DNA of 64,000 bases. Source: Candidatus Levyibacteriota bacterium. GTDB lineage: Bacteria; Patescibacteriota; Microgenomatia; Levybacterales; UBA12049. Each line of letters starts with the position of its first letter. Position 1 is the first letter of the stretch. Shown here piece after piece: positions 1 through 64,000 of the stretch. The stretch covers positions 432,236 through 496,235 of the forward strand of contig CP066685.1 of NCBI GenBank assembly GCA_016432345.1, in the 5' to 3' direction. A program made the translations under genes and the position numbers. The notes under the pieces are model-generated. The model made no database searches. It worked only from the letters and a program-made list of their open reading frames with translations, and was not told where the DNA came from.

Positions 1-1
1 G

Positions 2-688
2 ATGGGTACATCAGGAAGTTATGCAGTTGGACTTCTTAACGCACTTCATCATCTCGACAAAAATGCGGTACCTGTTCATGTTCTTGCAGAAGAAGCCTGT
101 CATATCAATATGGCTATTCTTAAAGATCCTAGCGGCAAACAAGACGAGTACATTGCTTCATACGGAGGTATTATGTGTTTTGAGATTGATAAGCAAGGGA
201 AAGTAAAGGTGTATCCTCTTAAAATATCTTTTCAAACGGTTAATGATTTACAAAATAATATGCTTATGTTCTATACAGGAATTTCGCGAAGCGCAAATCA
301 AGTATTGGCAAAGCAAAAAGAAGGTATGGTTAGTAAAGACCAAAAGATAATAGAAAATTTGCAAAAAATTCAAGATATCGGATATGAAATAAAAGAAGCG
401 TTAGAAAAAGGCAATACGACATTGTTTGGTAGGTTGTTGGATAAACATTGGCGGGTAAAAAAAGAGCGAGAGGCAACAAGCACTCCACAAATCAATAAAT
501 GGTATGACATAGCAATTAAGAATGGGGCATTGGGAGGAAAAATTATGGGCGCTGGGGGCGGCGGATTTTTTGCATTTTACTGCGAAGATAAAAAAGATAA
601 ATTACGAGCAGCACTTAGAAAAGAAGGTCTTGATGAAGTCAGGTTTCATTTTGACTTCGAAGGTACAAAACTGCTTGTAAATGTCTAA
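2..688 (+). CDS. hddA: GHMP-family sugar kinase, D-glycero-D-manno-heptose-7-phosphate kinase-like; 5' end cut by the window edge
   Basis: Frame is open to position 2. It has GTSGSYAVGLLNALHHL (GHMP motif 2 region) and GAGGGGFFAF (motif 3). It is homologous along its length to the complete paralog at 18223-19230 and is followed by SIS isomerase and GmhB genes. Confidence 0.8.
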   Translation: MGTSGSYAVGLLNALHHLDKNAVPVHVLAEEACHINMAILKDPSGKQDEYIASYGGIMCFEIDKQGKVKVYPLKISFQTVNDLQNNMLMFYTGISRSANQVLAKQKEGMVSKDQKIIENLQKIQDIGYEIKEALEKGNTTLFGRLLDKHWRVKKEREATSTPQINKWYDIAIKNGALGGKIMGAGGGGFFAFYCEDKKDKLRAALRKEGLDEVRFHFDFEGTKLLVNV

Positions 689-691
689 GCA

Positions 692-1336
692 ATGAAAAAA
701 CCTCTTACTCATAAAGTGTTTATAAAACAGTACTTTGACGAATCAAAGAAAATTATGCAGAAAATCCCTATTAGAGATGTAGATAAAATTATAAGTATTC
801 TTTTTGAAGCGTGGCAACAGGAGTCAACGATATTCGTTATGGGAAACGGAGGTTCTGCTTCAACTGCTTCTCATTTTGCAGCCGATCTAACAAAATATAC
901 AGTCATGGGAGCTTCCTACGAACAGAAAAAAAAGAGATTTAAAGTAATGTGTTTAAACGACAATATCGTACTCAATAGTGCCTGGACCAACGATTTTGGA
1001 TTTGATATTATTTTTTCCGAGCAAATGGAGCCCTGGATCAAAAATAATGATGTTGTATTTGCGTTTTCTGTCCATGGAGGCGCAGAAAGAGTAGAAGGAG
1101 GAGTCTGGTCGCAAAACATACCAAAAGCATTCGAGTTAGCAAAAGAAAGAGGAGCAAAACTTGTTGGTTTATCTGGAGATACGGGGGGAGTTATGAAGCA
1201 AATGGCAGATGCTTGTGTGGTTGTACCAACAGTAAATAAAGATCATATTACAGTTCATGTAGAAGGTTTTCATGTTGTTATTCATCATCTTATCATACAT
1301 AGACTAAAGCAACTGATTCAATCGTGGGGTAAATAA
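692..1336 (+). CDS. SIS-domain sugar-phosphate isomerase, divergent GmhA-like
   Basis: VMGNGGSASTASHFAADL is the SIS phosphosugar-binding motif. It sits between the heptose kinase and phosphatase genes. At 214 aa it is longer and more divergent than the canonical GmhA at 17617. Confidence 0.7.
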   Translation: MKKPLTHKVFIKQYFDESKKIMQKIPIRDVDKIISILFEAWQQESTIFVMGNGGSASTASHFAADLTKYTVMGASYEQKKKRFKVMCLNDNIVLNSAWTNDFGFDIIFSEQMEPWIKNNDVVFAFSVHGGAERVEGGVWSQNIPKAFELAKERGAKLVGLSGDTGGVMKQMADACVVVPTVNKDHITVHVEGFHVVIHHLIIHRLKQLIQSWGK

Positions 1337-1340
1337 AAAA

Positions 1341-1940
1341 ATGCGTCATAAAAATAAAGCAATTTTTCTGGATAGAGATGGTATTGTTATCAAAATGCAT
1401 TATGACAGAAACTTTGGGATTATTGATACCCCGATTTCCGTAAAACAAATTGAATTTGTACCAGGAATATTTGAATTTTTGCGCGCGGCCAAAAGATTTG
1501 GATTTCTTCTTGTTCTTATATCGAATCAACCCGCAGTAGGAATAAAAAAAATAAGCCTCCAAACACATAAAGAAATGAAAACCTATATTACCAAAACCTT
1601 GCAAAGTCATGGGATTACACTTGATGGAGAATACTACTGCTTGCATCATTCATATGCGAGTATATCCAAATACAAAAAAGATTGTGTATGTCGCAAACCG
1701 AAAACAGGTTTTTTCATGCAAGCAGTTAAAGATTATGATATAGACTTAAAGCAGTCATGGATGATTGGAGATGGGGTATACGATATTATTGCTGGACACA
1801 ATGTTGGATGTAAAACCATACTGGTCGGAAATATAATTGAGGCAGAGTATTTGGATATACTAGAAAAAAAATTGGAAGGTATAAAACCAGACTATCTCGT
1901 AAAATATATAAGTGAAGTGAAAAATCTCATAGAGAAGTAA
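1341..1940 (+). CDS. gmhB: D,D-heptose 1,7-bisphosphate phosphatase (HAD-IIIA)
   Basis: AIFLDRDGIV (DxD nucleophile), LISNQPAVG, the C-x-H...CVCRKPKTG zinc motif and GDGVYDIIAG. It is a paralog of 27099-27665. Confidence 0.8.
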   Translation: MRHKNKAIFLDRDGIVIKMHYDRNFGIIDTPISVKQIEFVPGIFEFLRAAKRFGFLLVLISNQPAVGIKKISLQTHKEMKTYITKTLQSHGITLDGEYYCLHHSYASISKYKKDCVCRKPKTGFFMQAVKDYDIDLKQSWMIGDGVYDIIAGHNVGCKTILVGNIIEAEYLDILEKKLEGIKPDYLVKYISEVKNLIEK

Positions 1941-1941
1941 T

Positions 1942-2607
1942 ATGGCGAGGCAAATATTTATTGATACTGCGAATATTGAAGATATTAAGTTTTGGAAAGA
2001 AAGAGGTATTTGTGATGGTATCACGACAAACCAAAAACTGTTTTTAACAGAAAAAGGTGTAGACTTCAAGAGAACAATTCAACAAATGTGCAATTTTACA
2101 AAAGTTCCTGTTTCTGTGGAGCTCACAGGACACGAATCAATTGAGAAAATGATAAAAGAAGCAAAAATGTATGCTGCTTGGAATAAATATATAGTTATAA
2201 AAGTCCCGATGACACCAGATGGGATGGGACTGACAGTACTGCGAAAATTAAAAAAACTTGGTATCAAAACAAATGCTACGCTTATGATGTCTTTTGAGCA
2301 AATGGTTCTAGCAATTATTTCAGGCGCTACGTATGCGAGCATTTTTTATAATCGGTCAAAAGATGCCGGTTATGATCCTGATGAGATAATTAAGAGAACA
2401 CGGGTCTTTATCGATGTAGGATCTTATAAAAGTCAAATTATCACAGGTTCAATTCGTGATATCAGGGATGTTGGCAACGCGTTTGCAGCGGGAAGTGATA
2501 TCGTCACAACACCACCCAAAATTTTAGACTTAATGCTTAAAGAAGAAATGACTATAAAAACTATGGAAGAATTTGACGCAGCATGGGAAGTATTCAAAAA
2601 GAACTAA
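1942..2607 (+). CDS. Short-type transaldolase / fructose-6-phosphate aldolase family
   Basis: 221 aa. IFIDTANIEDIKFWKERGICDGITTNQKL, the Schiff-base Lys context VIKVPMTPDGM, and NATLMMSFEQ...YASIFYNRSKD are typical of the TalC/FSA subfamily. Confidence 0.75.
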   Translation: MARQIFIDTANIEDIKFWKERGICDGITTNQKLFLTEKGVDFKRTIQQMCNFTKVPVSVELTGHESIEKMIKEAKMYAAWNKYIVIKVPMTPDGMGLTVLRKLKKLGIKTNATLMMSFEQMVLAIISGATYASIFYNRSKDAGYDPDEIIKRTRVFIDVGSYKSQIITGSIRDIRDVGNAFAAGSDIVTTPPKILDLMLKEEMTIKTMEEFDAAWEVFKKN

Positions 2608-2635
2608 AGGTCTCACTAATTCCTTTATATATTAT

Positions 2636-3460
2636 ATGAAGAACTCTTTGCTTATTAATGCAATCTTGCAAAAAGAAATTGACCCAGCATTTAGAAGACG
2701 AGCGGAGGTAGTGATTAAAAATCTGTCTCTTAAAAATGGCGATAAAATTCTAGAAGTAGGCTGCGGAAGAGGATTTTACGGACATATTATCGGGACATTT
2801 TTCCCTAAAATTTCTTACATCGGGATTGATATAAATGAAAAGCATTTGAGAATAGCAAAAGTTTTTGCCCAAGCGCCAAACGTAAATTTTCGAAAAGTCG
2901 ATGCAACAAAACTTCCTTTTGATGATAAAGTTTTTGATAAAATTATTTGCACAGAGGTCCTTGAACATATCAAAAATGACAGATTAGCTATTTCCGAATT
3001 ATACAGGGTAATAAAACCTCATGGGGCAGCAATAATTACTGTCCCCAATAAAAATTACCCATTTTTTTGGGATCCTATCAATTGGGTTCTTGAGCGGTTT
3101 TTTCATACTCATATTCCTTCTCATGTTTTATGGTTTGCTGGTATTTGGGCTTATCATGTAAGATTGTACGGCGAAGACGAACTGTTAGAAAAAATTAAGA
3201 AGCAGGGATTTAAGGTAAGCAGTATTACAAGAACAACACATTTTTGTTTCCCTTTTGCACATTTTCTTCTCGGAATTGGGAAGATTATTGTGGAAAAGGG
3301 TTTTTTTACTTCTTTTGATAGATTCGCCCCCTCAGGCAAGAATTCATTTCTACTTAAATTAGTTTTGAAAATGTTCTATTTGTTTGATAAATATAACGAC
3401 ATGAAAACTCTAAAAAAAGGCAGTTCTTTCGTCAATATAATTATAAAGGTGAAGGCGTGA
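2636..3460 (+). CDS. Class I SAM-dependent methyltransferase
   Basis: ILEVGCGRGFYG (SAM motif I) and DKIICTEVLEHI. I chose the ATG at 2636 because the longer ORF from 2573 would overlap the transaldolase gene by 35 nt. Confidence 0.75.
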   Translation: MKNSLLINAILQKEIDPAFRRRAEVVIKNLSLKNGDKILEVGCGRGFYGHIIGTFFPKISYIGIDINEKHLRIAKVFAQAPNVNFRKVDATKLPFDDKVFDKIICTEVLEHIKNDRLAISELYRVIKPHGAAIITVPNKNYPFFWDPINWVLERFFHTHIPSHVLWFAGIWAYHVRLYGEDELLEKIKKQGFKVSSITRTTHFCFPFAHFLLGIGKIIVEKGFFTSFDRFAPSGKNSFLLKLVLKMFYLFDKYNDMKTLKKGSSFVNIIIKVKA

Positions 3461-3464
3461 AATT

Positions 3465-4466
3465 TTAATAGTTTTGGACTGCGAATTCAGTAATCCTTTT
3501 CAGGCCTTGTGTAAGACTTACCCTCGGGTCCCAATGAAGTAGTTTTTTGGCTTTTTTGATAGAAGCCAATGTATATCTATGAACTTCATCTTCTACGAAG
3601 TTTTTTTGCAGAGGAAATTTTCCTTTAAAAAGGTTTGGGTATGTATCCCATAAAAGTGAAGGTTTTCTAAAAATTGGTTTTATTTTCTCTTTACCTAAAT
3701 ATGCTGCAACTTGCTTGTAAATTTCGTTTATTGAAGAGGCTTTTCCCGATCCAACGTTGAACGTTTGATTTTTTGCATTTGTATTTGTGATTGCTATTTC
3801 ACATACTTGCAAGACGTCATCAATATAAATCATATCTCTTGATTGATTTCCGTCTGAATGTAAAACTGGAACACGATCTCTAAGGAGACACGTAAGTATA
3901 TAGCTGATAAAAGGAGGATTGGGGCGGCGAAAATCCATATGAGGCCCATACACATTAAAGAATCGGAATATTACTATATCCATTTTGTAAAGTTCTTGAT
4001 AGGCGTGACAAATTTCCTCTGCAGATTTCTTTGATAGACTATATGCTAATGTTGGGTTTACCTGCATATCTTCTGTTAAGGGGAAAGATTTTTCATTTTC
4101 ATATACCGCAGAGCTCGAAGAAAAAATTACCCGTCTTATACTGCATTTGCGGGCGATCTCTAAAACATTGGCTGTTCCTATGACATTTACGCTAAAGGTT
4201 TCTAACGGATCGCTTTGACAAGCTGGTAAAGAATTCATTCCGGCAAAATGAAAAATGATATCTACATTTTTGATAACTTTTTCAATTTTTCTATCCCTCA
4301 CATCCATTTGTATAAATTGAAGGTTCAAATTATTTCTATTTGTCAGATTTTCCAGATAACCAAAACGCAAATTATCCAGTACAACAACCTGATGCTTTTT
4401 CCCAAGTAAATAAGCAGCCAAGTTTGAACCGATAAATCCTGCTCCGCCGGTGATTAGAATTTTCAT
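3465..4466 (-). CDS. NAD-dependent nucleotide-sugar epimerase/dehydratase (extended SDR)
   Basis: MKILITGGAGFIGSNL Rossmann motif, a SSSAVYE catalytic Ser region and YSLSK (YxxxK). Confidence 0.8.
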   Translation of the reverse strand: MKILITGGAGFIGSNLAAYLLGKKHQVVVLDNLRFGYLENLTNRNNLNLQFIQMDVRDRKIEKVIKNVDIIFHFAGMNSLPACQSDPLETFSVNVIGTANVLEIARKCSIRRVIFSSSSAVYENEKSFPLTEDMQVNPTLAYSLSKKSAEEICHAYQELYKMDIVIFRFFNVYGPHMDFRRPNPPFISYILTCLLRDRVPVLHSDGNQSRDMIYIDDVLQVCEIAITNTNAKNQTFNVGSGKASSINEIYKQVAAYLGKEKIKPIFRKPSLLWDTYPNLFKGKFPLQKNFVEDEVHRYTLASIKKAKKLLHWDPRVSLTQGLKRITEFAVQNY

Positions 4467-4470
4467 CTAA

Positions 4471-5190
4471 TTATCCTTTCTTGTCCTTTTTGTTACGTGA
4501 GAATGAAATAATAGATCGGCCAAGAGTTGGAAAAATTTTAGCTGGCGCGTCAAATAGGAAAAAACCAGGTAAGGTAATGGTATCGGAAAATGCTGTAATT
4601 TGTTCAAATTTATGGAGTTGGAGAAGCTCTTTTAGCGTTTCAAAAGTAAAATATCGGATATGACCTGCAGCATTTTTGGGCAAACTGAATGATTGCTCCA
4701 TAAATGCGCCTTTTCCAAATAAGTAATAAAGTCTTCTTCCAAAAGAAACAAAATTAGGTGTAGTAATGATTAGTGTCCCATCTGGTTTTAAAATTCGTTT
4801 AATTTCACGCAGAAAGAAATCCGTATCATACAAATGCTCAATTATTTCTCCTGCGAATACATAGTCAAAGAAATTTGATTCAAAATCTATGCCTTTTTCT
4901 ATATCGCAAATTTTTGCGATTATTCCCTTTTGACGAGCAAGAACAATAGTTTTTTTTGCGATATCTATGCCATAGGCCTCACAGTTTCTTAGACAATCTT
5001 TTAAAAGGGAAGCAAGGTATCCATCATAGCAACCAATATCCAAAAGTTTCACAGAATCTTTCGCATTCGAATTACGTTTAACAAGGAAAGATAGGATTGC
5101 TTTTAATCGAGGATCGTTCTCGTAATTTATAGTCCGATTGGCAACGGGATCATAACGTTTTTTAAGAAATTCTTGACGATTTTTATACAT
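4471..5190 (-). CDS. Class I SAM-dependent methyltransferase
   Basis: LLDIGCYDGYLASLL motif I and DYVFAGEIIEHL. I chose the ATG at 5190 (MYKNRQEF) because a TTGCGC-N17-TATACT promoter lies 8 nt upstream. The ORF-track start at 5241 is a TTG inside that promoter region. Confidence 0.7.
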   Translation of the reverse strand: MYKNRQEFLKKRYDPVANRTINYENDPRLKAILSFLVKRNSNAKDSVKLLDIGCYDGYLASLLKDCLRNCEAYGIDIAKKTIVLARQKGIIAKICDIEKGIDFESNFFDYVFAGEIIEHLYDTDFFLREIKRILKPDGTLIITTPNFVSFGRRLYYLFGKGAFMEQSFSLPKNAAGHIRYFTFETLKELLQLHKFEQITAFSDTITLPGFFLFDAPAKIFPTLGRSIISFSRNKKDKKG

Positions 5191-5198
5191 AGTTAGAA

Positions 5199-5227
5199 AG
5201 TATACCATGTATTTTCTAAGCGCGCAA
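5199..5227 (-). promoter_or_regulatory. Sigma70-type promoter TTGCGC-N17-TATACT, ATG (5190) 8 nt downstream
   Basis: Read on the minus strand: -35 at 5227-5222, -10 at 5204-5199, exact 17-nt spacer. It is back-to-back with the plus-strand promoter at 5231. Confidence 0.5.
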
Positions 5228-5230
5228 AAA

Positions 5231-5259
5231 TTGTATGCCAAAGCAGAGAAGTGTATAAT
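5231..5259 (+). promoter_or_regulatory. Sigma70-type promoter TTGTAT-N17-TATAAT for the GT2 gene at 5280
   Basis: -35 at 5231-5236, -10 at 5254-5259 preceded by GTG, 17-nt spacer. The ATG is 20 nt downstream with no obvious SD. Confidence 0.5.
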
Positions 5260-5279
5260 AGCATCTTACATAAACTATT

Positions 5280-6353
5280 ATGTTGAAGAGACCATTTTTT
5301 TCCATCGTCATTCCTACATATAATAGGGCTGTGGATTTACAATTTGCGCTTTACTGTATTTTTCAACAAACATTTGCTGATTTTGAAGTAGTTATTTCTG
5401 ATAATTGTTCCAGTGATAATACAAAATCTGTTGTACAAAATATAAAAGATAAACGAGTGCGTTATTTTAGATTAAAAAAAACAGTAGGAAACGCGATCAA
5501 TTTTAAAAATGGGATAAAACGGGCAAAAGGAAAATATGTTTTTCTCCATAGCGATGATGATTTTATCCTATACCAGAGGTCTCTTGGAGAAATTTACAGC
5601 CAGATTATTAGACTGCGTCCGGGATATATTCGTATTAATTATGTCAGTTTATCTTTGGATAAGAAGCGGATTTTTTATTATCGGCTTGTTAAGAGGTTTA
5701 CCAAGAAGAATGAGTATTTTTCCCCATCTGTTGAAAATGAAAAAATATTAACATTTATTCTTAATTCTGATCCTTATTTTATTTCAGGGATAATTTTCAA
5801 AAATGAATTTAGTAAAGGCATTAAAATAATTGATTCAGATCCATTGCCTTGTATAGAGATTCTGTTTGATGTAATCAGAAATTTTGGTGGATATTATATT
5901 GCAAAGCCTTATATAGCAGCATCTTGGTCTAGGAGGGAGATTAAAAAAAACGAACCACATCACTTTTATGTTTTAATTGATGGAAAATTACGATTTGAAC
6001 AGTATCTTGAAGTAGTTAAACGAAATGTCAATAAAGAAACGTATGCTAAATTTTTGCATCGTGAATTAATGAATCATTATGTTTTGCTCTTTCCGGCAAT
6101 GAAAGTTCTGGCGGGAAATAAAAAAACATTACAAATTTCCTTGAGAATTTGCCAACTTGATCCAGCTGTGAAAAAGAATGTTGTTTTTTGGATAAGTTTA
6201 GGGATAGCATTTCTATTGCCTGGTTGTATTCTTAAAGTTCTCCGAGACACATTTTTAAGTCTATTTGCAAGATATTCCAAAGTAGAAGGCGGCGATGAAA
6301 TTTATGCCACAATAAGGAATTTACAATTGGGATGCGAAGGACGAAAACATTAG
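5280..6353 (+). CDS. GT2-family glycosyltransferase
   Basis: FSIVIPTYNRAVDL, VVISDNCSSDNT and the FLHSDDD (DxD) GT-A signature. Confidence 0.75.
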   Translation: MLKRPFFSIVIPTYNRAVDLQFALYCIFQQTFADFEVVISDNCSSDNTKSVVQNIKDKRVRYFRLKKTVGNAINFKNGIKRAKGKYVFLHSDDDFILYQRSLGEIYSQIIRLRPGYIRINYVSLSLDKKRIFYYRLVKRFTKKNEYFSPSVENEKILTFILNSDPYFISGIIFKNEFSKGIKIIDSDPLPCIEILFDVIRNFGGYYIAKPYIAASWSRREIKKNEPHHFYVLIDGKLRFEQYLEVVKRNVNKETYAKFLHRELMNHYVLLFPAMKVLAGNKKTLQISLRICQLDPAVKKNVVFWISLGIAFLLPGCILKVLRDTFLSLFARYSKVEGGDEIYATIRNLQLGCEGRKH

Positions 6354-7355
6354 CCTCTTTTTAATCCATAAAATTTCCGACCATCCATAACCAAAAAGCA
6401 TTGCCAGACAAATAACAGGATGCAAAAACCATGCTAAGTCTCGTATCTTTATGAAGCCTCGCACCGCTTCAAAAATTGGAATGATAATGGTTATCGAAAA
6501 GAAGATGAATTTCATAACATTAAAGATATCTTTTTTTGACCTCCAACTAAAAACGTAATATATCCTTTTGTAACGTTGATGGTCATAATATACTTTCTTG
6601 AGCCATAACTTTCCTTTTACCATACCTAAGATATTGGGATTAGCTATATGAATTATGCCATTTTTCACAACCCCAAATGTATCGTACCCAAGGTCGAGTA
6701 GCTTTGCAAATGCATCAGGATGCGCATACACCTCTGGATCAATATTTACTTTTTCCATAGCGCTTCTCAAAAACAAACTTCCGTTATCTCCCAAGACAGG
6801 TAAATTTTCTCTTTTGAAACGAACAACAAAATAATTTTTCGTTTCTCCTAATATCTCCCCCTTATCATAATGCTTATCAACTATTGAAATCTTCTCATTT
6901 TTCTTTAAGAAATATACTGTTGGTTCAGGAGTTCCAAATAATGCAGAGTATCTTGTTGTTGCCGGTAGACTTTTATTGTAACCATAATAAGCACTATACG
7001 TGCAAAATATTCGTTTGTCCGCCAGAAAGGGTTGAATCATTTCCATCAACCAATTACGAGAGCTAAGAATATTATCTGCTTCAAGTATGAGGATAAGGTC
7101 GTTTTTCGCCTTTTTTATTCCTATTGCCATACGCTCTTGAGCTTCTTCCAACAGATCTTTTCGTATAAAAACTTTACATCCATATTTTTTTGCTAGTTCC
7201 ATAGATCCATTTGTTGAACCTCCATCCATAACGATATGCTCAATTAATTTTTTGGGATAGTGCTGATTTTCAATGGAAGATAGCCCCTTACGAAAAAAAA
7301 TTAAATCGCTATTAAATAGACATGTGACGATTGAAATTGTTGGTAAACTCTTCAT
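6321..7355 (-). CDS. GT2-family glycosyltransferase with C-terminal membrane helices
   Basis: ISIVTCLFNS, HIVMDGGSTNGS and LILEADN. The hydrophobic C-terminus reads FIFFSITIIIPIF and LHPVICLAMLFGYGW. It is the last gene of the minus-strand operon. Confidence 0.7.
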   Translation of the reverse strand: MKSLPTISIVTCLFNSDLIFFRKGLSSIENQHYPKKLIEHIVMDGGSTNGSMELAKKYGCKVFIRKDLLEEAQERMAIGIKKAKNDLILILEADNILSSRNWLMEMIQPFLADKRIFCTYSAYYGYNKSLPATTRYSALFGTPEPTVYFLKKNEKISIVDKHYDKGEILGETKNYFVVRFKRENLPVLGDNGSLFLRSAMEKVNIDPEVYAHPDAFAKLLDLGYDTFGVVKNGIIHIANPNILGMVKGKLWLKKVYYDHQRYKRIYYVFSWRSKKDIFNVMKFIFFSITIIIPIFEAVRGFIKIRDLAWFLHPVICLAMLFGYGWSEILWIKKRLMFSSFASQL

Positions 7356-8656
7356 AATTTTTGAAAAAATTCATCAAAAGATGAAGTCACATATTTAAGC
7401 ATTGTGTCAGAAATACTAGGGTACACTCCAACCCAAAAGCCATTATCCATTATTTTATCGGAATTAGTAAGACTTCCAACGATTTTATGTTTTATTGTCT
7501 TATACGCAGGATGACGAAGAAGATTTCCGGCGAATAAACTCCGGGTCGCTATTTTTTTGGATTCCAGAAAATTTACCAGGTCCAATCTAGTAAAGGCGGA
7601 ACCATCTTTTATAACCATCATAAATCCAAACCAGCATGGATCTGCCTCGTCTTCCCATTTTGGCAAAATCAGAAACTTTTCGTATTTTTTAAGATGTTTA
7701 TAAAGTTTTTGAAAGTTAGATTTACGCATCGCTATAAAATTATGTAATTTATCAAGCTGAGCTAGTCCAATCGCAGCCTGCATGTCGGTAAGTTTTAGAT
7801 TATATCCAATTTGTGAGTAAATATATTTATGATCATACCCAAAGGGAAGATCTCCCATTTTCCAGCCAAATCTTTTTCCACATGTATTATCTTTTCCCGT
7901 ATCGCACCAGCAGTCTCTTCCCCAGTCACGAAACTGACGAATATATCGGTGCAGCAATGGATTATTTGTTATTATGGCGCCTCCCTCTCCCATGGTAATT
8001 TGGTGGGCCGGATAAAAGCTAAACGTTGCGATATCCCCGAAAGTACCCACGTATTTGCCGTTATATGTTGAACCGAGCGCATCACAGCAATCTTCGATTA
8101 CCCAAAGATTGTGTTTTCTTGCAAGAGAAATAATTTCTGATAAAGCAAAAGGATTTCCCAGCGTATGGGCAATCATAATTGCTTTTGTTTTTTTTGTTAT
8201 TGCTTTTTTAATTAGTGATGGAATCACATTTCTTGTTGCCAGATCCACATCAAGAAAAACCGGAACGCAGCCTTTTAAAATAATAGGATTGACAGTTGTA
8301 GGAAAACCTGTTGCTGTTGTAATTATTTCGTCTCCAGGCTTTAATGCTTTTTTACCAAACACTTCTGAAGTTAACGCTGAAAAAGCAACAAGATTTGCCG
8401 ATGATCCTGAATTGACCAGAGAGACGTATCGAATGTTTAAATGTGCCGCAAATTTTCTTTCAAATTTTTGGGCAAATTTCCCTTCAGTCCACCAACCATC
8501 AAGTACAGCCTGCGTACCCATAAGCAACTCGTTATCATCAAAGACTTTTCCGGATACAGGAATGGGCGACTCTCCCGGTACAAACTTTTTTTTGGGAAAG
8601 TTTTCTTTGTAATATGCTTGTATGAACTTTACTAAATCAGTTTTCATAAGTAGCAT
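7352..8656 (-). CDS. rfbH: CDP-4-keto-6-deoxy-D-glucose-3-dehydrase (E1; PMP and [2Fe-2S] dependent)
   Basis: 434 aa, DegT/EryC1 fold (VNSGSSANLVAFSAL). His replaces the PLP-Lys in FSFYPAHQITMGEGG. The cysteine spacing is exactly C-X57-C-X1-C-X7-C (EDCC...RDCWCDTGKDNTCGKRF). It is encoded in the same operon as rfbF and rfbG. Confidence 0.9.
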   Translation of the reverse strand: MLLMKTDLVKFIQAYYKENFPKKKFVPGESPIPVSGKVFDDNELLMGTQAVLDGWWTEGKFAQKFERKFAAHLNIRYVSLVNSGSSANLVAFSALTSEVFGKKALKPGDEIITTATGFPTTVNPIILKGCVPVFLDVDLATRNVIPSLIKKAITKKTKAIMIAHTLGNPFALSEIISLARKHNLWVIEDCCDALGSTYNGKYVGTFGDIATFSFYPAHQITMGEGGAIITNNPLLHRYIRQFRDWGRDCWCDTGKDNTCGKRFGWKMGDLPFGYDHKYIYSQIGYNLKLTDMQAAIGLAQLDKLHNFIAMRKSNFQKLYKHLKKYEKFLILPKWEDEADPCWFGFMMVIKDGSAFTRLDLVNFLESKKIATRSLFAGNLLRHPAYKTIKHKIVGSLTNSDKIMDNGFWVGVYPSISDTMLKYVTSSFDEFFQKL

Positions 8657-9557
8657 GTATTGTTTTTACAATCTGCTCCAAAGATAATTCGTTTGCTTTC
8701 CGCATATATTCTTGACTCCCTATTACTTTTGTAAATTGGTCAGGAACACCAATTCTTTTAAATCTTACGGGGCTGCCGGCCTCCGCCAATACTTCTGCGA
8801 CTGCACTTCCTAATCCACCGATTATACTATGTTCTTCGATAGTAAATATTGCCTTTGTTTTTTTTGCTGACTTAAGAATAATATCTTTATCTAAAGGCTT
8901 AATACTTGGCATACTGATAAGTCGTACTGAATAATTTTCTTTTTCAAGCTCGCTGGCTGCCTGAAATGCTCTATAAAGTAATGTGGAACAGCTTATTACT
9001 GTTATTGTAGTCCCATCTTTAATTATGATTCCTTTACCAATGGTAAAATCTATTGGTTTTTTATGTACATTCGGTTCACCAGCTTTGCCAAGTCTAAGAT
9101 ACACAGGGCCAATATGTCGAAGCATAGCTTTCGTTGCTAAATCAGTTTCAATAGGATCTCCAGGGGCAAAGATAACTAAACCGGGAAGAGTCCGTAAAAT
9201 TCCTATGTCTTCAAGACCATGATGTGTATGTCCATATGGTCCATACGAAAAACCAGCTCCTACGCCCACAATTTTCACATTGAGGTTTTGGTAGCAAATA
9301 TCGTTTCGAATTTGCTCGAAATTACGCATTGTGGTAAAAGGAGCAATCGAATATATAATGGGCATTTTGTCTTCTATTGCCATTCCGGCCGCTACTCCTG
9401 CCATATTTTGTTCTGCAACACCCATGTTAAGATACTGATCAGGGAAAGCCTCAATATATTTTTCAAAGACTGAAAATCCTAAATCTCCAGTTAAAAGAAA
9501 AATACTTTTATCTTTTTTGGCAAACTCAAATAATCTATGAACAAATGTTATTCTCAT
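8637..9557 (-). CDS. Split transketolase, C-terminal (pyrimidine-binding plus C-terminal domain) subunit
   Basis: LTGDLGFSVFEKYIEAFPDQYLNMGVAEQNMAGVAAGMA. At 306 aa it sits directly downstream of the N-terminal subunit gene with a 4-nt overlap. Confidence 0.85.
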   Translation of the reverse strand: MRITFVHRLFEFAKKDKSIFLLTGDLGFSVFEKYIEAFPDQYLNMGVAEQNMAGVAAGMAIEDKMPIIYSIAPFTTMRNFEQIRNDICYQNLNVKIVGVGAGFSYGPYGHTHHGLEDIGILRTLPGLVIFAPGDPIETDLATKAMLRHIGPVYLRLGKAGEPNVHKKPIDFTIGKGIIIKDGTTITVISCSTLLYRAFQAASELEKENYSVRLISMPSIKPLDKDIILKSAKKTKAIFTIEEHSIIGGLGSAVAEVLAEAGSPVRFKRIGVPDQFTKVIGSQEYMRKANELSLEQIVKTIHATYEN

Positions 9558-10390
9558 GAATTTTCTTCAGAAAAAATCTCTTCTATTTCTTCATCTGTTG
9601 GTGGTTTATACTGGGATGAAATTTGATTGATATGTACTTTCGGTCCTCCGAATCCTTTAATCGTGTTTGCGATTACAACAGACGGCTTACCGTTTTTAAA
9701 CGGAAGATGATTAAGTGTTTTTATTATTTCTTCAAAGCTGTGTCCGTTTATCTCTTTTACTTCCCATTGAAAACTTTTCCATTTATCAACAAATGGTTCC
9801 AAATCTAAAATATCTTTGGTAAAACCAAATCCCTGGAGTTTATTATAGTCAACAATGGTAATTAAATTGTCGAGTTTGTGATGACCAGCAAAAAGAATTG
9901 CCTCCCATGTAGATCCCTCGTCGCATTCTCCATCAGATAGAATAGTAAAAACTCGAAACTTTTTTTTATCGATTTTTCCAACATAAGCTATCCCTGCAGC
10001 CATAGATAGCCCATGCCCCAAAGCACCAGCTGATACCTCAACCCCTGGCATACAATGCCGTGTTGAGTGTCCTGGTAATAATCCACCATTCATTTCATAT
10101 CCTTCAAGAATTTTTTTATCAAAAAAACCACGCTCTGCCAGTACTGCGTACAAAACTTTTGCATCATGCGCTTTACTAAAGATTAAACGATCTCGTAAAG
10201 GATTATCTGCGTCTCTTGGGAAAACTTTCATGATTGTAAAATATAATGCCACCATTATTTCAACACAAGAAAGAGCTCCTCCAGTATGGGCACTTTTAGC
10301 GACGTAAGCCATGGTAATGATTTGTTTTCTAATCTCATTTGCATGCTTTTCGAGCTTGACTCTTTCCGATGTCAACGTTTTTTTATTCAT
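9554..10390 (-). CDS. Split transketolase, N-terminal (TPP-binding) subunit
   Basis: GHSTRHCMPGVEVSAGALGHGLSMAAGIAY and the TPP motif LSDGECDEGSTWEAILFAGHHKLDNLITIVDYN. Confidence 0.85.
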   Translation of the reverse strand: MNKKTLTSERVKLEKHANEIRKQIITMAYVAKSAHTGGALSCVEIMVALYFTIMKVFPRDADNPLRDRLIFSKAHDAKVLYAVLAERGFFDKKILEGYEMNGGLLPGHSTRHCMPGVEVSAGALGHGLSMAAGIAYVGKIDKKKFRVFTILSDGECDEGSTWEAILFAGHHKLDNLITIVDYNKLQGFGFTKDILDLEPFVDKWKSFQWEVKEINGHSFEEIIKTLNHLPFKNGKPSVVIANTIKGFGGPKVHINQISSQYKPPTDEEIEEIFSEENS

Positions 10391-11327
10391 AAAGATTGTT
10401 ATTCGTTCTGAACCAAGATATAGTTTTTAATAATCCGTCATCTAAGCTATATTTTGCTTTCCATTTTAACATTTTTTTTGATTTTCTAATGTCAGCCTGC
10501 CATTTTCCCTTCTCAATTTGTCTTTTTTGAGCTAAAACCTTACCCCATATAATTTTTGATTCGCTTTTTGAGAGATGAATGATTTTTTCCGTTGTTTCTT
10601 CTATTGTGCTTTGCTTTCCTGTCCCAATATTAAATATTTCCCCCGGAGCTACTTTCTTCTTGCATGCATTTAAATATGCGTCAACGACATCCTCTATGTA
10701 TATAAAATCTCTAACGTTTTTTTTGCTACCTACTATAATTGGTTCATTTTTTATTGCAGCCCGGACAATAGAAGAGATAAAACGTGAGTTATGTTCGTAT
10801 GGGCCGTAGGCTGAAAATAATCGAAATGTAATCATAGGTAGATTATTTACTATTGCTTCTTTCTGTACATAAAGCGTTACGGCCGTTTTAACAACTCCAT
10901 AGTCGTTGATGGGAAGAGCAGGGTCGGTCTCGCTCATTTTATCAAACTTTACTCCGTATTCCGAAGAGCTCCCCGTATTTATAAATAATTTAAAAGGATT
11001 TTTCTTTAAAGCATCGATTAGATTGACAGTCCCCTTAAAATTAACCTTTATTAGCTCATCTAGACTGTCTTCGTTTGGCAAAGATCCGTGAGTGGTCAGA
11101 TGGAAAATGTAATCTGGTTTAATTTTTGTGATTACTCTATGAAGGTTAGGACTAAGGAGATCAACTTCGTGAATCTTAATTTTTGATTTTACATCAGATA
11201 ACCGCCAATTTAGATTTTTTTTTCTTGATAGAACATGAACGTTCTTTTTATCATGGGCTAAACGTCTTGCTATGTTTGCTCCTACAAAACCAGTCGCCCC
11301 AGTAAGTAAATAAACATCTTTATTCAT
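10383..11327 (-). CDS. NAD-dependent nucleotide-sugar epimerase/reductase (extended SDR)
   Basis: VYLLTGATGFVGANIARRL, GSSSEYG and YGVVK (YxxxK). Confidence 0.75.
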   Translation of the reverse strand: MNKDVYLLTGATGFVGANIARRLAHDKKNVHVLSRKKNLNWRLSDVKSKIKIHEVDLLSPNLHRVITKIKPDYIFHLTTHGSLPNEDSLDELIKVNFKGTVNLIDALKKNPFKLFINTGSSSEYGVKFDKMSETDPALPINDYGVVKTAVTLYVQKEAIVNNLPMITFRLFSAYGPYEHNSRFISSIVRAAIKNEPIIVGSKKNVRDFIYIEDVVDAYLNACKKKVAPGEIFNIGTGKQSTIEETTEKIIHLSKSESKIIWGKVLAQKRQIEKGKWQADIRKSKKMLKWKAKYSLDDGLLKTISWFRTNNNLYE

Positions 11328-12457
11328 GTTAAAAACATTGGTTCGGGAGTAATGACTGCTATTTGGTTTTTTTTGAAATTATATTTTTTCTGGAGAGTAG
11401 AAACAATCTCATCAACATATGCCATAGCAGTAACCACTACAACATTTATATCTTCTTTTTTAAGAGCATCAGGACTAGCGACAGGAATGTGGCTTCCTGG
11501 TAAATAAGTCCCCCACTTATTGGGGTCCGAATCAACACAAAAGACAATAGCATCTTTGGGAATATTTGAAAAAGATATTGATGAAATTCCCTTTGCTCCT
11601 GCTCCCCAGAGAGCAATTTTATTATTAGCGATATTTCTAAAGAATTTTTTATACTGACTTCTATAGTCGATGAACTGCTTCTGAATATTATTTCCCAGTC
11701 CTGATTTATTTGTGTATTGGAAGTAGGCAATTAGATAGTTTTCATCCGGAGAATGCTTAACTGAAAAAACATCAAATCCATTCAGATGAAGCATATACGA
11801 TAAAGAAGTTGGTGAATAATATGCTACATGATCAGGAAAAAAATCATAGTATCTATTATCTCTTAGTGTTTTTACTAAAGATGGGACCTCAACTAATCCA
11901 TATCCACCCACTTTTAAGAATTTCTTGATATTTGTGAGTAATTTTTTAGGATCAGAGATGTGCTCAAAAACCTCTAAGGTTACAAACGCATCAGCTTTTT
12001 GATCAAGTTTAAATTTATCATCCACATAGTCTCTAATAACCTTTACGCCTTTGTCTTTTGCTAATCTAGTTGCGACATCGCTTGGTTCTATGCCAATTGA
12101 TTTAGATTTGGCTTTTAAAAGTGCGTAAACAAAATATCCGTCGCCACAACCTACATCCACGACCAGCTTATTTTTTAAATCAAAAAAGGAAATAAAGTCC
12201 TTAGCTAATCCTTTTAAGTATTTCCGAGCGTGCGGCGAATATGTCCTGCTCATTATGTAGTCATCATAATAATCATTTACCACATAATTTTTATCAGATA
12301 GTTGGATTAAGGTACATTTCTCACACTTTAAGATTTTAAGGTCATTTTTTTTATCTCTTTGAAGATTTTTCTCCGAAATTACCTGGACACGCATTGGAGC
12401 ATTTGGGACCTCTAAAAAAGTCGATAGCTTTTCAAAACCACAGGAAATACATCTCAT
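11324..12457 (-). CDS. NDP-hexose C-methyltransferase (TylCIII-like three-domain type)
   Basis: N-terminal Cys pairs C-x2-C...C-x2-C (MRCISCG...ILKCEKC). SAM motif VVDVGCGDGYF. A C-terminal Rossmann-like domain (IALWGAGAKG...VVVVTAMAY) is typical of sugar C-methyltransferases. It is a paralog of 31343-32602. Confidence 0.7.
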   Translation of the reverse strand: MRCISCGFEKLSTFLEVPNAPMRVQVISEKNLQRDKKNDLKILKCEKCTLIQLSDKNYVVNDYYDDYIMSRTYSPHARKYLKGLAKDFISFFDLKNKLVVDVGCGDGYFVYALLKAKSKSIGIEPSDVATRLAKDKGVKVIRDYVDDKFKLDQKADAFVTLEVFEHISDPKKLLTNIKKFLKVGGYGLVEVPSLVKTLRDNRYYDFFPDHVAYYSPTSLSYMLHLNGFDVFSVKHSPDENYLIAYFQYTNKSGLGNNIQKQFIDYRSQYKKFFRNIANNKIALWGAGAKGISSISFSNIPKDAIVFCVDSDPNKWGTYLPGSHIPVASPDALKKEDINVVVVTAMAYVDEIVSTLQKKYNFKKNQIAVITPEPMFLT

Positions 12458-13386
12458 AGTATTTTACTATACCAATTTAACACTCCAGGAAGTGTTTTTT
12501 CAAGACTATATTCATTCTTCCAACCTAAACTTTTAACCTTTTGGTTATCCAGGTGCTGATAAGGAATTTCATTGCGCGCTACATTTAATATTTTGTAGGG
12601 AATCTTTACTCCTAAAATAGCTTGTGCTTTTTCAATTACTTCAAGGACAGAAAGAGTATCTTGCGAAGAAAAATTATATGCCTGTCCTTCTATATCGCCT
12701 TTGTGAGTCAACAAGAATAGATAGCCATCCACAACATCTTTAACATAGACGTAATCGCGAATATATTGACCATCGCTTCTTATCGCAAAGGTGTTTTTAT
12801 TTACTATTGCTTTACAAAGTCCTGGAATAATCCTATCAAAATGCAAATCGCCTTCGCCATATACATTTCCAAATCGTGCAATAACAATAGGAAGATTATA
12901 CGTTTTATAATATGTTTGCGCGATTAAATCTGCGCTCGATTTAGAAACATCATATGGATGATCTCCAGCAAGAGGGGAATCTTCGGTATATGTTTTTTTT
13001 GTCTTTCCATAAGCCTTGTCGGAAGAAGCAAATACTATTCTTTTTACCCCCCCGATTACTCTACATGCTTCAAAAATATTAATTGAACCTAAAATATTTG
13101 TTTCGAATGTTTCCATAGGTTTATCAAAGGCAGTAGTTACGATCGTTTGCGCAGCTAAATGAGTAACATATGAGGGTTTATATATTTTAAATATGTCAAA
13201 TACTTTCTTTTTATCCCGTATATCAATTTGTACAAACTCAACTTTTTTTTGAAGCGAATGTTGCCAAAAAATTGATTTTGGAGTAATCTTTCTATCTACA
13301 ATAATAATTTTATTGGGTGTCTTAACAAGTGCATCTACAAGATTACTCCCAATAAAACCGGCTCCCCCAGTAATAATAATATTCAT
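12454..13386 (-). CDS. rfbG: CDP-glucose 4,6-dehydratase-like SDR
   Basis: MNIIITGGAGFIGSNL, ASSDKAYG and YDVSK. The start at 13386 forms an ATGA overlap with the rfbF stop. It lies next to the cytidylyltransferase gene. Confidence 0.75.
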   Translation of the reverse strand: MNIIITGGAGFIGSNLVDALVKTPNKIIIVDRKITPKSIFWQHSLQKKVEFVQIDIRDKKKVFDIFKIYKPSYVTHLAAQTIVTTAFDKPMETFETNILGSINIFEACRVIGGVKRIVFASSDKAYGKTKKTYTEDSPLAGDHPYDVSKSSADLIAQTYYKTYNLPIVIARFGNVYGEGDLHFDRIIPGLCKAIVNKNTFAIRSDGQYIRDYVYVKDVVDGYLFLLTHKGDIEGQAYNFSSQDTLSVLEVIEKAQAILGVKIPYKILNVARNEIPYQHLDNQKVKSLGWKNEYSLEKTLPGVLNWYSKIL

Positions 13387-14078
13387 TCTTTCCATACTTT
13401 CCAAGGTGCGTGTTGTTTCCAAAGTTTATTTAATTCCTCCATATCTCTATACGTATCCATTGCATGCCAAAACCCTTCATGTCTATAAAGCGACAACTGT
13501 CTATTCTTTGTTAGTCGTATCAACGTGGGATGCTCCATCTCGCCTTTTCTAAAGTAAGATAAGGCGTCCTTTCTAAAAACCATAAATCCTCCGCTTACCC
13601 ATTCGGAAAGGACTGGTTTCTCAACAAATTTTGTTACCTTATTTCCATCTCGAATTTTCACTAAGCCATAGAGGGAGCGAGGGTGCACTCCTGTTATTGT
13701 TCCTATTGTTTTTTGCCTTTTATGGAATGTAACTAATTCTGTAATGTTAACATCTGATACACCATCACCGTAAGTAAGCATAAATTCGTCCCCATCAATA
13801 TAGTCTTTTACTCGCAATACTCTTTCTCCAGGTAAAGTCTCCAAACCTGTATCAACAAATGTTATCTTAAATCCATCGTCGTTACGAAAAAACTTTCTGA
13901 TATAGTCTCCTTTATAACCCAAAGCGACAATAAAATCGGAAAAACCATAATGATCATAAATTTTCATAATATGCCAAAGAATAGGTTTTCCCCCAATAGT
14001 TATCATTGGCTTAGGAATCCACTCTGTTTTCTCTTTTAACCTATATCCTCTTCCCCCGGATAATATTATTGTTTTCAT
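13383..14078 (-). CDS. rfbF: Glucose-1-phosphate cytidylyltransferase
   Basis: MKTIILSGGRGYRLKEKTEWIPKPMITIGGKPILWHIMKIY is the characteristic RfbF N-terminus. It also has LTYGDGVSDVN, and HEGFWHAMDTYRD near the C-terminus. Confidence 0.85.
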   Translation of the reverse strand: MKTIILSGGRGYRLKEKTEWIPKPMITIGGKPILWHIMKIYDHYGFSDFIVALGYKGDYIRKFFRNDDGFKITFVDTGLETLPGERVLRVKDYIDGDEFMLTYGDGVSDVNITELVTFHKRQKTIGTITGVHPRSLYGLVKIRDGNKVTKFVEKPVLSEWVSGGFMVFRKDALSYFRKGEMEHPTLIRLTKNRQLSLYRHEGFWHAMDTYRDMEELNKLWKQHAPWKVWKE

Positions 14079-14093
14079 TTTTTGATTATACTA

Positions 14094-15203
14094 CTAATTA
14101 TCCATTTCTACTTTTTCAAGTGTACGCATGCTTTTTTTGGCTGCATGCGCCCAACTAAATTTCTGTGACCATTTTATAGCATTTTTACTTAATGTTTCTC
14201 GAAGAGTCCTGTCGTTTAATACTTCACATATTTTATTAATCAATTCTTCTTCGTCTTTTGCTAATATACCTGTTTTCCCATTCTGTATTGATTCTGTTAA
14301 TCCTGAAACATTAAAAGAAACAGCAGGTGTTCCATATAAGTTTGCTTCTATAACAGCCATACCCCAACCTTCACCAATTGAAGGATTAACAACTAGCCAT
14401 GATTTGGATAACAAGGATTTTTTTTCCGCATCGTTTACCGGCCCAAGCAGGGTAATTTTTCTACGCAGTGGACTTTTCATAACCAAATTTGCTATATTGG
14501 ATGCCTCTGTTCCCCAACCAGCAATAATCAAACGGGTTTGAGGCATTTTTTCAATTATTTTAGGAAAAATTTTGACCAGCAAGTCAACCCTTTTATACCT
14601 CTTGATTCGTCCTAAATAGAGAATTGTCGGCGCAGAAAATTTTTTTATAGAGTTTTTTATAGTATTTGATCCGTTAATACCGCAATAAACAATAGAAATA
14701 TTTTTTTTGTTAAAGCCTATACTTATCAACTGTTTTTTTGTTGTTTCCGAAATGACAATAATAGAGAGATGTTTATAGAGGAAAGGGAAAACAAATCTTT
14801 CGACAATAAATCCAAAATAACTTAAAGGAAAGGGGAGTTCATAAAAAAATTGATCGCCGTGTAAATGGTATACATAGCTTACTTTAGGAATTCTACAAAA
14901 TAGGGGTGTAAAAAATGGAATCCCATTTACAACGTCCACTACAACATCGGCTTTTCCTCTAAAACGAGAAATATAATACCATATCGCCCAAAGATAAAGA
15001 TTATACCTACCGCCTTTTCTATAAATTTTTATGCCGTCTATTATTTCAAAAGAGGGAAGATTTTCTTCTATATCCTGTCCACAAAAAAGACTTACTTCAT
15101 GACCCATTTTTACCCAACGGGAGGCCTGTTCAAAAATATAAATCTCACCGCCTCCGGCCCAACTATGTTTGAGATCTCGCCAGTTAAAAATAAGTATTCT
15201 CAT
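14094..15203 (-). CDS. GT4-family glycosyltransferase (first gene of the minus-strand operon)
   Basis: The E-x7-E motif GEGWGMAVIEANLYGTPAV and the N-terminus MRILIFNW. I chose the ATG at 15203. The ORF-track start at 15218 is a TTG inside the predicted -10 element. Confidence 0.8.
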   Translation of the reverse strand: MRILIFNWRDLKHSWAGGGEIYIFEQASRWVKMGHEVSLFCGQDIEENLPSFEIIDGIKIYRKGGRYNLYLWAIWYYISRFRGKADVVVDVVNGIPFFTPLFCRIPKVSYVYHLHGDQFFYELPFPLSYFGFIVERFVFPFLYKHLSIIVISETTKKQLISIGFNKKNISIVYCGINGSNTIKNSIKKFSAPTILYLGRIKRYKRVDLLVKIFPKIIEKMPQTRLIIAGWGTEASNIANLVMKSPLRRKITLLGPVNDAEKKSLLSKSWLVVNPSIGEGWGMAVIEANLYGTPAVSFNVSGLTESIQNGKTGILAKDEEELINKICEVLNDRTLRETLSKNAIKWSQKFSWAHAAKKSMRTLEKVEMDN

Positions 15204-15217
15204 TTTAAGTTCGGTCA

Positions 15218-15246
15218 AGTATACTATAGCTACAATTTCTTATCAA
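15218..15246 (-). promoter_or_regulatory. Sigma70-type promoter TTGATA-N17-TATACT for the nine-gene minus-strand operon (15203 to 6321)
   Basis: Minus strand: -35 at 15246-15241, -10 at 15223-15218, 17-nt spacer. The ATG at 15203 is 14 nt downstream. Confidence 0.55.
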
Positions 15247-15267
15247 CATCGTGTATACTAATAAGGA

Positions 15268-17577
15268 ATGCGGCGTATTAATTTTAGTTTTCTTAGGGAA
15301 CACAAGTTAGCCTTAGTAATCTGTATCATTCTTTTTATATTACCTTTTTTTTGGTTAAAACCAGGAGAAATGGATTTGGGGGGGGATAGCAGTCGATTAT
15401 TTTTCTACGATCCTCTAAATTATCTTAAAAACTCAAATCTTTATTATGTTGCAAGAGATGGAATAGGATCGGTTGAGCCTGAATATAGTTATGATTATGC
15501 CCTTATTCCATATTTAGCAATACTTATATTATTAAAATCCATATTTTCTTCTACTATTCTAATCAATTTATTTAATGGAGTAAAACTTGCCGGTGGATTC
15601 ATAGTAATATATTTTATAGTACGGGAATTTCTTTTAGAGACATACGGTAAGACTAAAAAAGATACACTTAATAATGTATCGGTATTAAGCGGAGTTTTTT
15701 ATATAGTTTCTCAAGGATCAATTAATTTGGTTGTCAGTTGGGAGACAGCTCTCACATCACATAATCAGTTTTTTATATATCCTCTTATTTTTTTCTTGCT
15801 TTTTAAATCTTTAATTACGCATAAATATAGCTATCTTTGGATTGCATTACTGATTAGTTTTATTTTTTCTCCAAATTTTGGAGGACTGGAGTCTATTCCA
15901 CCCTTTTTTGCATTCTGGCCAATAGTAGCAGTATTTTTGTTTCTGTATATAAAGATTTTTGGTAAAAAACCAATTTCATGGAAAATAATAATTATGGCAG
16001 CAGTACTTTTCTTAGGCGTTCATACTTTTCATCTTCTTGCTCAAGCAGTTAGCTTATTTGATAGCGGGAGTTTTACTAATGTTAAAGTTTTTGACAAATA
16101 TTATATGATAGACCTTGGGCTTAATATTTTTGGCGCTGTGCTTTCAAGCGGAATGGCAACCCTAAATTTTCTGCTTCCTTCTCCAAATATATTTCTTAGA
16201 TGGATATCTTTTCTGTCTGCATTAATAATTCTTGTCGGATTTATTTTAAACAAAAAAAAAGAATTTTTATTCATTTCTATTTTCTTTTTTATTACTTTTT
16301 TTTTCTCAACAGCCAATATAACAAATGTTGGAGTAGAATTTTATAAGAGTTTATTCTATCTACCTGGTTTTTCCATGTTTAGAATTTTTTCCAAATGGCT
16401 GTATGTTTTTGTTTTCTTTTACGCTTTATTATTTGGGTTTGCTGCGTATAGTATTAGCGAAAAGTTAAAAGTAAATTATTCAAAGCTTTTTTTTATTTTT
16501 GTTTTTACTTTTTTAATTATATCCGGTATTCCGCTATTTTCTGGAGCTCCAATAAATAAATCTTTAATAGGCGGTACCAATATAAAAAAAACCTTCTTAA
16601 TGGATTCTAAATATGAGCAAGTGCTTGAACATATTCGTACTTTACCGGATGACGGAAAGATATTAGTACTACCATTAGTTGGTTTTAATTATCAATTTTT
16701 CTTTGGTGTTGATTCGGGAGCATATTTAGGGCTTAGTTCGATAAGTCACTTAACAGATAAATATAGTTTTACAGGGGAACGACATTTTGGCGTTGCTGGG
16801 TTTTACGGGCCAAATTTATATAGTTATTTGGTTCAAAAATACGCCAAAGAAAAAAACTATAAAAGATTAAATCAGTTATTTACTCTTATGAATATTCGAT
16901 ATATTTTATATAATGCTGATTCAAGACAATACGAACGAGGATTTTCAGATACTCAATTTTTCTTGCCGGAATCCTTTCCCAAAACGAAAGCTGGATACGA
17001 TGAGTTTATAAGGCACTTTTCTATACAACAAATATATAAAAACGGCAATTATATTTTGTACGAATTTAGTAAATCCAGTTATAACTCTACTATTTTTATC
17101 CCAAAAGGAGTATATGAGAGCAATGATCTCATCTATGATGAGAAGAATTTACATTCAATTTTTATTGATAAAAATACTTGTAATATAAAAGAGTTTAAGG
17201 AAATTTGTAAAGGAGGTTATAACGCTTCAGACAACGATGTAAGTTTTAAAATGATAAATCCCGTCCTTTACGAAGTAACAATTATCAAAAAAAAACCACA
17301 AGACACAATACTTTTAGTTATGCAGCACGCCTTTAATAGAGCCTGGAAATTGATAATCGACAAAAAAAATGTATCGAAAGAGTCACATGTGTTAGTAAAT
17401 GGATATGCAAACGGATGGTTATTGGGTAAGGGTGATATTCCACAGGCAAAAAAATTTACAGTATTTATAAAACTCGATTCCCAAAAATATTTTTGGTATG
17501 GGTGGGTAGTAACAGCTGTTTCTTTAGCTGTTGTAATTGGATTATTAGTAGTTTCCATAGTTAAACAACGGCATTGA
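15268..17577 (+). CDS. Giant-family GT-C-like polytopic membrane protein, short form (paralog 1)
   Basis: 769 aa. The first ~430 aa hold about a dozen hydrophobic segments, followed by a large soluble region and a final TM helix (WVVTAVSLAVVIGLLVV). The loop motif PFFWLKPGEMDLGGDSSRLFFYDP and the blocks HNQFFIYPLIFFLL, IFSPNF, PGFSMFR, LPDDGKILVLP, NIRYILYNAD, INPVLYEV, FNRAWKL and VNGYANGW are shared with 34533, 37320 and 41633. Confidence 0.7.
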   Translation: MRRINFSFLREHKLALVICIILFILPFFWLKPGEMDLGGDSSRLFFYDPLNYLKNSNLYYVARDGIGSVEPEYSYDYALIPYLAILILLKSIFSSTILINLFNGVKLAGGFIVIYFIVREFLLETYGKTKKDTLNNVSVLSGVFYIVSQGSINLVVSWETALTSHNQFFIYPLIFFLLFKSLITHKYSYLWIALLISFIFSPNFGGLESIPPFFAFWPIVAVFLFLYIKIFGKKPISWKIIIMAAVLFLGVHTFHLLAQAVSLFDSGSFTNVKVFDKYYMIDLGLNIFGAVLSSGMATLNFLLPSPNIFLRWISFLSALIILVGFILNKKKEFLFISIFFFITFFFSTANITNVGVEFYKSLFYLPGFSMFRIFSKWLYVFVFFYALLFGFAAYSISEKLKVNYSKLFFIFVFTFLIISGIPLFSGAPINKSLIGGTNIKKTFLMDSKYEQVLEHIRTLPDDGKILVLPLVGFNYQFFFGVDSGAYLGLSSISHLTDKYSFTGERHFGVAGFYGPNLYSYLVQKYAKEKNYKRLNQLFTLMNIRYILYNADSRQYERGFSDTQFFLPESFPKTKAGYDEFIRHFSIQQIYKNGNYILYEFSKSSYNSTIFIPKGVYESNDLIYDEKNLHSIFIDKNTCNIKEFKEICKGGYNASDNDVSFKMINPVLYEVTIIKKKPQDTILLVMQHAFNRAWKLIIDKKNVSKESHVLVNGYANGWLLGKGDIPQAKKFTVFIKLDSQKYFWYGWVVTAVSLAVVIGLLVVSIVKQRH

Positions 17578-17616
17578 CATTTTTTCTCTATTAAGATAAG
17601 GTATTATCATAAATTT

Positions 17617-18219
17617 ATGACTAAAATTAGCACGAAGTATCGTGATAAAGCCCGAAAACGCTTATTGGAAAGTGCTGATGTTAAAAAAAAAGTTGCAGAA
17701 GAATGTTTAGAGTTAATTTTAATCGCCAGTCAAATGATAGTTGATACATTTGCATCCGGCGGAAAGGTAATGATTTGCGGCAATGGTGGCAGCGCAGCTG
17801 ACTCTCAGCATATGGCAGGAGAATTAGTTTGCATGTTAAATAAAGTATTTGAAAGACCAGGTCTTCCCGCGATTGCTTTAAGTACAGATACATCTATTTT
17901 GACAGCGCATGCCAACGATCTTGGTTTTGAAAAAATCTTTAAACGACAAGTCAACGCATTAGGTAAGGCTGGAGATGTATTAATTGGAATCACAACAAGT
18001 GGCAGTTCTCCAAATATTCTTGCCGCAATCAATTCCGCAAGAACTGCTAAAATACGTACAATCATGCTAACTGGGAACAGTAAAAAAACAAAAAAATTAG
18101 CGGATGTTGTATTGTCGGTTCCGAGTAGCAATACCCAATATATTCAAGAATCACATATAGCTATTGAACACATAATATGTGAGATTGTAGAAGATCATCT
18201 TTTTGGTGCAAAAAGGTAA
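17617..18219 (+). CDS. gmhA: Phosphoheptose isomerase (sedoheptulose-7-phosphate isomerase)
   Basis: ICGNGGSAADSQHMAGEL, ITTSGSSPNIL and QESHIAIEH. The 200-aa length is typical of GmhA. Confidence 0.85.
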   Translation: MTKISTKYRDKARKRLLESADVKKKVAEECLELILIASQMIVDTFASGGKVMICGNGGSAADSQHMAGELVCMLNKVFERPGLPAIALSTDTSILTAHANDLGFEKIFKRQVNALGKAGDVLIGITTSGSSPNILAAINSARTAKIRTIMLTGNSKKTKKLADVVLSVPSSNTQYIQESHIAIEHIICEIVEDHLFGAKR

Positions 18220-18222
18220 GAT

Positions 18223-19230
18223 ATGGTAATAAGTAGAACTCCTTTTCGAATTTCTTTTTTTGGCGGAGGAACTGATTATCCGGCGTGGTATAAAAAACAC
18301 GGTGGATCTGTTTTAGCTACCTCTATTAACAAATATTGTTATCTTTCTGTCAGATACCTACCTCCATTTTTTAATCACAAATATAGAATTGCTTATTCTA
18401 AAATTGAAAGCCGCAAAACTATTGGAGAAATTACACACCCTTCTGTACGGGAAATTTTGCGTTTTTTGAAAATAAAGCAAGGTTTGGAGATACATCATGA
18501 TGGCGATTTACCAGCAAGAAGTGGCTTAGGTTCTAGTTCTGCTTTCACTGTGGGTCTGCTTCACGCGCTTTATGCTTTAGGTGGTCATATGCCAAATAAA
18601 CATAAATTAGCCAAAGAGAGTATTTATCTTGAACAAAAAGTTCTTAAAGAAACAGTTGGATCACAAGATCAAGTATTAGCCGCCTATGGCGGATTTAATC
18701 TTGTAAATTTTTCTAAAAATGAAGAGATAACACTTAAGCCTATGACAATTTCCTTAAAACGTATTGAAGAGTTGCAGAATCATTTAATGCTTTTTTATAC
18801 TGGTATAGTTCGTACGGCTTCTGATATAGCTAAGAGCTATGTTAGCAATATCAATAGACAAGAAAAACAATTGGAGTTTATGCAGCAATTGGTAGATAAA
18901 GCTTTTTCAATTGTTAATAGCAAAAAAGATATAAGAGGTTTCGGAGAATTTTTAAACGAGTACTGGCAAATTAAGCGTTCGCTTAGTTCTGCAGTTTCTA
19001 ATCCAGAAATAGATGAATTTTATGAAAGGGCGTTATCGGCTGGAGCGTTAGGCGGTAAATTGATTGGCGCAGGCGGCGGAGGATTTTTTTTGTTTTTTGT
19101 TCCTCCAGCTAATCAAGCTAAAGTCAGAAAACAGTTTAACAAACTTATTCATGTCCCTTTCAAATTTGAGCATGAAGGATCCCAAATCATTTTTTATGAC
19201 CGAGAAGAAGATTATTCTTATTTCAAATGA
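18223..19230 (+). CDS. hddA: D-glycero-D-manno-heptose-7-phosphate kinase (GHMP family)
   Basis: RTPFRISFFGGGTDYP, PARSGLGSSSAFTVGLLHAL and GAGGGGFFLFF. It lies directly downstream of gmhA. Confidence 0.8.
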   Translation: MVISRTPFRISFFGGGTDYPAWYKKHGGSVLATSINKYCYLSVRYLPPFFNHKYRIAYSKIESRKTIGEITHPSVREILRFLKIKQGLEIHHDGDLPARSGLGSSSAFTVGLLHALYALGGHMPNKHKLAKESIYLEQKVLKETVGSQDQVLAAYGGFNLVNFSKNEEITLKPMTISLKRIEELQNHLMLFYTGIVRTASDIAKSYVSNINRQEKQLEFMQQLVDKAFSIVNSKKDIRGFGEFLNEYWQIKRSLSSAVSNPEIDEFYERALSAGALGGKLIGAGGGGFFLFFVPPANQAKVRKQFNKLIHVPFKFEHEGSQIIFYDREEDYSYFK

Positions 19231-20216
19231 GCAAACAAAATAACATCCAAAAAGTACTCATAACAGGAATTAGCGGTTCAGGTGGCAGCTACCTGGCCGA
19301 ATATATAGTGAATAATCATCCAAAAGTTTCGGTGCATGGAATTTCCCGCTGGCACTCAACCACAGTAGATAATTTAAGTTTAGTCCATAAAAAAGTTACT
19401 GTTCACGAAGCAGATTTAATGGATATGGGTTCCATAATTGAGGTTTTGCAAAAAGTAAAGCCTGATGCTATTTTTCATTTAGCAGCTCATGCAAACGTTA
19501 GAGCATCATTTATTACTCCCATTGCAGTATTAAATAACAATATCATCGGCACTGCTAATCTTTTTGAGGCGATTCGATTAGGCAATAATTATCCTATTAT
19601 CCAACTTTGCTCTACATCAGAAGTCTATGGACAAGTAGATCCCAAGTTTGTCCCTATTAAAGAAGATACACCAATTAAACCAGCTAGTCCCTATGCTGTG
19701 TCAAAAACAACTCAAGATTTATTGGGATGGAGTTATTTTGTAAGTTATAAGATGCCAATTATTCGTACGCGCATGTTTGCATATGTAAATCCACGTAGAG
19801 CGGATTTATTTGCCTCTGCTTTTGCCAAACAAGTAGCTTGGATCGAAGAGGGTTTGCAAGAAAAGCTCGTTCATGGAAATTTGGATTCTGTCCGAACATT
19901 TATCGATGTGCGAGATGCTATGAGAGCGTATTGGGAAGCAATAGCGCACTGCGAACCAGGAGAGGTTTATAATATTGGAGGTACAACCACGATGACAGTA
20001 GGTGAATTCCTAAAAAAATTAATCTCAATGGCTAAAGTTCCTATTCCAACTATTCTTGATCCTAACTTACTTCGTCCGGCTGATGTTACACTTCAAATTC
20101 CTTCTGTTGAAAAATTCATTAAGAAAACTGGTTGGAAACCTATTTATTCTTTTGAAGAGAGTATAAGCGAATTGTTTTCCTACTGGAGGGAGCAAGCAAA
20201 AAAGCAAAAAAAATGA
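19227..20216 (+). CDS. GDP-mannose 4,6-dehydratase / GDP-4-keto-6-deoxymannose reductase (Gmd/Rmd)-like SDR
   Basis: VLITGISGSGGSYLAEY, CSTSEVYG, YAVSK, and the C-terminal LRPADVTLQIPSVEKFIKKTGWKP typical of the Gmd/Rmd clade. Confidence 0.65.
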   Translation: MSKQNNIQKVLITGISGSGGSYLAEYIVNNHPKVSVHGISRWHSTTVDNLSLVHKKVTVHEADLMDMGSIIEVLQKVKPDAIFHLAAHANVRASFITPIAVLNNNIIGTANLFEAIRLGNNYPIIQLCSTSEVYGQVDPKFVPIKEDTPIKPASPYAVSKTTQDLLGWSYFVSYKMPIIRTRMFAYVNPRRADLFASAFAKQVAWIEEGLQEKLVHGNLDSVRTFIDVRDAMRAYWEAIAHCEPGEVYNIGGTTTMTVGEFLKKLISMAKVPIPTILDPNLLRPADVTLQIPSVEKFIKKTGWKPIYSFEESISELFSYWREQAKKQKK

Positions 20217-21151
20217 ATGCAAAAATTTACCGTTCGTTATATAGAATTAGACGCGTAGAAGAAGAGATCGGAAAAGTCTACCCAACTGATAAAATCAAAA
20301 GCCCAGTACATCTTTCAATTGGACAGGAAGCTGTATCGGTAGGGGTTTGTCTTGCTTTAGACTCTCAAGATATAGTTTTCGGCACTTACCGCGGCCATGC
20401 GCTTTACTTAGCAAAGGGTGGAAATTTAAAGAAAATGATTGCAGAACTCTACGGAAAAGCCACAGGTTGCGCTAAAGGAAAAGGAGGCTCAATGCATCTT
20501 ATTGATGTAGCAGCAGGCGTAATGGGAGAATCTGCTATTGTGGGAACAACTATTCCGCAGGCTGTTGGGTATGCCTATGCTTTAAAAATTAAGAGAAGTA
20601 GTAGCGTTGTGGTAAGTTTTTTTGGTGATGGAGCAGTGGAGGAGGGAGTTTTTCATGAAAGTATGAATTTTGCTGCACTTAAAAAACTTCCTATTATATT
20701 TATCTGTGAAAATAACTTTTATGCCATTCATACCCATCAAATGAAAAGGCAGGCAAATCCAAAAATTTGGGAAAGAGTAAAATCATACGGAATATCTTCA
20801 GAGCGAATAGTTGGTAACGATCTTTTCAAAATATACCAACATGTTGGTAATGCTGTTAAGGCTTTACGATCTGGAAAATTAGGTCCAATTTTCTTTGAAT
20901 GCACAACTTATCGGCTAAAGGAGCATGTAGGTCCAAATGAGGATTACTATTTAGGATATAGAACAAGGGAGGAGGCAGAACCTTGGTTAAAAAATGATCC
21001 TCTCCAAAAACTAGCCTTGCTTATTAAATCAAAAAACCGTCAAGAGATTGAAAAAGAAGTAGAAAAAGAAATTGTTGAGGCTTTTGCATATGCCGAAAAA
21101 AGTCCGTTTCCAAAAGGTTCTGAATTATTTACAGAGGTTTTTAAAGACTAA
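20213..21151 (+). CDS. TPP-dependent 2-oxoacid dehydrogenase E1 alpha-like subunit
   Basis: The TPP motif GDG-X26-NN (GDGAVEEGVFHESMNFAALKKLPIIFICENN, nt 20624-20716), and YRGHA and MHL upstream. Confidence 0.8.
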   Translation: MNAKIYRSLYRIRRVEEEIGKVYPTDKIKSPVHLSIGQEAVSVGVCLALDSQDIVFGTYRGHALYLAKGGNLKKMIAELYGKATGCAKGKGGSMHLIDVAAGVMGESAIVGTTIPQAVGYAYALKIKRSSSVVVSFFGDGAVEEGVFHESMNFAALKKLPIIFICENNFYAIHTHQMKRQANPKIWERVKSYGISSERIVGNDLFKIYQHVGNAVKALRSGKLGPIFFECTTYRLKEHVGPNEDYYLGYRTREEAEPWLKNDPLQKLALLIKSKNRQEIEKEVEKEIVEAFAYAEKSPFPKGSELFTEVFKD

Positions 21152-21152
21152 T

Positions 21153-22199
21153 ATGAAACGAAATCTAACTTATGTAGAAGCAATACGTGAGGCAAGCGAT
21201 CAAGAAATGGATCGAGATAAATCCGTGATTGTATTTGGTTTGGATGTAGATGATCCAAAAGCAATACAGGGCACAACCGAGGGACTTTTGAGAAAATATG
21301 GTGCAGAAAGAGTTTTTGGTACTCCACTTTCTGAAGATGCTATGACAGGCGCAGCGATAGGCATGGCGCTTGCGGGTTTTAGACCAATCCATATTCATAT
21401 CCGAATGGATTTTATTCTTCTTGCAATGAATCAGTTGATTAATATTGCCGCCAAATACAACTATATGTATGGAGGACAAATCAACATACCTTTAGTTGTG
21501 CGTTCCATGATAGGAAAAAGCTGGGGTCAGGGCGCACAACATTCCCAAAGTTTATACTCATTTTTTATGCATGTCCCGGGCTTAAAAGTGGTTGCGCCCA
21601 CAACTCCATATGATGCCAAGGGTTGTCTTATTACAGCTATAAGAGACAATAATCCTGTAATCTATATTGAACATCGTATTCTACATTTTCAAAAGGGTTA
21701 TGTTCCGAAGAAGTTATATACCGTTCCTTCAGGCAAAGCAAGAATTACCGTTAAAGGTAAAGATATTACTCTTGTTGGTATTTCCTATATGCAGATTGAG
21801 TGTCAGAGAGCCGCACGTTATCTTGAAGGTGCAGGAATTAAGGCAGAAGTTATAGATCCAATCTGGTTATCGCCATTAGATATTGATACAATCGTTGCAT
21901 CTGTTAATAAAACTGGCAGATTAATTGTTGTGGATAATGATTGGACAACTTGTGGGGCAGGCAGTGAGATTGTCTCTATGGTTTTAGAAAAATTACAAGG
22001 AAAAAGAGTTATAAAAGTCCGTCGTTTAGGTTTTGCTCCTGTAACTTGCCCTCCGACTCCGCCACTTGAAAAACTTTTTTACCCTGATGGACGTGGTATT
22101 GCATCAGTTGCTTTTGATTTAGTTAAAGGTGGACAAAGCAAGTGGGTTCCAGATGAGCAAATAGATCTTAAAGAAATTGAATTTAAAGGACCTTTTTAA
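21153..22199 (+). CDS. TPP-dependent 2-oxoacid dehydrogenase E1 beta-like subunit
   Basis: LTYVEAIREA...VFGLDV...GTPLSEDAMTGAAIGMALAGFRPI is a transketolase-like pyrimidine-binding domain. The ATG at 21153 lies 1 nt after the alpha stop. Confidence 0.8.
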   Translation: MKRNLTYVEAIREASDQEMDRDKSVIVFGLDVDDPKAIQGTTEGLLRKYGAERVFGTPLSEDAMTGAAIGMALAGFRPIHIHIRMDFILLAMNQLINIAAKYNYMYGGQINIPLVVRSMIGKSWGQGAQHSQSLYSFFMHVPGLKVVAPTTPYDAKGCLITAIRDNNPVIYIEHRILHFQKGYVPKKLYTVPSGKARITVKGKDITLVGISYMQIECQRAARYLEGAGIKAEVIDPIWLSPLDIDTIVASVNKTGRLIVVDNDWTTCGAGSEIVSMVLEKLQGKRVIKVRRLGFAPVTCPPTPPLEKLFYPDGRGIASVAFDLVKGGQSKWVPDEQIDLKEIEFKGPF

Positions 22200-23377
22200 T
22201 GAAAAATTTAGATCTACCTTTAATGAAAGATAATATCACTCGGGAAGATTTGGATACCCTTATCGAGTTTTTGAAACAGGAAGATCCGATGTTGACTCAA
22301 GGAAAAAATGTTTTAGAGTTTGAAAGGGAATGGTCAAAATGGCTGGGAGCTAAATATAGTGTGTTTGTTAATTCGGGTTCATCAGCTAATTTAATTACTT
22401 TGTCTGCTTTAAGGGAATCTGTGGGATTAGGCGAAATAATTGTTCCTCCCTTAACTTGGGTGTCGGATATCGCATCGGTAATACAGTGCGGTTTTAAACC
22501 TATCTTTGCAGATATAAATCTGAAAACACTTGGAATGGATACTGATAAAATACTTGAAAAAATTACACCTTATACTAAGGCTGTTTTTATAACTCATATA
22601 TTAGGATTTAATGCCTTAACTCAAAAATTATTAGATGAGTTAAAGAAAAGAAATATTCCTTTAATTGAGGATGCGTGCGAATCGCATGGAGCAACCTTTA
22701 ATGGTAAGAAAGTTGGAACCTTCGGCTTAATGTCTAATTTTTCTTTCTACTATGCGCATCACATGAGCACTATTGAAGGGGGTATGGTTTCAACAAATGA
22801 TAGTAAATTATATGAAATGCTAAGAATGTTTCGAGCACATGGTATGGTAAGAGAATCTATTGCAAATAGATTGAAACAAAGTTACTATAAAAAATATTCT
22901 GACTTAAACCCTGATTTTATTTTTGCTTTTCCAGCTTTTAATGTTCGCTCCACTGAAATTAGCGCGGTTTTGGGACGTGCTCAAATTAAAAAATTAGATA
23001 GTAATAATAAAATTCGTTCTGAAAATTTTAGAATTTTTTTAGAAAATTTAGATAAAAAGATTTTTTATACTGATTTTGATATTACAGGCAGTTCCAATTA
23101 TGCCTTTATTCTAATTTTGAAAAATCCTGATATGAAACTTTGTAAAAGAATAATGACAACTCTTCATAAGTTTGGTATTGAATTTCGCAGAGGTACTTCT
23201 GGTGGGGGGAATCAACTTAGGCAGCCATACCTTAAAAAGATTGTTGGTGAAAAAGAGCATGAAAAATATCCAAATGTAGAACATATCCATTTTTATGGAT
23301 TTTATATTGGTAACTATCCAACGCTCGACAAGGAAAAAATTTTAAAGCTTTGTGCCATTTTAAATAATATAAAATGA
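22199..23377 (+). CDS. ColD-like PMP-dependent nucleotide-sugar 3-dehydratase (DegT/EryC1 family)
   Basis: 392 aa with VNSGSSANLITLSAL. The PLP-Lys position is occupied by His-His (FSFYYAHHMSTIEGG, codons 187-188). It has no CxC iron-sulfur motif, unlike 7352-8656. Confidence 0.65.
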   Translation: MKNLDLPLMKDNITREDLDTLIEFLKQEDPMLTQGKNVLEFEREWSKWLGAKYSVFVNSGSSANLITLSALRESVGLGEIIVPPLTWVSDIASVIQCGFKPIFADINLKTLGMDTDKILEKITPYTKAVFITHILGFNALTQKLLDELKKRNIPLIEDACESHGATFNGKKVGTFGLMSNFSFYYAHHMSTIEGGMVSTNDSKLYEMLRMFRAHGMVRESIANRLKQSYYKKYSDLNPDFIFAFPAFNVRSTEISAVLGRAQIKKLDSNNKIRSENFRIFLENLDKKIFYTDFDITGSSNYAFILILKNPDMKLCKRIMTTLHKFGIEFRRGTSGGGNQLRQPYLKKIVGEKEHEKYPNVEHIHFYGFYIGNYPTLDKEKILKLCAILNNIK

Positions 23378-24318
23378 AAACAAAAGTTGTAATTTGCGGC
23401 GCGAGTGGTTTTATTGGTAGAAATATAGCCGAAAAACTGGCAGAAAGAGACGATTTAGAAGTCTTTGGGACATATTTTAAAAATAAACCAGCCTTGCTTT
23501 CCAAAAAAATTAAGCTTATTCAAGCTGATTTAACTAAGATTAAAGATGTAGACAAGGTAATTATGGGGAAAGATATTATTATTCAGGCCTCTGCAGTAAC
23601 TTCCGGATCCAAAGATATTGTCACAAAACCTTATATGCATGTTACTGACAATGCAGTTATGAACAGTCTTATTTTTAGAAGCGCTTTTGAAAATAAACTA
23701 AAACATGTCGTTTTTTTTAGCTGTACAGTTATGTATCCAAATATTGATAGACCAGTAAAAGAAGAAGATTTTAACTATCAAATAACAGATAAGTATTTTG
23801 GTGTTGGCTGGACGAAAGTTTACTTAGAAAAGATGTGCGAGTTTTTCTCTAAAATTTCCAAAACTAAATATACAGCAATTAGACATTCCAATATTTATGG
23901 CCCATTCGATAAGTACGACTTAGAGCACTCACACGTCTTTGGAGCCACTATCACAAAGATCATGACAGCTAAAGACAAAATTGTAGTATGGGGAGACGGA
24001 TCTGAAGCCAGAGATTTATTATATGTGTCAGATCTGGTAGATTTTGTAGAATTGATACTTAAGCACCAAAAAACTCCCTTCGAACTGGTCAATGTCGGAT
24101 TTGGTTCTGCTGTTTCGGTTGCAAATTTAGTTAAGAAGATTATTGAAGTCTCGGGTAAAAAAATAAAAATTGAATTTGATATATCAAAACCTACTATTAA
24201 GTTTAGCCTTTCTTTAAATCTTGATAAAGCTAAGAAGGTGTATAATTGGAAACCGAAGGTAACTATTGAAGAAGGTATTAAAAAAACAATTAGTTGGTAT
24301 CAACAAAATATTTCATGA
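23374..24318 (+). CDS. NAD(P)-dependent nucleotide-sugar epimerase/reductase (extended SDR)
   Basis: VVICGASGFIGRNIAEKL and YLEK (YxxxK context VGWTKVYLEKM). ATGA overlaps at both ends. Confidence 0.7.
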   Translation: MKTKVVICGASGFIGRNIAEKLAERDDLEVFGTYFKNKPALLSKKIKLIQADLTKIKDVDKVIMGKDIIIQASAVTSGSKDIVTKPYMHVTDNAVMNSLIFRSAFENKLKHVVFFSCTVMYPNIDRPVKEEDFNYQITDKYFGVGWTKVYLEKMCEFFSKISKTKYTAIRHSNIYGPFDKYDLEHSHVFGATITKIMTAKDKIVVWGDGSEARDLLYVSDLVDFVELILKHQKTPFELVNVGFGSAVSVANLVKKIIEVSGKKIKIEFDISKPTIKFSLSLNLDKAKKVYNWKPKVTIEEGIKKTISWYQQNIS

Positions 24319-25298
24319 ATTTTTATAAAGGTAAAAAAGTACTTGTTACAGGTGGGACAGGTTTGATAGGCAGACCATTGGTGGAAATGTTGGTCGAAGC
24401 AGGCGCCAAGGTAGTCGTGGTTTCTCTTGATGACCCCAGTCGGGCGCCCAAAGGCGTCAAATTTATCCGTGCCGATTTGCGGGAGTTTAGCAACTGTATG
24501 CAGGCATGTAAATATCAGGAGATTGTTTTTCATTTGGCAGGAATTAAAGGTTCACCAAAAATGACTGCCCAACAACCTGCCAGTTTTTTTGTTCCCACTA
24601 TTACTTTTAATACTAATATGATGGAGGCAGCAAGAAGGCAAAATCTTAAAAGATTTTTGTATACAAGTACCATTGGGGTATATTCACCAGCTGAAATTTT
24701 CCATGAAGATGATGTCTGGAAAACCTTCCCATCTGTTAATGACCGTTTCGCCGGATGGGCAAAAAGAATGGGTGAACTACAGGCACAGGCATATAAAATC
24801 GAATATGATTGGGATAAAATATCAATAGTCAGGCCGGCCAATGTGTATGGCCCATTTGATAATTTTGATCCTGACACAGCAATGGTTATTCCTTCGCTTA
24901 TCCACAGAGCTCTAAGTGGAGAAAATCCTTTAACAGTCTGGGGTGATGGTTCAGCAATTCGAGATTTTATTTATTCTAAAGATGTAGCCCGCGGCATGAT
25001 GTTAGCTATTGAAAAAGGAATTAATGTTCCTGTAAATTTAGGCAGCGGTGCTGGAGTAACTATCAAAGAGATAGCAGAGGTTATTGCAAAAAATGTACCT
25101 GGCGGACCTATTAAGATTATTTGGGATAAAGATAAGCCTAAAGGAGATGCCAAAAGACTTATGGATATGAAAAGGGCTAAAAAACTATTAGGATTTAAAC
25201 CCATATATTCTTTGGAACAAGGAATAAAAGAAACAATTGCATGGTATCTTAATAATAAAGATCTTCTAAATAAAAGGTATAATGTTTTTCGTGAATAG
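24315..25298 (+). CDS. NAD(P)-dependent nucleotide-sugar epimerase/reductase (extended SDR)
   Basis: KVLVTGGTGLIGRPLVEML and TSTIGVYS. The start at 24315 forms an ATGA overlap with the upstream stop. Confidence 0.7.
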   Translation: MNFYKGKKVLVTGGTGLIGRPLVEMLVEAGAKVVVVSLDDPSRAPKGVKFIRADLREFSNCMQACKYQEIVFHLAGIKGSPKMTAQQPASFFVPTITFNTNMMEAARRQNLKRFLYTSTIGVYSPAEIFHEDDVWKTFPSVNDRFAGWAKRMGELQAQAYKIEYDWDKISIVRPANVYGPFDNFDPDTAMVIPSLIHRALSGENPLTVWGDGSAIRDFIYSKDVARGMMLAIEKGINVPVNLGSGAGVTIKEIAEVIAKNVPGGPIKIIWDKDKPKGDAKRLMDMKRAKKLLGFKPIYSLEQGIKETIAWYLNNKDLLNKRYNVFRE

Positions 25299-26046
25299 CT
25301 TTTTAATTACTGGTACTTCTAGCGGGCTTGGTAAATATCTTTATGCAAATTTAGGCGGAATTTCCTTAAATAGGGAAAAAATTCAAAAAAATGGCGCAGA
25401 GATAATCATTCATTGTGCTTTTAACTCGGAAAATAATCCTAAGGATTCAGATCAATACTATAACGATAATGTTTTATTAACCAAAAGATTGACCAAAATT
25501 CCCCATACAAAGTTTATATTTGTTTCTTCGGTTGATGTATATCCAAAAAATTCAAATAGACATACAGAGAGTGAAATTATAGACATGCATAATGTAGAGA
25601 GTTTATATGCCAAAACAAAACTTTTATCTGAAGATTTAGTCAAAAAGAATTGCCCTAATTTTTTAATTCTAAGATGCAGCGCTCTGTTAGGAAAAGACTC
25701 CAGAAGAAATAGCTTAATTAAAATCATTGAGGAAAAAAAACCTACTCTAACACTTTCTGGCGACTCCATATCCAATTATATTTTGCACGAAGATGTTTTA
25801 AGTTTTATTAAGGCGGCTTCAGAAAAAGATTTACAAGGAATATATAATCTGGCATCCTCTAAAAATATAACTCTAAAACAAGTTACAGATTTAGTTAAGA
25901 AAAAAGTTACTTTTGGAGATTATGTATATAATGTAGGAAACATAGATAATAGTAAAACAGTTTCTATCTCCAAAGTTTTTAAAAAAACTTCACGAGAGAT
26001 AATTACTGAATTCGTTAGCCATAACACAGTAAACCCAACAAGTTGA
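25282..26046 (+). CDS. Short RmlD-like NAD(P)-dependent reductase
   Basis: FLITGTSSGLGKYL, VSSVDVYP and YAKTK (YxxxK). 254 aa. Confidence 0.55.
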   Translation: MFFVNSFLITGTSSGLGKYLYANLGGISLNREKIQKNGAEIIIHCAFNSENNPKDSDQYYNDNVLLTKRLTKIPHTKFIFVSSVDVYPKNSNRHTESEIIDMHNVESLYAKTKLLSEDLVKKNCPNFLILRCSALLGKDSRRNSLIKIIEEKKPTLTLSGDSISNYILHEDVLSFIKAASEKDLQGIYNLASSKNITLKQVTDLVKKKVTFGDYVYNVGNIDNSKTVSISKVFKKTSREIITEFVSHNTVNPTS

Positions 26047-26071
26047 AATAGCTTTTATCTTATAGTATAAT
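26043..26071 (+). promoter_or_regulatory. Sigma70-type promoter TTGAAA-N17-TATAAT, ATG 6 nt downstream (leaderless configuration)
   Basis: -35 at 26043-26048 (overlaps the upstream TGA stop), -10 at 26066-26071, ATG at 26078. Confidence 0.6.
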
Positions 26072-26077
26072 ATAAGC

Positions 26078-27127
26078 ATGCTAGAACGCTTAGCGCAACT
26101 TGGAAGAGCTCTCCAAGCTGCTGGTAATCTTGATATACGTGTTAACAGAAGAGGTTTTCTTAAAGGTGGATTATCGGTTGTAGGTGTATTTACACTGTCT
26201 GGGTGTGAGCCAGCACCTTCTACATCAGCTCCTTCCCAAGCTACTATAGAAATAGGACAACCTGAAATAGAGTTGCGTGATATCACAAGCAGTTTTAATC
26301 ATGAAAATCTTTCTGATCCAGAACCCAGAAGTAAAGTAGTAGAATTAACTGCCTCAATAACGGAAAAACTCCAGTTAAACAGTTTAACAAAAGAACAAAT
26401 GGTTGCATCTATCGTTTGGGTAGAAGATCCCCTTCCACGAGCGCGTGAGAAAGCGCAAAGAAAAAAAACTTCTATAGAGAGTGAGCTTGCAAGAATGAGA
26501 ACGTGGTCTGCTGAGACGGATAATGGCAAAGTATACGTATACATACATGCTTCTACTCTTCAAAAATCTTACTGGGAGTTGCAACCACAATTACACTGGA
26601 ATCCGCTTAAAGAACTCGTGCACGCGCTTGACCATGAATGGAAGCACCTCGAAGTTAGAGAAAGAACAGATGCACGCATGGATACACTCCTTGATCCAGA
26701 GAATGCTTTTTCTGGTAAAGTTATTACTGGCTTTAGAATGAATGGCACTAATGCATCAGAATTTCCGAAATCCGTATATGCCCAGCTTGATGAAGGAATA
26801 ACAGATTATCTTGCCACACAATCAGTACTATCATATTTTGGAGCAGTGGTGAATTCGGCAGATGTTGCAACAATGGTTGATTATTTCCCAATAATTTTTA
26901 AAGAAGCTGGAATTCTTCCACAGACAATACAACAACTGCATCAAGAATCAAAATTTTATGAATTTTTGATTTTGTTAGCCAAAATTAAGGGAGTAGAAGG
27001 GTCTATCATAACTGAGAGGCAACAAGTTCTGGCTGGACTTGCTGTTGTAAATGCACTTGTTAATAACGATAAGCCAACGATAGAAAAATACATTCAAGCT
27101 ATCCGTGAGAATAAAGCTCATCATTAG
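26078..27127 (+). CDS. Predicted secreted lipoprotein with HEXXH motif (function unknown)
   Basis: The N-terminus NRRGFLKGGLSVVGVFTLSGC is Tat-like RR plus a lipobox Cys. HEWKH is at nt 26633-26647. GC is visibly higher than in the neighbours. It has its own TTGAAA-N17-TATAAT promoter. Confidence 0.5.
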   Translation: MLERLAQLGRALQAAGNLDIRVNRRGFLKGGLSVVGVFTLSGCEPAPSTSAPSQATIEIGQPEIELRDITSSFNHENLSDPEPRSKVVELTASITEKLQLNSLTKEQMVASIVWVEDPLPRAREKAQRKKTSIESELARMRTWSAETDNGKVYVYIHASTLQKSYWELQPQLHWNPLKELVHALDHEWKHLEVRERTDARMDTLLDPENAFSGKVITGFRMNGTNASEFPKSVYAQLDEGITDYLATQSVLSYFGAVVNSADVATMVDYFPIIFKEAGILPQTIQQLHQESKFYEFLILLAKIKGVEGSIITERQQVLAGLAVVNALVNNDKPTIEKYIQAIRENKAHH

Positions 27128-27665
27128 TGTGTGTTTTCAAAATTGTGTTTACTGCAGAATATAAGTCATCAACTACAAAATCAGGATTAACTATATTTTC
27201 TTTTTCCACCATCGTTCCATAGCCGGTACGTACCAAAAAGGTAGTTGCTCCCATTTTTTGCCCCAACTCAATATCGATTGCCTTATCGCCAATCACAAAA
27301 CTCTCTTGTGGATTAAAATCATGGTCTTTTAAGGCTTGCTCTATAAGACCTAATTTTGGTTTCCTGCAATGACAATTATCTTCTGCTTTGTGAGGGCAAA
27401 AATAAATACCATCGAGAATAACACCTTCTGCAGCTAGTAAATCTAGCATTCTTTTATGAATTAATTTTAGATCATCAAGATTAAAGTAACCTCTACCAAC
27501 CCCTGCTTGATTAGTTACTACCAGAAGTCCAAATCCCAACTCTCTTAATTTTTTAAGTCCTATGGCTGCATTGGAAATCAGTTCAACTTGGTTATGATGA
27601 GATAAGTAATTGCGTTCTGTAATTATAGTGCCATCGCGGTCAAGTATTACAAATTTTCTTTTCAT
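27099..27665 (-). CDS. gmhB: D,D-heptose 1,7-bisphosphate phosphatase (HAD-IIIA)
   Basis: FVILDRDGTII, VVTNQAGVGRGYF, CPH...CHCRKPKLG and GDKAIDIELG. Confidence 0.8.
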   Translation of the reverse strand: MKRKFVILDRDGTIITERNYLSHHNQVELISNAAIGLKKLRELGFGLLVVTNQAGVGRGYFNLDDLKLIHKRMLDLLAAEGVILDGIYFCPHKAEDNCHCRKPKLGLIEQALKDHDFNPQESFVIGDKAIDIELGQKMGATTFLVRTGYGTMVEKENIVNPDFVVDDLYSAVNTILKTHTNDELYSHG

Positions 27666-28369
27666 ATTGAGCCAAAAAAACTTTGGGCTTCTTGATAAGA
27701 CTTAGGTGTACCAATATCTATAAATTTTCCTTTGGCCTCAAATCCATAAAAATCTTTTCCAATTAATGTTGGAAACAATTCTTTCTCGAATGAGACTGCT
27801 TTATTTTTGGGGATTTTCAAAAGCAGTGGTTTTTTAAATAAATAGATGCCACTGTTGATAAGTCCTGTTCCAACCTTTCCATGTTTTTCTTGAAACGAAG
27901 TAATTTTATTGTTTTTATCCAACACAACCTGTCCGTATCTATCAAGATTAGAGACCCTAGTTAATAAAATTGAAGCTTTAGATTTTTTTTGGAGGTGAAA
28001 TTGCCAAAACTTTTTTAGATCAAAGTCTAAATAAGAATCGCCATTGGTAACTAAAATATCCTCTGTTTTTATAAAAGGTAAAGCTAATCTTATGGCGCCG
28101 GCTGTATCCAATTTTGAATTTTCTTGAGAGTAATAAATGGACAGATTGCCATATGTATTGCCAAATTCTTTTTTGACTTGTTCGCCCAAGTGTCCTGTGC
28201 AAATGATAACTTTCTTAATGCCTGTTTTTTGTAACTTATCTAATATATACTTTAGGAAGGGATAATTTTTTACGGTAGCTAAAACTTTCTGCTTTCTTTT
28301 TATTGCGGAGCTAAGTCTTGTTCCTAATCCTCCTGCTAAAATTGCCGCAGTGATATCTTCTAAATCCAT
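27662..28369 (-). CDS. hddC: Sugar-1-phosphate nucleotidyltransferase, heptose-1-phosphate guanylyltransferase-like
   Basis: ILAGGLGTRL and VTNGDSYLD. 235 aa, overlapping gmhB by 4 nt. Confidence 0.65.
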   Translation of the reverse strand: MDLEDITAAILAGGLGTRLSSAIKRKQKVLATVKNYPFLKYILDKLQKTGIKKVIICTGHLGEQVKKEFGNTYGNLSIYYSQENSKLDTAGAIRLALPFIKTEDILVTNGDSYLDFDLKKFWQFHLQKKSKASILLTRVSNLDRYGQVVLDKNNKITSFQEKHGKVGTGLINSGIYLFKKPLLLKIPKNKAVSFEKELFPTLIGKDFYGFEAKGKFIDIGTPKSYQEAQSFFGSI

Positions 28370-29302
28370 CTAAATATTTTTGAATTCCAAACGCCTAATA
28401 AGTTGATAGCCTTTTATAAGTTCTTTTATTCCTTCATCTAGTGTTTTTTTTGCTTCAAATCCAGCAGTTTTGAGCCTTTGGCTTAAGACAATATAGTTTC
28501 TTTTGTCAGGGTCTGAGTTTATTTCTGCAAAATCAATATAAAATTTAGGGAGATGCTGTTTGATTTTTCCTGCTAACTCTTCTTTTGTTAGATTTTCAGA
28601 ATCTAAGCCAAGATTATATGCTTTTCCAGTCATTTTCTTGTGATTTTCAATGGAGAAGATAAAACAATCAATAACATCGCGAATATGAACAAAATTTCTT
28701 TTAAAATTTTTTTCAAAAAGCACAATATATCCATCAGTTAGGGCGGTATATACAAAGTGGTTCACCAGTAAATCTAGTCTTAATCGTGGAGACATGCCAA
28801 AAACCGAAGCAAGCCTAAGGGTAATGGTATTTTTTGATGATAACAACTCTATTTCTGCGTCAGTCTTAGTTTTTCCATAGAGCGTTACTGGTTTAAGCGG
28901 TGTTTCTTCTGTGCAAAAATTTCCGCAGGAGGGGGTACCATATCCATTATTTGTCATAGGAAAAACGACTAATTGATCTTTGCTTCGTAACTTGTTAAGT
29001 AGTTTTATAGAGTCTAAATTTGTCGTTGTAGCAAGATAGGGATCACTGTCGCAAGCAGAAGTTCCGACAATTGCTGCAAGGGGAACTACAACATCAGCAT
29101 TTTTAAGAAGTTTACTCATTAAGCTTTTGTCTCGGACATCTCCAAAAACAAAATCAAAATTGGGATTGTTACATAAATGGAATAGGCTTTTTTGTCGATA
29201 TATGAGGTTATCTATTGCTGTAACGTTATAGCCTTTATCCAAGAGAATCTCGCAGAGAACTGATCCTAAATAACCTGCGCCCCCCGTGACCAAAATATTC
29301 AT
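28370..29302 (-). CDS. NAD-dependent nucleotide-sugar epimerase/dehydratase (extended SDR)
   Basis: MNILVTGGAGYLGSVL and YGKTK (YxxxK). It is the operon head, with a TTGAAT-N17-TACAAT promoter 6 nt upstream of the ATG. Confidence 0.75.
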   Translation of the reverse strand: MNILVTGGAGYLGSVLCEILLDKGYNVTAIDNLIYRQKSLFHLCNNPNFDFVFGDVRDKSLMSKLLKNADVVVPLAAIVGTSACDSDPYLATTTNLDSIKLLNKLRSKDQLVVFPMTNNGYGTPSCGNFCTEETPLKPVTLYGKTKTDAEIELLSSKNTITLRLASVFGMSPRLRLDLLVNHFVYTALTDGYIVLFEKNFKRNFVHIRDVIDCFIFSIENHKKMTGKAYNLGLDSENLTKEELAGKIKQHLPKFYIDFAEINSDPDKRNYIVLSQRLKTAGFEAKKTLDEGIKELIKGYQLIRRLEFKNI

Positions 29303-29308
29303 TGGTCA

Positions 29309-29337
29309 ATTGTAGCTCAATTATTAAATAAATTCAA
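29309..29337 (-). promoter_or_regulatory. Sigma70-type promoter TTGAAT-N17-TACAAT, ATG 6 nt downstream (leaderless configuration)
   Basis: Minus strand: -35 at 29337-29332, -10 at 29314-29309, ATG at 29302. Confidence 0.6.
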
Positions 29338-29341
29338 TAAC

Positions 29342-29370
29342 TTGAAACTTGATACAATTTTTGATATAAT
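29342..29370 (+). promoter_or_regulatory. Sigma70-type promoter TTGAAA-N17-(TGa)TATAAT, ATG 7 nt downstream (leaderless configuration)
   Basis: -35 at 29342-29347, extended -10 TG at 29362-29363, -10 at 29365-29370, ATG at 29378. The -35 lies 4 nt from the divergent -35. Confidence 0.65.
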
Positions 29371-29377
29371 CTAAGTT

Positions 29378-30634
29378 ATGGAAGGGGCTATCACTCCCAA
29401 AGCTTTATTGTATACACGATTCGCTCGTGAAGAGCGCAAACTTCCTCCGCTTATTGAAGATGCGCGTCAAAACCCGCTTGTAAAAGCAGAGACCGCAGAT
29501 GGAACAGTATATGTAAAAGATGTTGCGATCCTCACAGCACGTCAACACATGTTGGTAATTCCAGACCAGCCAAGCGGAGTGATTATGGGAAGTGTACAGG
29601 AAGTACCTTTGCCTTTGCTTGGAGATACATTTCAGGCTGCCGGTGATATCGCAAAATATTATGAATCTCAACCTGGAATAGAACAGGTGGATATGATGAT
29701 TAATTTTTCTACTGATCCTCTCAAAAGAATTCAAACCCAGCCAAATTTGCATGTGCATATACTTGGATATGGTCCAGATGATATACAAAAACCTACAAAT
29801 AGAAGAGAAATGAGGGCAAATCCAGAGCTGCGTCCTCAAGAAAGTGAGCCACTCAACAGTGTAATTTATGACTTGTTAGATCAGCAAGTTTTTCCTTCTG
29901 TGGCAACAGACCCCGCTTTTAAGCAGTTATTTGAGCGGACTACTGATGAACATGGAGCAATAACGTATAGGCTTATTTATGGAGATGCGACATTTTCGGA
30001 TTCTGACTTTCCCCGTGTAATGCAAGAAATTCATAAAAGAAGTCAAGAAGTATATAATCAACTCGCATCTGTATATTTTGAAATGGATAAAGACGGAAGA
30101 TTTGTAGAAGAAGTTGATGGACGTAATAAACTTTTATCACAAGAAAAACGGATAAATAATGTAGCTATATATATTTCAGAGCATCCAAGTCTTTCATCAA
30201 CAAGTCAAAGATGGCTTCAGTTTTTGGCAAATCATGCAACAGATTTAGAAACTGTTATAGTCAGCAAAGAACAAGCAAAAGGAAGTGAGTTATCGCCGCA
30301 AGAGAGAAAGCACGTAATTAATAGATTCGCTGCCATAAAAGACTTATCATATGGCTTAACATTTTCAGGAATAAAAATTGATGATAAGTATGATTGGCGC
30401 ATGGGATATGATCCTATTGTTTTTTCGACTAGAGGTACCTTAGCGGCTTCCAGAGGCATACCAAAAGCGGGCATAATGGATTCAACTATGATATATGATC
30501 CACAGACGTTAGAAATTGTTAAAGCCTCTGAAAGAAAGTTAGGGGAATATTTAGTAGAAAAAGGCAAGCAAGACAGTAGTCTTCCTTATCAACCAGGTCC
30601 CCAACTTTATTCAGAATCAATTAATCCAGGATAG
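29378..30634 (+). CDS. HIT-like N-terminal domain protein with an unassigned ~270-aa C-terminal region
   Basis: RQHMLVIPDQP plus MMINFSTDPLKRIQTQPNLHVHILGY resembles the HIT fold with an N-x-H-x-H-x-x triad variant (HVH at nt 29750-29758). GC is higher than in flanking genes. Confidence 0.45.
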   Translation: MEGAITPKALLYTRFAREERKLPPLIEDARQNPLVKAETADGTVYVKDVAILTARQHMLVIPDQPSGVIMGSVQEVPLPLLGDTFQAAGDIAKYYESQPGIEQVDMMINFSTDPLKRIQTQPNLHVHILGYGPDDIQKPTNRREMRANPELRPQESEPLNSVIYDLLDQQVFPSVATDPAFKQLFERTTDEHGAITYRLIYGDATFSDSDFPRVMQEIHKRSQEVYNQLASVYFEMDKDGRFVEEVDGRNKLLSQEKRINNVAIYISEHPSLSSTSQRWLQFLANHATDLETVIVSKEQAKGSELSPQERKHVINRFAAIKDLSYGLTFSGIKIDDKYDWRMGYDPIVFSTRGTLAASRGIPKAGIMDSTMIYDPQTLEIVKASERKLGEYLVEKGKQDSSLPYQPGPQLYSESINPG

Positions 30635-30697
30635 CAGGCAAGTGTAGATATAGAAGCAGAGAAATTATATTATTCCGAGTTTGCTAGGGCTCAAGAA

Positions 30698-31333
30698 ATG
30701 GTCTTAAACGATAGACCTACCGAACCAGTTGATGCTGCTTTATTTTTTGGACGCTCCTGGTTTGATGCCGAAAAAACTGGAGTATATCAATTAATGAAAG
30801 ACTTTTATGACCAAGGGATGATTAAATATATAGTTCTTTATGGTGGAGATGGACAAAAATTCGGAGAAACTGTTCCAGATGTTGCCGCACCAGGCAAAAG
30901 ATTTGCCAGAGATCGTCTGGTCAAAATGGGTGTGCCTAATGAAAGTATTCTTGACAGTGAATTAGAAGATCAAACTGAAAACAATACTTTAGAAGAAGGA
31001 AGGGGGATGTTAAACTTAGTTAGATCTCGCGGTTGGAGTAGAGTTGTTGCTGTGGCAAATGAACATCAGTTGTTACGTGCTACACTGGGACTTATTCCGA
31101 TGATAAATAATTCGGAAGGAGAACAAATTGATCTTTGGACAGCAGCTCCTCATGATACAAATTGGAATAAGCGAGTAAGGGGGGCACAAGGAGAACATTT
31201 TGGTCCAAGATCTGATCATATAATTTTAGAAAATAACAGAGTTCGTCAGTATCAAGAAAAAGGCGATCTCGCTTCTTTTGAGAGGTATCATGCCTATATA
31301 CAAAATAGAGATCAAAGAATAGGAATTCGTTAA
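30698..31333 (+). CDS. DUF218 / YdcF-like domain protein
   Basis: YIVLYGGDG...RDRLVKMGVPNESILDSELEDQTENNTLEEGRGMLNLVRSRGWSRVVAVANEHQLLRA matches the DUF218 pattern (GG..G, GVP...I, NT.E, HQ..RA). Confidence 0.5.
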   Translation: MVLNDRPTEPVDAALFFGRSWFDAEKTGVYQLMKDFYDQGMIKYIVLYGGDGQKFGETVPDVAAPGKRFARDRLVKMGVPNESILDSELEDQTENNTLEEGRGMLNLVRSRGWSRVVAVANEHQLLRATLGLIPMINNSEGEQIDLWTAAPHDTNWNKRVRGAQGEHFGPRSDHIILENNRVRQYQEKGDLASFERYHAYIQNRDQRIGIR

Positions 31334-31342
31334 GTCTTATTT

Positions 31343-32602
31343 TTAGACAATTTTAGGCTCTGGGATTGGGATAATAAATTTTCCACCTTTTTCTTTAAAC
31401 CATTTCTCGTTTTCCATAATATTATCGGCATAATTCCAGGCAGTAATTATTATGAAATCCGGAGTTTTTATTTTTAATACATCTGGAGCAACTATTGGAA
31501 TATGCGTTCCTGGTGTAAACTTCCCCTGTTTGGAAGAGGCACTGTCGGTAATATAATCAATCACATCCGGACCAATATCACAATATTGCAGTAGTGTAGT
31601 TGCTTTAGCAGATGCGCCATATGCTACAATTTTTTTACCCTTTTTCTTTAAATCCAAAAGCATGTTTGTTAATTGTTTTTTAACAATAGGGGGCCTTTTG
31701 GCAAACTTTTTATAAGTTGAAAGTTTATCCAAACCAAATCTCTTTTCATTTTCCAAAAATTTATTAACGGCTTTTGCAATAGTAAGTGAAGAACGAGAAT
31801 GCGTTGCAAAAACCATAATTCCTCCTCCATGAGTATCAGTATGAATAATATCAATAATTTTCATTCTATACATTTTTAGAAGATATGTAAGAGGGGTAAT
31901 AGCGTGGAAACAAATATGCTCGTGATAAATATTATCAAACTCATTGTGAGTTAGTAGATCTAAAAGATATTGCACTTCAAAAACAAAAACTCCTTTCTCA
32001 TCTAAAAATTCTTTTACCCCTTCAAAGATATTATGTAAGGCATCGGTATGAGCTAAGGTATTATTTGAAGTAATAATACCAGCTTTTCCATATTTTTTTA
32101 TAAGGTTTTCTACTTTATCTTTACCAAAAAAGTCTGCTATAGTTTCAATACCTTGCTCATTTGCTATTTTGGCAATATTTTTTGCTGGATCTATTCCTAA
32201 AACTCTGGCTCCTAATCTTTTAAAAGGTTTTAGTAAAACACCATCGTTGCTACCAATATCCACAACTAACTGTTTTGATTGAGAAGGGAAGCGTGTAAAA
32301 ACCTCTTTTGCATACTCCTCGAAATGCTTAACAAGCATGGGAGAAGTAGATGAGAAGTAAGCATAGTCAGAGTAGATATGACTCCTATCAACTATATGAA
32401 GTAACTGTGTTAAGTTACAATTATGGCAGAAATATACCTCTAGAGGAGCTTTAAATTCTTTTTTGTTGAGCTGCGCTTTAGTAAGATAAGAATTAGCCGG
32501 TGCTTGAATTTCTAATGATAAATATTTGCTTAATTTTTTGCTTCCGCAGATAAGACATTTGTTGTTTAACAGATACAGTTTTTTGTTTTTAGGCGATGCC
32601 AT
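31343..32602 (-). CDS. NDP-hexose C-methyltransferase (TylCIII-like three-domain type)
   Basis: The zinc-ribbon-like CLICGS...CHNC, SAM motif VVDIGSNDGVLL and the C-terminal domain IVAYGASAKATT...FIIITAWNY. It is a paralog of 11324-12457. Confidence 0.7.
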   Translation of the reverse strand: MASPKNKKLYLLNNKCLICGSKKLSKYLSLEIQAPANSYLTKAQLNKKEFKAPLEVYFCHNCNLTQLLHIVDRSHIYSDYAYFSSTSPMLVKHFEEYAKEVFTRFPSQSKQLVVDIGSNDGVLLKPFKRLGARVLGIDPAKNIAKIANEQGIETIADFFGKDKVENLIKKYGKAGIITSNNTLAHTDALHNIFEGVKEFLDEKGVFVFEVQYLLDLLTHNEFDNIYHEHICFHAITPLTYLLKMYRMKIIDIIHTDTHGGGIMVFATHSRSSLTIAKAVNKFLENEKRFGLDKLSTYKKFAKRPPIVKKQLTNMLLDLKKKGKKIVAYGASAKATTLLQYCDIGPDVIDYITDSASSKQGKFTPGTHIPIVAPDVLKIKTPDFIIITAWNYADNIMENEKWFKEKGGKFIIPIPEPKIV

Positions 32603-33518
32603 ATTCTTTGACGTATTTTACATAATCTATAATCCCTTTATCTATACTCATTTTGGGAAACCAACCAAGTACCTTTTTTGCCTTCCCATTGCTCATTGTT
32701 CCCCTACGGGGTCTGTCATGTATATCTTTAACTTCATACTCAAAAGTAAAATGTTTTTTTAAGATATTCACAAATTCAATCAAGTTAATTGCGTTATTAC
32801 CGCTAATATGAAAAACTTCTTTTGCGGGAGCTTTTAAAGCTACCTCTATAATTCCCGCCACTAAATCTTTAACATAAATAAAATCCATCATAATATTTTT
32901 ATTAATCCAAAAGTTTTTTCCTTTTAAAATTTTACCTACAATAATATTACAAGCTCTTCCGTTCATATCTGCAAATCCATATATATTAGTTGTTCTTATA
33001 ATATTCCAATTGTTCAGCTGGGCTTTAATCAAAAATTCGCAACTGGCTTTCGATACCCCATAAGGAGTTTTTGGAAGAAGTCGGTAGTCCTCGTCAATAG
33101 TATCTATACAATCTCCATATGCCGAAATTGATGACATAAAAATGAATTTTTTAAGTTTAGTTTTTTTGACAGTTTCTATTATTTTATAAGTTAAAGCAAC
33201 GTCGTCTGTCAGTTGTTTTAGGCTGATTTCAATATCATCAGTTTTTTCCAGGGGAATTCCTGCCAGATGTATCAAAATGTCCGGCTTTTCTTTTTTTAAA
33301 ATTTTTTCCCCCCCATCCTCAAATTTTTTATGATAAATTTTTGCTCCTTTAAGCAAGTATTCTTTTTTGAAATTGTTTATTTTTTTGATGCGGTTTTTGT
33401 CTGAATCTGAATAATAAATAGAAGAATCAATAATCACCACAGCATGCCCTCTTGATATTAGCTCGCGGGTAAGCCACGAACCTACAAATCCCCCTCCACC
33501 AATTATTAAATATTTCAT
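32589..33518 (-). CDS. NAD-dependent nucleotide-sugar epimerase/dehydratase (extended SDR)
   Basis: MKYLIIGGGGFVGSWL, MSSISAYG and YGVSK. Confidence 0.75.
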   Translation of the reverse strand: MKYLIIGGGGFVGSWLTRELISRGHAVVIIDSSIYYSDSDKNRIKKINNFKKEYLLKGAKIYHKKFEDGGEKILKKEKPDILIHLAGIPLEKTDDIEISLKQLTDDVALTYKIIETVKKTKLKKFIFMSSISAYGDCIDTIDEDYRLLPKTPYGVSKASCEFLIKAQLNNWNIIRTTNIYGFADMNGRACNIIVGKILKGKNFWINKNIMMDFIYVKDLVAGIIEVALKAPAKEVFHISGNNAINLIEFVNILKKHFTFEYEVKDIHDRPRRGTMSNGKAKKVLGWFPKMSIDKGIIDYVKYVKEYGIA

Positions 33519-34453
33519 GTTATTTTTTTAGCGTATACGCACATTATATCAAAAGGATTTATATAAAAACTTAAATCTTTAGGCAAAACAAATTGCGCTG
33601 CGTTTAATATTGTGCCTGCAACTTTATTATATAATCCAATTCGATCTGTAAAAAGACTCAAATTGACATATTTACCAACATGCTTACTTGATACAAGAGA
33701 AAGTCCAGCCTTTTCAAGAAGTTGTGCAACTGTTTTTTTTGAAAAATAGGTAAGATGTTCATCAGATAATTTGTAGCCTATCCATTTATGTTTTGTTAGT
33801 TTTGCTGGTATTGATCCGACATTTGGTGTTGAAAATACAAGCAAACCATTTTTTTTTAGAGCTCGTTTCGATGCTTGAATAACTTCAATAGGATTTGTTA
33901 AATGTTCAATAACATCCCACATGGTAATCAAATCATATGTATTGGCGGGTAAGTCAATTTGCATTACATTTCCAACATGGATTTTAAAACCAAAAGTTTT
34001 TTTTGCATAAGAAGCAGCAAACTTCGAAATTTCTACACCTTCAACTTTCCATCCCCGCATTTTTGCGCTATGCATAAAAAATCCTGTTGCGCATCCGATA
34101 TCAAGCAGTTTTCCAGGAGACAGAAAAGTTTCAATTGCTTTAAGACGTTTATCAAATGTCTTTATAATATTCTTCCGATCTTGTAGATAACTGCTATATC
34201 CCAATAATGAGGAATGATCATTTTTAAAATACTCTTCTGTGTAAAGCTCTTTTAAGTATTTATTTTTTAACCGTGGATTTGTATATATAAGTTCACATTT
34301 TATACATGTTACAATTCGGGGATAATACTCTGGATATTTTTTGGTATGTGTTTTACTATTACATAAGGGGCAGGAGATATTTTCAAGATACTTTGGTGGG
34401 AAAATGTTTCTATGAGAACTTTTTTGAATATGCTTTTTTAGTTTTATTTCCAT
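33515..34453 (-). CDS. Class I SAM-dependent methyltransferase with N-terminal zinc ribbon
   Basis: CPLCNS...CIKCELIYTNP, LLDIGCATGFF and DLITMWDVIEHL. It is the operon head. Confidence 0.75.
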   Translation of the reverse strand: MEIKLKKHIQKSSHRNIFPPKYLENISCPLCNSKTHTKKYPEYYPRIVTCIKCELIYTNPRLKNKYLKELYTEEYFKNDHSSLLGYSSYLQDRKNIIKTFDKRLKAIETFLSPGKLLDIGCATGFFMHSAKMRGWKVEGVEISKFAASYAKKTFGFKIHVGNVMQIDLPANTYDLITMWDVIEHLTNPIEVIQASKRALKKNGLLVFSTPNVGSIPAKLTKHKWIGYKLSDEHLTYFSKKTVAQLLEKAGLSLVSSKHVGKYVNLSLFTDRIGLYNKVAGTILNAAQFVLPKDLSFYINPFDIMCVYAKKIT

Positions 34454-34475
34454 AATAAGATTATTGTAAAACTAG

Positions 34476-34504
34476 ATTATAGCTGGTATTCTTACAGAAG
34501 CCAA
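34476..34504 (-). promoter_or_regulatory. Sigma70-type promoter TTGGCT-N17-TATAAT for the minus-strand operon 34453 to 31343
   Basis: Minus strand: -35 at 34504-34499, -10 at 34481-34476. The ATG at 34453 is 22 nt downstream. Confidence 0.45.
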
Positions 34505-34532
34505 GTAACAATAAAGATATCATCTTTAATGA

Positions 34533-36953
34533 ATGAAAAAACTCTTTAGATTTTCAAAACCAAAAATTTTCGTTTCTCTTATTTGTATCGTATTATTTAT
34601 TCTTCCTTTTTTTTGGCTTCATACTAACGAATTAGAACTGGGTGGAGATAGTAGTAGGCTTTACATGTATGACCCCGATTCATTTATGCAATCGGATAGT
34701 TTATACAGCATTGAACCCGGCGGTATTGGAGCCTTGAGATCAGATCAAGCCATGCTGCCATTTTTATTTCTATTAAAGTTTTTTTACTTTATTTTCCATT
34801 CATCCTACATTGTCATTTGTCTTTTAAATTCTCTTAAGTTGGTGGGAGCATTTTTATTTATGTATTTAATCGTTGTTGAAATTCTTAAAAAACATGCGCA
34901 GGAAAACAAAATGCTTCTGGTGGAGATTGCAGGAATACTAGCAGGGCTTTTTTATACATTTTCCCCAAGCGGTGGTGAATCCATGCAATTTTCCCTGATT
35001 GTACATAATCAAGTATTTTTAAATCCGATGGTTTTTTATCTGCTCCTGCGATTCTTGATTTCGCAAAAAAATAAATATTTATGGTTTGCCATCTTAACAA
35101 CACTTATTTTTTCACCTAATTTTACACTGGTTGTTCCCTCTGTTTACGCTTTTTTTCCATTGGCGTTTATATTCCTTGGATTATATGTAACTTTCTGCCT
35201 TGGTAAACCATTGCCTTTGAGAAAAATATTTGGGGGTATTATTTTATTTCTGGGCCTACATGCTTTTCATCTAATACCTACTATTATGCTTATTTTTGAC
35301 CCGGGTAATATCTTAAATACGCGAATATTTGATAGAAGTTCAATTCAGAATGTAGGGGTAGATTATTTCAGCTCGGTAGTGCTTCATTCAATGGTTACGA
35401 AGAGCTTTTTCTATAGCTACTCAATTCCTCAAACACAATGGACTGTATTTATCGCACCATTAAGTATTATTTTAGGATTCCTGATAAGCCGGGCGCGCGA
35501 AAAAACTTTTACGCTAATCGCCTTATTTTTTTTCATAACAACCTTTTTACAATCGGCAAATATTACATATCTTGGCAATGCTATGTATAAAATGCTGTTT
35601 TATATTCCCGGTTTTTCTATGTTTCGAAACTTTCCAGGGTGGTTTATGTACGTGCAAACTTTTTTTTATGCATTGCTTTTAGGATATGCATTTTTTTTAA
35701 TCTTTTCAAAGTTAAAAGAAAGAATTGTTTATATCTCTTCAATTTTAATCATAGGAGTGTTTGTTTTTAACAGCTGGAAGTTTATAAGCGGACAAATTCT
35801 TAGGCAGCCCCATAGAGGAACAAACAATGTGAGCACGATTATACAAATGGATCCTGCTTATGAAAAGATACTGTCATATTTACGAAACCTGCCTGATGAC
35901 GGTAAAATTTTTGACTTTCCTCTTACAGAATTTGGCTATCAAGTAGTTCCAGGTTTAAACAGAGGCGCGTATATTGGTCCTTCTCCTATTTCTTTTCTCA
36001 CTAATCGGAGTGACTTCGCGGGGAACCCAATTCTTGACCCATTTTCAGCTACACTTCATAATCTAATTAAAGAAAAGAATATAGATGGCATCAAAAGATT
36101 ATTTGGATTGTTAAATGTAAAATATATTTTTTACAATTCAGATCCCAGAGCTTACGAAGAGTTTTTTCCCGATGTTCCCAATACTGTGCTTCTTAAACTG
36201 TTGCCAGATTCTGCTTCTCTTGCAAATTTAGTTGATAAAATCATAGGAGAAAAAGTAGTAAATTTTGGAACATATAACCTTTATTACGCAGATAAAAATT
36301 ATTACTTGCCTCATTTTTTTGTCCTAACTTCAGTTATTCCATACGATGGCAAAAAAATTGATCTCATTGGACAAAATACATCATTTTTTGTTGATACCAA
36401 ACTTACCGATCCAAGAATTGGCTATATTGATTCACAACTGTGTACACAAGTGTTATCTTCTTGTAAAGAGGGAGAGATAATATACGAGAGCGATATCCCC
36501 ACAATTACGTATCAGAAAATCAATCCGACAAAGTATAAAGTTATAGTTTCCAATGCTAATGCCCCTTTTTTTCTTATATTCTCTGATAAATTTCATACGA
36601 GTTGGAAGGCCTATATGACAAATCAAGAAGCTGAAAAGCTAAAAATACAAGGTAGATATTTTGACGGTAGAATACAAGAATCTTATCACGAAAATATCTT
36701 TTTAAATAATAAGACATTCGAGACACTGAATATGAAAAGTTTGCCAGAAGCGCAACATTTTACGGCCAATGGATACGCCAATGCCTGGTATATTACTCCA
36801 GGAGATTTCGATGGAGAAAGTAATTATGAAATTATTGTTGAGATGACGCAACAAAGAGCAGCTTACATAGGACTGATTATCTCTTTTATAAGTATTATAA
36901 TTTTTATGATCTATGGAGTAAAAATTTTGAAAAACAGCGCATTGCACCAATAG
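34533..36953 (+). CDS. Giant-family GT-C-like polytopic membrane protein, short form (paralog 2)
   Basis: 806 aa with PFFWLHTNELELGGDSSRLYMYDP, HNQVFLNPMVFYLLL, IFSPNF, PGFSMFRNF, LPDDGKIFDFPLTEFGYQ, NVKYIFYNSDP, INPTKYKV, FHTSWKA and ANGYANAW, plus a terminal TM helix. Confidence 0.7.
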   Translation: MKKLFRFSKPKIFVSLICIVLFILPFFWLHTNELELGGDSSRLYMYDPDSFMQSDSLYSIEPGGIGALRSDQAMLPFLFLLKFFYFIFHSSYIVICLLNSLKLVGAFLFMYLIVVEILKKHAQENKMLLVEIAGILAGLFYTFSPSGGESMQFSLIVHNQVFLNPMVFYLLLRFLISQKNKYLWFAILTTLIFSPNFTLVVPSVYAFFPLAFIFLGLYVTFCLGKPLPLRKIFGGIILFLGLHAFHLIPTIMLIFDPGNILNTRIFDRSSIQNVGVDYFSSVVLHSMVTKSFFYSYSIPQTQWTVFIAPLSIILGFLISRAREKTFTLIALFFFITTFLQSANITYLGNAMYKMLFYIPGFSMFRNFPGWFMYVQTFFYALLLGYAFFLIFSKLKERIVYISSILIIGVFVFNSWKFISGQILRQPHRGTNNVSTIIQMDPAYEKILSYLRNLPDDGKIFDFPLTEFGYQVVPGLNRGAYIGPSPISFLTNRSDFAGNPILDPFSATLHNLIKEKNIDGIKRLFGLLNVKYIFYNSDPRAYEEFFPDVPNTVLLKLLPDSASLANLVDKIIGEKVVNFGTYNLYYADKNYYLPHFFVLTSVIPYDGKKIDLIGQNTSFFVDTKLTDPRIGYIDSQLCTQVLSSCKEGEIIYESDIPTITYQKINPTKYKVIVSNANAPFFLIFSDKFHTSWKAYMTNQEAEKLKIQGRYFDGRIQESYHENIFLNNKTFETLNMKSLPEAQHFTANGYANAWYITPGDFDGESNYEIIVEMTQQRAAYIGLIISFISIIIFMIYGVKILKNSALHQ

Positions 36954-36970
36954 AGTGTATTTACTATAAT
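36942..36970 (+). promoter_or_regulatory. Internal sigma70-type promoter TTGCAC-N17-TATAAT, ATG of small protein A 8 nt downstream
   Basis: -35 at 36942-36947, -10 at 36965-36970. The stop codon of paralog 2 lies in the spacer, and the ATG is at 36979. Confidence 0.55.
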
Positions 36971-36978
36971 TATCTTTT

Positions 36979-37332
36979 ATGTCTGGCGCAATACAAAAAC
37001 AAGGTTTAAGCAGAAACGTTATTAGATTTTTAGCCCTTTCCCCAATTATTTTGCTGATCCTCGGGGATGCTCTTCTTTTCCAACAAAATTCAGATTGGCG
37101 GACATTTCCGATTTTAATCTTTTATATATTCCTTATAATTCGTTATAAAATTGCTGCGAATACAACGTTTCTTATTTGTTTGGCGCTTTTCTTATTTATG
37201 TATATTCATTATATTTTTTCCGATCCTAAAGTATTTGCGACTCGATATCCTCTTGCTCCTTTTGGAGAAAAAATGGCTGAGTGGCTTTATCTTTTTTTGG
37301 TAATTGGCGTTATACAAAAATGGCAAGAATAA
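36979..37332 (+). CDS. Small four-helix membrane protein, family member A (unknown function)
   Basis: 117 aa with four hydrophobic segments. Its C-terminal tail EKMAEWLYLFLVIGVIQKWQE is homologous to the tails of 40987 and 41301. The last 13 nt overlap the ATG of the next giant gene. A TTGCAC-N17-TATAAT promoter ends 8 nt upstream. Confidence 0.7.
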   Translation: MSGAIQKQGLSRNVIRFLALSPIILLILGDALLFQQNSDWRTFPILIFYIFLIIRYKIAANTTFLICLALFLFMYIHYIFSDPKVFATRYPLAPFGEKMAEWLYLFLVIGVIQKWQE

Positions 37333-40300
37333 AATTTAGCTTCATTTTTCCGTTATTATTTTCTATTGCCTTCTTTGTAATTCCTTTTTTCTGGTTTGCC
37401 CCCGGAGAAATGGATTTGGGCGGCGATGCAAGTCGCCTTTATTTTTATGACCCAATACATTATCTAAGCCAGTCGCTTTACAGTATCTCTTATGGCGCAT
37501 TTGGAATTGAAAATGCATCGTACTATGCGTCAATTCCTTTATTCCTTTTGCTTATTTTATTAAAATTCATTTTACGATCACCAACATTACTGATCGAAGT
37601 ATTTCATGGATTAAGCTTAAGCGTCGCTTTTCTTGCGTGTTATTTTATTATCAAGGATTTGTTGCATCAAGAAGGAGATAAAGGCAGGTTTGGTAGAAAT
37701 ATTATTGAGGCGTCAGCTATTTTAGCAGGAGTGTTTTATAATCTTTCCCCTGTGCCGATTCTAAACTGGGATCATATTCTCCTAATAGGTAACGTGGTCT
37801 TTCTGAATCCGCTGATATTTTTTTTGCTCCTGCGGTTTTTCCTTTTCCGGAATATGAATTATATGCTCGGTGCGCTTTTGTTAAGTTTTATTTTCGCGTC
37901 TAACTTTTCCCTTGCCGGCGCGCCTCCATTTTTTTCATTCTATCCTATTGTTGTTTTATTTCTCATTTTGTATACAAAATTTGTAGTAAAAAAGCCAATT
38001 CCTGTCAAAAAAATTATAGTTTCGGCTATACTTTTTTTTCTTATCCACGCATTTCAGTTAGGCCCGCAAATTATAGGTTTACTAACGCCTGGAAATGTGA
38101 TAAATACGACTGTATTTTCCGAAGCATCAATACAAGAAAGGGGACTTAGCTACTTTACGGCCGTTGCTCCAAGCATTAAAACAAGTCTTAACTTGTTGGC
38201 TCTTCCGCAACAGCAGGCCAAGCTTGATTGGTACGCCTTCTTTTTTATCTTATTTCCGCTGCTTTTGGTTTTAGGATTTATTTGGAACAAGAAAAAAGGA
38301 TATCTTCTTTCGGGCATTTTTTTTCTTATTGTATTATTTTTTGCCTCGGCCAACATTACGAAAGTTGGATTTACTCTGTATATAGCTTTATTTCAGATTC
38401 CCGGTTTTTCCATGTTTCGTAATTTTTACGGTCAGTGGTTTCGGTCGTACGACTTTTTCTATATGCTTCTGTTTGGTCAAGCAATGGCTATAGTTTTATC
38501 TAGCTTAGATAAAAAATTTTATCGATATCTTCTTGGTTCTCTTATTTTTATTCTCCTGTTGACTACCTCATGGCCCATGATCAATGGGGAACTTGTCAAC
38601 ACAAATCTTTGGCAAAGCAAAAATATAAAGTCGCACATAGAAATGGACCCACAATACGAAAAAGTTCTGGAGTTTATACGCACACTTCCTGTTGATGGAA
38701 GAGTGCTTACTTTGCCGATGACTAACTATGGATACCAAGTCCTTCAAGGAAAGAATGGGGGAGCTTATATGGGGCCTTCAACAATTACATATTTAACTCA
38801 AAAAAGTGAATTTACCGCTCCTGGTGATTTTGGAGCATTTGATAGTGTTTTTCTAAAAGCTGTGCGAGACAAACACTTTTCTGCTGTTAAGAATATGCTC
38901 GCGGTATTTAACGTAAAGTATATTTTTTACAATAGCGATCCGTATATTTATGGAGATAATTTCCCCGCATTTCCCTATGAGCACGTCCTCAAATATTTGC
39001 CACCAACCCAAGAGGAATATAAAGCGTTTATTAAAAATTTAGATGTTGAAGAGATTGCGGATTTTGGAGATAAATACCATATCTATAGTCTAAAAGATAC
39101 TGATTACCTTCCGCATATATATGCCGCGAAGGAAGCCTATTATGCAGATCAATTAGCAAAGGAAGCTTTATTGCCATTGTTTTTTGATCTGCCGGAGAAA
39201 CGAATAGCGCTTTATAACAAAAATATGGATTCTCAAAACATAGGTCGTTATGATAAGATTTTTCTTGAAGCGAAAATTAAAAGCCTCTATGCCGATGCCG
39301 CGAAGAAAAAAAATTATCAGCCAATAGATTATCCAGGCATTGCAGAAAGACTTTCCTCGCCACTGCGCTTTTTAACGGGTTTAAGTCAAGGATATAAATC
39401 TAACAAGATAGATGATGCATCAATAGATAATGCAACAAAGAAAGCAGAAAGTATAATAGATAATTTGAGAAACAAAGGTGAACAGTTATCAGTATTAGTA
39501 GATTCTGCGGTTATAACAAATCTAAACTACGAACCAGACGATCTCAATCAGATATTTAGTACGAATGCTCTTATTGACGGTTCTTGGAACTTAGAACTTT
39601 ATCACTATATAACAGAGATGCTAGATGTTATTGATAAGATAAAAAAACCGAATAACTCTCTTTATCCTCTATGGACAAATAAAGAAAGTATGAATTACAT
39701 ACTTAATGTAGACGAAATAAATTCGGATAGAATAACTGCTTCTTTGACAACAAAAACAGATCAGGATAAAATGTTTTTACACTTACTCGAGAATAAAATT
39801 TTTGATTATCTTCGAAAGCGGCTAGATTTTAATTTACCGGGAAATCTTGAGACGAACTATATTGTTGATGTCCCAGAAAATGGGATATATGAAGTATATA
39901 GATATAAAGACCCACTTGATGATCTTAAAGAAACTACACAATCTTTACTTAGCATAGATAGTAAAATACTTAGTGTCAATAAACTGCAGTCACAACAAAG
40001 TTGGCTGAGATTTAATGATTTCTATATAAACGCTGCAAAAGATTTAACCATTAAAAGTCCTTTGATAAGTAATAATCTTATGAAAGATGAGGTATGGCAA
40101 TCTCTCGACGGACATATAATAAATAATAATAACGCCACCTTTTTGCTTAATGATGTATTGGGTGATAATCAAGGGCTATTTCGTCAAATAGTCCCCTTTA
40201 GACCAAGTACGTATTATGTGATCTCCTTTGACTACAATACACTGGGGAAAAATTTTTGGATTCAATTTTATACACTTTCAGGAAAGGAGCGTAATCAAGC

Positions 40301-40994
40301 AAATTTAATTAAAAGTGAAAGTCTTAGATCGTATGATTGGAAGACATATCGATCGGTTATTCAATCTAGTGATGATCCCAATACAGCCTCTCTCATACAA
40401 ATTATGCTGAGAGACCAATGTTTATCAAATTGTCCAATGGATAAAGTGGAAATGAAAAATTTTGAAGTTGTTGAAGTTCCGCAACCAAGAATTGTTTTGA
40501 AAAAAAATAATGCAATTGACAGTCAAGAAAAGATATTGCCGCAAATTACCTTTACTAAAATTAATCCGACAAAATATCAAATAAAAATTAGGAATGCAGC
40601 AGATCCTTATACCTTAGTTTTCCAAGGAGCTTATAACAAAGACTGGAAATTATTTCGAGAAAGCGGAGAAATGAGTGAAGATGAGAATGCTTCTTACACA
40701 AGTTACTTTAACGGGGAGATAAAAGAGGGAAATCATACCAGTATATTCTTAAGTCCTCAAACTTTTGACACATGGGGAAAACAAACAGTTGCCGATAAAA
40801 AACACTTTTTGGTAAATGGATATGCAAATGGATGGAATATAGATCCAAATGATATGGATGGAAAAACAGACTATGCGTTAATTCTTGAATTTAACACGCA
40901 AAGAATATTTTATGGATTTCTTTTGATTTCCGTAATAACTTTTATCGGATGCATAATTTTATTATGCTATAATAGCTACAAAAAAAATGTTTAG
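37320..40994 (+). CDS. Giant-family GT-C-like polytopic membrane protein, long form (paralog 3)
   Basis: 1224 aa from the ATG at 37320 (MARIKFSF). It has PFFWFAPGEMDLGGDASRLYFYDP and all family blocks. It carries an extra ~430-470 aa between the YLPH block and the INPTKY block, including a YYVISFDYNTLGKNF beta-rich module. Confidence 0.7.
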   Translation: MARIKFSFIFPLLFSIAFFVIPFFWFAPGEMDLGGDASRLYFYDPIHYLSQSLYSISYGAFGIENASYYASIPLFLLLILLKFILRSPTLLIEVFHGLSLSVAFLACYFIIKDLLHQEGDKGRFGRNIIEASAILAGVFYNLSPVPILNWDHILLIGNVVFLNPLIFFLLLRFFLFRNMNYMLGALLLSFIFASNFSLAGAPPFFSFYPIVVLFLILYTKFVVKKPIPVKKIIVSAILFFLIHAFQLGPQIIGLLTPGNVINTTVFSEASIQERGLSYFTAVAPSIKTSLNLLALPQQQAKLDWYAFFFILFPLLLVLGFIWNKKKGYLLSGIFFLIVLFFASANITKVGFTLYIALFQIPGFSMFRNFYGQWFRSYDFFYMLLFGQAMAIVLSSLDKKFYRYLLGSLIFILLLTTSWPMINGELVNTNLWQSKNIKSHIEMDPQYEKVLEFIRTLPVDGRVLTLPMTNYGYQVLQGKNGGAYMGPSTITYLTQKSEFTAPGDFGAFDSVFLKAVRDKHFSAVKNMLAVFNVKYIFYNSDPYIYGDNFPAFPYEHVLKYLPPTQEEYKAFIKNLDVEEIADFGDKYHIYSLKDTDYLPHIYAAKEAYYADQLAKEALLPLFFDLPEKRIALYNKNMDSQNIGRYDKIFLEAKIKSLYADAAKKKNYQPIDYPGIAERLSSPLRFLTGLSQGYKSNKIDDASIDNATKKAESIIDNLRNKGEQLSVLVDSAVITNLNYEPDDLNQIFSTNALIDGSWNLELYHYITEMLDVIDKIKKPNNSLYPLWTNKESMNYILNVDEINSDRITASLTTKTDQDKMFLHLLENKIFDYLRKRLDFNLPGNLETNYIVDVPENGIYEVYRYKDPLDDLKETTQSLLSIDSKILSVNKLQSQQSWLRFNDFYINAAKDLTIKSPLISNNLMKDEVWQSLDGHIINNNNATFLLNDVLGDNQGLFRQIVPFRPSTYYVISFDYNTLGKNFWIQFYTLSGKERNQANLIKSESLRSYDWKTYRSVIQSSDDPNTASLIQIMLRDQCLSNCPMDKVEMKNFEVVEVPQPRIVLKKNNAIDSQEKILPQITFTKINPTKYQIKIRNAADPYTLVFQGAYNKDWKLFRESGEMSEDENASYTSYFNGEIKEGNHTSIFLSPQTFDTWGKQTVADKKHFLVNGYANGWNIDPNDMDGKTDYALILEFNTQRIFYGFLLISVITFIGCIILLCYNSYKKNV

Positions 40995-41304
40995 TTTAAA
41001 AAAACTTAGGGCTTTTAGATTTCTTTTAATATCAATATTTTTAATTGGAGTAATAATAGATATATTTTCAAAAGCAAATTCTGATATAAGCTTATTGTTG
41101 CTTTGCGCATTGTGGATTTTAGCTATAAAGCTTTTTAAGCTTAAAAGCGCTATGACATTTAAAGTTACCTTTGTCTTTCTTGCAACCCTTTTTTTCTTAT
41201 TTTTAATAAGTCCGGATCAGAAATCTATAGAACGAGTTGCCACATGGATATTCCTCTTTTTAGTATTGGGAATAGTCCAGCAGTTTAGAGAGGTTGCTTC
41301 GTGA
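40987..41304 (+). CDS. Small four-helix membrane protein, family member B (unknown function)
   Basis: 105 aa with tail IERVATWIFLFLVLGIVQQFREVAS. Its ATG overlaps the stop of 37320-40994 by 8 nt (ATGTTTAG). Confidence 0.65.
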   Translation: MFSLKKLRAFRFLLISIFLIGVIIDIFSKANSDISLLLLCALWILAIKLFKLKSAMTFKVTFVFLATLFFLFLISPDQKSIERVATWIFLFLVLGIVQQFREVAS

Positions 41305-41645
41305 AATTCCGATTCATAATGTCTAAGAATAATGAAAAAATTATAACCCTCTTAAAGGAAAACAAAAAAACAGTTTTAGCTATTTTTACCGTCTTTATAG
41401 TTGTGGAAAGTCAATCAAAAAGATTAAGCTCGGACTTTGTGATTTTTAGCGCATTGTTGCTTTATGGAATTTTTATAAAAATATTTCAAATTAAGAGTAC
41501 ATCTACTTTTTTGTTATGCCTCTTATTATTAGTTGAAATGTCTATTGATTATCTTCTTACCGGCGCCTCAATTTCAACAGAAAAAGCAGCAGTTTGGCTC
41601 ATTTTGTTTTTGGGAGTTGGAGTTATTCAACAATGGAGAGAATAA
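41301..41645 (+). CDS. Small four-helix membrane protein, family member C (unknown function)
   Basis: 114 aa from the GTG at 41301 (GTGA overlap), or 108 aa from the ATG at 41319. The tail is TEKAAVWLILFLGVGVIQQWRE. The last 13 nt overlap the ATG of the next giant gene. Confidence 0.65.
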   Translation: MKFRFIMSKNNEKIITLLKENKKTVLAIFTVFIVVESQSKRLSSDFVIFSALLLYGIFIKIFQIKSTSTFLLCLLLLVEMSIDYLLTGASISTEKAAVWLILFLGVGVIQQWRE

Positions 41646-44600
41646 AATTACTACAACACAAGATACTCCCTTTCATAATTGCAATTATCCTTTTTATGAT
41701 TCCTTTTTTCTGGTTTAAACCTGGGGAAATGGATTTGGGCGGCGATTCAAGTAGACTTTATTTTTATGATCCCGTATCATATTTTTTCACTAGCACGCTG
41801 TATACGATATCTCCTGGAAGCGTTGGGGGTCCAAATCTCAATTATGCTAATATCCCGTTTATCTTTTTGCTTATAGTCCTAAAGTATATTTTCACTTCTC
41901 CGACAATTCTCGTTTCAGGATTTTACGGTATTAACCTAAGTTTAGGTTTTATTTTTTGCTATCTAACAATAATGAAGTTAACAGAATCAAAAAACTCTTA
42001 TGCCGCAATTGCCGGTGGTTTAGTATATGTGTTCTTTCCTACATTTATTGACACATGGAGGTATGGTCTTTTAAGTTTCAATCAGATATTTCTAAATCCA
42101 TTAATGTTTTATCTGCTTTTAAGCTATTTCAAATCTACCAAGATTTACTTGCTATTTTGTGCAGTTTTATTGACTTTTATCTTTTCTCCCAATTTTAGCG
42201 CTCTTGCTGCGCCAAGCATAGTGGCATTTTATCCCATAAGTATTTTATTTCTTTTACTATATACAAAATTAATCATTAAAAGAAAAATAGCAGTAAGGCA
42301 TATTATGCTGGCTTTGTTTCTTTTCTTGGGAATACAAGCATTCCATTTAATGATTATGATAAATAGTATATTCTCATTTGGAAATACGCTTAATACGACA
42401 ATTTTTTCTGACGCGGGAAAATATGATCGGGGCTTAAGCTATTTTTTATCAATCGCTCCCAACATTAAAGCAAGTATTAATCTCTTGGCTCTTCCCCAAA
42501 TGAGCATTTTAGAACCCTTTTCAAATATGTTTATAGTTTTCCCTTTCATAATAATTATTTCCCTTTTATTTAACAAACAAAAAACGATTCTTCTAACGAC
42601 ATTTTTCTTTCTTATAGTCTTATTTTTTGCCACAGCAAATATAACGGACACATGGTTGTTTATTTATAAATGGCTTTTTAATATTCCCGGATTTTCCATG
42701 TTTAGGAATTTTTTTGGTCAGTGGATGTACACATACATGTTTTTTTACTCCATTCTTTTTGGCCAGGCATTTTATATAGTATTGCATACGTTATATTATT
42801 CTAAAATCAGACTTAAAAAGTTGCTAACATTTTTGTTCATAAGTGTACCTATTCTTATTCTAATTATTAATGCAATACCTCTTATAAAAGGAGATATTAT
42901 ACGGAAGGCTATTTGGCAATCAAATAATGTTGAAGGAGTTTTGCAGATCGGTCCAGACTATGAACAAGCGCTTTCCTTTATGCGTTCTCTTCCAGCTGAA
43001 GGACGAGTTTTGACTTTACCTCTTACCGATTTCGGCTGGCAAATTATTGCAGGTGTTAATGGAGGAGCTTATATGGGACCTTCAACAATCTCGTATCTCG
43101 CAGGTAAAAAGGATTTTTCCGGCTATAATGAACTGCTTGGGTATGAAGATGTAATGCTTGATCTGATAAAAAGCGGGGAAATTGAGACCTTCAAAAGAAT
43201 ACTTGGAGTAATAAATATAAAATATGTATTTTACAATGCAGACACTATCGTATACGATCAATTTCCTACTTTTCCTTATAGACATCCTAGCTGGTTGCCC
43301 AAAAACCAGCACGAGTATAAGGAATTTATTGATAGCCTCAACCTCCATGAGATAAAAAATATCAACAACAAATTTTTTGTTTACGAAATACCAAACGATT
43401 ATTATTTGCCGCAAGTGAGTGTGGCAAAAAAATCGATCAATTTTAATAAGCCAATAACAGAGATACTAACGCCCCTCTCTTTAGATAAAAAAAATAATAG
43501 AATTGCCCTATTTAACTATAATGGTAACGCATTAAACCCTCAGATTAAATTTGATGAAGTTTTGATAGATGTTGCTGACAAGAGCTCTCTTTCTAATTTA
43601 ATTATAAGTACAAATAAATCTAAATTTGGGTTTCCATTTGCATCATGGAAAGTGACCTCACCGATATATCCCTATATTGTTTTACGTGAAAAAAAAGAGT
43701 TAGCTAGCTATAAAGATATGAATCAAACACATATTGATAGAAGATTATTTTTGGCGCAAAAACGCCTTGCCGAGTTAGAAAAATGGGGAAAAGAGATTTC
43801 CGTGCTGGGAAACATAAAAAATATAGATGATCTCACTACCTCATGGCGAGAACCTAATATATGGGAGGCAATAATTTTAAGAAAATATAATTTTTGGGAA
43901 ATAAGCCTCGTAAGATACAAAAAGGCAATAGATGACCTAATTGATAAAATTGAGAAAGTTAGTGAATCAGACAGTTATTTTATCTTTAATAATAAAGATA
44001 GGGTGAGAAGAGCAGTAAGGAGTCATACAGAACTACTTTATCGAATCATTAACAACGCTCAATATTTGTCAGAAAATCAAAAAATATATCTACTTACATT
44101 AGTTATAAATATGTCTGATTCTATTGCAAATCGTCTACAATTCAAAATGCCATCACTAGAAAATGTTATGTATAATTTTGAGTTAGACGCAGGTAACTAT
44201 GAAATGTTAATCGATAATAAATTTATGCAATATGATAATCAATCAAAGATACATGCTATTATTAACGATAAAGAACTATCTTTTGATTATTTTAAACCAG
44301 AGGAGGATTGGCTTAAAGCACAAAATATATCTATAAAAGAAAAAGCTCAAAATACTCTTAAGCTTTTTTTGCCAGAGGCAAGGGATCTTATTTCCGAGAC
44401 TAAATGGGAACTTGTTGAGAAAGGGAATTTCGCGACAAATTCTGCAACCCTACTAATAGATGATTCTTCTGCTGAAAAATTTGGTTTAATTAGACAGATA
44501 GCAAATTGGGATAAAGAGGCATATTATGTTGTATCGTTTGATTATATAACCTATGGGAAAAGTTTTAAATTTTTACTCTTTGATAAAAAAGGAGAAGAAA

Positions 44601-45367
44601 ATCAAAGCATACTTGCAGATGATCTAAGGTCTAATGAATGGAAAAAGTATGAATCAGTTGTTGCTTTAAGCAGTGAAGCGAATTCAGCATTTATACAAAT
44701 AATAAGACAGCAAGGTGGCAGTATTCCTGATAAAACCGAGCTGCAAGACCAACCCACAAAAATTGATATAAAAAACCTATCGATAATTCAAGTTCCAAAT
44801 CCCAAAATAATTTTTAGAAAAGTAAATAATACCCCCACAACTCAACCCTCAATTACGTTTAGAAGGATAAATCCGGCAAAGTATGAAGTAAAAGTTCACA
44901 ATGCAACTTCACCTTACACGTTGGTTTTAGTTAACCAATTTAATAAAGAATGGAAATTAGTAGATCCAACTCAAGAAACAGATACTATACAAGCCTTTCT
45001 TTCAAGAAGTGCAGCAGCTGTAGCAAAGACTGTTGTAGGTATTTTTGAAAAGGAAAATATACGAAACGATAATTTTGTATTGTCTTATTTTAATGGTGAT
45101 ATCAAGGAGATTGTCAGCAAGGATATATTTTTTAATAAAGGAACATTTGATACATGGGGAAAGAAAGAAATTGCCGAGTTCAAGCATTTTCCTGTAAATG
45201 GTTTGGCAAATGCTTGGTACATAGAACCTTCTGATATGGGAAATAAAACAGATTATAATCTTATTATCGAAATGAGCAGTCAAAAACTTTTGTATGCCGG
45301 TTTGCTTATATCTATCTCCACGACTATTTTTACACTCCTTTTGTTTGCTAAATTTTTAAAAAAGTGA
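41633..45367 (+). CDS. Giant-family GT-C-like polytopic membrane protein, long form (paralog 4)
   Basis: 1244 aa from the ATG at 41633 (MERIKLL). It has PFFWFKPGEMDLGGDSSRLYFYDP and all family blocks, plus a long insertion homologous to that of paralog 3 (YYVVSFDYITYGKSF). Confidence 0.7.
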   Translation: MERIKLLQHKILPFIIAIILFMIPFFWFKPGEMDLGGDSSRLYFYDPVSYFFTSTLYTISPGSVGGPNLNYANIPFIFLLIVLKYIFTSPTILVSGFYGINLSLGFIFCYLTIMKLTESKNSYAAIAGGLVYVFFPTFIDTWRYGLLSFNQIFLNPLMFYLLLSYFKSTKIYLLFCAVLLTFIFSPNFSALAAPSIVAFYPISILFLLLYTKLIIKRKIAVRHIMLALFLFLGIQAFHLMIMINSIFSFGNTLNTTIFSDAGKYDRGLSYFLSIAPNIKASINLLALPQMSILEPFSNMFIVFPFIIIISLLFNKQKTILLTTFFFLIVLFFATANITDTWLFIYKWLFNIPGFSMFRNFFGQWMYTYMFFYSILFGQAFYIVLHTLYYSKIRLKKLLTFLFISVPILILIINAIPLIKGDIIRKAIWQSNNVEGVLQIGPDYEQALSFMRSLPAEGRVLTLPLTDFGWQIIAGVNGGAYMGPSTISYLAGKKDFSGYNELLGYEDVMLDLIKSGEIETFKRILGVINIKYVFYNADTIVYDQFPTFPYRHPSWLPKNQHEYKEFIDSLNLHEIKNINNKFFVYEIPNDYYLPQVSVAKKSINFNKPITEILTPLSLDKKNNRIALFNYNGNALNPQIKFDEVLIDVADKSSLSNLIISTNKSKFGFPFASWKVTSPIYPYIVLREKKELASYKDMNQTHIDRRLFLAQKRLAELEKWGKEISVLGNIKNIDDLTTSWREPNIWEAIILRKYNFWEISLVRYKKAIDDLIDKIEKVSESDSYFIFNNKDRVRRAVRSHTELLYRIINNAQYLSENQKIYLLTLVINMSDSIANRLQFKMPSLENVMYNFELDAGNYEMLIDNKFMQYDNQSKIHAIINDKELSFDYFKPEEDWLKAQNISIKEKAQNTLKLFLPEARDLISETKWELVEKGNFATNSATLLIDDSSAEKFGLIRQIANWDKEAYYVVSFDYITYGKSFKFLLFDKKGEENQSILADDLRSNEWKKYESVVALSSEANSAFIQIIRQQGGSIPDKTELQDQPTKIDIKNLSIIQVPNPKIIFRKVNNTPTTQPSITFRRINPAKYEVKVHNATSPYTLVLVNQFNKEWKLVDPTQETDTIQAFLSRSAAAVAKTVVGIFEKENIRNDNFVLSYFNGDIKEIVSKDIFFNKGTFDTWGKKEIAEFKHFPVNGLANAWYIEPSDMGNKTDYNLIIEMSSQKLLYAGLLISISTTIFTLLLFAKFLKK

Positions 45368-47304
45368 AACCAATCAAGGTTATTTATAATATAATTATTT
45401 TTGGTCTAATCGTAATTGTTTTTAGAAATTGGTTTTTATGGCCAGAGATTATTGGTGGTGATTGGCAGTATCTCTTTCCGGAGATGCTAAGAAAATTTTC
45501 TTTCTTCCCGTTATCATGGGATCCTGCAAATGGAAATGGCTTAGGAGGAATAAGTCCTATATATTCTTTGATCATTTACAATAATTTTACTATTTCTATT
45601 GCGACTTATCTTCACATACCGTGGGTTATTGTATATAAAATTTTTTGGTTTGGACTTTTTATTGCTTTATCAATACTATCAAGCACAACTCTTCTAAAAA
45701 GCATCTTATCAAATGTTAAATACTGGCAATTAATTATAGGAGGAGTTATTTTTACTTCGAACACTTATATATTGATGATCGTTGGAGGTGGACAGATGGG
45801 GGTGGCGCTTGCTTACTCTGTAGCTCCACTTGTACTAGCATGGTTTATTAAGATCATTCATAATTCATCATTCATAATTCATCATTCATTTATTGCAGGT
45901 TTAGCATTGGGAGCGCAGGTGATGTTTGACTCAAGAATTGCCTATATAACTATGCTTGCTGTAGGAGTGTACTATGTATTAGATACTAAATACTATGAAT
46001 TGGCAAAAAAAAGTATACGCCTAGCAATACCTATTGGAATTGCTATTTTGCTTCATGCATCGTGGATACTCCCCATGTTTTTATTTAGACAAAACCCGTT
46101 TGGCGATCTTGGACAGTCTTATACAGGTAGTGGAATGGTGCGATTTTTAAGCTTCGCGCATTTTTCAGACGCGCTAGCTCTTCTTCACCCAAACTGGCCG
46201 GAGAATTTATTCGGGAAGGTGTACTTTATGCGTCCGGAGTTTTTATTCCTGTCCATATTGGCATACTCCTCACTACTTTTTCTTAAGAAATCAAATAGAA
46301 CAATTATTTTTTTTACGCTTCTTGGTTTGCTCGGTTCATTTCTGGCAAAAGGAACAAATGAACCGTTTGGAGAAGTATATATTTGGCTGTTTGAACATGT
46401 ACCGGGATTTGTATTGTTCAGAGATCCCACAAAATGGTATTTGATGATTGCATTATCTTATTCGGTACTTATCCCTTTTAGTTTATTGCAAATCTCAAGA
46501 AAAGTATCAAGTGTCAAGTATCTGGTGTTAGCTGCCTTTTTATTATTTTGGTTATTTTTAATTCGTCCTGCAATACTCGGCCAATTAGGAGGGACATTTC
46601 AACAGCATGAAATACCCAAAGAGTATATTGTGTTAAAAGATTTTTTGCATGATAAATCGGAATTTTTTAGGACACTTTGGATACCACGTGGAATTAGGTT
46701 TAACTATTTTTCTAATAACCATTTGATAGTTGCGCTTGAAAAGCTTTTTGGAACAAGATATATTTCTACAGAAACAAAGACTTATCTTCAAGAACTGGGC
46801 ATAAAATATATTATTGTTCCTTTTGATCCACTGGGGGAAATTTTTGTAACCAACCGAAAATATGATGAGGAGCAATATAAAGACACTATTAAGCGCTTAG
46901 AAACTTTGTCATGGCTCACGAGACTGCATGGTTTTGGAAGAATTGCGGTTTTTGAAGTTCCACATCCAAAAGATCGTTTTTGGCTTACCAAAAATGGCAA
47001 GATTTCATATACAATGATAAATCCCGTTGATTACGACCTTACTATTTCAATAACAGAACCACAAAATCTTATTTTTTCTGAAAACTATAATCCATCATGG
47101 ATAGCACAATCGGATGGGTTTACTGCTGTTTCAAGTAAAACAAGTATGGGTCTTAACAGCTTTTTCTTCGATAAAGCAGGAGATTATCATATAAAAGTTA
47201 TTTTTGCACAAGAGAGATATTTTCGAATTGGTTGGGTAATCGCTTCAATTACTCTAACGATTGTCATTTTTGCAATCCTTGCGCTAAAACATAAAAAAGA
47301 ATAA
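45364..47304 (+). CDS. Polytopic membrane protein, divergent member of the giant family / YfhO-like
   Basis: 646 aa with a GTG start in a GTGA overlap. The N-terminal loop is WPEIIGGDWQYLFPE...WDP (GGD retained). It has many TM segments. The C-terminal module INPVDYDL...YNPSWIAQSDG...GDYHIKVIF plus a terminal TM helix resembles the C-termini of paralogs 1-4. Confidence 0.55.
   Translation: MKPIKVIYNIIIFGLIVIVFRNWFLWPEIIGGDWQYLFPEMLRKFSFFPLSWDPANGNGLGGISPIYSLIIYNNFTISIATYLHIPWVIVYKIFWFGLFIALSILSSTTLLKSILSNVKYWQLIIGGVIFTSNTYILMIVGGGQMGVALAYSVAPLVLAWFIKIIHNSSFIIHHSFIAGLALGAQVMFDSRIAYITMLAVGVYYVLDTKYYELAKKSIRLAIPIGIAILLHASWILPMFLFRQNPFGDLGQSYTGSGMVRFLSFAHFSDALALLHPNWPENLFGKVYFMRPEFLFLSILAYSSLLFLKKSNRTIIFFTLLGLLGSFLAKGTNEPFGEVYIWLFEHVPGFVLFRDPTKWYLMIALSYSVLIPFSLLQISRKVSSVKYLVLAAFLLFWLFLIRPAILGQLGGTFQQHEIPKEYIVLKDFLHDKSEFFRTLWIPRGIRFNYFSNNHLIVALEKLFGTRYISTETKTYLQELGIKYIIVPFDPLGEIFVTNRKYDEEQYKDTIKRLETLSWLTRLHGFGRIAVFEVPHPKDRFWLTKNGKISYTMINPVDYDLTISITEPQNLIFSENYNPSWIAQSDGFTAVSSKTSMGLNSFFFDKAGDYHIKVIFAQERYFRIGWVIASITLTIVIFAILALKHKKE
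45853..45889 (+). repeat. 14-nt tandem repeat ATCATTCATAATTC x2 plus a 9-nt partial unit, inside a membrane protein CDS
   Basis: Units at 45853-45866 and 45867-45880, then ATCATTCAT. It encodes IIHNSSFIIHHSFI. Confidence 0.9.
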
Positions 47305-47317
47305 AATTCTATATAAT

Positions 47318-48343
47318 ATGGTATTGATTTCAATAGTCATTGTTAACTGGAGTGGTAAAAAATTCCTCAAAAACTGTTTAGATTCTCTGCAAAAAATCAC
47401 ATACAAGGCTATTGAAATTATTGTCGTAGATAATAATTCTACCGATGGATCAGGGGTATTTGTCAAGAAGTATTATCCAAAAGTAAAACTTATTGAAAAT
47501 AAAAAAAACTATGGATATGCCGGTGGTGCCAATATTGGATATAAACATGCGAGCGGTTCGTATGTGCTTTTTCTTAATAACGATACTGTTGTGACACCAG
47601 ATTTTATTGAACCGTTACTTGCCGATTTTAGAAAAGACCCAACAATTGGTTGCGTGCAGTCACAGATGAGGTTAGTGAATGATAAAAGCATGCTTGAGGT
47701 AGTTGGAGATTTTATATCGTTTACAGGATTTCTTTATCATTACGGATATAGAAAAAAAGCAAATCTGGAAAAATATAACAGACAAAAAATAATTTTTTCA
47801 CCAAAAGGAGCATGTTCAATTTTCCCCCGAAGCCTTTTGCAAAAAATTGGTCTTTTTGATGAAGATTTTTTTATTTTTTTCGAGGAGACAGATTTGAGTT
47901 TTAGAGTATGGCTTGCGGGATATAAAGTTTTGTACGAACCAAAGTCAGTAATTTATCATGTTAGTGGCGGTGATACCATTTTGTCTAATAAATATAGCTA
48001 TGAAAAAAGGATATATTTGATATTCAAAAATATGAACTGCTCTTATATAAAAAATTTTGGAACAAGAAATTTTCTTACGATTTTGCCTGTTTCTGCAATA
48101 GCACAAACTTTCATGCTCATATATTTTTTTGTTACATTTCGTTTTCATTTAGTAAGAGTAATTTTTAAAGCATATTGGTGGAATATTTTAAATTTGAATA
48201 AAACACTAGAGAAACGGAGATATATACAAAGTAAGATACGGAAAGTTTCAGATAAAGATGTAAATACATACATAAAAATGAGTCCCAGATGGAGTTATTA
48301 CTATTACAATCTTTTTAGATCAATCCAAGAATATAACGACTAA
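47318..48343 (+). CDS. GT2-family glycosyltransferase
   Basis: ISIVIVNWSGKKFLKNCLDSL, IIVVDNNSTDGS, VLFLNNDTVV and FFEETDLSFR. It is a paralog of 55322 and 62045. Confidence 0.8.
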   Translation: MVLISIVIVNWSGKKFLKNCLDSLQKITYKAIEIIVVDNNSTDGSGVFVKKYYPKVKLIENKKNYGYAGGANIGYKHASGSYVLFLNNDTVVTPDFIEPLLADFRKDPTIGCVQSQMRLVNDKSMLEVVGDFISFTGFLYHYGYRKKANLEKYNRQKIIFSPKGACSIFPRSLLQKIGLFDEDFFIFFEETDLSFRVWLAGYKVLYEPKSVIYHVSGGDTILSNKYSYEKRIYLIFKNMNCSYIKNFGTRNFLTILPVSAIAQTFMLIYFFVTFRFHLVRVIFKAYWWNILNLNKTLEKRRYIQSKIRKVSDKDVNTYIKMSPRWSYYYYNLFRSIQEYND

Positions 48344-48345
48344 AA

Positions 48346-49284
48346 ATGATAAACTCTTGTATTATATGCGGATCGTCAAAATTTATCCCCTTATATGAAA
48401 CTAGGGATAGAATGTTTGGTTTTCCTGGAAAGTTTTTCCTTAAGAAATGTAGCGCATGTTCTCTTGCGTTTTTAGATCCACAGCCCACTCAGTCGAAGAT
48501 TAAAAAATATTACCCAAGTAAAACCTACTATGCGTACAATAAAAGTAATAAAAAAGGTTTTTTTGAGAAACTTAGGGATTATCTTGTCGGTCATTATTAT
48601 TCGCCTAATTTTTTAAGCCGGCTTATTACAATATGTGTTAAGAATGTTCCGGCAATACCATCATATGTAAAAAGAGGGAAAATCCTAGATGTTGGATGTG
48701 GGACCGGTGATACGTTGGTACTTTTAAAAAAGTTAGGCTGGGATACGTATGGCATAGATATGGACAGAAATGCGATTTCTATTGGGATGAAAAGGGGACT
48801 TAGTAATTTAAAACTTGGCACATATAAAGATCTTACCAAATATCCAGATAATTATTTCGATGCCATAAGGCTATATCATGTCATCGAGCACTTGGATGAT
48901 CCGACGCTTTGCCTTCGTCTTATAAGAAAAAAGCTAAAGAAAAAAGGAGAGTTGATTATGGGCACTCCAAATATGGACAGTATGATTAGTAAGTTATTTA
49001 AGGCCTACTGGTATAATTTGGATTCCCCAAGGCATTTCTTTCTTTTTTCGCCCGTTACTCTTGGCAGGCTGGTCGAAAAAGAAGGATTTAGAATAAAAAA
49101 AATTGAGTTTTGTTCTGCAGGAGGAATAGCGGGAAGTTTACAATATTATATGGGAGACATGATGGATAAAAAAATAGACTTCATACATAAATTCGTAATT
49201 GTGTTAGGATTTTATCCTGTTGAATGGATTCTGGATGCATTTCAAGCTGGCGACATTTTTACTCTAAAGGCGGATTCAAAATAG
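48346..49284 (+). CDS. Class I SAM-dependent methyltransferase with N-terminal zinc ribbon
   Basis: CIICGS...CSACSLAFLDP, ILDVGCGTGDTL and DAIRLYHVIEHL. Confidence 0.75.
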   Translation: MINSCIICGSSKFIPLYETRDRMFGFPGKFFLKKCSACSLAFLDPQPTQSKIKKYYPSKTYYAYNKSNKKGFFEKLRDYLVGHYYSPNFLSRLITICVKNVPAIPSYVKRGKILDVGCGTGDTLVLLKKLGWDTYGIDMDRNAISIGMKRGLSNLKLGTYKDLTKYPDNYFDAIRLYHVIEHLDDPTLCLRLIRKKLKKKGELIMGTPNMDSMISKLFKAYWYNLDSPRHFFLFSPVTLGRLVEKEGFRIKKIEFCSAGGIAGSLQYYMGDMMDKKIDFIHKFVIVLGFYPVEWILDAFQAGDIFTLKADSK

Positions 49285-49320
49285 TTTTTTAATAACATCA
49301 ACTGTGATATATTATAAGCA

Positions 49321-50967
49321 ATGCATCCACCAAAAGATTTCAGTTTTAAAAAATTCCTCATAATGAATCGCTGGTATTTACTGCTTCTTTTAGGACTTGT
49401 TTTTATATCTTATGTAAACGCTCTCGGAAATAGTTTTGTTTCAGATGATCGCGGGCTTGTTATTAACATGCCTATTTGGGATACGAGTACTATTTTGTCA
49501 AATCCATATCCTCCTATGAGACAATTTTTGTATCTTGTAGCCTATAAAATAGGCGGATTAAATCCTGCTTTGTTTCGCTCATTCAATATTATTTTCCATG
49601 CGGGAACGGTAATGCTTATATATACAATTTTGTGCGTCATGCAAAAACCCAAAGTTGGGATTCTTGCGGCAGCACTTTTTGCTGTTCATCCAATTCTTGT
49701 TGAATCCATAACGTGGATAACAGCAGGTGCGCATGCACAGTATAGTTTTTTCTTTCTTCTCGCCCTTTTATTTTATATCCTCCCACGAAAAAACACGCTA
49801 AATTATGCAGTTTCTATCGGGTTTTACATACTGGCACTTCTATCATCTGAGAAAGCGGTTGTTTTAGCTTTGGCATTTCCTCTTTTTGAATTTTCTTTTG
49901 GGAGTCTTATAAGAAGTTGGAAAAGAATAATTCCGTACTTTATTTTAAGCGGGTTTTGGGTGTTATTGTATTTACGATTATTTACGCTGCGGATAGAATT
50001 CTTTGAGGGACCACAATTAATAGATTCAACATTTGTCAATCCACTTTTGCAGATTCCAATTGCTATTACGTCTTATTTGCAATTAATTTTTTGGCCAAAC
50101 AATTTAACAATATATCATACTGAATTATCGTTTACTCTTTTTGAATATATTGTAAGAGTTATTTTTTTCATTATTTTTTTGGGAGTTGCAGCATACTGTT
50201 TTAGACGCAATCGCTTAATATTTTTTTGGCTGACATTTTTTTTAGTGACGTTACTGCCGACTATCAATCCATTTGTTCACGCATGGATTGTGGCAGAAAG
50301 ATATATATATCTTGGGACAATAGGCATTGTAGTAACTGTGGCAGTGATTTTTGCAAGACTAGGTGAAAATTTAAAATATAAAAAGACAATATATATTGTT
50401 TTTTCTTTTATTATATTTTCTCTTGCGATTAGGACTATCGTACGTAATATAGATTGGCAAAATGAAGACAATTTATGGCTTGCCACGAAAGAGACATCGC
50501 CTTCAAGCGCTCAAAATCATAATAATCTAGGAGATTATTATGGCCGCCATGGTGATTTGGAAAATTCTGTTAAAGAATTTAAAAGGGCTATTGAACTTAA
50601 GCCTAATTATGCTGATGCTTATCATAATTTAGGAAATGCATACCGTGATATGGGCAGATTTGAAGATGCAATTAAACAATATGAAAAAGCACTTTCTTTT
50701 AATCCTGGTCTCTGGCAGTCATATCATAATATTGCTGCGATTTACTATAGTCAGAAAAGTTTTGATAGGGCAATTGATTATCTTCAAAAGGGTATTACTA
50801 TAAATCCTCAAAATCCTAATCTTTTTGTCGCGCTTTCTATAGTCTATTTTAAGCAAGGAGAAAAAAGTAAGGCAACTGAAGCAATAGCAACCGCGCTGAA
50901 AATAGATCCAAACAATAATTTTACAAAAGAGATATTCTTACAGATGCAGAATAATACCCTTCAATAA
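49321..50967 (+). CDS. GT-C-like membrane protein with C-terminal TPR repeats (TMTC/PMT-like architecture)
   Basis: The first-loop acidic motif NSFVSDDRGLV and about 10 hydrophobic segments. The C-terminal ~170 aa are canonical TPR units (NLGDYYGRHGDLENSVKEFKRAIELKPNYADAYHNLGNAYRDMGRFEDAIKQYEKALSFNP...). Confidence 0.65.
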   Translation: MHPPKDFSFKKFLIMNRWYLLLLLGLVFISYVNALGNSFVSDDRGLVINMPIWDTSTILSNPYPPMRQFLYLVAYKIGGLNPALFRSFNIIFHAGTVMLIYTILCVMQKPKVGILAAALFAVHPILVESITWITAGAHAQYSFFFLLALLFYILPRKNTLNYAVSIGFYILALLSSEKAVVLALAFPLFEFSFGSLIRSWKRIIPYFILSGFWVLLYLRLFTLRIEFFEGPQLIDSTFVNPLLQIPIAITSYLQLIFWPNNLTIYHTELSFTLFEYIVRVIFFIIFLGVAAYCFRRNRLIFFWLTFFLVTLLPTINPFVHAWIVAERYIYLGTIGIVVTVAVIFARLGENLKYKKTIYIVFSFIIFSLAIRTIVRNIDWQNEDNLWLATKETSPSSAQNHNNLGDYYGRHGDLENSVKEFKRAIELKPNYADAYHNLGNAYRDMGRFEDAIKQYEKALSFNPGLWQSYHNIAAIYYSQKSFDRAIDYLQKGITINPQNPNLFVALSIVYFKQGEKSKATEAIATALKIDPNNNFTKEIFLQMQNNTLQ

Positions 50968-51025
50968 TATTTCTAAATATATTTTTTTTCTTTCCTGTTT
51001 TTTGCTAAAATGTGAATGATTATAT

Positions 51026-51973
51026 ATGATAAGTGTTGTTATTCCATTTTTTAACGAAGAAGCAAGTCTGCTGGTTCTCTATCAAGAAATAATGAAATAT
51101 CTGCCGCAACTTGATCAAGAATATGAAATTATTTTTGTTGATGATGGATCTAAAGACGGATCGCTTGAGGTTGCTAAAAAGATTGCTCAAAGAAACAAAA
51201 ATGTTCGTCTCTTTTCATTTCGCAAAAACTACGGTAAAGCAGAGGCATTAACATTAGGATTTGAAAAAGCATTAGGGGATTATCTGGTTACAATTGATGC
51301 TGATTTGCAAGATAAGCCATCGGAAATAGAAAAAATGTTGAATAAAGCAAAGGAAGGATGGGATCTTGTTTGTGGGTGGAGAAAAAATAGAAAAGATAAA
51401 TTTATAAAAGTAATTTTTTCTCGTTTATTTAATTTTTTAGTGAGTAAAATGTGGGGATTGGAGCTTCATGATTATAACTGCGGTTTAAAGCTATATACAA
51501 AAGAAGTAGCAAAAAATCTTAAGTTATACGGAGGACTTCATCGTTTTATTCCTCTTATTGCTTTTGAGCAAGGTTTTCGTGTTTCTGAAGTACCTGTTAT
51601 ACACGAAAGGAGAAAATATGGTGTTTCAAAATTTGGATATTCGAAGCTATGGAAAGATTTTCCAGATATGCTTACAATGCTGTTTTTAACAAGATACAGC
51701 AATCGTCCTTTTCATCTTTTTGGCATTGTTGGGGGAATGTTTCTATTTTTGGGAATGTTGATCTTGATTTATTTAAGTATGGTCTGGCTTCAAGGGACAT
51801 CAATTGGTAGAAGGCCTTTGTTGTTTTTAGGAATGCTGTTTGTATTGTCTGGCTTTCAAGTTTTATTAACAGGATTTTTAGCGGATTTGATTATAAGTGT
51901 TTCAAAAAAATCGCACATATCTGATGAAAATAATATCCAAGCCCGATTAAAGTATACAAATATAGACAAATGA
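51026..51973 (+). CDS. Polyprenyl-phosphate glycosyltransferase (GT2; DPM1/GtrB/ArnC-like)
   Basis: ISVVIPFFNEE, IFVDDGSKDGS and TIDADLQD. Two C-terminal TM helices (FHLFGIVGGMFLFLGMLILIYL and LLFLGMLFVLSGFQVLLTGFLADLI) are characteristic of this subfamily. Confidence 0.75.
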   Translation: MISVVIPFFNEEASLLVLYQEIMKYLPQLDQEYEIIFVDDGSKDGSLEVAKKIAQRNKNVRLFSFRKNYGKAEALTLGFEKALGDYLVTIDADLQDKPSEIEKMLNKAKEGWDLVCGWRKNRKDKFIKVIFSRLFNFLVSKMWGLELHDYNCGLKLYTKEVAKNLKLYGGLHRFIPLIAFEQGFRVSEVPVIHERRKYGVSKFGYSKLWKDFPDMLTMLFLTRYSNRPFHLFGIVGGMFLFLGMLILIYLSMVWLQGTSIGRRPLLFLGMLFVLSGFQVLLTGFLADLIISVSKKSHISDENNIQARLKYTNIDK

Positions 51974-52194
51974 AAATACAAGATATATTTTTTATTTTAT
52001 TAACTGGGATTTGTTTCTACAAACGAGATCCCAAACTGGCTGTGTTATTTGGTATATTCTCATTGATATTTTCAATTCCTCTTTTTTCGCTGTGGATTTT
52101 TTTTACTGCAGAAAGGCTTACATGGTATGCTGCTGCATTTTTTCTTTTAGCAATACTTTTTTATAGCATCCAAAGATCACACAGTGAGTCTTAG
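51970..52194 (+). CDS. Small membrane protein (3 hydrophobic segments), unknown function
   Basis: 74 aa with an ATGA overlap to the polyprenyl-phosphate GT2 gene. The tail AERLTWYAAAFFLLAILFYSIQR faintly resembles the tails of the 36979/40987/41301 family. Confidence 0.5.
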   Translation: MKIQDIFFILLTGICFYKRDPKLAVLFGIFSLIFSIPLFSLWIFFTAERLTWYAAAFFLLAILFYSIQRSHSES

Positions 52195-52221
52195 TTGGCA
52201 AATACTATGTAATATACGTGT

Positions 52222-52227
52222 TATAAT
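52222..52227 (+). promoter_or_regulatory. Possible -10 element TATAAT, ATG 6 nt downstream; no convincing -35
   Basis: TATAAT at 52222-52227, ATG at 52234. The nearest TTGGCA (52195-52200) is 21 nt away, which is too far. Confidence 0.3.
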
Positions 52228-52233
52228 GGCGAT

Positions 52234-53124
52234 ATGTCTTATAAAAAAGCACAATTCTCTTTTAATCCACAAGAAATTGCTATTGCAACGAATACTTATT
52301 ACCCAAGATGGTATAAAGGGAGAGTAAGAAGCATTAAACACATAGATAAAATAAGAGGAGATTTGGCAATCAAGTTTTTCGAAGAAGCAAAAAAAAGAGG
52401 ATATTGTGTAGTTGCTGTTGATGGAAGAAGTAGTAAGACATTTCAAAAAGAAATAAAAAATATAGAAAATATTATTTTTATAAGAAGACGAAGCGCCAAG
52501 CGTTCTCCTGCCAAACGCCAAGCAATCAAAATAGCAATAAAACAAGACGGGATAAAAATTATTGTACTAACAGAAACAGAAAAAGTGTCTTTAGTGACTA
52601 GTTGTATTCCTATTTTGGTAAAGCCAATACTGGAGGGAAAGGCAGATATTGTTGTGCCAAAACGTGATGATAAACTTTTTGCTTCAACGTACCCTTCTTA
52701 TATGTACGAATCAGAGGTTGAAGGCAATAAAATATATAATGAGATTCTAAGAGTGCATGGATTTCTAAATAATAGCGATGAAGATCTCGATATGTTTTTT
52801 GGCCCAAGAGTATTTCGAAATGACCAAAAAATTATCTCGCTCTTTATGAAAAAATATTCTCTTTCCTCGATGCAATCTTCATTTACCAAAGATTTTTTTG
52901 ATGTTGAGGATTATTCCAATACTCTTTATTTTTCTATTGTTTTAGGGCTTAAAAAGCATTTTCAGATTAAAAGTATTACCGTTCCATTTACATATCCTAA
53001 AATCCAGAAAGAGAATGAGGAGAAAGGGGAGTTGGCGCTTTTTCTTGAGAAAAGAAAAAACCAAAGGCTATCAATTTTGGTTGAACTTTTACACTTTGTA
53101 AATTATCTGCAAAAACTAAAATAA
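52234..53124 (+). CDS. Hypothetical protein, possibly a GT-A-like fold
   Basis: A 296-aa ORF in an operon context. It shows only a weak GT-A-like pattern (IAIATNTYYP...VVAVDGRSS...VLTETEK...IVVPKRDD) and no confident motif. Confidence 0.3.
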   Translation: MSYKKAQFSFNPQEIAIATNTYYPRWYKGRVRSIKHIDKIRGDLAIKFFEEAKKRGYCVVAVDGRSSKTFQKEIKNIENIIFIRRRSAKRSPAKRQAIKIAIKQDGIKIIVLTETEKVSLVTSCIPILVKPILEGKADIVVPKRDDKLFASTYPSYMYESEVEGNKIYNEILRVHGFLNNSDEDLDMFFGPRVFRNDQKIISLFMKKYSLSSMQSSFTKDFFDVEDYSNTLYFSIVLGLKKHFQIKSITVPFTYPKIQKENEEKGELALFLEKRKNQRLSILVELLHFVNYLQKLK

Positions 53125-53127
53125 TAT

Positions 53128-53670
53128 ATGAGGATTGGGATTGATGTTAGTCAAGTTGCATACGAGGGGACAGGAGTGGGAGAATACATTAAGAATTTGG
53201 TTGGAGAACTTTTGAGAATTGATACAAAAAATGAATATATACTCTTTTTCTCGTCTTTGAGGAGGAAATTTTCTCCGCCAGCTGGCGGATTCAATTTTCA
53301 ATCAAAACCGAAAAATCTAGAAATTAAAACATATAGGTTTCCGCCATTGTTTTTTGATTTATTTTGGAATAGGCTGCATATTTTACCTATTGAGTGGTTT
53401 ATTGGAGATGTGGATATATTTATCTCATCGGACTGGACGCAGCCCCCGACAAGAAAAGCAAAAAAGATAACTATTTTGTATGATCTTATTGTATATAAAC
53501 ATCCAGAAGAAACTGACAGAAAGATAATTGACGTTCAAAAAAGATGTTTAAGCTGGGTTAAAAAAGAGTGCGATAAGATTATTTGTATTTCAGAAGCAAC
53601 AAAAAAAGATGCAAGTGATATCTTGGGAATAGAAAAAGAAAGGCTTAGGGTTATATACCCAGGAGCGTGA
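53128..53670 (+). CDS. Truncated GT4 glycosyltransferase: N-terminal (acceptor) domain only, possible remnant
   Basis: MRIGIDVSQVAYEGTGVGEYIKNLVGELLRIDTKNEYILFF is homologous to the N-termini of 53672 and 63824. The ORF stops at RVIYPGA, exactly where full-length paralogs continue into the donor-binding domain. No E-x7-E motif is present. Confidence 0.6.
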   Translation: MRIGIDVSQVAYEGTGVGEYIKNLVGELLRIDTKNEYILFFSSLRRKFSPPAGGFNFQSKPKNLEIKTYRFPPLFFDLFWNRLHILPIEWFIGDVDIFISSDWTQPPTRKAKKITILYDLIVYKHPEETDRKIIDVQKRCLSWVKKECDKIICISEATKKDASDILGIEKERLRVIYPGA

Positions 53671-53671
53671 T

Positions 53672-54772
53672 ATGCTTATTGGTATTGATGGAAATGAGGC
53701 AAATGTGGAAAGACGGGTTGGGATTTCGGAATACAGCTTCGAACTTCTTAAGAAGTTCGAAGAATTTCAAATTTCAAATTTCAAATTTCAAATTTATCTA
53801 AAGAATTATCCATTAATTTATTTACCTAAAGAGCATGATGGATGGAAATATAAAGTAATTGGTCCAAAAAAATTGTGGACGCAGATTGCTTTACCATTTG
53901 ATCTCTATTTTCATAAGCCTAGACCAGATGTTTTTTTTAGCCCCACACACTATGCGCCTCGATTTTCACCAGTACCAACAGTTATTTCTATTATGGATCT
54001 TTCGTATATTCGTTTTCCTGAAATGTTTAAAAAGAGTGATTTATACCAGCTTCGGAATTGGACTTCATATTCTGTAAACAAAGCAAAAAAGATATTTACA
54101 ATTAGCCAGGCAAGCAAAAATGATATAATTAAACTGTATGGAATTTCAGAAGGAAAGGTTATTGTTACTTATCCAGGAGTAAGACATAAAACAGCAATGC
54201 AAAACTCAAAAATAAAAGAAAAGTACGGAATTAAAGAAGACTATATTTTGTTTGTGGGGACATTGCAGCCACGAAAGAATATTGTTAGATTAATTGAGGC
54301 TTTTTCTAAAATTCAAGATAAAGATATTGATTTAGTTATTGTTGGTAAAAAGGGCTGGATGTATGAAGATATTTTACAGGCTCCAAAGAAATATAATGTT
54401 GAAAATAGAGTAAAGTTTCTTGAGTTTGTTTCAAATGAAGAGTTGCAGGAATTTTACAAACATGCAGTTTGTTTTATTTTGCCAAGTTTATATGAAGGAT
54501 TTGGTCTTCCAATACTTGAAGCAATGCAGTATGGGTGCCCTGTGATAACAAGCAATGTTTCGAGTCTTCCAGAAGCAGGAGGGGAAGCAGCTATTTATGT
54601 AAATCCAGAAGATGTAGACGATATGGCAAAAAAAATAGAGATGGTAATAAGCAATAAAAAGATTCAAGAGGAGTTGCGAGAAAAAGGATACAAACAAGCA
54701 AAAAAATTTAGTTGGGAAAGAGCAGCCAAAGAAACATTAAAAGTACTTGAGGAGGTAGCAAATGCTGGATAA
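53672..54772 (+). CDS. GT4-family glycosyltransferase (complete)
   Basis: MLIGIDGNEA..., VTYPGV, and the E-x7-E motif YEGFGLPILEAMQYGCPVITSNVSSLPE. It contains a heptanucleotide repeat near the 5' end. Confidence 0.8.
   Translation: MLIGIDGNEANVERRVGISEYSFELLKKFEEFQISNFKFQIYLKNYPLIYLPKEHDGWKYKVIGPKKLWTQIALPFDLYFHKPRPDVFFSPTHYAPRFSPVPTVISIMDLSYIRFPEMFKKSDLYQLRNWTSYSVNKAKKIFTISQASKNDIIKLYGISEGKVIVTYPGVRHKTAMQNSKIKEKYGIKEDYILFVGTLQPRKNIVRLIEAFSKIQDKDIDLVIVGKKGWMYEDILQAPKKYNVENRVKFLEFVSNEELQEFYKHAVCFILPSLYEGFGLPILEAMQYGCPVITSNVSSLPEAGGEAAIYVNPEDVDDMAKKIEMVISNKKIQEELREKGYKQAKKFSWERAAKETLKVLEEVANAG
53763..53795 (+). repeat. Heptanucleotide tandem repeat (AATTTCA) x4 plus a 5-nt partial unit, inside the GT4 CDS
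   Basis: Four perfect units at 53763-53790, then AATTT. It encodes FQISNFKFQI at codons ~31-41 of 53672-54772. Confidence 0.9.
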
Positions 54773-55313
54773 AATTATAAGAAGAATTAATACTATTATT
54801 TTAGAATTTGAAGTAATGGTTTTGCATATTGTTGGATATGTTCCTTCTCATTATATTCGTCGATTCTTTTACCGACTAAGCGGAATAAAAATAGGTAGGG
54901 GGTCGACAATTCATACCGGAGCGCGATTCTATAATCCAAGAAATATTCGTATAGGTGATGATTCAATTATCGGAGAAGGCGTAGTGTTGGATGGAAGAGG
55001 AAAATTAACTATTGGAAATCACGTTGCATTTGCAACAGATGTAATGGTATATAACTGCCAGCATGATATACACGATAGTAATTTTAGTCCGGTATGTGGG
55101 GTTGTAATCATAGAAGATTATGTTTTTATTGGCCCTCGCGCGATAATTCTTCCAGGAATTAGGGTAAAAAAAGGCGCTATTGTTGCAGCGGGAGCTGTTG
55201 TTACAAAAGACGTGGAGGAATCAACTATTGTTGGTGGCGTTCCAGCGCAAGCAATTGGGAAAAGAAACGGAGAATTATCTTATCGTTTAGGCAGAGCAGC
55301 TTGGTTTCGGTAG
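54762..55313 (+). CDS. Hexapeptide-repeat (LbH) O-acetyltransferase
   Basis: IGRGSTIHTGARF, IRIGDDSIIGEGVVL, TIGNHVAFATDVMV, IGPRAIILPGIRV and GGVPAQAIGKR. Confidence 0.75.
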   Translation: MLDKIIRRINTIILEFEVMVLHIVGYVPSHYIRRFFYRLSGIKIGRGSTIHTGARFYNPRNIRIGDDSIIGEGVVLDGRGKLTIGNHVAFATDVMVYNCQHDIHDSNFSPVCGVVIIEDYVFIGPRAIILPGIRVKKGAIVAAGAVVTKDVEESTIVGGVPAQAIGKRNGELSYRLGRAAWFR

Positions 55314-55321
55314 GTTTTATA

Positions 55322-56173
55322 ATGATTCTTTCAATTTGCATTTTGAGCTACAATACAAAAAGTTTAACTCTGCAGTGTCTAAAGTCGCTAGAAGATCAAT
55401 ATAAAGAAGAGATAAATAAAAAAATTTTAGAGATTATTGTGGTTGATAATGCATCGACCGATGGCTCTGCCGAAGCCATCAGTAATTTTCAATTAATTAA
55501 AAATAAAGAAAATGTTGGATTTTCAAAAGGTTGTAATGTTGGAGCTAAGGCGGCCAAAGGAGAATATGTATTATTTCTTAATTCCGACACAGAGGTAAAC
55601 GACCGCGGGTTACTTAGAATGGTGAAGTATCTAAAGCAACATCAAGACGTTGGTATTTTAGGCGGCAGATTGCTAAACGAGAATGGATCAGCGCAATTAT
55701 CTGCAGGTAGGTTTTATACACTTCTTAATATTTTTATTATGCTTTTTGGGGGAGAAAGATTTGGGTTTTTACGTTCAAGTCCGATAGAAATTTGTGAAGT
55801 GGATTGGGTGATGGGCGCATCTTTGATGATAAAAAAAGAATTGTTTGACAAGCTAAACGGATTTGATGAAAATTTTTTCATGTATATTGAAGATATGGAG
55901 CTTTGTTATAGAGTAAAAAAAATGGGGTATAAAGTAGTTTTTTACCCTGATGTTCAAATTATACACAAGAAATTGGGAAGTTCAAACAGAACGTTTGCAG
56001 TTATTTATATTTACAAGGGTATTTTGTACTTTTACAAAAAGCATAAAAATTACTTATCATATATAATAGTTAAAATCTTACTTATGATTAAAGCTCTAAT
56101 TTCAATTTTAATAGGAATAATTACATTTAAAAAGTATCTTATTTATACCTATAAAAAAGCCATCACTTTTTAA
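55322..56173 (+). CDS. GT2-family glycosyltransferase
   Basis: LSICILSYNTKSLTLQCLKSL, IIVVDNASTDGS, VLFLNSDTEV and MYIEDMELCYR. I prefer the ATG at 55322 over the TTG at 55301. Confidence 0.8.
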   Translation: MILSICILSYNTKSLTLQCLKSLEDQYKEEINKKILEIIVVDNASTDGSAEAISNFQLIKNKENVGFSKGCNVGAKAAKGEYVLFLNSDTEVNDRGLLRMVKYLKQHQDVGILGGRLLNENGSAQLSAGRFYTLLNIFIMLFGGERFGFLRSSPIEICEVDWVMGASLMIKKELFDKLNGFDENFFMYIEDMELCYRVKKMGYKVVFYPDVQIIHKKLGSSNRTFAVIYIYKGILYFYKKHKNYLSYIIVKILLMIKALISILIGIITFKKYLIYTYKKAITF

Positions 56174-56175
56174 TT

Positions 56176-59100
56176 ATGAAGTTGTTTCGTTTTGTATTCG
56201 ACAATATTTTATTTATTTTAACACTTTTTTTGTTAGCGTTTATTCCTTTATACCCAAAACTGCCTCTTATAGATATTCAGCATACCTGGGTATATATAAG
56301 AGCTGAAGATTTTTTTGTGCTTCTGGCGCTTTCAGTTTGGCTGGCGCTATTAATACGTAAAAAAATTACTCTTAAAAATCCTTTGATCTTGCCAATTTTA
56401 GCTTTTTGGATAATTGGGGCGTTGGCGACAATTCATGGATTATTTCTAATATTCCCTAATCTAACTGGGGTTCATACGAATGTGGCGTTTTTAAGTTATC
56501 TGCGAAGGATAGAATACATTAGTTTATTTTTTGTGGCGTTTTCAAGTGTAAGAGACAAACGTATCTTGTCATTTGTTGTCGGGATATTAACTTTTACTCT
56601 TTTGAGTGTGGCGGCGTATGGTTTTGGTCAAAAATATTTAGGTTTTAAAGCTTATCTTACCATGAATGAAGAATTTGCCAAAGGAGTTGGAGTACAGCTT
56701 TCTTCTATGTCTCGAATCCCTTCAACATTTGGAGGGCATTACGATCTGGCGGCATATCTGGTTTTGATTATCCCGCTTTTGGTAAGCGTTTCCTTTGGTA
56801 TAAAAAACTGGTTTTATAGATTATTGATTTTAGGTTCTTGCGCTTTAGGTTTTGTGTTGCTTCTAATGACAGTATCTCGCGTGTCTTTTGTTGTTTTGAT
56901 TGCAGCTTTATTGTTAGTGCTTATTTTATATAATAAAAGGTTCGTTATAGCATTGTTTTTTGTTGTCGTTTTACTTTTTTTTAGTTTTTCTCCCGGACTT
57001 TTACAGCGTTTTGGAAATACACTTAAGCAAACAGATGTTATGGTTAGCGCTCAAACAGGAGAGGTGGTAGGGAATGCCATGTTTGTTCCAAGAGCATACC
57101 TTAACGATAAGATTGTTAACCAAAAATTCGCAGAAAGTAAAGGAGAGCTGACTGTTGTTACTGACAAAGATAAAAAATATGCTACGTCATCGGCATTTGA
57201 TATCGCATCGCTTTCATCAACCATCCCGCTTGTAGTTGAGCCAAACGCTCCAACAGGGGAATCGCTTCCGCAAGGAACAGGTTATATTAATATCTTTCTT
57301 TCTCCAATAGAAACACGGGTAGGGAATTTTTTTTACCAGCAGGCAAAAAAAGATAATGCCACACAATCGGCGGTGCTATTTGTGCATGGAGATTATTTAA
57401 TAAAAAAATCAATTGCGTATGATCTTTCTTTTACTACTCGTTTTCAAGGAGAATGGCCTCAGGCGATTAAGGCATTTCAAAGAAATATTTTGGTTGGGAG
57501 CGGATATTCCTCGGTAGGGTTGGCAGTTGATAATAATTATTTGCGAATTTTAGCAGAAGTTGGTTTGTTAGGTTTTGTTGCTTTTTTTGGCATTTTTCTT
57601 ATGTTTGGAATTTATGTTAAGAGAGTTTATAGCAATATTGATTCGCCTTTTGTAAAAAGTTTTATCATAGGTGTTGAATGTGGTATTTTTGGCTTGTTTC
57701 TTAATGCCATATTTATTGATGTTTTCGAGGCATCAAAAATAGCGTATCTTCTTTGGTTGTTAATTGGTATTACAGTTGGTTTGGTCCACAAGTATCAAAA
57801 GGAAACAATAGACCTTTTTGATCAAGCAAAAAAAATAATAATATCTACTCCCGCAATTGTCTTGTATTTATTTATTATAACTGGAATTATGTTTTCGGGA
57901 ATGGCAAATTATTTTTTTGTCGGAGACGATTTTACCTGGTTACGTTGGGTTGCCGATTGTGGCGGTAGTGGTGCTAATTGCCATTTATCGTTATCCACAG
58001 CTACCAGTTATTTTACCAATGCCAATGGTTTTTTCTATCGTCCAGGGACAAAACTTTATTTTTTATTAATGTATTCTGGTTTTTGGTTTAATCAGACAGT
58101 TTATCATCTTGTTTCTATTTTGCTTCATGCGTCTGTTGTAGTGTTGGTTTTTCTTATTGCCAAAAAAATTTTAAAAAGCAAACTGCTTTCGATGCTTACG
58201 GCGTTGTTATTTGTTTTTTCCAGCGGCTACGGAGAAGCAGTGTTTTGGGTTTCTTCGGTGGGTTTTTTGTTTAATGCGTTTTTTACTCTTTTGGCGCTGT
58301 TATTATTTATTATTTGGCGTGAACAAAAAAAGATTATATTTTTTGTCTTTTCTTTTGCCTGTATAACTTTTTCTCTTTTATTCCATGAACTTGGAATAGT
58401 GGCGCCGCTTTTTGTTGTGTTTTACATATACATATATGAAGCAAATTTTTCTCTTTTAGCAGCCATAAAAAACAAGTTTTACTTTTTACTTTTTTTACCC
58501 CTTATTCCTTATCTTTTTTTTCGTTTGATTTCAGATAGTCATTGGTTTTCTGGCGACTACAGTTTTAATATAATTAAACTTCCGTATAATATTATCGGGA
58601 ATCTAATTGGGTATTTGGGATTAATTGGCATTGGTCCCATCTTTTTGCCTATTTATGGGATTTTAAGGAATTTCTTAAGAGAACATTTGTCGGTAGCTAC
58701 TATTTTGGCCCTCATTATTTTTTTAGGCGCTGTTTTTATATATAGAAAGTATAAGAAAAAAATTTCGACAGATGAGCAAAAAATAGTTTTGTTTAGTGTA
58801 TTATTTTTTATAACTGCTCTATTGCCATTTTTGGGACTGGGGAATATAACATCACGCTATAGTTATTTGGCAAGTATCGGGCTTGAACTGCTTTTTGCAT
58901 TTTTCATTAAAAAGCTATATATGCATTTGTTAGTAAATGGCAGGAATATTGCAATTGTCGTAACTATTTTTGCTGTTTGTATTTTTTCTTTTTTGCAGCT
59001 TATTCAGTTGCAGAAAGTAGATGGAGATTGGCATGCTGCGGGAAACAAGTCAATAGCATTTTTCACATCGCTTGATAGCTACTATGAAAATACCTGGAGG

Positions 59101-59358
59101 AAAGAACCAACACAGTTTTATTTTGTTGATGTTCCAATACGTCTTGGCGAGGCTTGGATCTTTCCAGTTGGTCTTCCTGACGCAGTTTGGTTTGTTACTC
59201 GCAATGGAAAGATACAAGTCTATCAGACATCATCCATTGATAAAGCCATAGCTATAGCGCATGATCCATTGTTGTATAAAAACATATTTATATTTCAGGG
59301 CGATGGGGATGTAAAATCAGTTATAAAAACAAATGCCTTGCAAATTTATGTTAAATAA
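56176..59358 (+). CDS. Fusion membrane protein: O-antigen ligase/polymerase (Wzy_C)-like N-terminal half plus GT-C/PMT-like C-terminal half
   Basis: 1060 aa. The N-half has LLMTVSRVSFVVLIAALLL, a large loop, then GSGYSSVGLAVDNNYLRILAEVGLLG (a Wzy_C-like end motif). The C-half starts with the acidic loop FFVGDDFTWLRW followed by about 10 more TM segments and a soluble tail. Confidence 0.55.
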   Translation: MKLFRFVFDNILFILTLFLLAFIPLYPKLPLIDIQHTWVYIRAEDFFVLLALSVWLALLIRKKITLKNPLILPILAFWIIGALATIHGLFLIFPNLTGVHTNVAFLSYLRRIEYISLFFVAFSSVRDKRILSFVVGILTFTLLSVAAYGFGQKYLGFKAYLTMNEEFAKGVGVQLSSMSRIPSTFGGHYDLAAYLVLIIPLLVSVSFGIKNWFYRLLILGSCALGFVLLLMTVSRVSFVVLIAALLLVLILYNKRFVIALFFVVVLLFFSFSPGLLQRFGNTLKQTDVMVSAQTGEVVGNAMFVPRAYLNDKIVNQKFAESKGELTVVTDKDKKYATSSAFDIASLSSTIPLVVEPNAPTGESLPQGTGYINIFLSPIETRVGNFFYQQAKKDNATQSAVLFVHGDYLIKKSIAYDLSFTTRFQGEWPQAIKAFQRNILVGSGYSSVGLAVDNNYLRILAEVGLLGFVAFFGIFLMFGIYVKRVYSNIDSPFVKSFIIGVECGIFGLFLNAIFIDVFEASKIAYLLWLLIGITVGLVHKYQKETIDLFDQAKKIIISTPAIVLYLFIITGIMFSGMANYFFVGDDFTWLRWVADCGGSGANCHLSLSTATSYFTNANGFFYRPGTKLYFLLMYSGFWFNQTVYHLVSILLHASVVVLVFLIAKKILKSKLLSMLTALLFVFSSGYGEAVFWVSSVGFLFNAFFTLLALLLFIIWREQKKIIFFVFSFACITFSLLFHELGIVAPLFVVFYIYIYEANFSLLAAIKNKFYFLLFLPLIPYLFFRLISDSHWFSGDYSFNIIKLPYNIIGNLIGYLGLIGIGPIFLPIYGILRNFLREHLSVATILALIIFLGAVFIYRKYKKKISTDEQKIVLFSVLFFITALLPFLGLGNITSRYSYLASIGLELLFAFFIKKLYMHLLVNGRNIAIVVTIFAVCIFSFLQLIQLQKVDGDWHAAGNKSIAFFTSLDSYYENTWRKEPTQFYFVDVPIRLGEAWIFPVGLPDAVWFVTRNGKIQVYQTSSIDKAIAIAHDPLLYKNIFIFQGDGDVKSVIKTNALQIYVK

Positions 59359-60850
59359 AAATATTTTATTTGCGATTTTATTTTCTTTTCTGATTGCTGG
59401 GGCAGTTGCTGTTCGTTTATATCATTTTGATTATCCAGTTTTGGATTGGCATTCATGGCGACAAGCAGATACGTCTGCAGTTTCTCGTAATTTTGTTAAT
59501 TATGGTTTTGATATATTACATCCAAAGTTTGACGACTTATCTAAAAATGTATCGTTATTAGATAACCCAAAAGGATACCGTTTTGTAGAGTTTCCAATTT
59601 ATAACATTTTGCAAGCTGGGTTATTTATATTTTTTCCAAAGTTTACTATAGAGGAATGGGGACGACTTATTAGCATAATATCTTCTATTGGGGCAATAGT
59701 TTTTTTGTATCTGTTTGTTAGCAAATATGTTTCCAGACAGGCGGCGTTTTGGGCGGCGTTTTTATATGCATTTGCTCCATATAGTGTTTATTTTGGAAGA
59801 ACAATCCTTCCTGATCAAATGATGGTGATGCTTATGTTGGGAGGCATATATTTTTTTGATGCATGGTTGGGCGTAAAACCATTTTTTAATTATAAATTTT
59901 TGTTGGCGATTATTTTTACTGCTTTAGCCGTATTAATAAAACCATTTGTTCTATTTTTTGGTTTTATTTTTTTATATCTTGCTTGGAAAAAATTTGGCAT
60001 TGCTCTCTTTAAGAGATGGGAATTATGGATATTTGGTATTATTGCGGTTTTGCCATTTATTCTTTGGAGATTATGGATGTTGCAGTATCCAGAAGGCATT
60101 CCTCAAAGCAATTGGCTATTTAATGGCAATGGAGTTCGTTTTACGGGCGCATTTTTACGTTGGATATTTGCCGATAGAATAGCAAGTCTTATCTTAGGAT
60201 TTTTTGGCCTGCCATTTTTTATAATTGGCATAATTGGGAAAATTAAAAAAGAAGGCTTGCTTTTTATTGCTTTTCTAGCCTCATCATTAATGTATATTAA
60301 TGTTATTGCGACAGGCAATACGCAACATGATTATTATCAGTTGCTTATTCTTCCGATGATTGCAATATTTTTTGGAAAAGGAATAAATTTAGTATTGACC
60401 AAACATAAAGAGGTATTTAATAGATTTATCGCTGTTTTAACTATTTTTGTTTGCGTTTTTTTTATGCTGGCATTAAGTTGGTATCGGATACGGGATTTTT
60501 ATACATTGCAACATTACGAAGTTTTAGGCGTAGGTAAAATTATTGATTCCGTAATTCCTAAAGGTAAAGATATAAAAATAATTGCGCCATTTGGCGGAGA
60601 CACAACGTTTTTATACTATACCAATAGACAGGGATGGCCAGTAGTTGATAGACCATTTTATCAGTTTGTTGATGCTGGGGCAGATTATATTGTGTTTGTA
60701 AATCCATCAAAGTCCGATTTGGGTTTACAAGAGCTTTTTACTCCAGTACAAATAGGCGCAAATTATGCAATTTTTGATCTAACAAAACCAACAGATAAAG
60801 GTAAAGAGAGCATGAAAATTGAAAGAAAAAAAGATAAAGGCAAAAAATGA
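59348..60850 (+). CDS. GT-C glycosyltransferase, ArnT/PMT (GT39/GT83)-like
   Basis: VLDWHSWRQADTSAVSRNF is a typical first-loop region. It has about 11 TM segments and a small C-terminal soluble domain. The ATG at 59348 overlaps the upstream stop by 11 nt. Confidence 0.65.
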   Translation: MLNKNILFAILFSFLIAGAVAVRLYHFDYPVLDWHSWRQADTSAVSRNFVNYGFDILHPKFDDLSKNVSLLDNPKGYRFVEFPIYNILQAGLFIFFPKFTIEEWGRLISIISSIGAIVFLYLFVSKYVSRQAAFWAAFLYAFAPYSVYFGRTILPDQMMVMLMLGGIYFFDAWLGVKPFFNYKFLLAIIFTALAVLIKPFVLFFGFIFLYLAWKKFGIALFKRWELWIFGIIAVLPFILWRLWMLQYPEGIPQSNWLFNGNGVRFTGAFLRWIFADRIASLILGFFGLPFFIIGIIGKIKKEGLLFIAFLASSLMYINVIATGNTQHDYYQLLILPMIAIFFGKGINLVLTKHKEVFNRFIAVLTIFVCVFFMLALSWYRIRDFYTLQHYEVLGVGKIIDSVIPKGKDIKIIAPFGGDTTFLYYTNRQGWPVVDRPFYQFVDAGADYIVFVNPSKSDLGLQELFTPVQIGANYAIFDLTKPTDKGKESMKIERKKDKGKK

Positions 60851-62052
60851 AAGTTCTTGTTGTTTCCTCCTTTCTTCCATATCCACTTTTCTCTGGTGGT
60901 CATGTACGTTTATATAGTATCTTAAAAGAACTTTATAATAAGGGATATGAATTAACTTTGACTTGCGAGAAAAGATCTTATCAGACAGATAGCGACATAA
61001 AGGAAATGGAAAAGATATGTAAAAAAGTAGTTGCAGTTTCGCGGCAAAAACAATGGTCGGTTAAAAATATTTTGCAATCGGGATTTTCCAGCTATCCATT
61101 TTTACTAATCGGACATACTCAAAAAGAATTTCAACAAGAAATTAAGAATATCCTTTCTAAGGAAAAGTTTGACCTTATTCATATTGAAACGTTTTATGTG
61201 ATGCAAAATTTGCCGGCAATTTCTACTCCAACTGTTTTAGTTGAACATAATATTGAGTATTTGGTCTACCAGCGATATGTTCAAAACGTGTCAGTGTTGT
61301 TGAGGCCACTGCTGATGTTGGATATTTTAAAGATGAAGTATTGGGAAAAATATTTTTGGAAAAAAGCCACAAAACTTGTTGCGGTATCTGATGAAGAGAA
61401 AAAATTAATGAGTAGAGATGATGTTATGGTTGTACCAAACGGGGTAGATCTTCAAAGATTTAAGATTAATGATTTAAGATTTAAAAATAAGAAGGAGAAT
61501 ACGATTTTGTTTATTGGGGATTTTAAATGGATGCAAAATAGAGATGCAGTAGAATGGATATTAAAAGAAATATGGCCCATGATTAACTTAAAACTTAAAA
61601 CTAAAAACTTAAAACTAAAGCTTTGGATTGTTGGGAGAAAAATTCCGGAATCAATTAAAAAATTAACAAATGATTCAGATGTAATTTTTGATGAAAACGC
61701 GCCTAAGGAGACTTCCGAGATTTTTAATAAAGCAGATCTGCTTCTTGCCCCGATCAGAATTGGGGGAGGGACAAGTTTTAAGATACTCGAGGCAATGGCT
61801 AGCGGAGTGCCGGTAGTAACCACATCTCTTGGGATAGAAGGTATAAATGCAGAGAATAACAAAGAGACAATTATAGCTAATACAACAGAAAATATTGCAA
61901 ATGATGTTGTTTCATTGCTAGAAAATAGTGAAAAATATCAAATGATTGTAAAAAATGCTAGAGCCCTAATTGAGGAAAAATATGATTGGAAAAAAATAGT
62001 CAAAAAATTAGAGGCAGTTTATGGGTCGGCAGTTGGAGATAAACATGATTGA
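60847..62052 (+). CDS. GT4-family glycosyltransferase
   Basis: MKVLVVSSFLPYPLFSGGHVRLY and GGGTSFKILEAMASGVPVVTT. ATGA overlap with the upstream gene. Confidence 0.8.
   Translation: MKVLVVSSFLPYPLFSGGHVRLYSILKELYNKGYELTLTCEKRSYQTDSDIKEMEKICKKVVAVSRQKQWSVKNILQSGFSSYPFLLIGHTQKEFQQEIKNILSKEKFDLIHIETFYVMQNLPAISTPTVLVEHNIEYLVYQRYVQNVSVLLRPLLMLDILKMKYWEKYFWKKATKLVAVSDEEKKLMSRDDVMVVPNGVDLQRFKINDLRFKNKKENTILFIGDFKWMQNRDAVEWILKEIWPMINLKLKTKNLKLKLWIVGRKIPESIKKLTNDSDVIFDENAPKETSEIFNKADLLLAPIRIGGGTSFKILEAMASGVPVVTTSLGIEGINAENNKETIIANTTENIANDVVSLLENSEKYQMIVKNARALIEEKYDWKKIVKKLEAVYGSAVGDKHD
61585..61619 (+). repeat. Imperfect heptanucleotide array AACTTAA/AACTAAA x5 inside the GT4 CDS
   Basis: AACTTAA AACTTAA AACTAAA AACTTAA AACTAAA, encoding NLKLKTKNLKLK in 60847-62052. 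Confidence 0.85.
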
Positions 62053-62938
62053 TTTATCAATTATTATTGTTTCATTTAATACTAAAGATATTTTGCAGGA
62101 GTGTCTTGACTCTGTTTATAAAAATTTATCTCAAAAATATAGTACCGAGGTTATAGTAGTTGATAATGGATCAACCGATGGAACGGTCGAGAAAATTCAA
62201 AATGTAAAAATCAAAATTATTCAAAATAAAAAGAATCTGGGATTTTCTCGAGCAAATAATATTGGTGTAAAACAAGCAAAAGGAAGATATGTATTATTTC
62301 TTAATTCCGATACGGTTCTTTTTAGGGGTACGGTTGAAATCATTGTAAAATTTATGGATTCCAATCAGGGCACCGGTGCTGCGACGTGCAAAGTGGTTTT
62401 ACCAAATGAAAAATTGGATGACGCAGCACACCGAGGTTTTCCAACGCCATGGAATGCGTTTTGTCATTTTTCGGGATTGTCGCGGGTTTTCCCAAGGTCG
62501 CGTATTTTTGCAGGGTACTCTCTTGGATGGATAGATTTGACAACAATACATGAAATTGATGCTTGTGCTGGGGCATTTATGATGGTTCGCCGCAGTGCTG
62601 GAGAAGAAATTGGCTGGTGGGATGAAGATTTTTTTTGGTACGGCGATGACTTGGATTTTTGCTATCGTCTTAAGGAAAAAAAATGGAAAATTTATTATGT
62701 TCCCACAGTTTCAATTTTGCATTATAAAGGTGTGTCTGGGGGCATAAAAGAGATTTCAAAAAACATTACTAAAGCTGATCCAAAAACAAAAGCACTTGCA
62801 ACAAAGGCTCGATTTGAAGCAATGAAGATTTTTTATAAGAAGCATTACACGGATAGATACCCAAGTATTATTACTTGGTTTGTAATGACAGGAATAAATG
62901 TAAAACTTAAACTTTCTGATAAGATTGAACATATATGA
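62045..62938 (+). CDS. GT2-family glycosyltransferase
   Basis: LSIIIVSFNTKDILQECLDSV, VIVVDNGSTDGT, VLFLNSDTVL and WYGDDLDFCYR. I prefer the ATG at 62045. Confidence 0.8.
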   Translation: MIDLSIIIVSFNTKDILQECLDSVYKNLSQKYSTEVIVVDNGSTDGTVEKIQNVKIKIIQNKKNLGFSRANNIGVKQAKGRYVLFLNSDTVLFRGTVEIIVKFMDSNQGTGAATCKVVLPNEKLDDAAHRGFPTPWNAFCHFSGLSRVFPRSRIFAGYSLGWIDLTTIHEIDACAGAFMMVRRSAGEEIGWWDEDFFWYGDDLDFCYRLKEKKWKIYYVPTVSILHYKGVSGGIKEISKNITKADPKTKALATKARFEAMKIFYKKHYTDRYPSIITWFVMTGINVKLKLSDKIEHI

Positions 62939-63678
62939 ATTACTATTTATTTTTGGATGAATCTGGTCATCACGGCTTGAAGATTGTTGATAAGCAATAC
63001 CCAATACTTCTTTTATGTGGTTGCTTAATTGAGAAGGATTATTATAATCATGAGGTTACGAAACAAATTAACAACTTAAAGCTTAAGTATTTTAAGACTA
63101 CAGAGATTATTCTTCATTCCAGAGATATCCGTAAATGGCAAAAGGATTTTAAAATTTTGGGAGATATCAAATTTCGACATAAATTCTACCAGGATTTGGA
63201 CGAAATAATAAAGAATATAGATTTTAGAATTATTGCCACCGCTGTTCTAAAAACCGAGCTAATAAAAACTTACGGACCGCAAGCGAATAATCCTTATGAT
63301 TTATCTTTGACTTTTATCATGGAAAGAACCGTTTTTTTAACAGATTTATTAAAATGTGGACAAGTAGAAGTTGTCGCTGAGGCGCGAGGCAAAAAAGAAG
63401 ATGCGCAGTTTCATAAACAATACCAAATTATTTTGAATAATGGAAGTACTTTTGTCTCCAGCGACCGTTTCCAAGATCGTTTTGCAAATATAGATTTTAA
63501 GAGAAAATCAGAAAACATTTTAGGGACACAGCTTTGCGATTTAGTAGCTTATCCGCTGGCTAATTATGTGTTATATCCAGAGAGGGAAAATTTAGCCTTC
63601 AGAGTTGTCGAACCAAAAATGTATCGGCAGTTTCCTACAGACGATTTTTTGGGATACGGATTAAAGATATTTCCATAA
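62935..63678 (+). CDS. DUF3800-like protein
   Basis: The N-terminal YLFLDESGHHG motif and LCDLVAYP near the C-terminus fit the DUF3800 pattern. ATGA overlap with the last GT2 gene. Confidence 0.5.
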   Translation: MNYYLFLDESGHHGLKIVDKQYPILLLCGCLIEKDYYNHEVTKQINNLKLKYFKTTEIILHSRDIRKWQKDFKILGDIKFRHKFYQDLDEIIKNIDFRIIATAVLKTELIKTYGPQANNPYDLSLTFIMERTVFLTDLLKCGQVEVVAEARGKKEDAQFHKQYQIILNNGSTFVSSDRFQDRFANIDFKRKSENILGTQLCDLVAYPLANYVLYPERENLAFRVVEPKMYRQFPTDDFLGYGLKIFP

Positions 63679-63683
63679 AAAAA

Positions 63684-63722
63684 CAAACCCCCAGAGGGGT
63701 TTGCCGATCGTGATCCACGATC
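63684..63722 (+). terminator. Two consecutive GC-containing hairpins after the last operon gene (putative terminator)
   Basis: CAAACCCC-CAGA-GGGGTTTG (8-bp stem, 63684-63703) preceded by an A7 run, then GATCGTG-ATC-CACGATC (7-bp stem, 63706-63722). There is no clean T-run on the plus strand. The A7 would be a T-run for the minus strand. Confidence 0.45.
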
Positions 63723-63823
63723 CGTATATAATGTATCAATTATGTAAGCGAAAGTCAAGCAGTAATATATAAAAATTTTTATATGAATAAAGATCAAGAC
63801 ATACAATCACGGAGGAATTTGTT

Positions 63824-64000
63824 ATGAGAATAGGAATTGATGCTAGGTTGTGGAATGAAAGTGGAGTTGGCCGTTATATCAGGAATTTAGTACACGAACT
63901 TGCAAAGATTGATAGAAAGAATGAGTATGCACTTTTTGTTTTAGAGAAAGATAAGGAAGGGATTCTGAAACAAGTTCAGAATGACAAATTTAGAATAGCT
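63824..64000 (+). CDS. GT4-family glycosyltransferase, 3' end beyond the window
   Basis: MRIGIDARLWNESGVGRYIRNLVHELAKIDRKNEYALF is homologous to the N-termini of 53128 and 53672. A GGAGGA Shine-Dalgarno sits at 63811-63816, 7 nt upstream of the ATG. Confidence 0.75.
   Translation, partial: MRIGIDARLWNESGVGRYIRNLVHELAKIDRKNEYALFVLEKDKEGILKQVQNDKFRIA

What the first reader, a model, noticed from the sequence alone, without database searches (positions are those of the whole stretch)
29309..29380. Recurrent promoter architecture placing ATG 6-8 nt after a consensus -10: leaderless operon heads, including a symmetric divergent pair
Five start codons sit 6-8 nt downstream of a TATAAT-like hexamer. 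Four of these have a good -35 at exactly 17 nt:

| ATG | Strand | -35 / spacer / -10 | Gap to ATG |
|---|---|---|---|
| 26078 | + | TTGAAA-17-TATAAT | 6 nt |
| 29378 | + | TTGAAA-17-TGaTATAAT | 7 nt |
| 29302 | - | TTGAAT-17-TACAAT | 6 nt |
| 36979 | + | TTGCAC-17-TATAAT | 8 nt |
| 5190 | - | TTGCGC-17-TATACT | 8 nt |

A TATAAT-6-ATG arrangement also occurs at 52234.

Transcription starting ~7 nt after the -10 would give mRNAs that begin at or next to the ATG, and none of these starts has a Shine-Dalgarno. By contrast the gene at 63824 has a clear GGAGGA. At 29309-29370 and 5199-5259 two such promoters are arranged back-to-back, with their -35 hexamers 3-4 nt apart. The same scheme recurs at every well-defined operon head listed above, so it looks systematic, not coincidental.
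Basis: seen in the sequence. Interest (0 to 1): 0.6.

Follow-up and report, generated by a model that had tools for sequence, protein, structure and literature searches.

The report
Leaderless operon heads in a Levybacteria genome
In this small-genome groundwater bacterium (Candidatus Levyibacteriota, candidate phyla radiation) and its relatives, the promoter -10 box of many operons lies 6-9 bases before the start codon. The messages should therefore begin at or next to the AUG, a known but here unreported way of starting translation without a ribosome-binding site.

Summary
All six quoted sites are in the sequence as described. A good -10 hexamer lies 5-9 nt before the start codon at 12 of 17 operon heads in the window. 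The figure is 3 of 30 for internal genes, 1.5 of 17 in shuffles, and 5.5% for all ATGs.

The layout is conserved in orthologues of 26078, 29378, 29302, 36979 and 52234 while flanking DNA diverges. For the 52234 family, 61 distinct upstream regions put the -10 at 6/7/8/9 nt in 16/9/6/8 cases. Of 39 such hexamers, 31 carry the extended TG.

Homologues of the 29302 epimerase in non-CPR phyla have a GGAG Shine-Dalgarno instead.

The window comes from a Candidatus Levyibacteriota genome (34% GC, code 11). This is the known "group C" leaderless architecture in a lineage where I found no report of it.

- The 5199-5259 pair is not symmetric; ATG 5280 is 20 nt from its TATAAT.
- Six heads are short-leadered or leadered: 5280, 15203, 17617, 30698, 51026, 63824.
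- Absence of Shine-Dalgarno is not specific to heads, because SD use is weak genome-wide.

No transcript 5' ends were available, so "leaderless" remains inferred.

The parts
29342..29380 (+). Promoter TTGAAA(29342-47)-17-TGaTATAAT(29362-70), a 7-nt gap, then ATG 29378 of a 418-aa hypothetical protein (HYV37_02470).
   Evidence: 11 of 12 consensus matches, TG present. An in-frame TAA lies two codons upstream. Orthologues L003, L005, L006 and L007 keep TGaTATAAT/TATCAT 6-7 nt before the ATG while the upstream DNA diverges.
29300..29337 (-). Promoter TTGAAT(rc 29332-37)-17-TACAAT(rc 29309-14), a 6-nt gap, then ATG 29302 of an NAD-dependent epimerase. It lies back-to-back with the previous part, with the -35 hexamers 4 nt apart and a 75-nt intergenic region.
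   Evidence: L008 and L009 keep TTGAAT/TTGACT-18-TAAAAT-6-ATG. Homologues in non-CPR phyla have a GGAG SD instead.
26043..26080 (+). Promoter TTGAAA-17-TATAAT(26066-71), a 6-nt gap, then ATG 26078 (349-aa protein with a Tat/lipobox-like N-terminus).
   Evidence: 11 of 12. L027-L029 keep TTGTAA-17-TATAAT-6-ATG. The start equals the annotated protein QQG40409.1.
36942..36981 (+). TTGCAC-17-TATAAT(36965-70), an 8-nt gap, then ATG 36979 (117-aa membrane protein).
   Evidence: L030 and L031 keep TATAAT with a 7-nt gap. L009 has TGaTATAAA with a 5-nt gap.
5188..5227 (-). TTGCGC(rc 5222-27)-17-TGgTATACT(rc 5199-5207), an 8-nt gap, then ATG 5190 (SAM methyltransferase).
   Evidence: The annotated start is 5190, not TTG 5241. 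The spacing is not conserved: the L024 orthologue has the same TATACT 23 nt from the same MYKNRQEF start.
52219..52236 (+). Extended -10 TGtTATAAT(52219-27), a 6-nt gap, then ATG 52234 (296-aa conserved hypothetical). There is no -35.
   Evidence: Across 61 distinct orthologous upstream regions the -10 lies at gap 6/7/8/9 in 16/9/6/8 cases, and 31 of 39 such hexamers carry the TG.
14076..14090 (-). TATAAT(rc 14085-90), a 6-nt gap, then ATG 14078 (glucose-1-phosphate cytidylyltransferase). It sits in a 15-nt intergenic space and looks like an internal operon promoter.
   Evidence: It is kept in L024-L026, with changes only inside the 6-nt gap.
49305..49323 (+). TGaTATATT(49305-13), a 7-nt gap, then ATG 49321 (TPR protein).
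   Evidence: The start equals the annotated QQG40427.1.
15254..15270 (+). TATACT(15254-59), an 8-nt gap, then ATG 15268 (769-aa membrane protein).
   Evidence: The homologous upstream block in L024 has TATACT with a 10-nt gap.
34451..34468 (-). TACAAT(rc 34463-68), a 9-nt gap, then ATG 34453.
   Evidence: The L009 orthologue has TGaTAAAAT with a 7-nt gap.
34518..34535 (+). Weak TATCAT(34518-23), a 9-nt gap, then ATG 34533. The assignment is ambiguous.
   Evidence: The L009 orthologue has TATCTT at 12 nt or TACAAT at 21 nt.
5254..5282 (+). Counter-example: TATAAT(5254-59) lies 20 nt before ATG 5280 (GT2 glycosyltransferase). This gives a short leader without SD.
   Evidence: In L024 the gap is 48 nt.
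15201..15223 (-). Counter-example: TATACT(rc 15218-23) lies 14 nt before ATG 15203 (GT4 glycosyltransferase, MRILIFN...).
   Evidence: The L024 orthologue has TATACT at 12 nt.
17574..17619 (+). Counter-example: TTGACA(17574-79)-17-TAAGGT(17597-602) lies 14 nt before ATG 17617.
   Evidence: The block is conserved in L008, whereas the nearer TATTAT/TATCAT hexamers are not.
63727..63826 (+). Counter-example: TATAAT(63727-32), a leader of about 85 nt, then GGAGGA(63811-16) 7 nt before ATG 63824. This shows that SD-led initiation also exists here.
   Evidence: -9.5 kcal/mol.

Best explanation
These are sigma-70-type promoters placed so that transcription begins at, or within 0-3 nt of, the A of the start codon. 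The -10 box is often an extended TGnTAnAAT, with a variable and often weak -35.

**How it would work.** RNA polymerase normally starts 7 nt after the -10 hexamer, with a range of 6-10. A gap of 6-9 nt therefore puts the ATG at the start site. The resulting mRNA has no 5' leader and no Shine-Dalgarno. The ribosome would have to engage the 5'-terminal AUG directly, as in known leaderless mRNAs. Downstream genes of each operon are packed with 0-4-nt gaps or overlaps, and probably rely on translational coupling, A-rich upstream sequence or an occasional weak SD.

**What is shown.**
- The motifs exist and are positionally enriched.
- They are restricted to first genes.
- The -10-to-ATG spacing is conserved across the lineage.
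- The start codons are correct.

**What is inferred.**
- The transcription start position.
- The mode of ribosome recruitment.

The feature is lineage-wide in Levybacteria-like CPR bacteria, but it is not universal within a genome. Roughly one third to two thirds of operon heads show it. The rest carry 5-20-nt leaders without SD or, rarely, long leaders with SD.
For: **Window statistics.** 12 of 17 heads against 3 of 30 internal genes; shuffle mean 1.5 of 17. The positional peak is confined to gaps of 5-9 nt.

**Promoter ranking.** The two best consensus promoters in 25-40 kb (11 of 12 matches) are exactly those of 26078 and 29378.

**Start codons.**
- Nine heads equal the GenBank-annotated proteins.
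- The ATG is the first start codon of the ORF at 26078, 29378, 29302, 36979 and 52234.
- 29302 opens the canonical MNILVTGGAGYLG Rossmann N-terminus.

**Footprinting in orthologues.**
- 29378.
- 29302.
- 26078.
- 36979.
- 34453.
- 52234 family. Gap 6/7/8/9 = 16/9/6/8 of 61 regions, 31 of 39 hexamers with TG, and variable protein N-termini.

**Independent survey** of 71 related contigs (692 kb), using longest-ORF starts only:
- 35% of 160 divergent heads and 30% of 120 spaced heads meet the criterion, against 11% of 212 internal genes (p = 2e-8 and 2e-5).
- Per-position frequency peaks at gaps 6-9.

**Controls.**
- Non-CPR control loci: 1/24, 2/68, 0/48.
- The same epimerase in Acidobacteria, Chloroflexi and Geobacter carries a GGAG SD 6-9 nt upstream.

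**Fit to the published class.** The geometry matches the described 'group C' pattern, a Pribnow box 6-8 nt from first-gene starts (PMC6028130).
Against: - No 5'-end data exist for this organism, so the start site is only predicted from E. coli-type rules.
- Several heads are not of this type (5280, 15203, 17617, 30698, 51026, 63824).
- Some orthologues shift the spacing out of the leaderless range. The 5190 orthologue in L024 has a 23-nt gap, and 34533 is ambiguous in L009.
- Gaps of 8-9 nt could equally give 1-3-nt leaders.
- The GenBank starts come from a pipeline that itself models leaderless genes, so agreement with annotation is not fully independent. Logan gene calls agree for 29378, 26078 and 5190.
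- In the wider survey the ORF calling was crude, and the non-CPR control loci are more GC-rich.
Confidence: 0.75

Rival explanations
1. The TATAAT-like hexamers are not promoters but an AT-rich, SD-independent ribosome-binding signal on leadered mRNAs. This would resemble the 'group B' motif of Bacteroidetes or S1-dependent initiation. Transcription would start further upstream.
For: SD use is weak throughout: 7 of 31 internal starts in the window, and 13.8% against a 7% background in related contigs. Upstream regions of all gene classes are A/T-rich, with T at -1 in more than 50%.
Against: - A translation signal should also precede internal genes. The motif is 3-7 times rarer there.
- The conserved TG at the extended -10 position (31 of 39) and the -35 hexamers at exactly 17 nt are polymerase features, not ribosome features.
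- In 67-79-nt divergent spacers there is little room for other promoters.
Confidence: 0.1
2. The promoters are real, but transcription starts a few nucleotides before the ATG or at several positions. The messages would then have very short leaders (about 2-8 nt) rather than being strictly leaderless, and initiation would tolerate any short SD-less leader.
For: - Gaps range from 5 to 14 nt among heads.
- Gaps shift by 1-3 nt between orthologues: 36979 has 8, 7 and 5; 34453 has 9 and 7; 15268 has 8 and 10; 15203 has 14 and 12.
- There is a secondary peak at gaps 11-12 in the survey.
Against: The mode is at gaps 6-7, where the A of the ATG is the canonical +1. In the 52234 family the counts for gaps 6/7/8 fall 16/9/6, then 8 at gap 9, with none at gap 5. 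That roughly follows the known start-site preference. Part of the gap-12 signal comes from overlapping TATGATATCAT hexamers that are counted twice.
Confidence: 0.12
3. Coincidence in an AT-rich genome, or misplaced start codons.
For: At 34% GC the window holds as many promoter-like matches as its shuffles do (61 against 59.5).
Against: Shuffles, internal-gene controls and positional controls all reject chance. The spacing is conserved across dozens of orthologues. The ORFs cannot extend upstream, and the N-termini align with homologues.
Confidence: 0.03

Closest known systems
GeneMarkS-2 'group C' genomes: Actinobacteria such as Mycobacterium tuberculosis, and Deinococcus-Thermus such as Deinococcus deserti
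   Same: - The Pribnow box lies 6-8 nt before the start codon of first genes in operons.
- About 25-60% of operons are affected.
- Other genes are initiated differently.
(PMC6028130; PMC3898074 and PMC4633059 listed.)
   Different: - Those lineages are mostly high-GC. [quoted passage not shown] This lineage is 28-44% GC.
- The -10 here is a full TATAAT-like hexamer with a frequent extended TG, rather than the minimal TANNNT of mycobacteria.
- The remaining genes here make little use of SD, whereas group C genomes use SD for them.
Low-GC group C Mycoplasma genomes (genetic code 4)
   Same: They are low-GC, reduced genomes in which 30-60% of transcripts are predicted to be leaderless.
   Different: They belong to a different phylum and genetic code. 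Here TGA is a stop: with TGA read as a stop, ORFs tile the window almost without gaps.
Classical single leaderless genes of E. coli and its phages and transposons (lambda cI from PRM, Tn1721 tetR)
   Same: The transcript starts at the A of the AUG, and the 5'-terminal AUG is recognised directly (PMC10491246 and PMC9031893, listed).
   Different: Those are isolated exceptions in SD-dominated genomes. Here the layout is the commonest one for operon heads.
Bacteroidetes-type 'group B' non-SD genomes
   Same: A low-SD genome with A/T-rich sequence before start codons.
   Different: The group B motif precedes first and internal genes alike, so it cannot be a promoter. Here the motif is specific to operon heads and has promoter features.

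Membership tests
Leaderless first-gene-in-operon architecture (GeneMarkS-2 group C) | A -10 (Pribnow) motif localised about 6-8 nt upstream of the start codon of first genes in operons. | tested here: met
   12 of 17 heads in the window. Peak at gaps 6-9 in 280 heads of 71 related contigs. 52234 family.
Leaderless first-gene-in-operon architecture (GeneMarkS-2 group C) | The motif is absent or much rarer before internal operon genes. | tested here: met
   3 of 30 in the window and 11% of 212 in relatives, against 30-35% of heads.
Leaderless first-gene-in-operon architecture (GeneMarkS-2 group C) | Remaining genes carry a Shine-Dalgarno RBS. | tested here: inconclusive
   There is only about 2-fold SD enrichment at internal genes: 7 of 31, and 13.8% against 7% background. 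Clear SDs exist at 54762, 53672 and 63824. The 16S 3' end was not present in any sequence held.
Leaderless mRNA (experimental definition) | The mapped transcript 5' end coincides with the start codon (5' UTR of 0 to about 5 nt). | not testable with these tools
   No transcriptome data are accessible. The start is inferred only from the -10 position.
Leaderless mRNA (experimental definition) | An AUG (rarely GUG) start codon at the 5' end. | tested here: met
   All 12 window heads start with ATG. In relatives, 82 of 92 positive heads use ATG, 9 use GTG and 1 uses TTG.
Sigma-70 extended -10 promoters | TG one base upstream of the -10 hexamer, compensating for a weak or absent -35. | tested here: met
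   4 of 12 window heads. 31 of 39 hexamers in the 52234 family. Present in 29378 orthologues that lack a -35.
Group B (Bacteroidetes-type) non-SD RBS | The same upstream motif occurs before both first and internal genes. | tested here: not met
   The motif is enriched 3-7-fold at heads over internal genes.

The most novel reading that the evidence does not exclude
Leaderless initiation from extended -10 promoters is the default way of expressing operon heads throughout Levybacteria, and perhaps wider Microgenomates/CPR. This is a low-GC, code-11 lineage with reduced ribosomes (no uL30, often no bL9, short bS1) that makes almost no use of Shine-Dalgarno pairing. CPR would then be a third major bacterial clade of leaderless users beside Actinobacteria and Deinococcus-Thermus. 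Leaderless initiation could also be linked to ribosome reduction.
Probability: 0.5. Interest if true: 0.5.

Novelty: new member of a known kind. Interest (0 to 1): 0.4.

Why it matters
**Gene calling.** Gene-start prediction in CPR metagenome bins depends on knowing which initiation signals to model. If operon heads are leaderless and SD is weak, SD-based callers will misplace starts.

**Biology.** The result would add a deep-branching, uncultivated, low-GC lineage to the bacteria that rely on leaderless mRNAs. It also gives a concrete, testable link between the reduced CPR ribosome and an SD-independent, arguably ancestral, initiation mode.

**Practical use.** The compact 67-79-nt divergent promoter modules and the TGnTAnAAT consensus give usable promoter definitions for organisms that have no genetics.

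**Limits.** The mechanism itself is well known, and the case here rests on sequence inference alone.

Tried and rejected
- **16S anti-SD:** I looked for the 16S rRNA 3' end in the window and in all 111 loci held. None was present, so anti-SD usage could not be read directly.
- **Rfam:** the gathering-threshold scan of the window gave no hit.
- **Literature:** searches combining 'leaderless' or 'Shine-Dalgarno' with CPR, Patescibacteria or Saccharibacteria found no report of leaderless genes in CPR. The TM7x transcriptome paper (PMID 35975994) is not held. The GeneMarkS-2 supplement that lists genome groups is not held either.
- **'Symmetric pair' as a fixed module:** rejected. Divergent spacers in which both sides score positive range from 23 to 113 nt. 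The palindrome between the -35 hexamers follows trivially from two TTGAA boxes on opposite strands.
- **TTG 5241 as the start of the methyltransferase:** rejected. It is not annotated, and the orthologue starts at the same MYKNRQEF.
- **TATTAT/TATCAT near 17617 as the functional -10:** rejected, because L008 conserves TTGACA-17-TAAGGT instead.
- **P0005:** its contig carried no retrievable DNA.

Full report
**What is there**

At 29303-29377 two promoters sit back-to-back in a 75-nt spacer.
- On the + strand: TTGAAA (29342-47), 17 nt, TGaTATAAT (29362-70), 7 nt, ATG 29378.
- On the - strand: TTGAAT (rc 29332-37), 17 nt, TACAAT (rc 29309-14), 6 nt, ATG 29302.

These two + strand promoters, at 26078 and 29378, are the two best consensus matches (11 of 12) in the 15 kb scanned. 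The total number of promoter-like matches there is no higher than in shuffles (61 against 59.5).

**Where it comes from**

The 418-aa product of 29378 is identical to HYV37_02470 of a Candidatus Levyibacteriota MAG, on a 762,565-bp contig. That places it in the Microgenomates group of Patescibacteria/CPR. The window is 34% GC. It is densely packed with polysaccharide-synthesis genes and has no Rfam hit.

**Is it more than chance?**

I listed the upstream 70 nt of all 57 ORFs. I classed 9 starts as divergent heads, 8 as same-strand heads with an intergenic gap, and 30 as internal genes. The criterion was a -10 with at least 5 of 6 matches to TATAAT, including A2 and T6, lying 5-9 nt before the start.

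| Class | Meets criterion |
|---|---|
| Divergent heads | 7 of 9 |
| Other heads | 5 of 8 |
| Internal genes | 3 of 30 |

- Heads against internal genes: Fisher p = 3.5e-5.
- Shuffled upstream regions: mean 1.5 of 17, maximum 7 in 5000 shuffles.
- All ATGs in the window: 5.5%.
- Any other 5-nt gap bin: 1-4 heads.

- 14078 (TATAAT-6)
- 49321 (TGaTATATT-7)
- 15268 (TATACT-8)
- 34453 (TACAAT-9)
- 34533 (TATCAT-9, weak)

**Are the start codons right?**

- Nine head proteins match GenBank-annotated proteins residue for residue. The longer TTG 5241 version of the methyltransferase does not.
- At 26078, 29378, 29302, 36979 and 52234 the ATG is the first start codon after the upstream stop. These genes therefore cannot begin further upstream.
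- 29302 opens the canonical MNILVTGGAGYLG N-terminus shared with homologues in other phyla.

**Comparative evidence**

- **29378:** orthologues at 88, 83, 76 and 40% identity keep TGaTATAAT, TATAAT or TGaTATCAT 6-7 nt before the ATG. Everything further upstream, including the neighbouring gene, differs.
- **29302:** two relatives (L008, L009) keep TTGAAT/TTGACT-18-TAAAAT-6-ATG. The same epimerase in Acidobacteria, Chloroflexi and Geobacteraceae instead carries AAGGAG or GGAGG 6-9 nt upstream.
- **26078:** L027-L029 keep TTGTAA-17-TATAAT-6-ATG.
- **36979:** L030 and L031 keep TATAAT with a 7-nt gap, and L009 has TGaTATAAA with a 5-nt gap.
- **52234:** this family is large. In 61 distinct orthologous upstream regions from metagenome contigs, at 40-60% protein identity, the -10 lies at gap 6/7/8/9 in 16/9/6/8 cases. 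Other gaps hold 0-3, except 12, which holds 9 and is partly double-counted. Of 39 such hexamers, 31 carry the extended TG. The protein N-termini vary in sequence and length. The counts for gaps 6/7/8 fall in the order 7 > 8 > 9 nt after the -10, which is the E. coli polymerase preference as I recall it (from memory, not checked here).

**Is it systematic?**

I applied a deliberately unbiased pipeline to 71 non-redundant related contigs (692 kb, 28-44% GC). It used ORFs of at least 90 aa and the longest-ORF start only.

| Class | n | With -10 at gap 5-9 |
|---|---|---|
| Divergent heads | 160 | 35% |
| Spaced same-strand heads | 120 | 30% |
| Internal genes | 212 | 11% |

The differences from internal genes give p = 2e-8 and 2e-5, and the per-position frequency peaks at gaps 6-9. 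The same pipeline on non-CPR control loci gives 1/24, 2/68 and 0/48, although those loci are more GC-rich.

1. The pair at 5199-5259 has the stated back-to-back geometry, with -35 boxes 3 nt apart. However, the + strand TATAAT is 20 nt from ATG 5280, and 48 nt in L024. Only one arm is of the leaderless type.
2. The spacing at 5190 is not conserved. L024 has the same TATACT 23 nt from the same start.
3. Other heads are short-leadered or leadered:
   - 15203: TATACT-14, and 12 in L024.
   - 17617: TTGACA-17-TAAGGT-14, conserved in L008.
   - 30698 and 51026.
   - 63824: TATAAT, a leader of about 85 nt, then GGAGGA.
4. Lack of SD does not single out the heads.
   - Internal starts reaching -4.5 kcal/mol: 7 of 31, against 13.5% of random positions.
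   - Internal genes of related contigs with a core SD: 13.8%, against a 7% background and about 5% of heads.
5. The divergent pair is not a fixed module. Spacers with both sides positive range from 23 to 113 nt.

**Mechanism**

The simplest account is that these are sigma-70-type promoters, often of the extended -10 kind, placed so that the A of the ATG is the transcription start. That yields leaderless mRNAs. Later genes in each operon would be translated by coupling, since most abut or overlap their predecessor.

- **Shown:** the motifs, their positional and class specificity, their conservation, and the start codons.
- **Inferred:** the start site, and direct recognition of the 5'-terminal AUG by the ribosome.

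**Relation to what is known**

This is the architecture that GeneMarkS-2 calls group C: a Pribnow box 6-8 nt from first-gene starts in 25-50% of operons. It is frequent in Actinobacteria and Deinococcus-Thermus (PMC6028130).

Among code-11 genomes, group C was reported to be almost entirely high-GC, with low-GC examples in code-4 Mycoplasma (bioRxiv 10.1101/2022.07.25.500264).

Work on CPR ribosomes reports three relevant points: loss of uL30 and often bL9, a short bS1, and loss of the anti-SD only in some Parcubacteria (PMC9297842).

I found no paper linking leaderless genes to CPR in six searches. That is absence in the searchable library only, not proof of novelty.

**Verdict**

The feature is real, statistically solid and lineage-wide, and its likely mechanism is already well understood. 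I class it as a new member of a known kind. It is of moderate interest, mainly for gene-start annotation and for understanding translation in CPR bacteria.

Noticed in passing
window 63727-63826: The TATAAT at 63727-32 is followed 9 nt later by a minimal ATG-TAA 'start-stop' (63742-47). About 63 nt further on come GGAGGA and ATG 63824. A terminator-like hairpin (CCCC-aga-GGGG) lies just upstream at about 63688-63702. This could be chance or a small regulatory element in the only long leader of the window.
   Followed up: partly
window 26078-26230; L027 1060-1210: The 26078 protein has a twin-arginine motif (RRGFLKGG) followed by a lipobox (LSGC), suggesting a Tat-exported lipoprotein. In three assemblies of an 83% orthologue, a 1-nt deletion separates the conserved leaderless ATG from the RR motif, so gene callers start that gene at a downstream GTG. 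This is either a frameshift, an assembly error or a pseudogene.
   Followed up: partly
L008 (CAZRWL010000019.1): The contig is titled 'uncultured Gammaproteobacteria'. It is nevertheless 91% identical in the epimerase, syntenic with window 17.4-31.6 kb, and 37% GC. The bin is probably mislabelled or contaminated.
   Followed up: partly
L009 9966-10001 against window 29303-31346: The related Levyibacteriota genome lacks the two genes at 29378-31333. Its epimerase then follows the preceding gene by 28 nt but still keeps its own TTGACT-18-TAAAAT-6-ATG promoter.
   Followed up: partly
window 34533-45367 and 15268-17577: There are repeated paralogous modules: a small membrane protein plus a membrane protein of about 1240 aa, at 36979-40994 and 41301-45367. 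The related large proteins at 34533 and 15268 have no Pfam match, and the others were not scanned. All cross-match in tblastx.
   Followed up: no
71 related contigs (L032-L111): T occupies position -1 before the start codon in 51-57% of heads and 54% of internal genes, well above its level of about 25-45% at the other upstream positions.
   Followed up: no
L068 8759-8786, L103 8801-8825, L052 1200-1227 and others: Divergent gene pairs lie only 23-64 nt apart, with -10-like hexamers for both strands overlapping in a TATATA-type palindrome. These may be start-codon miscalls or genuinely overlapping divergent promoters.
   Followed up: no
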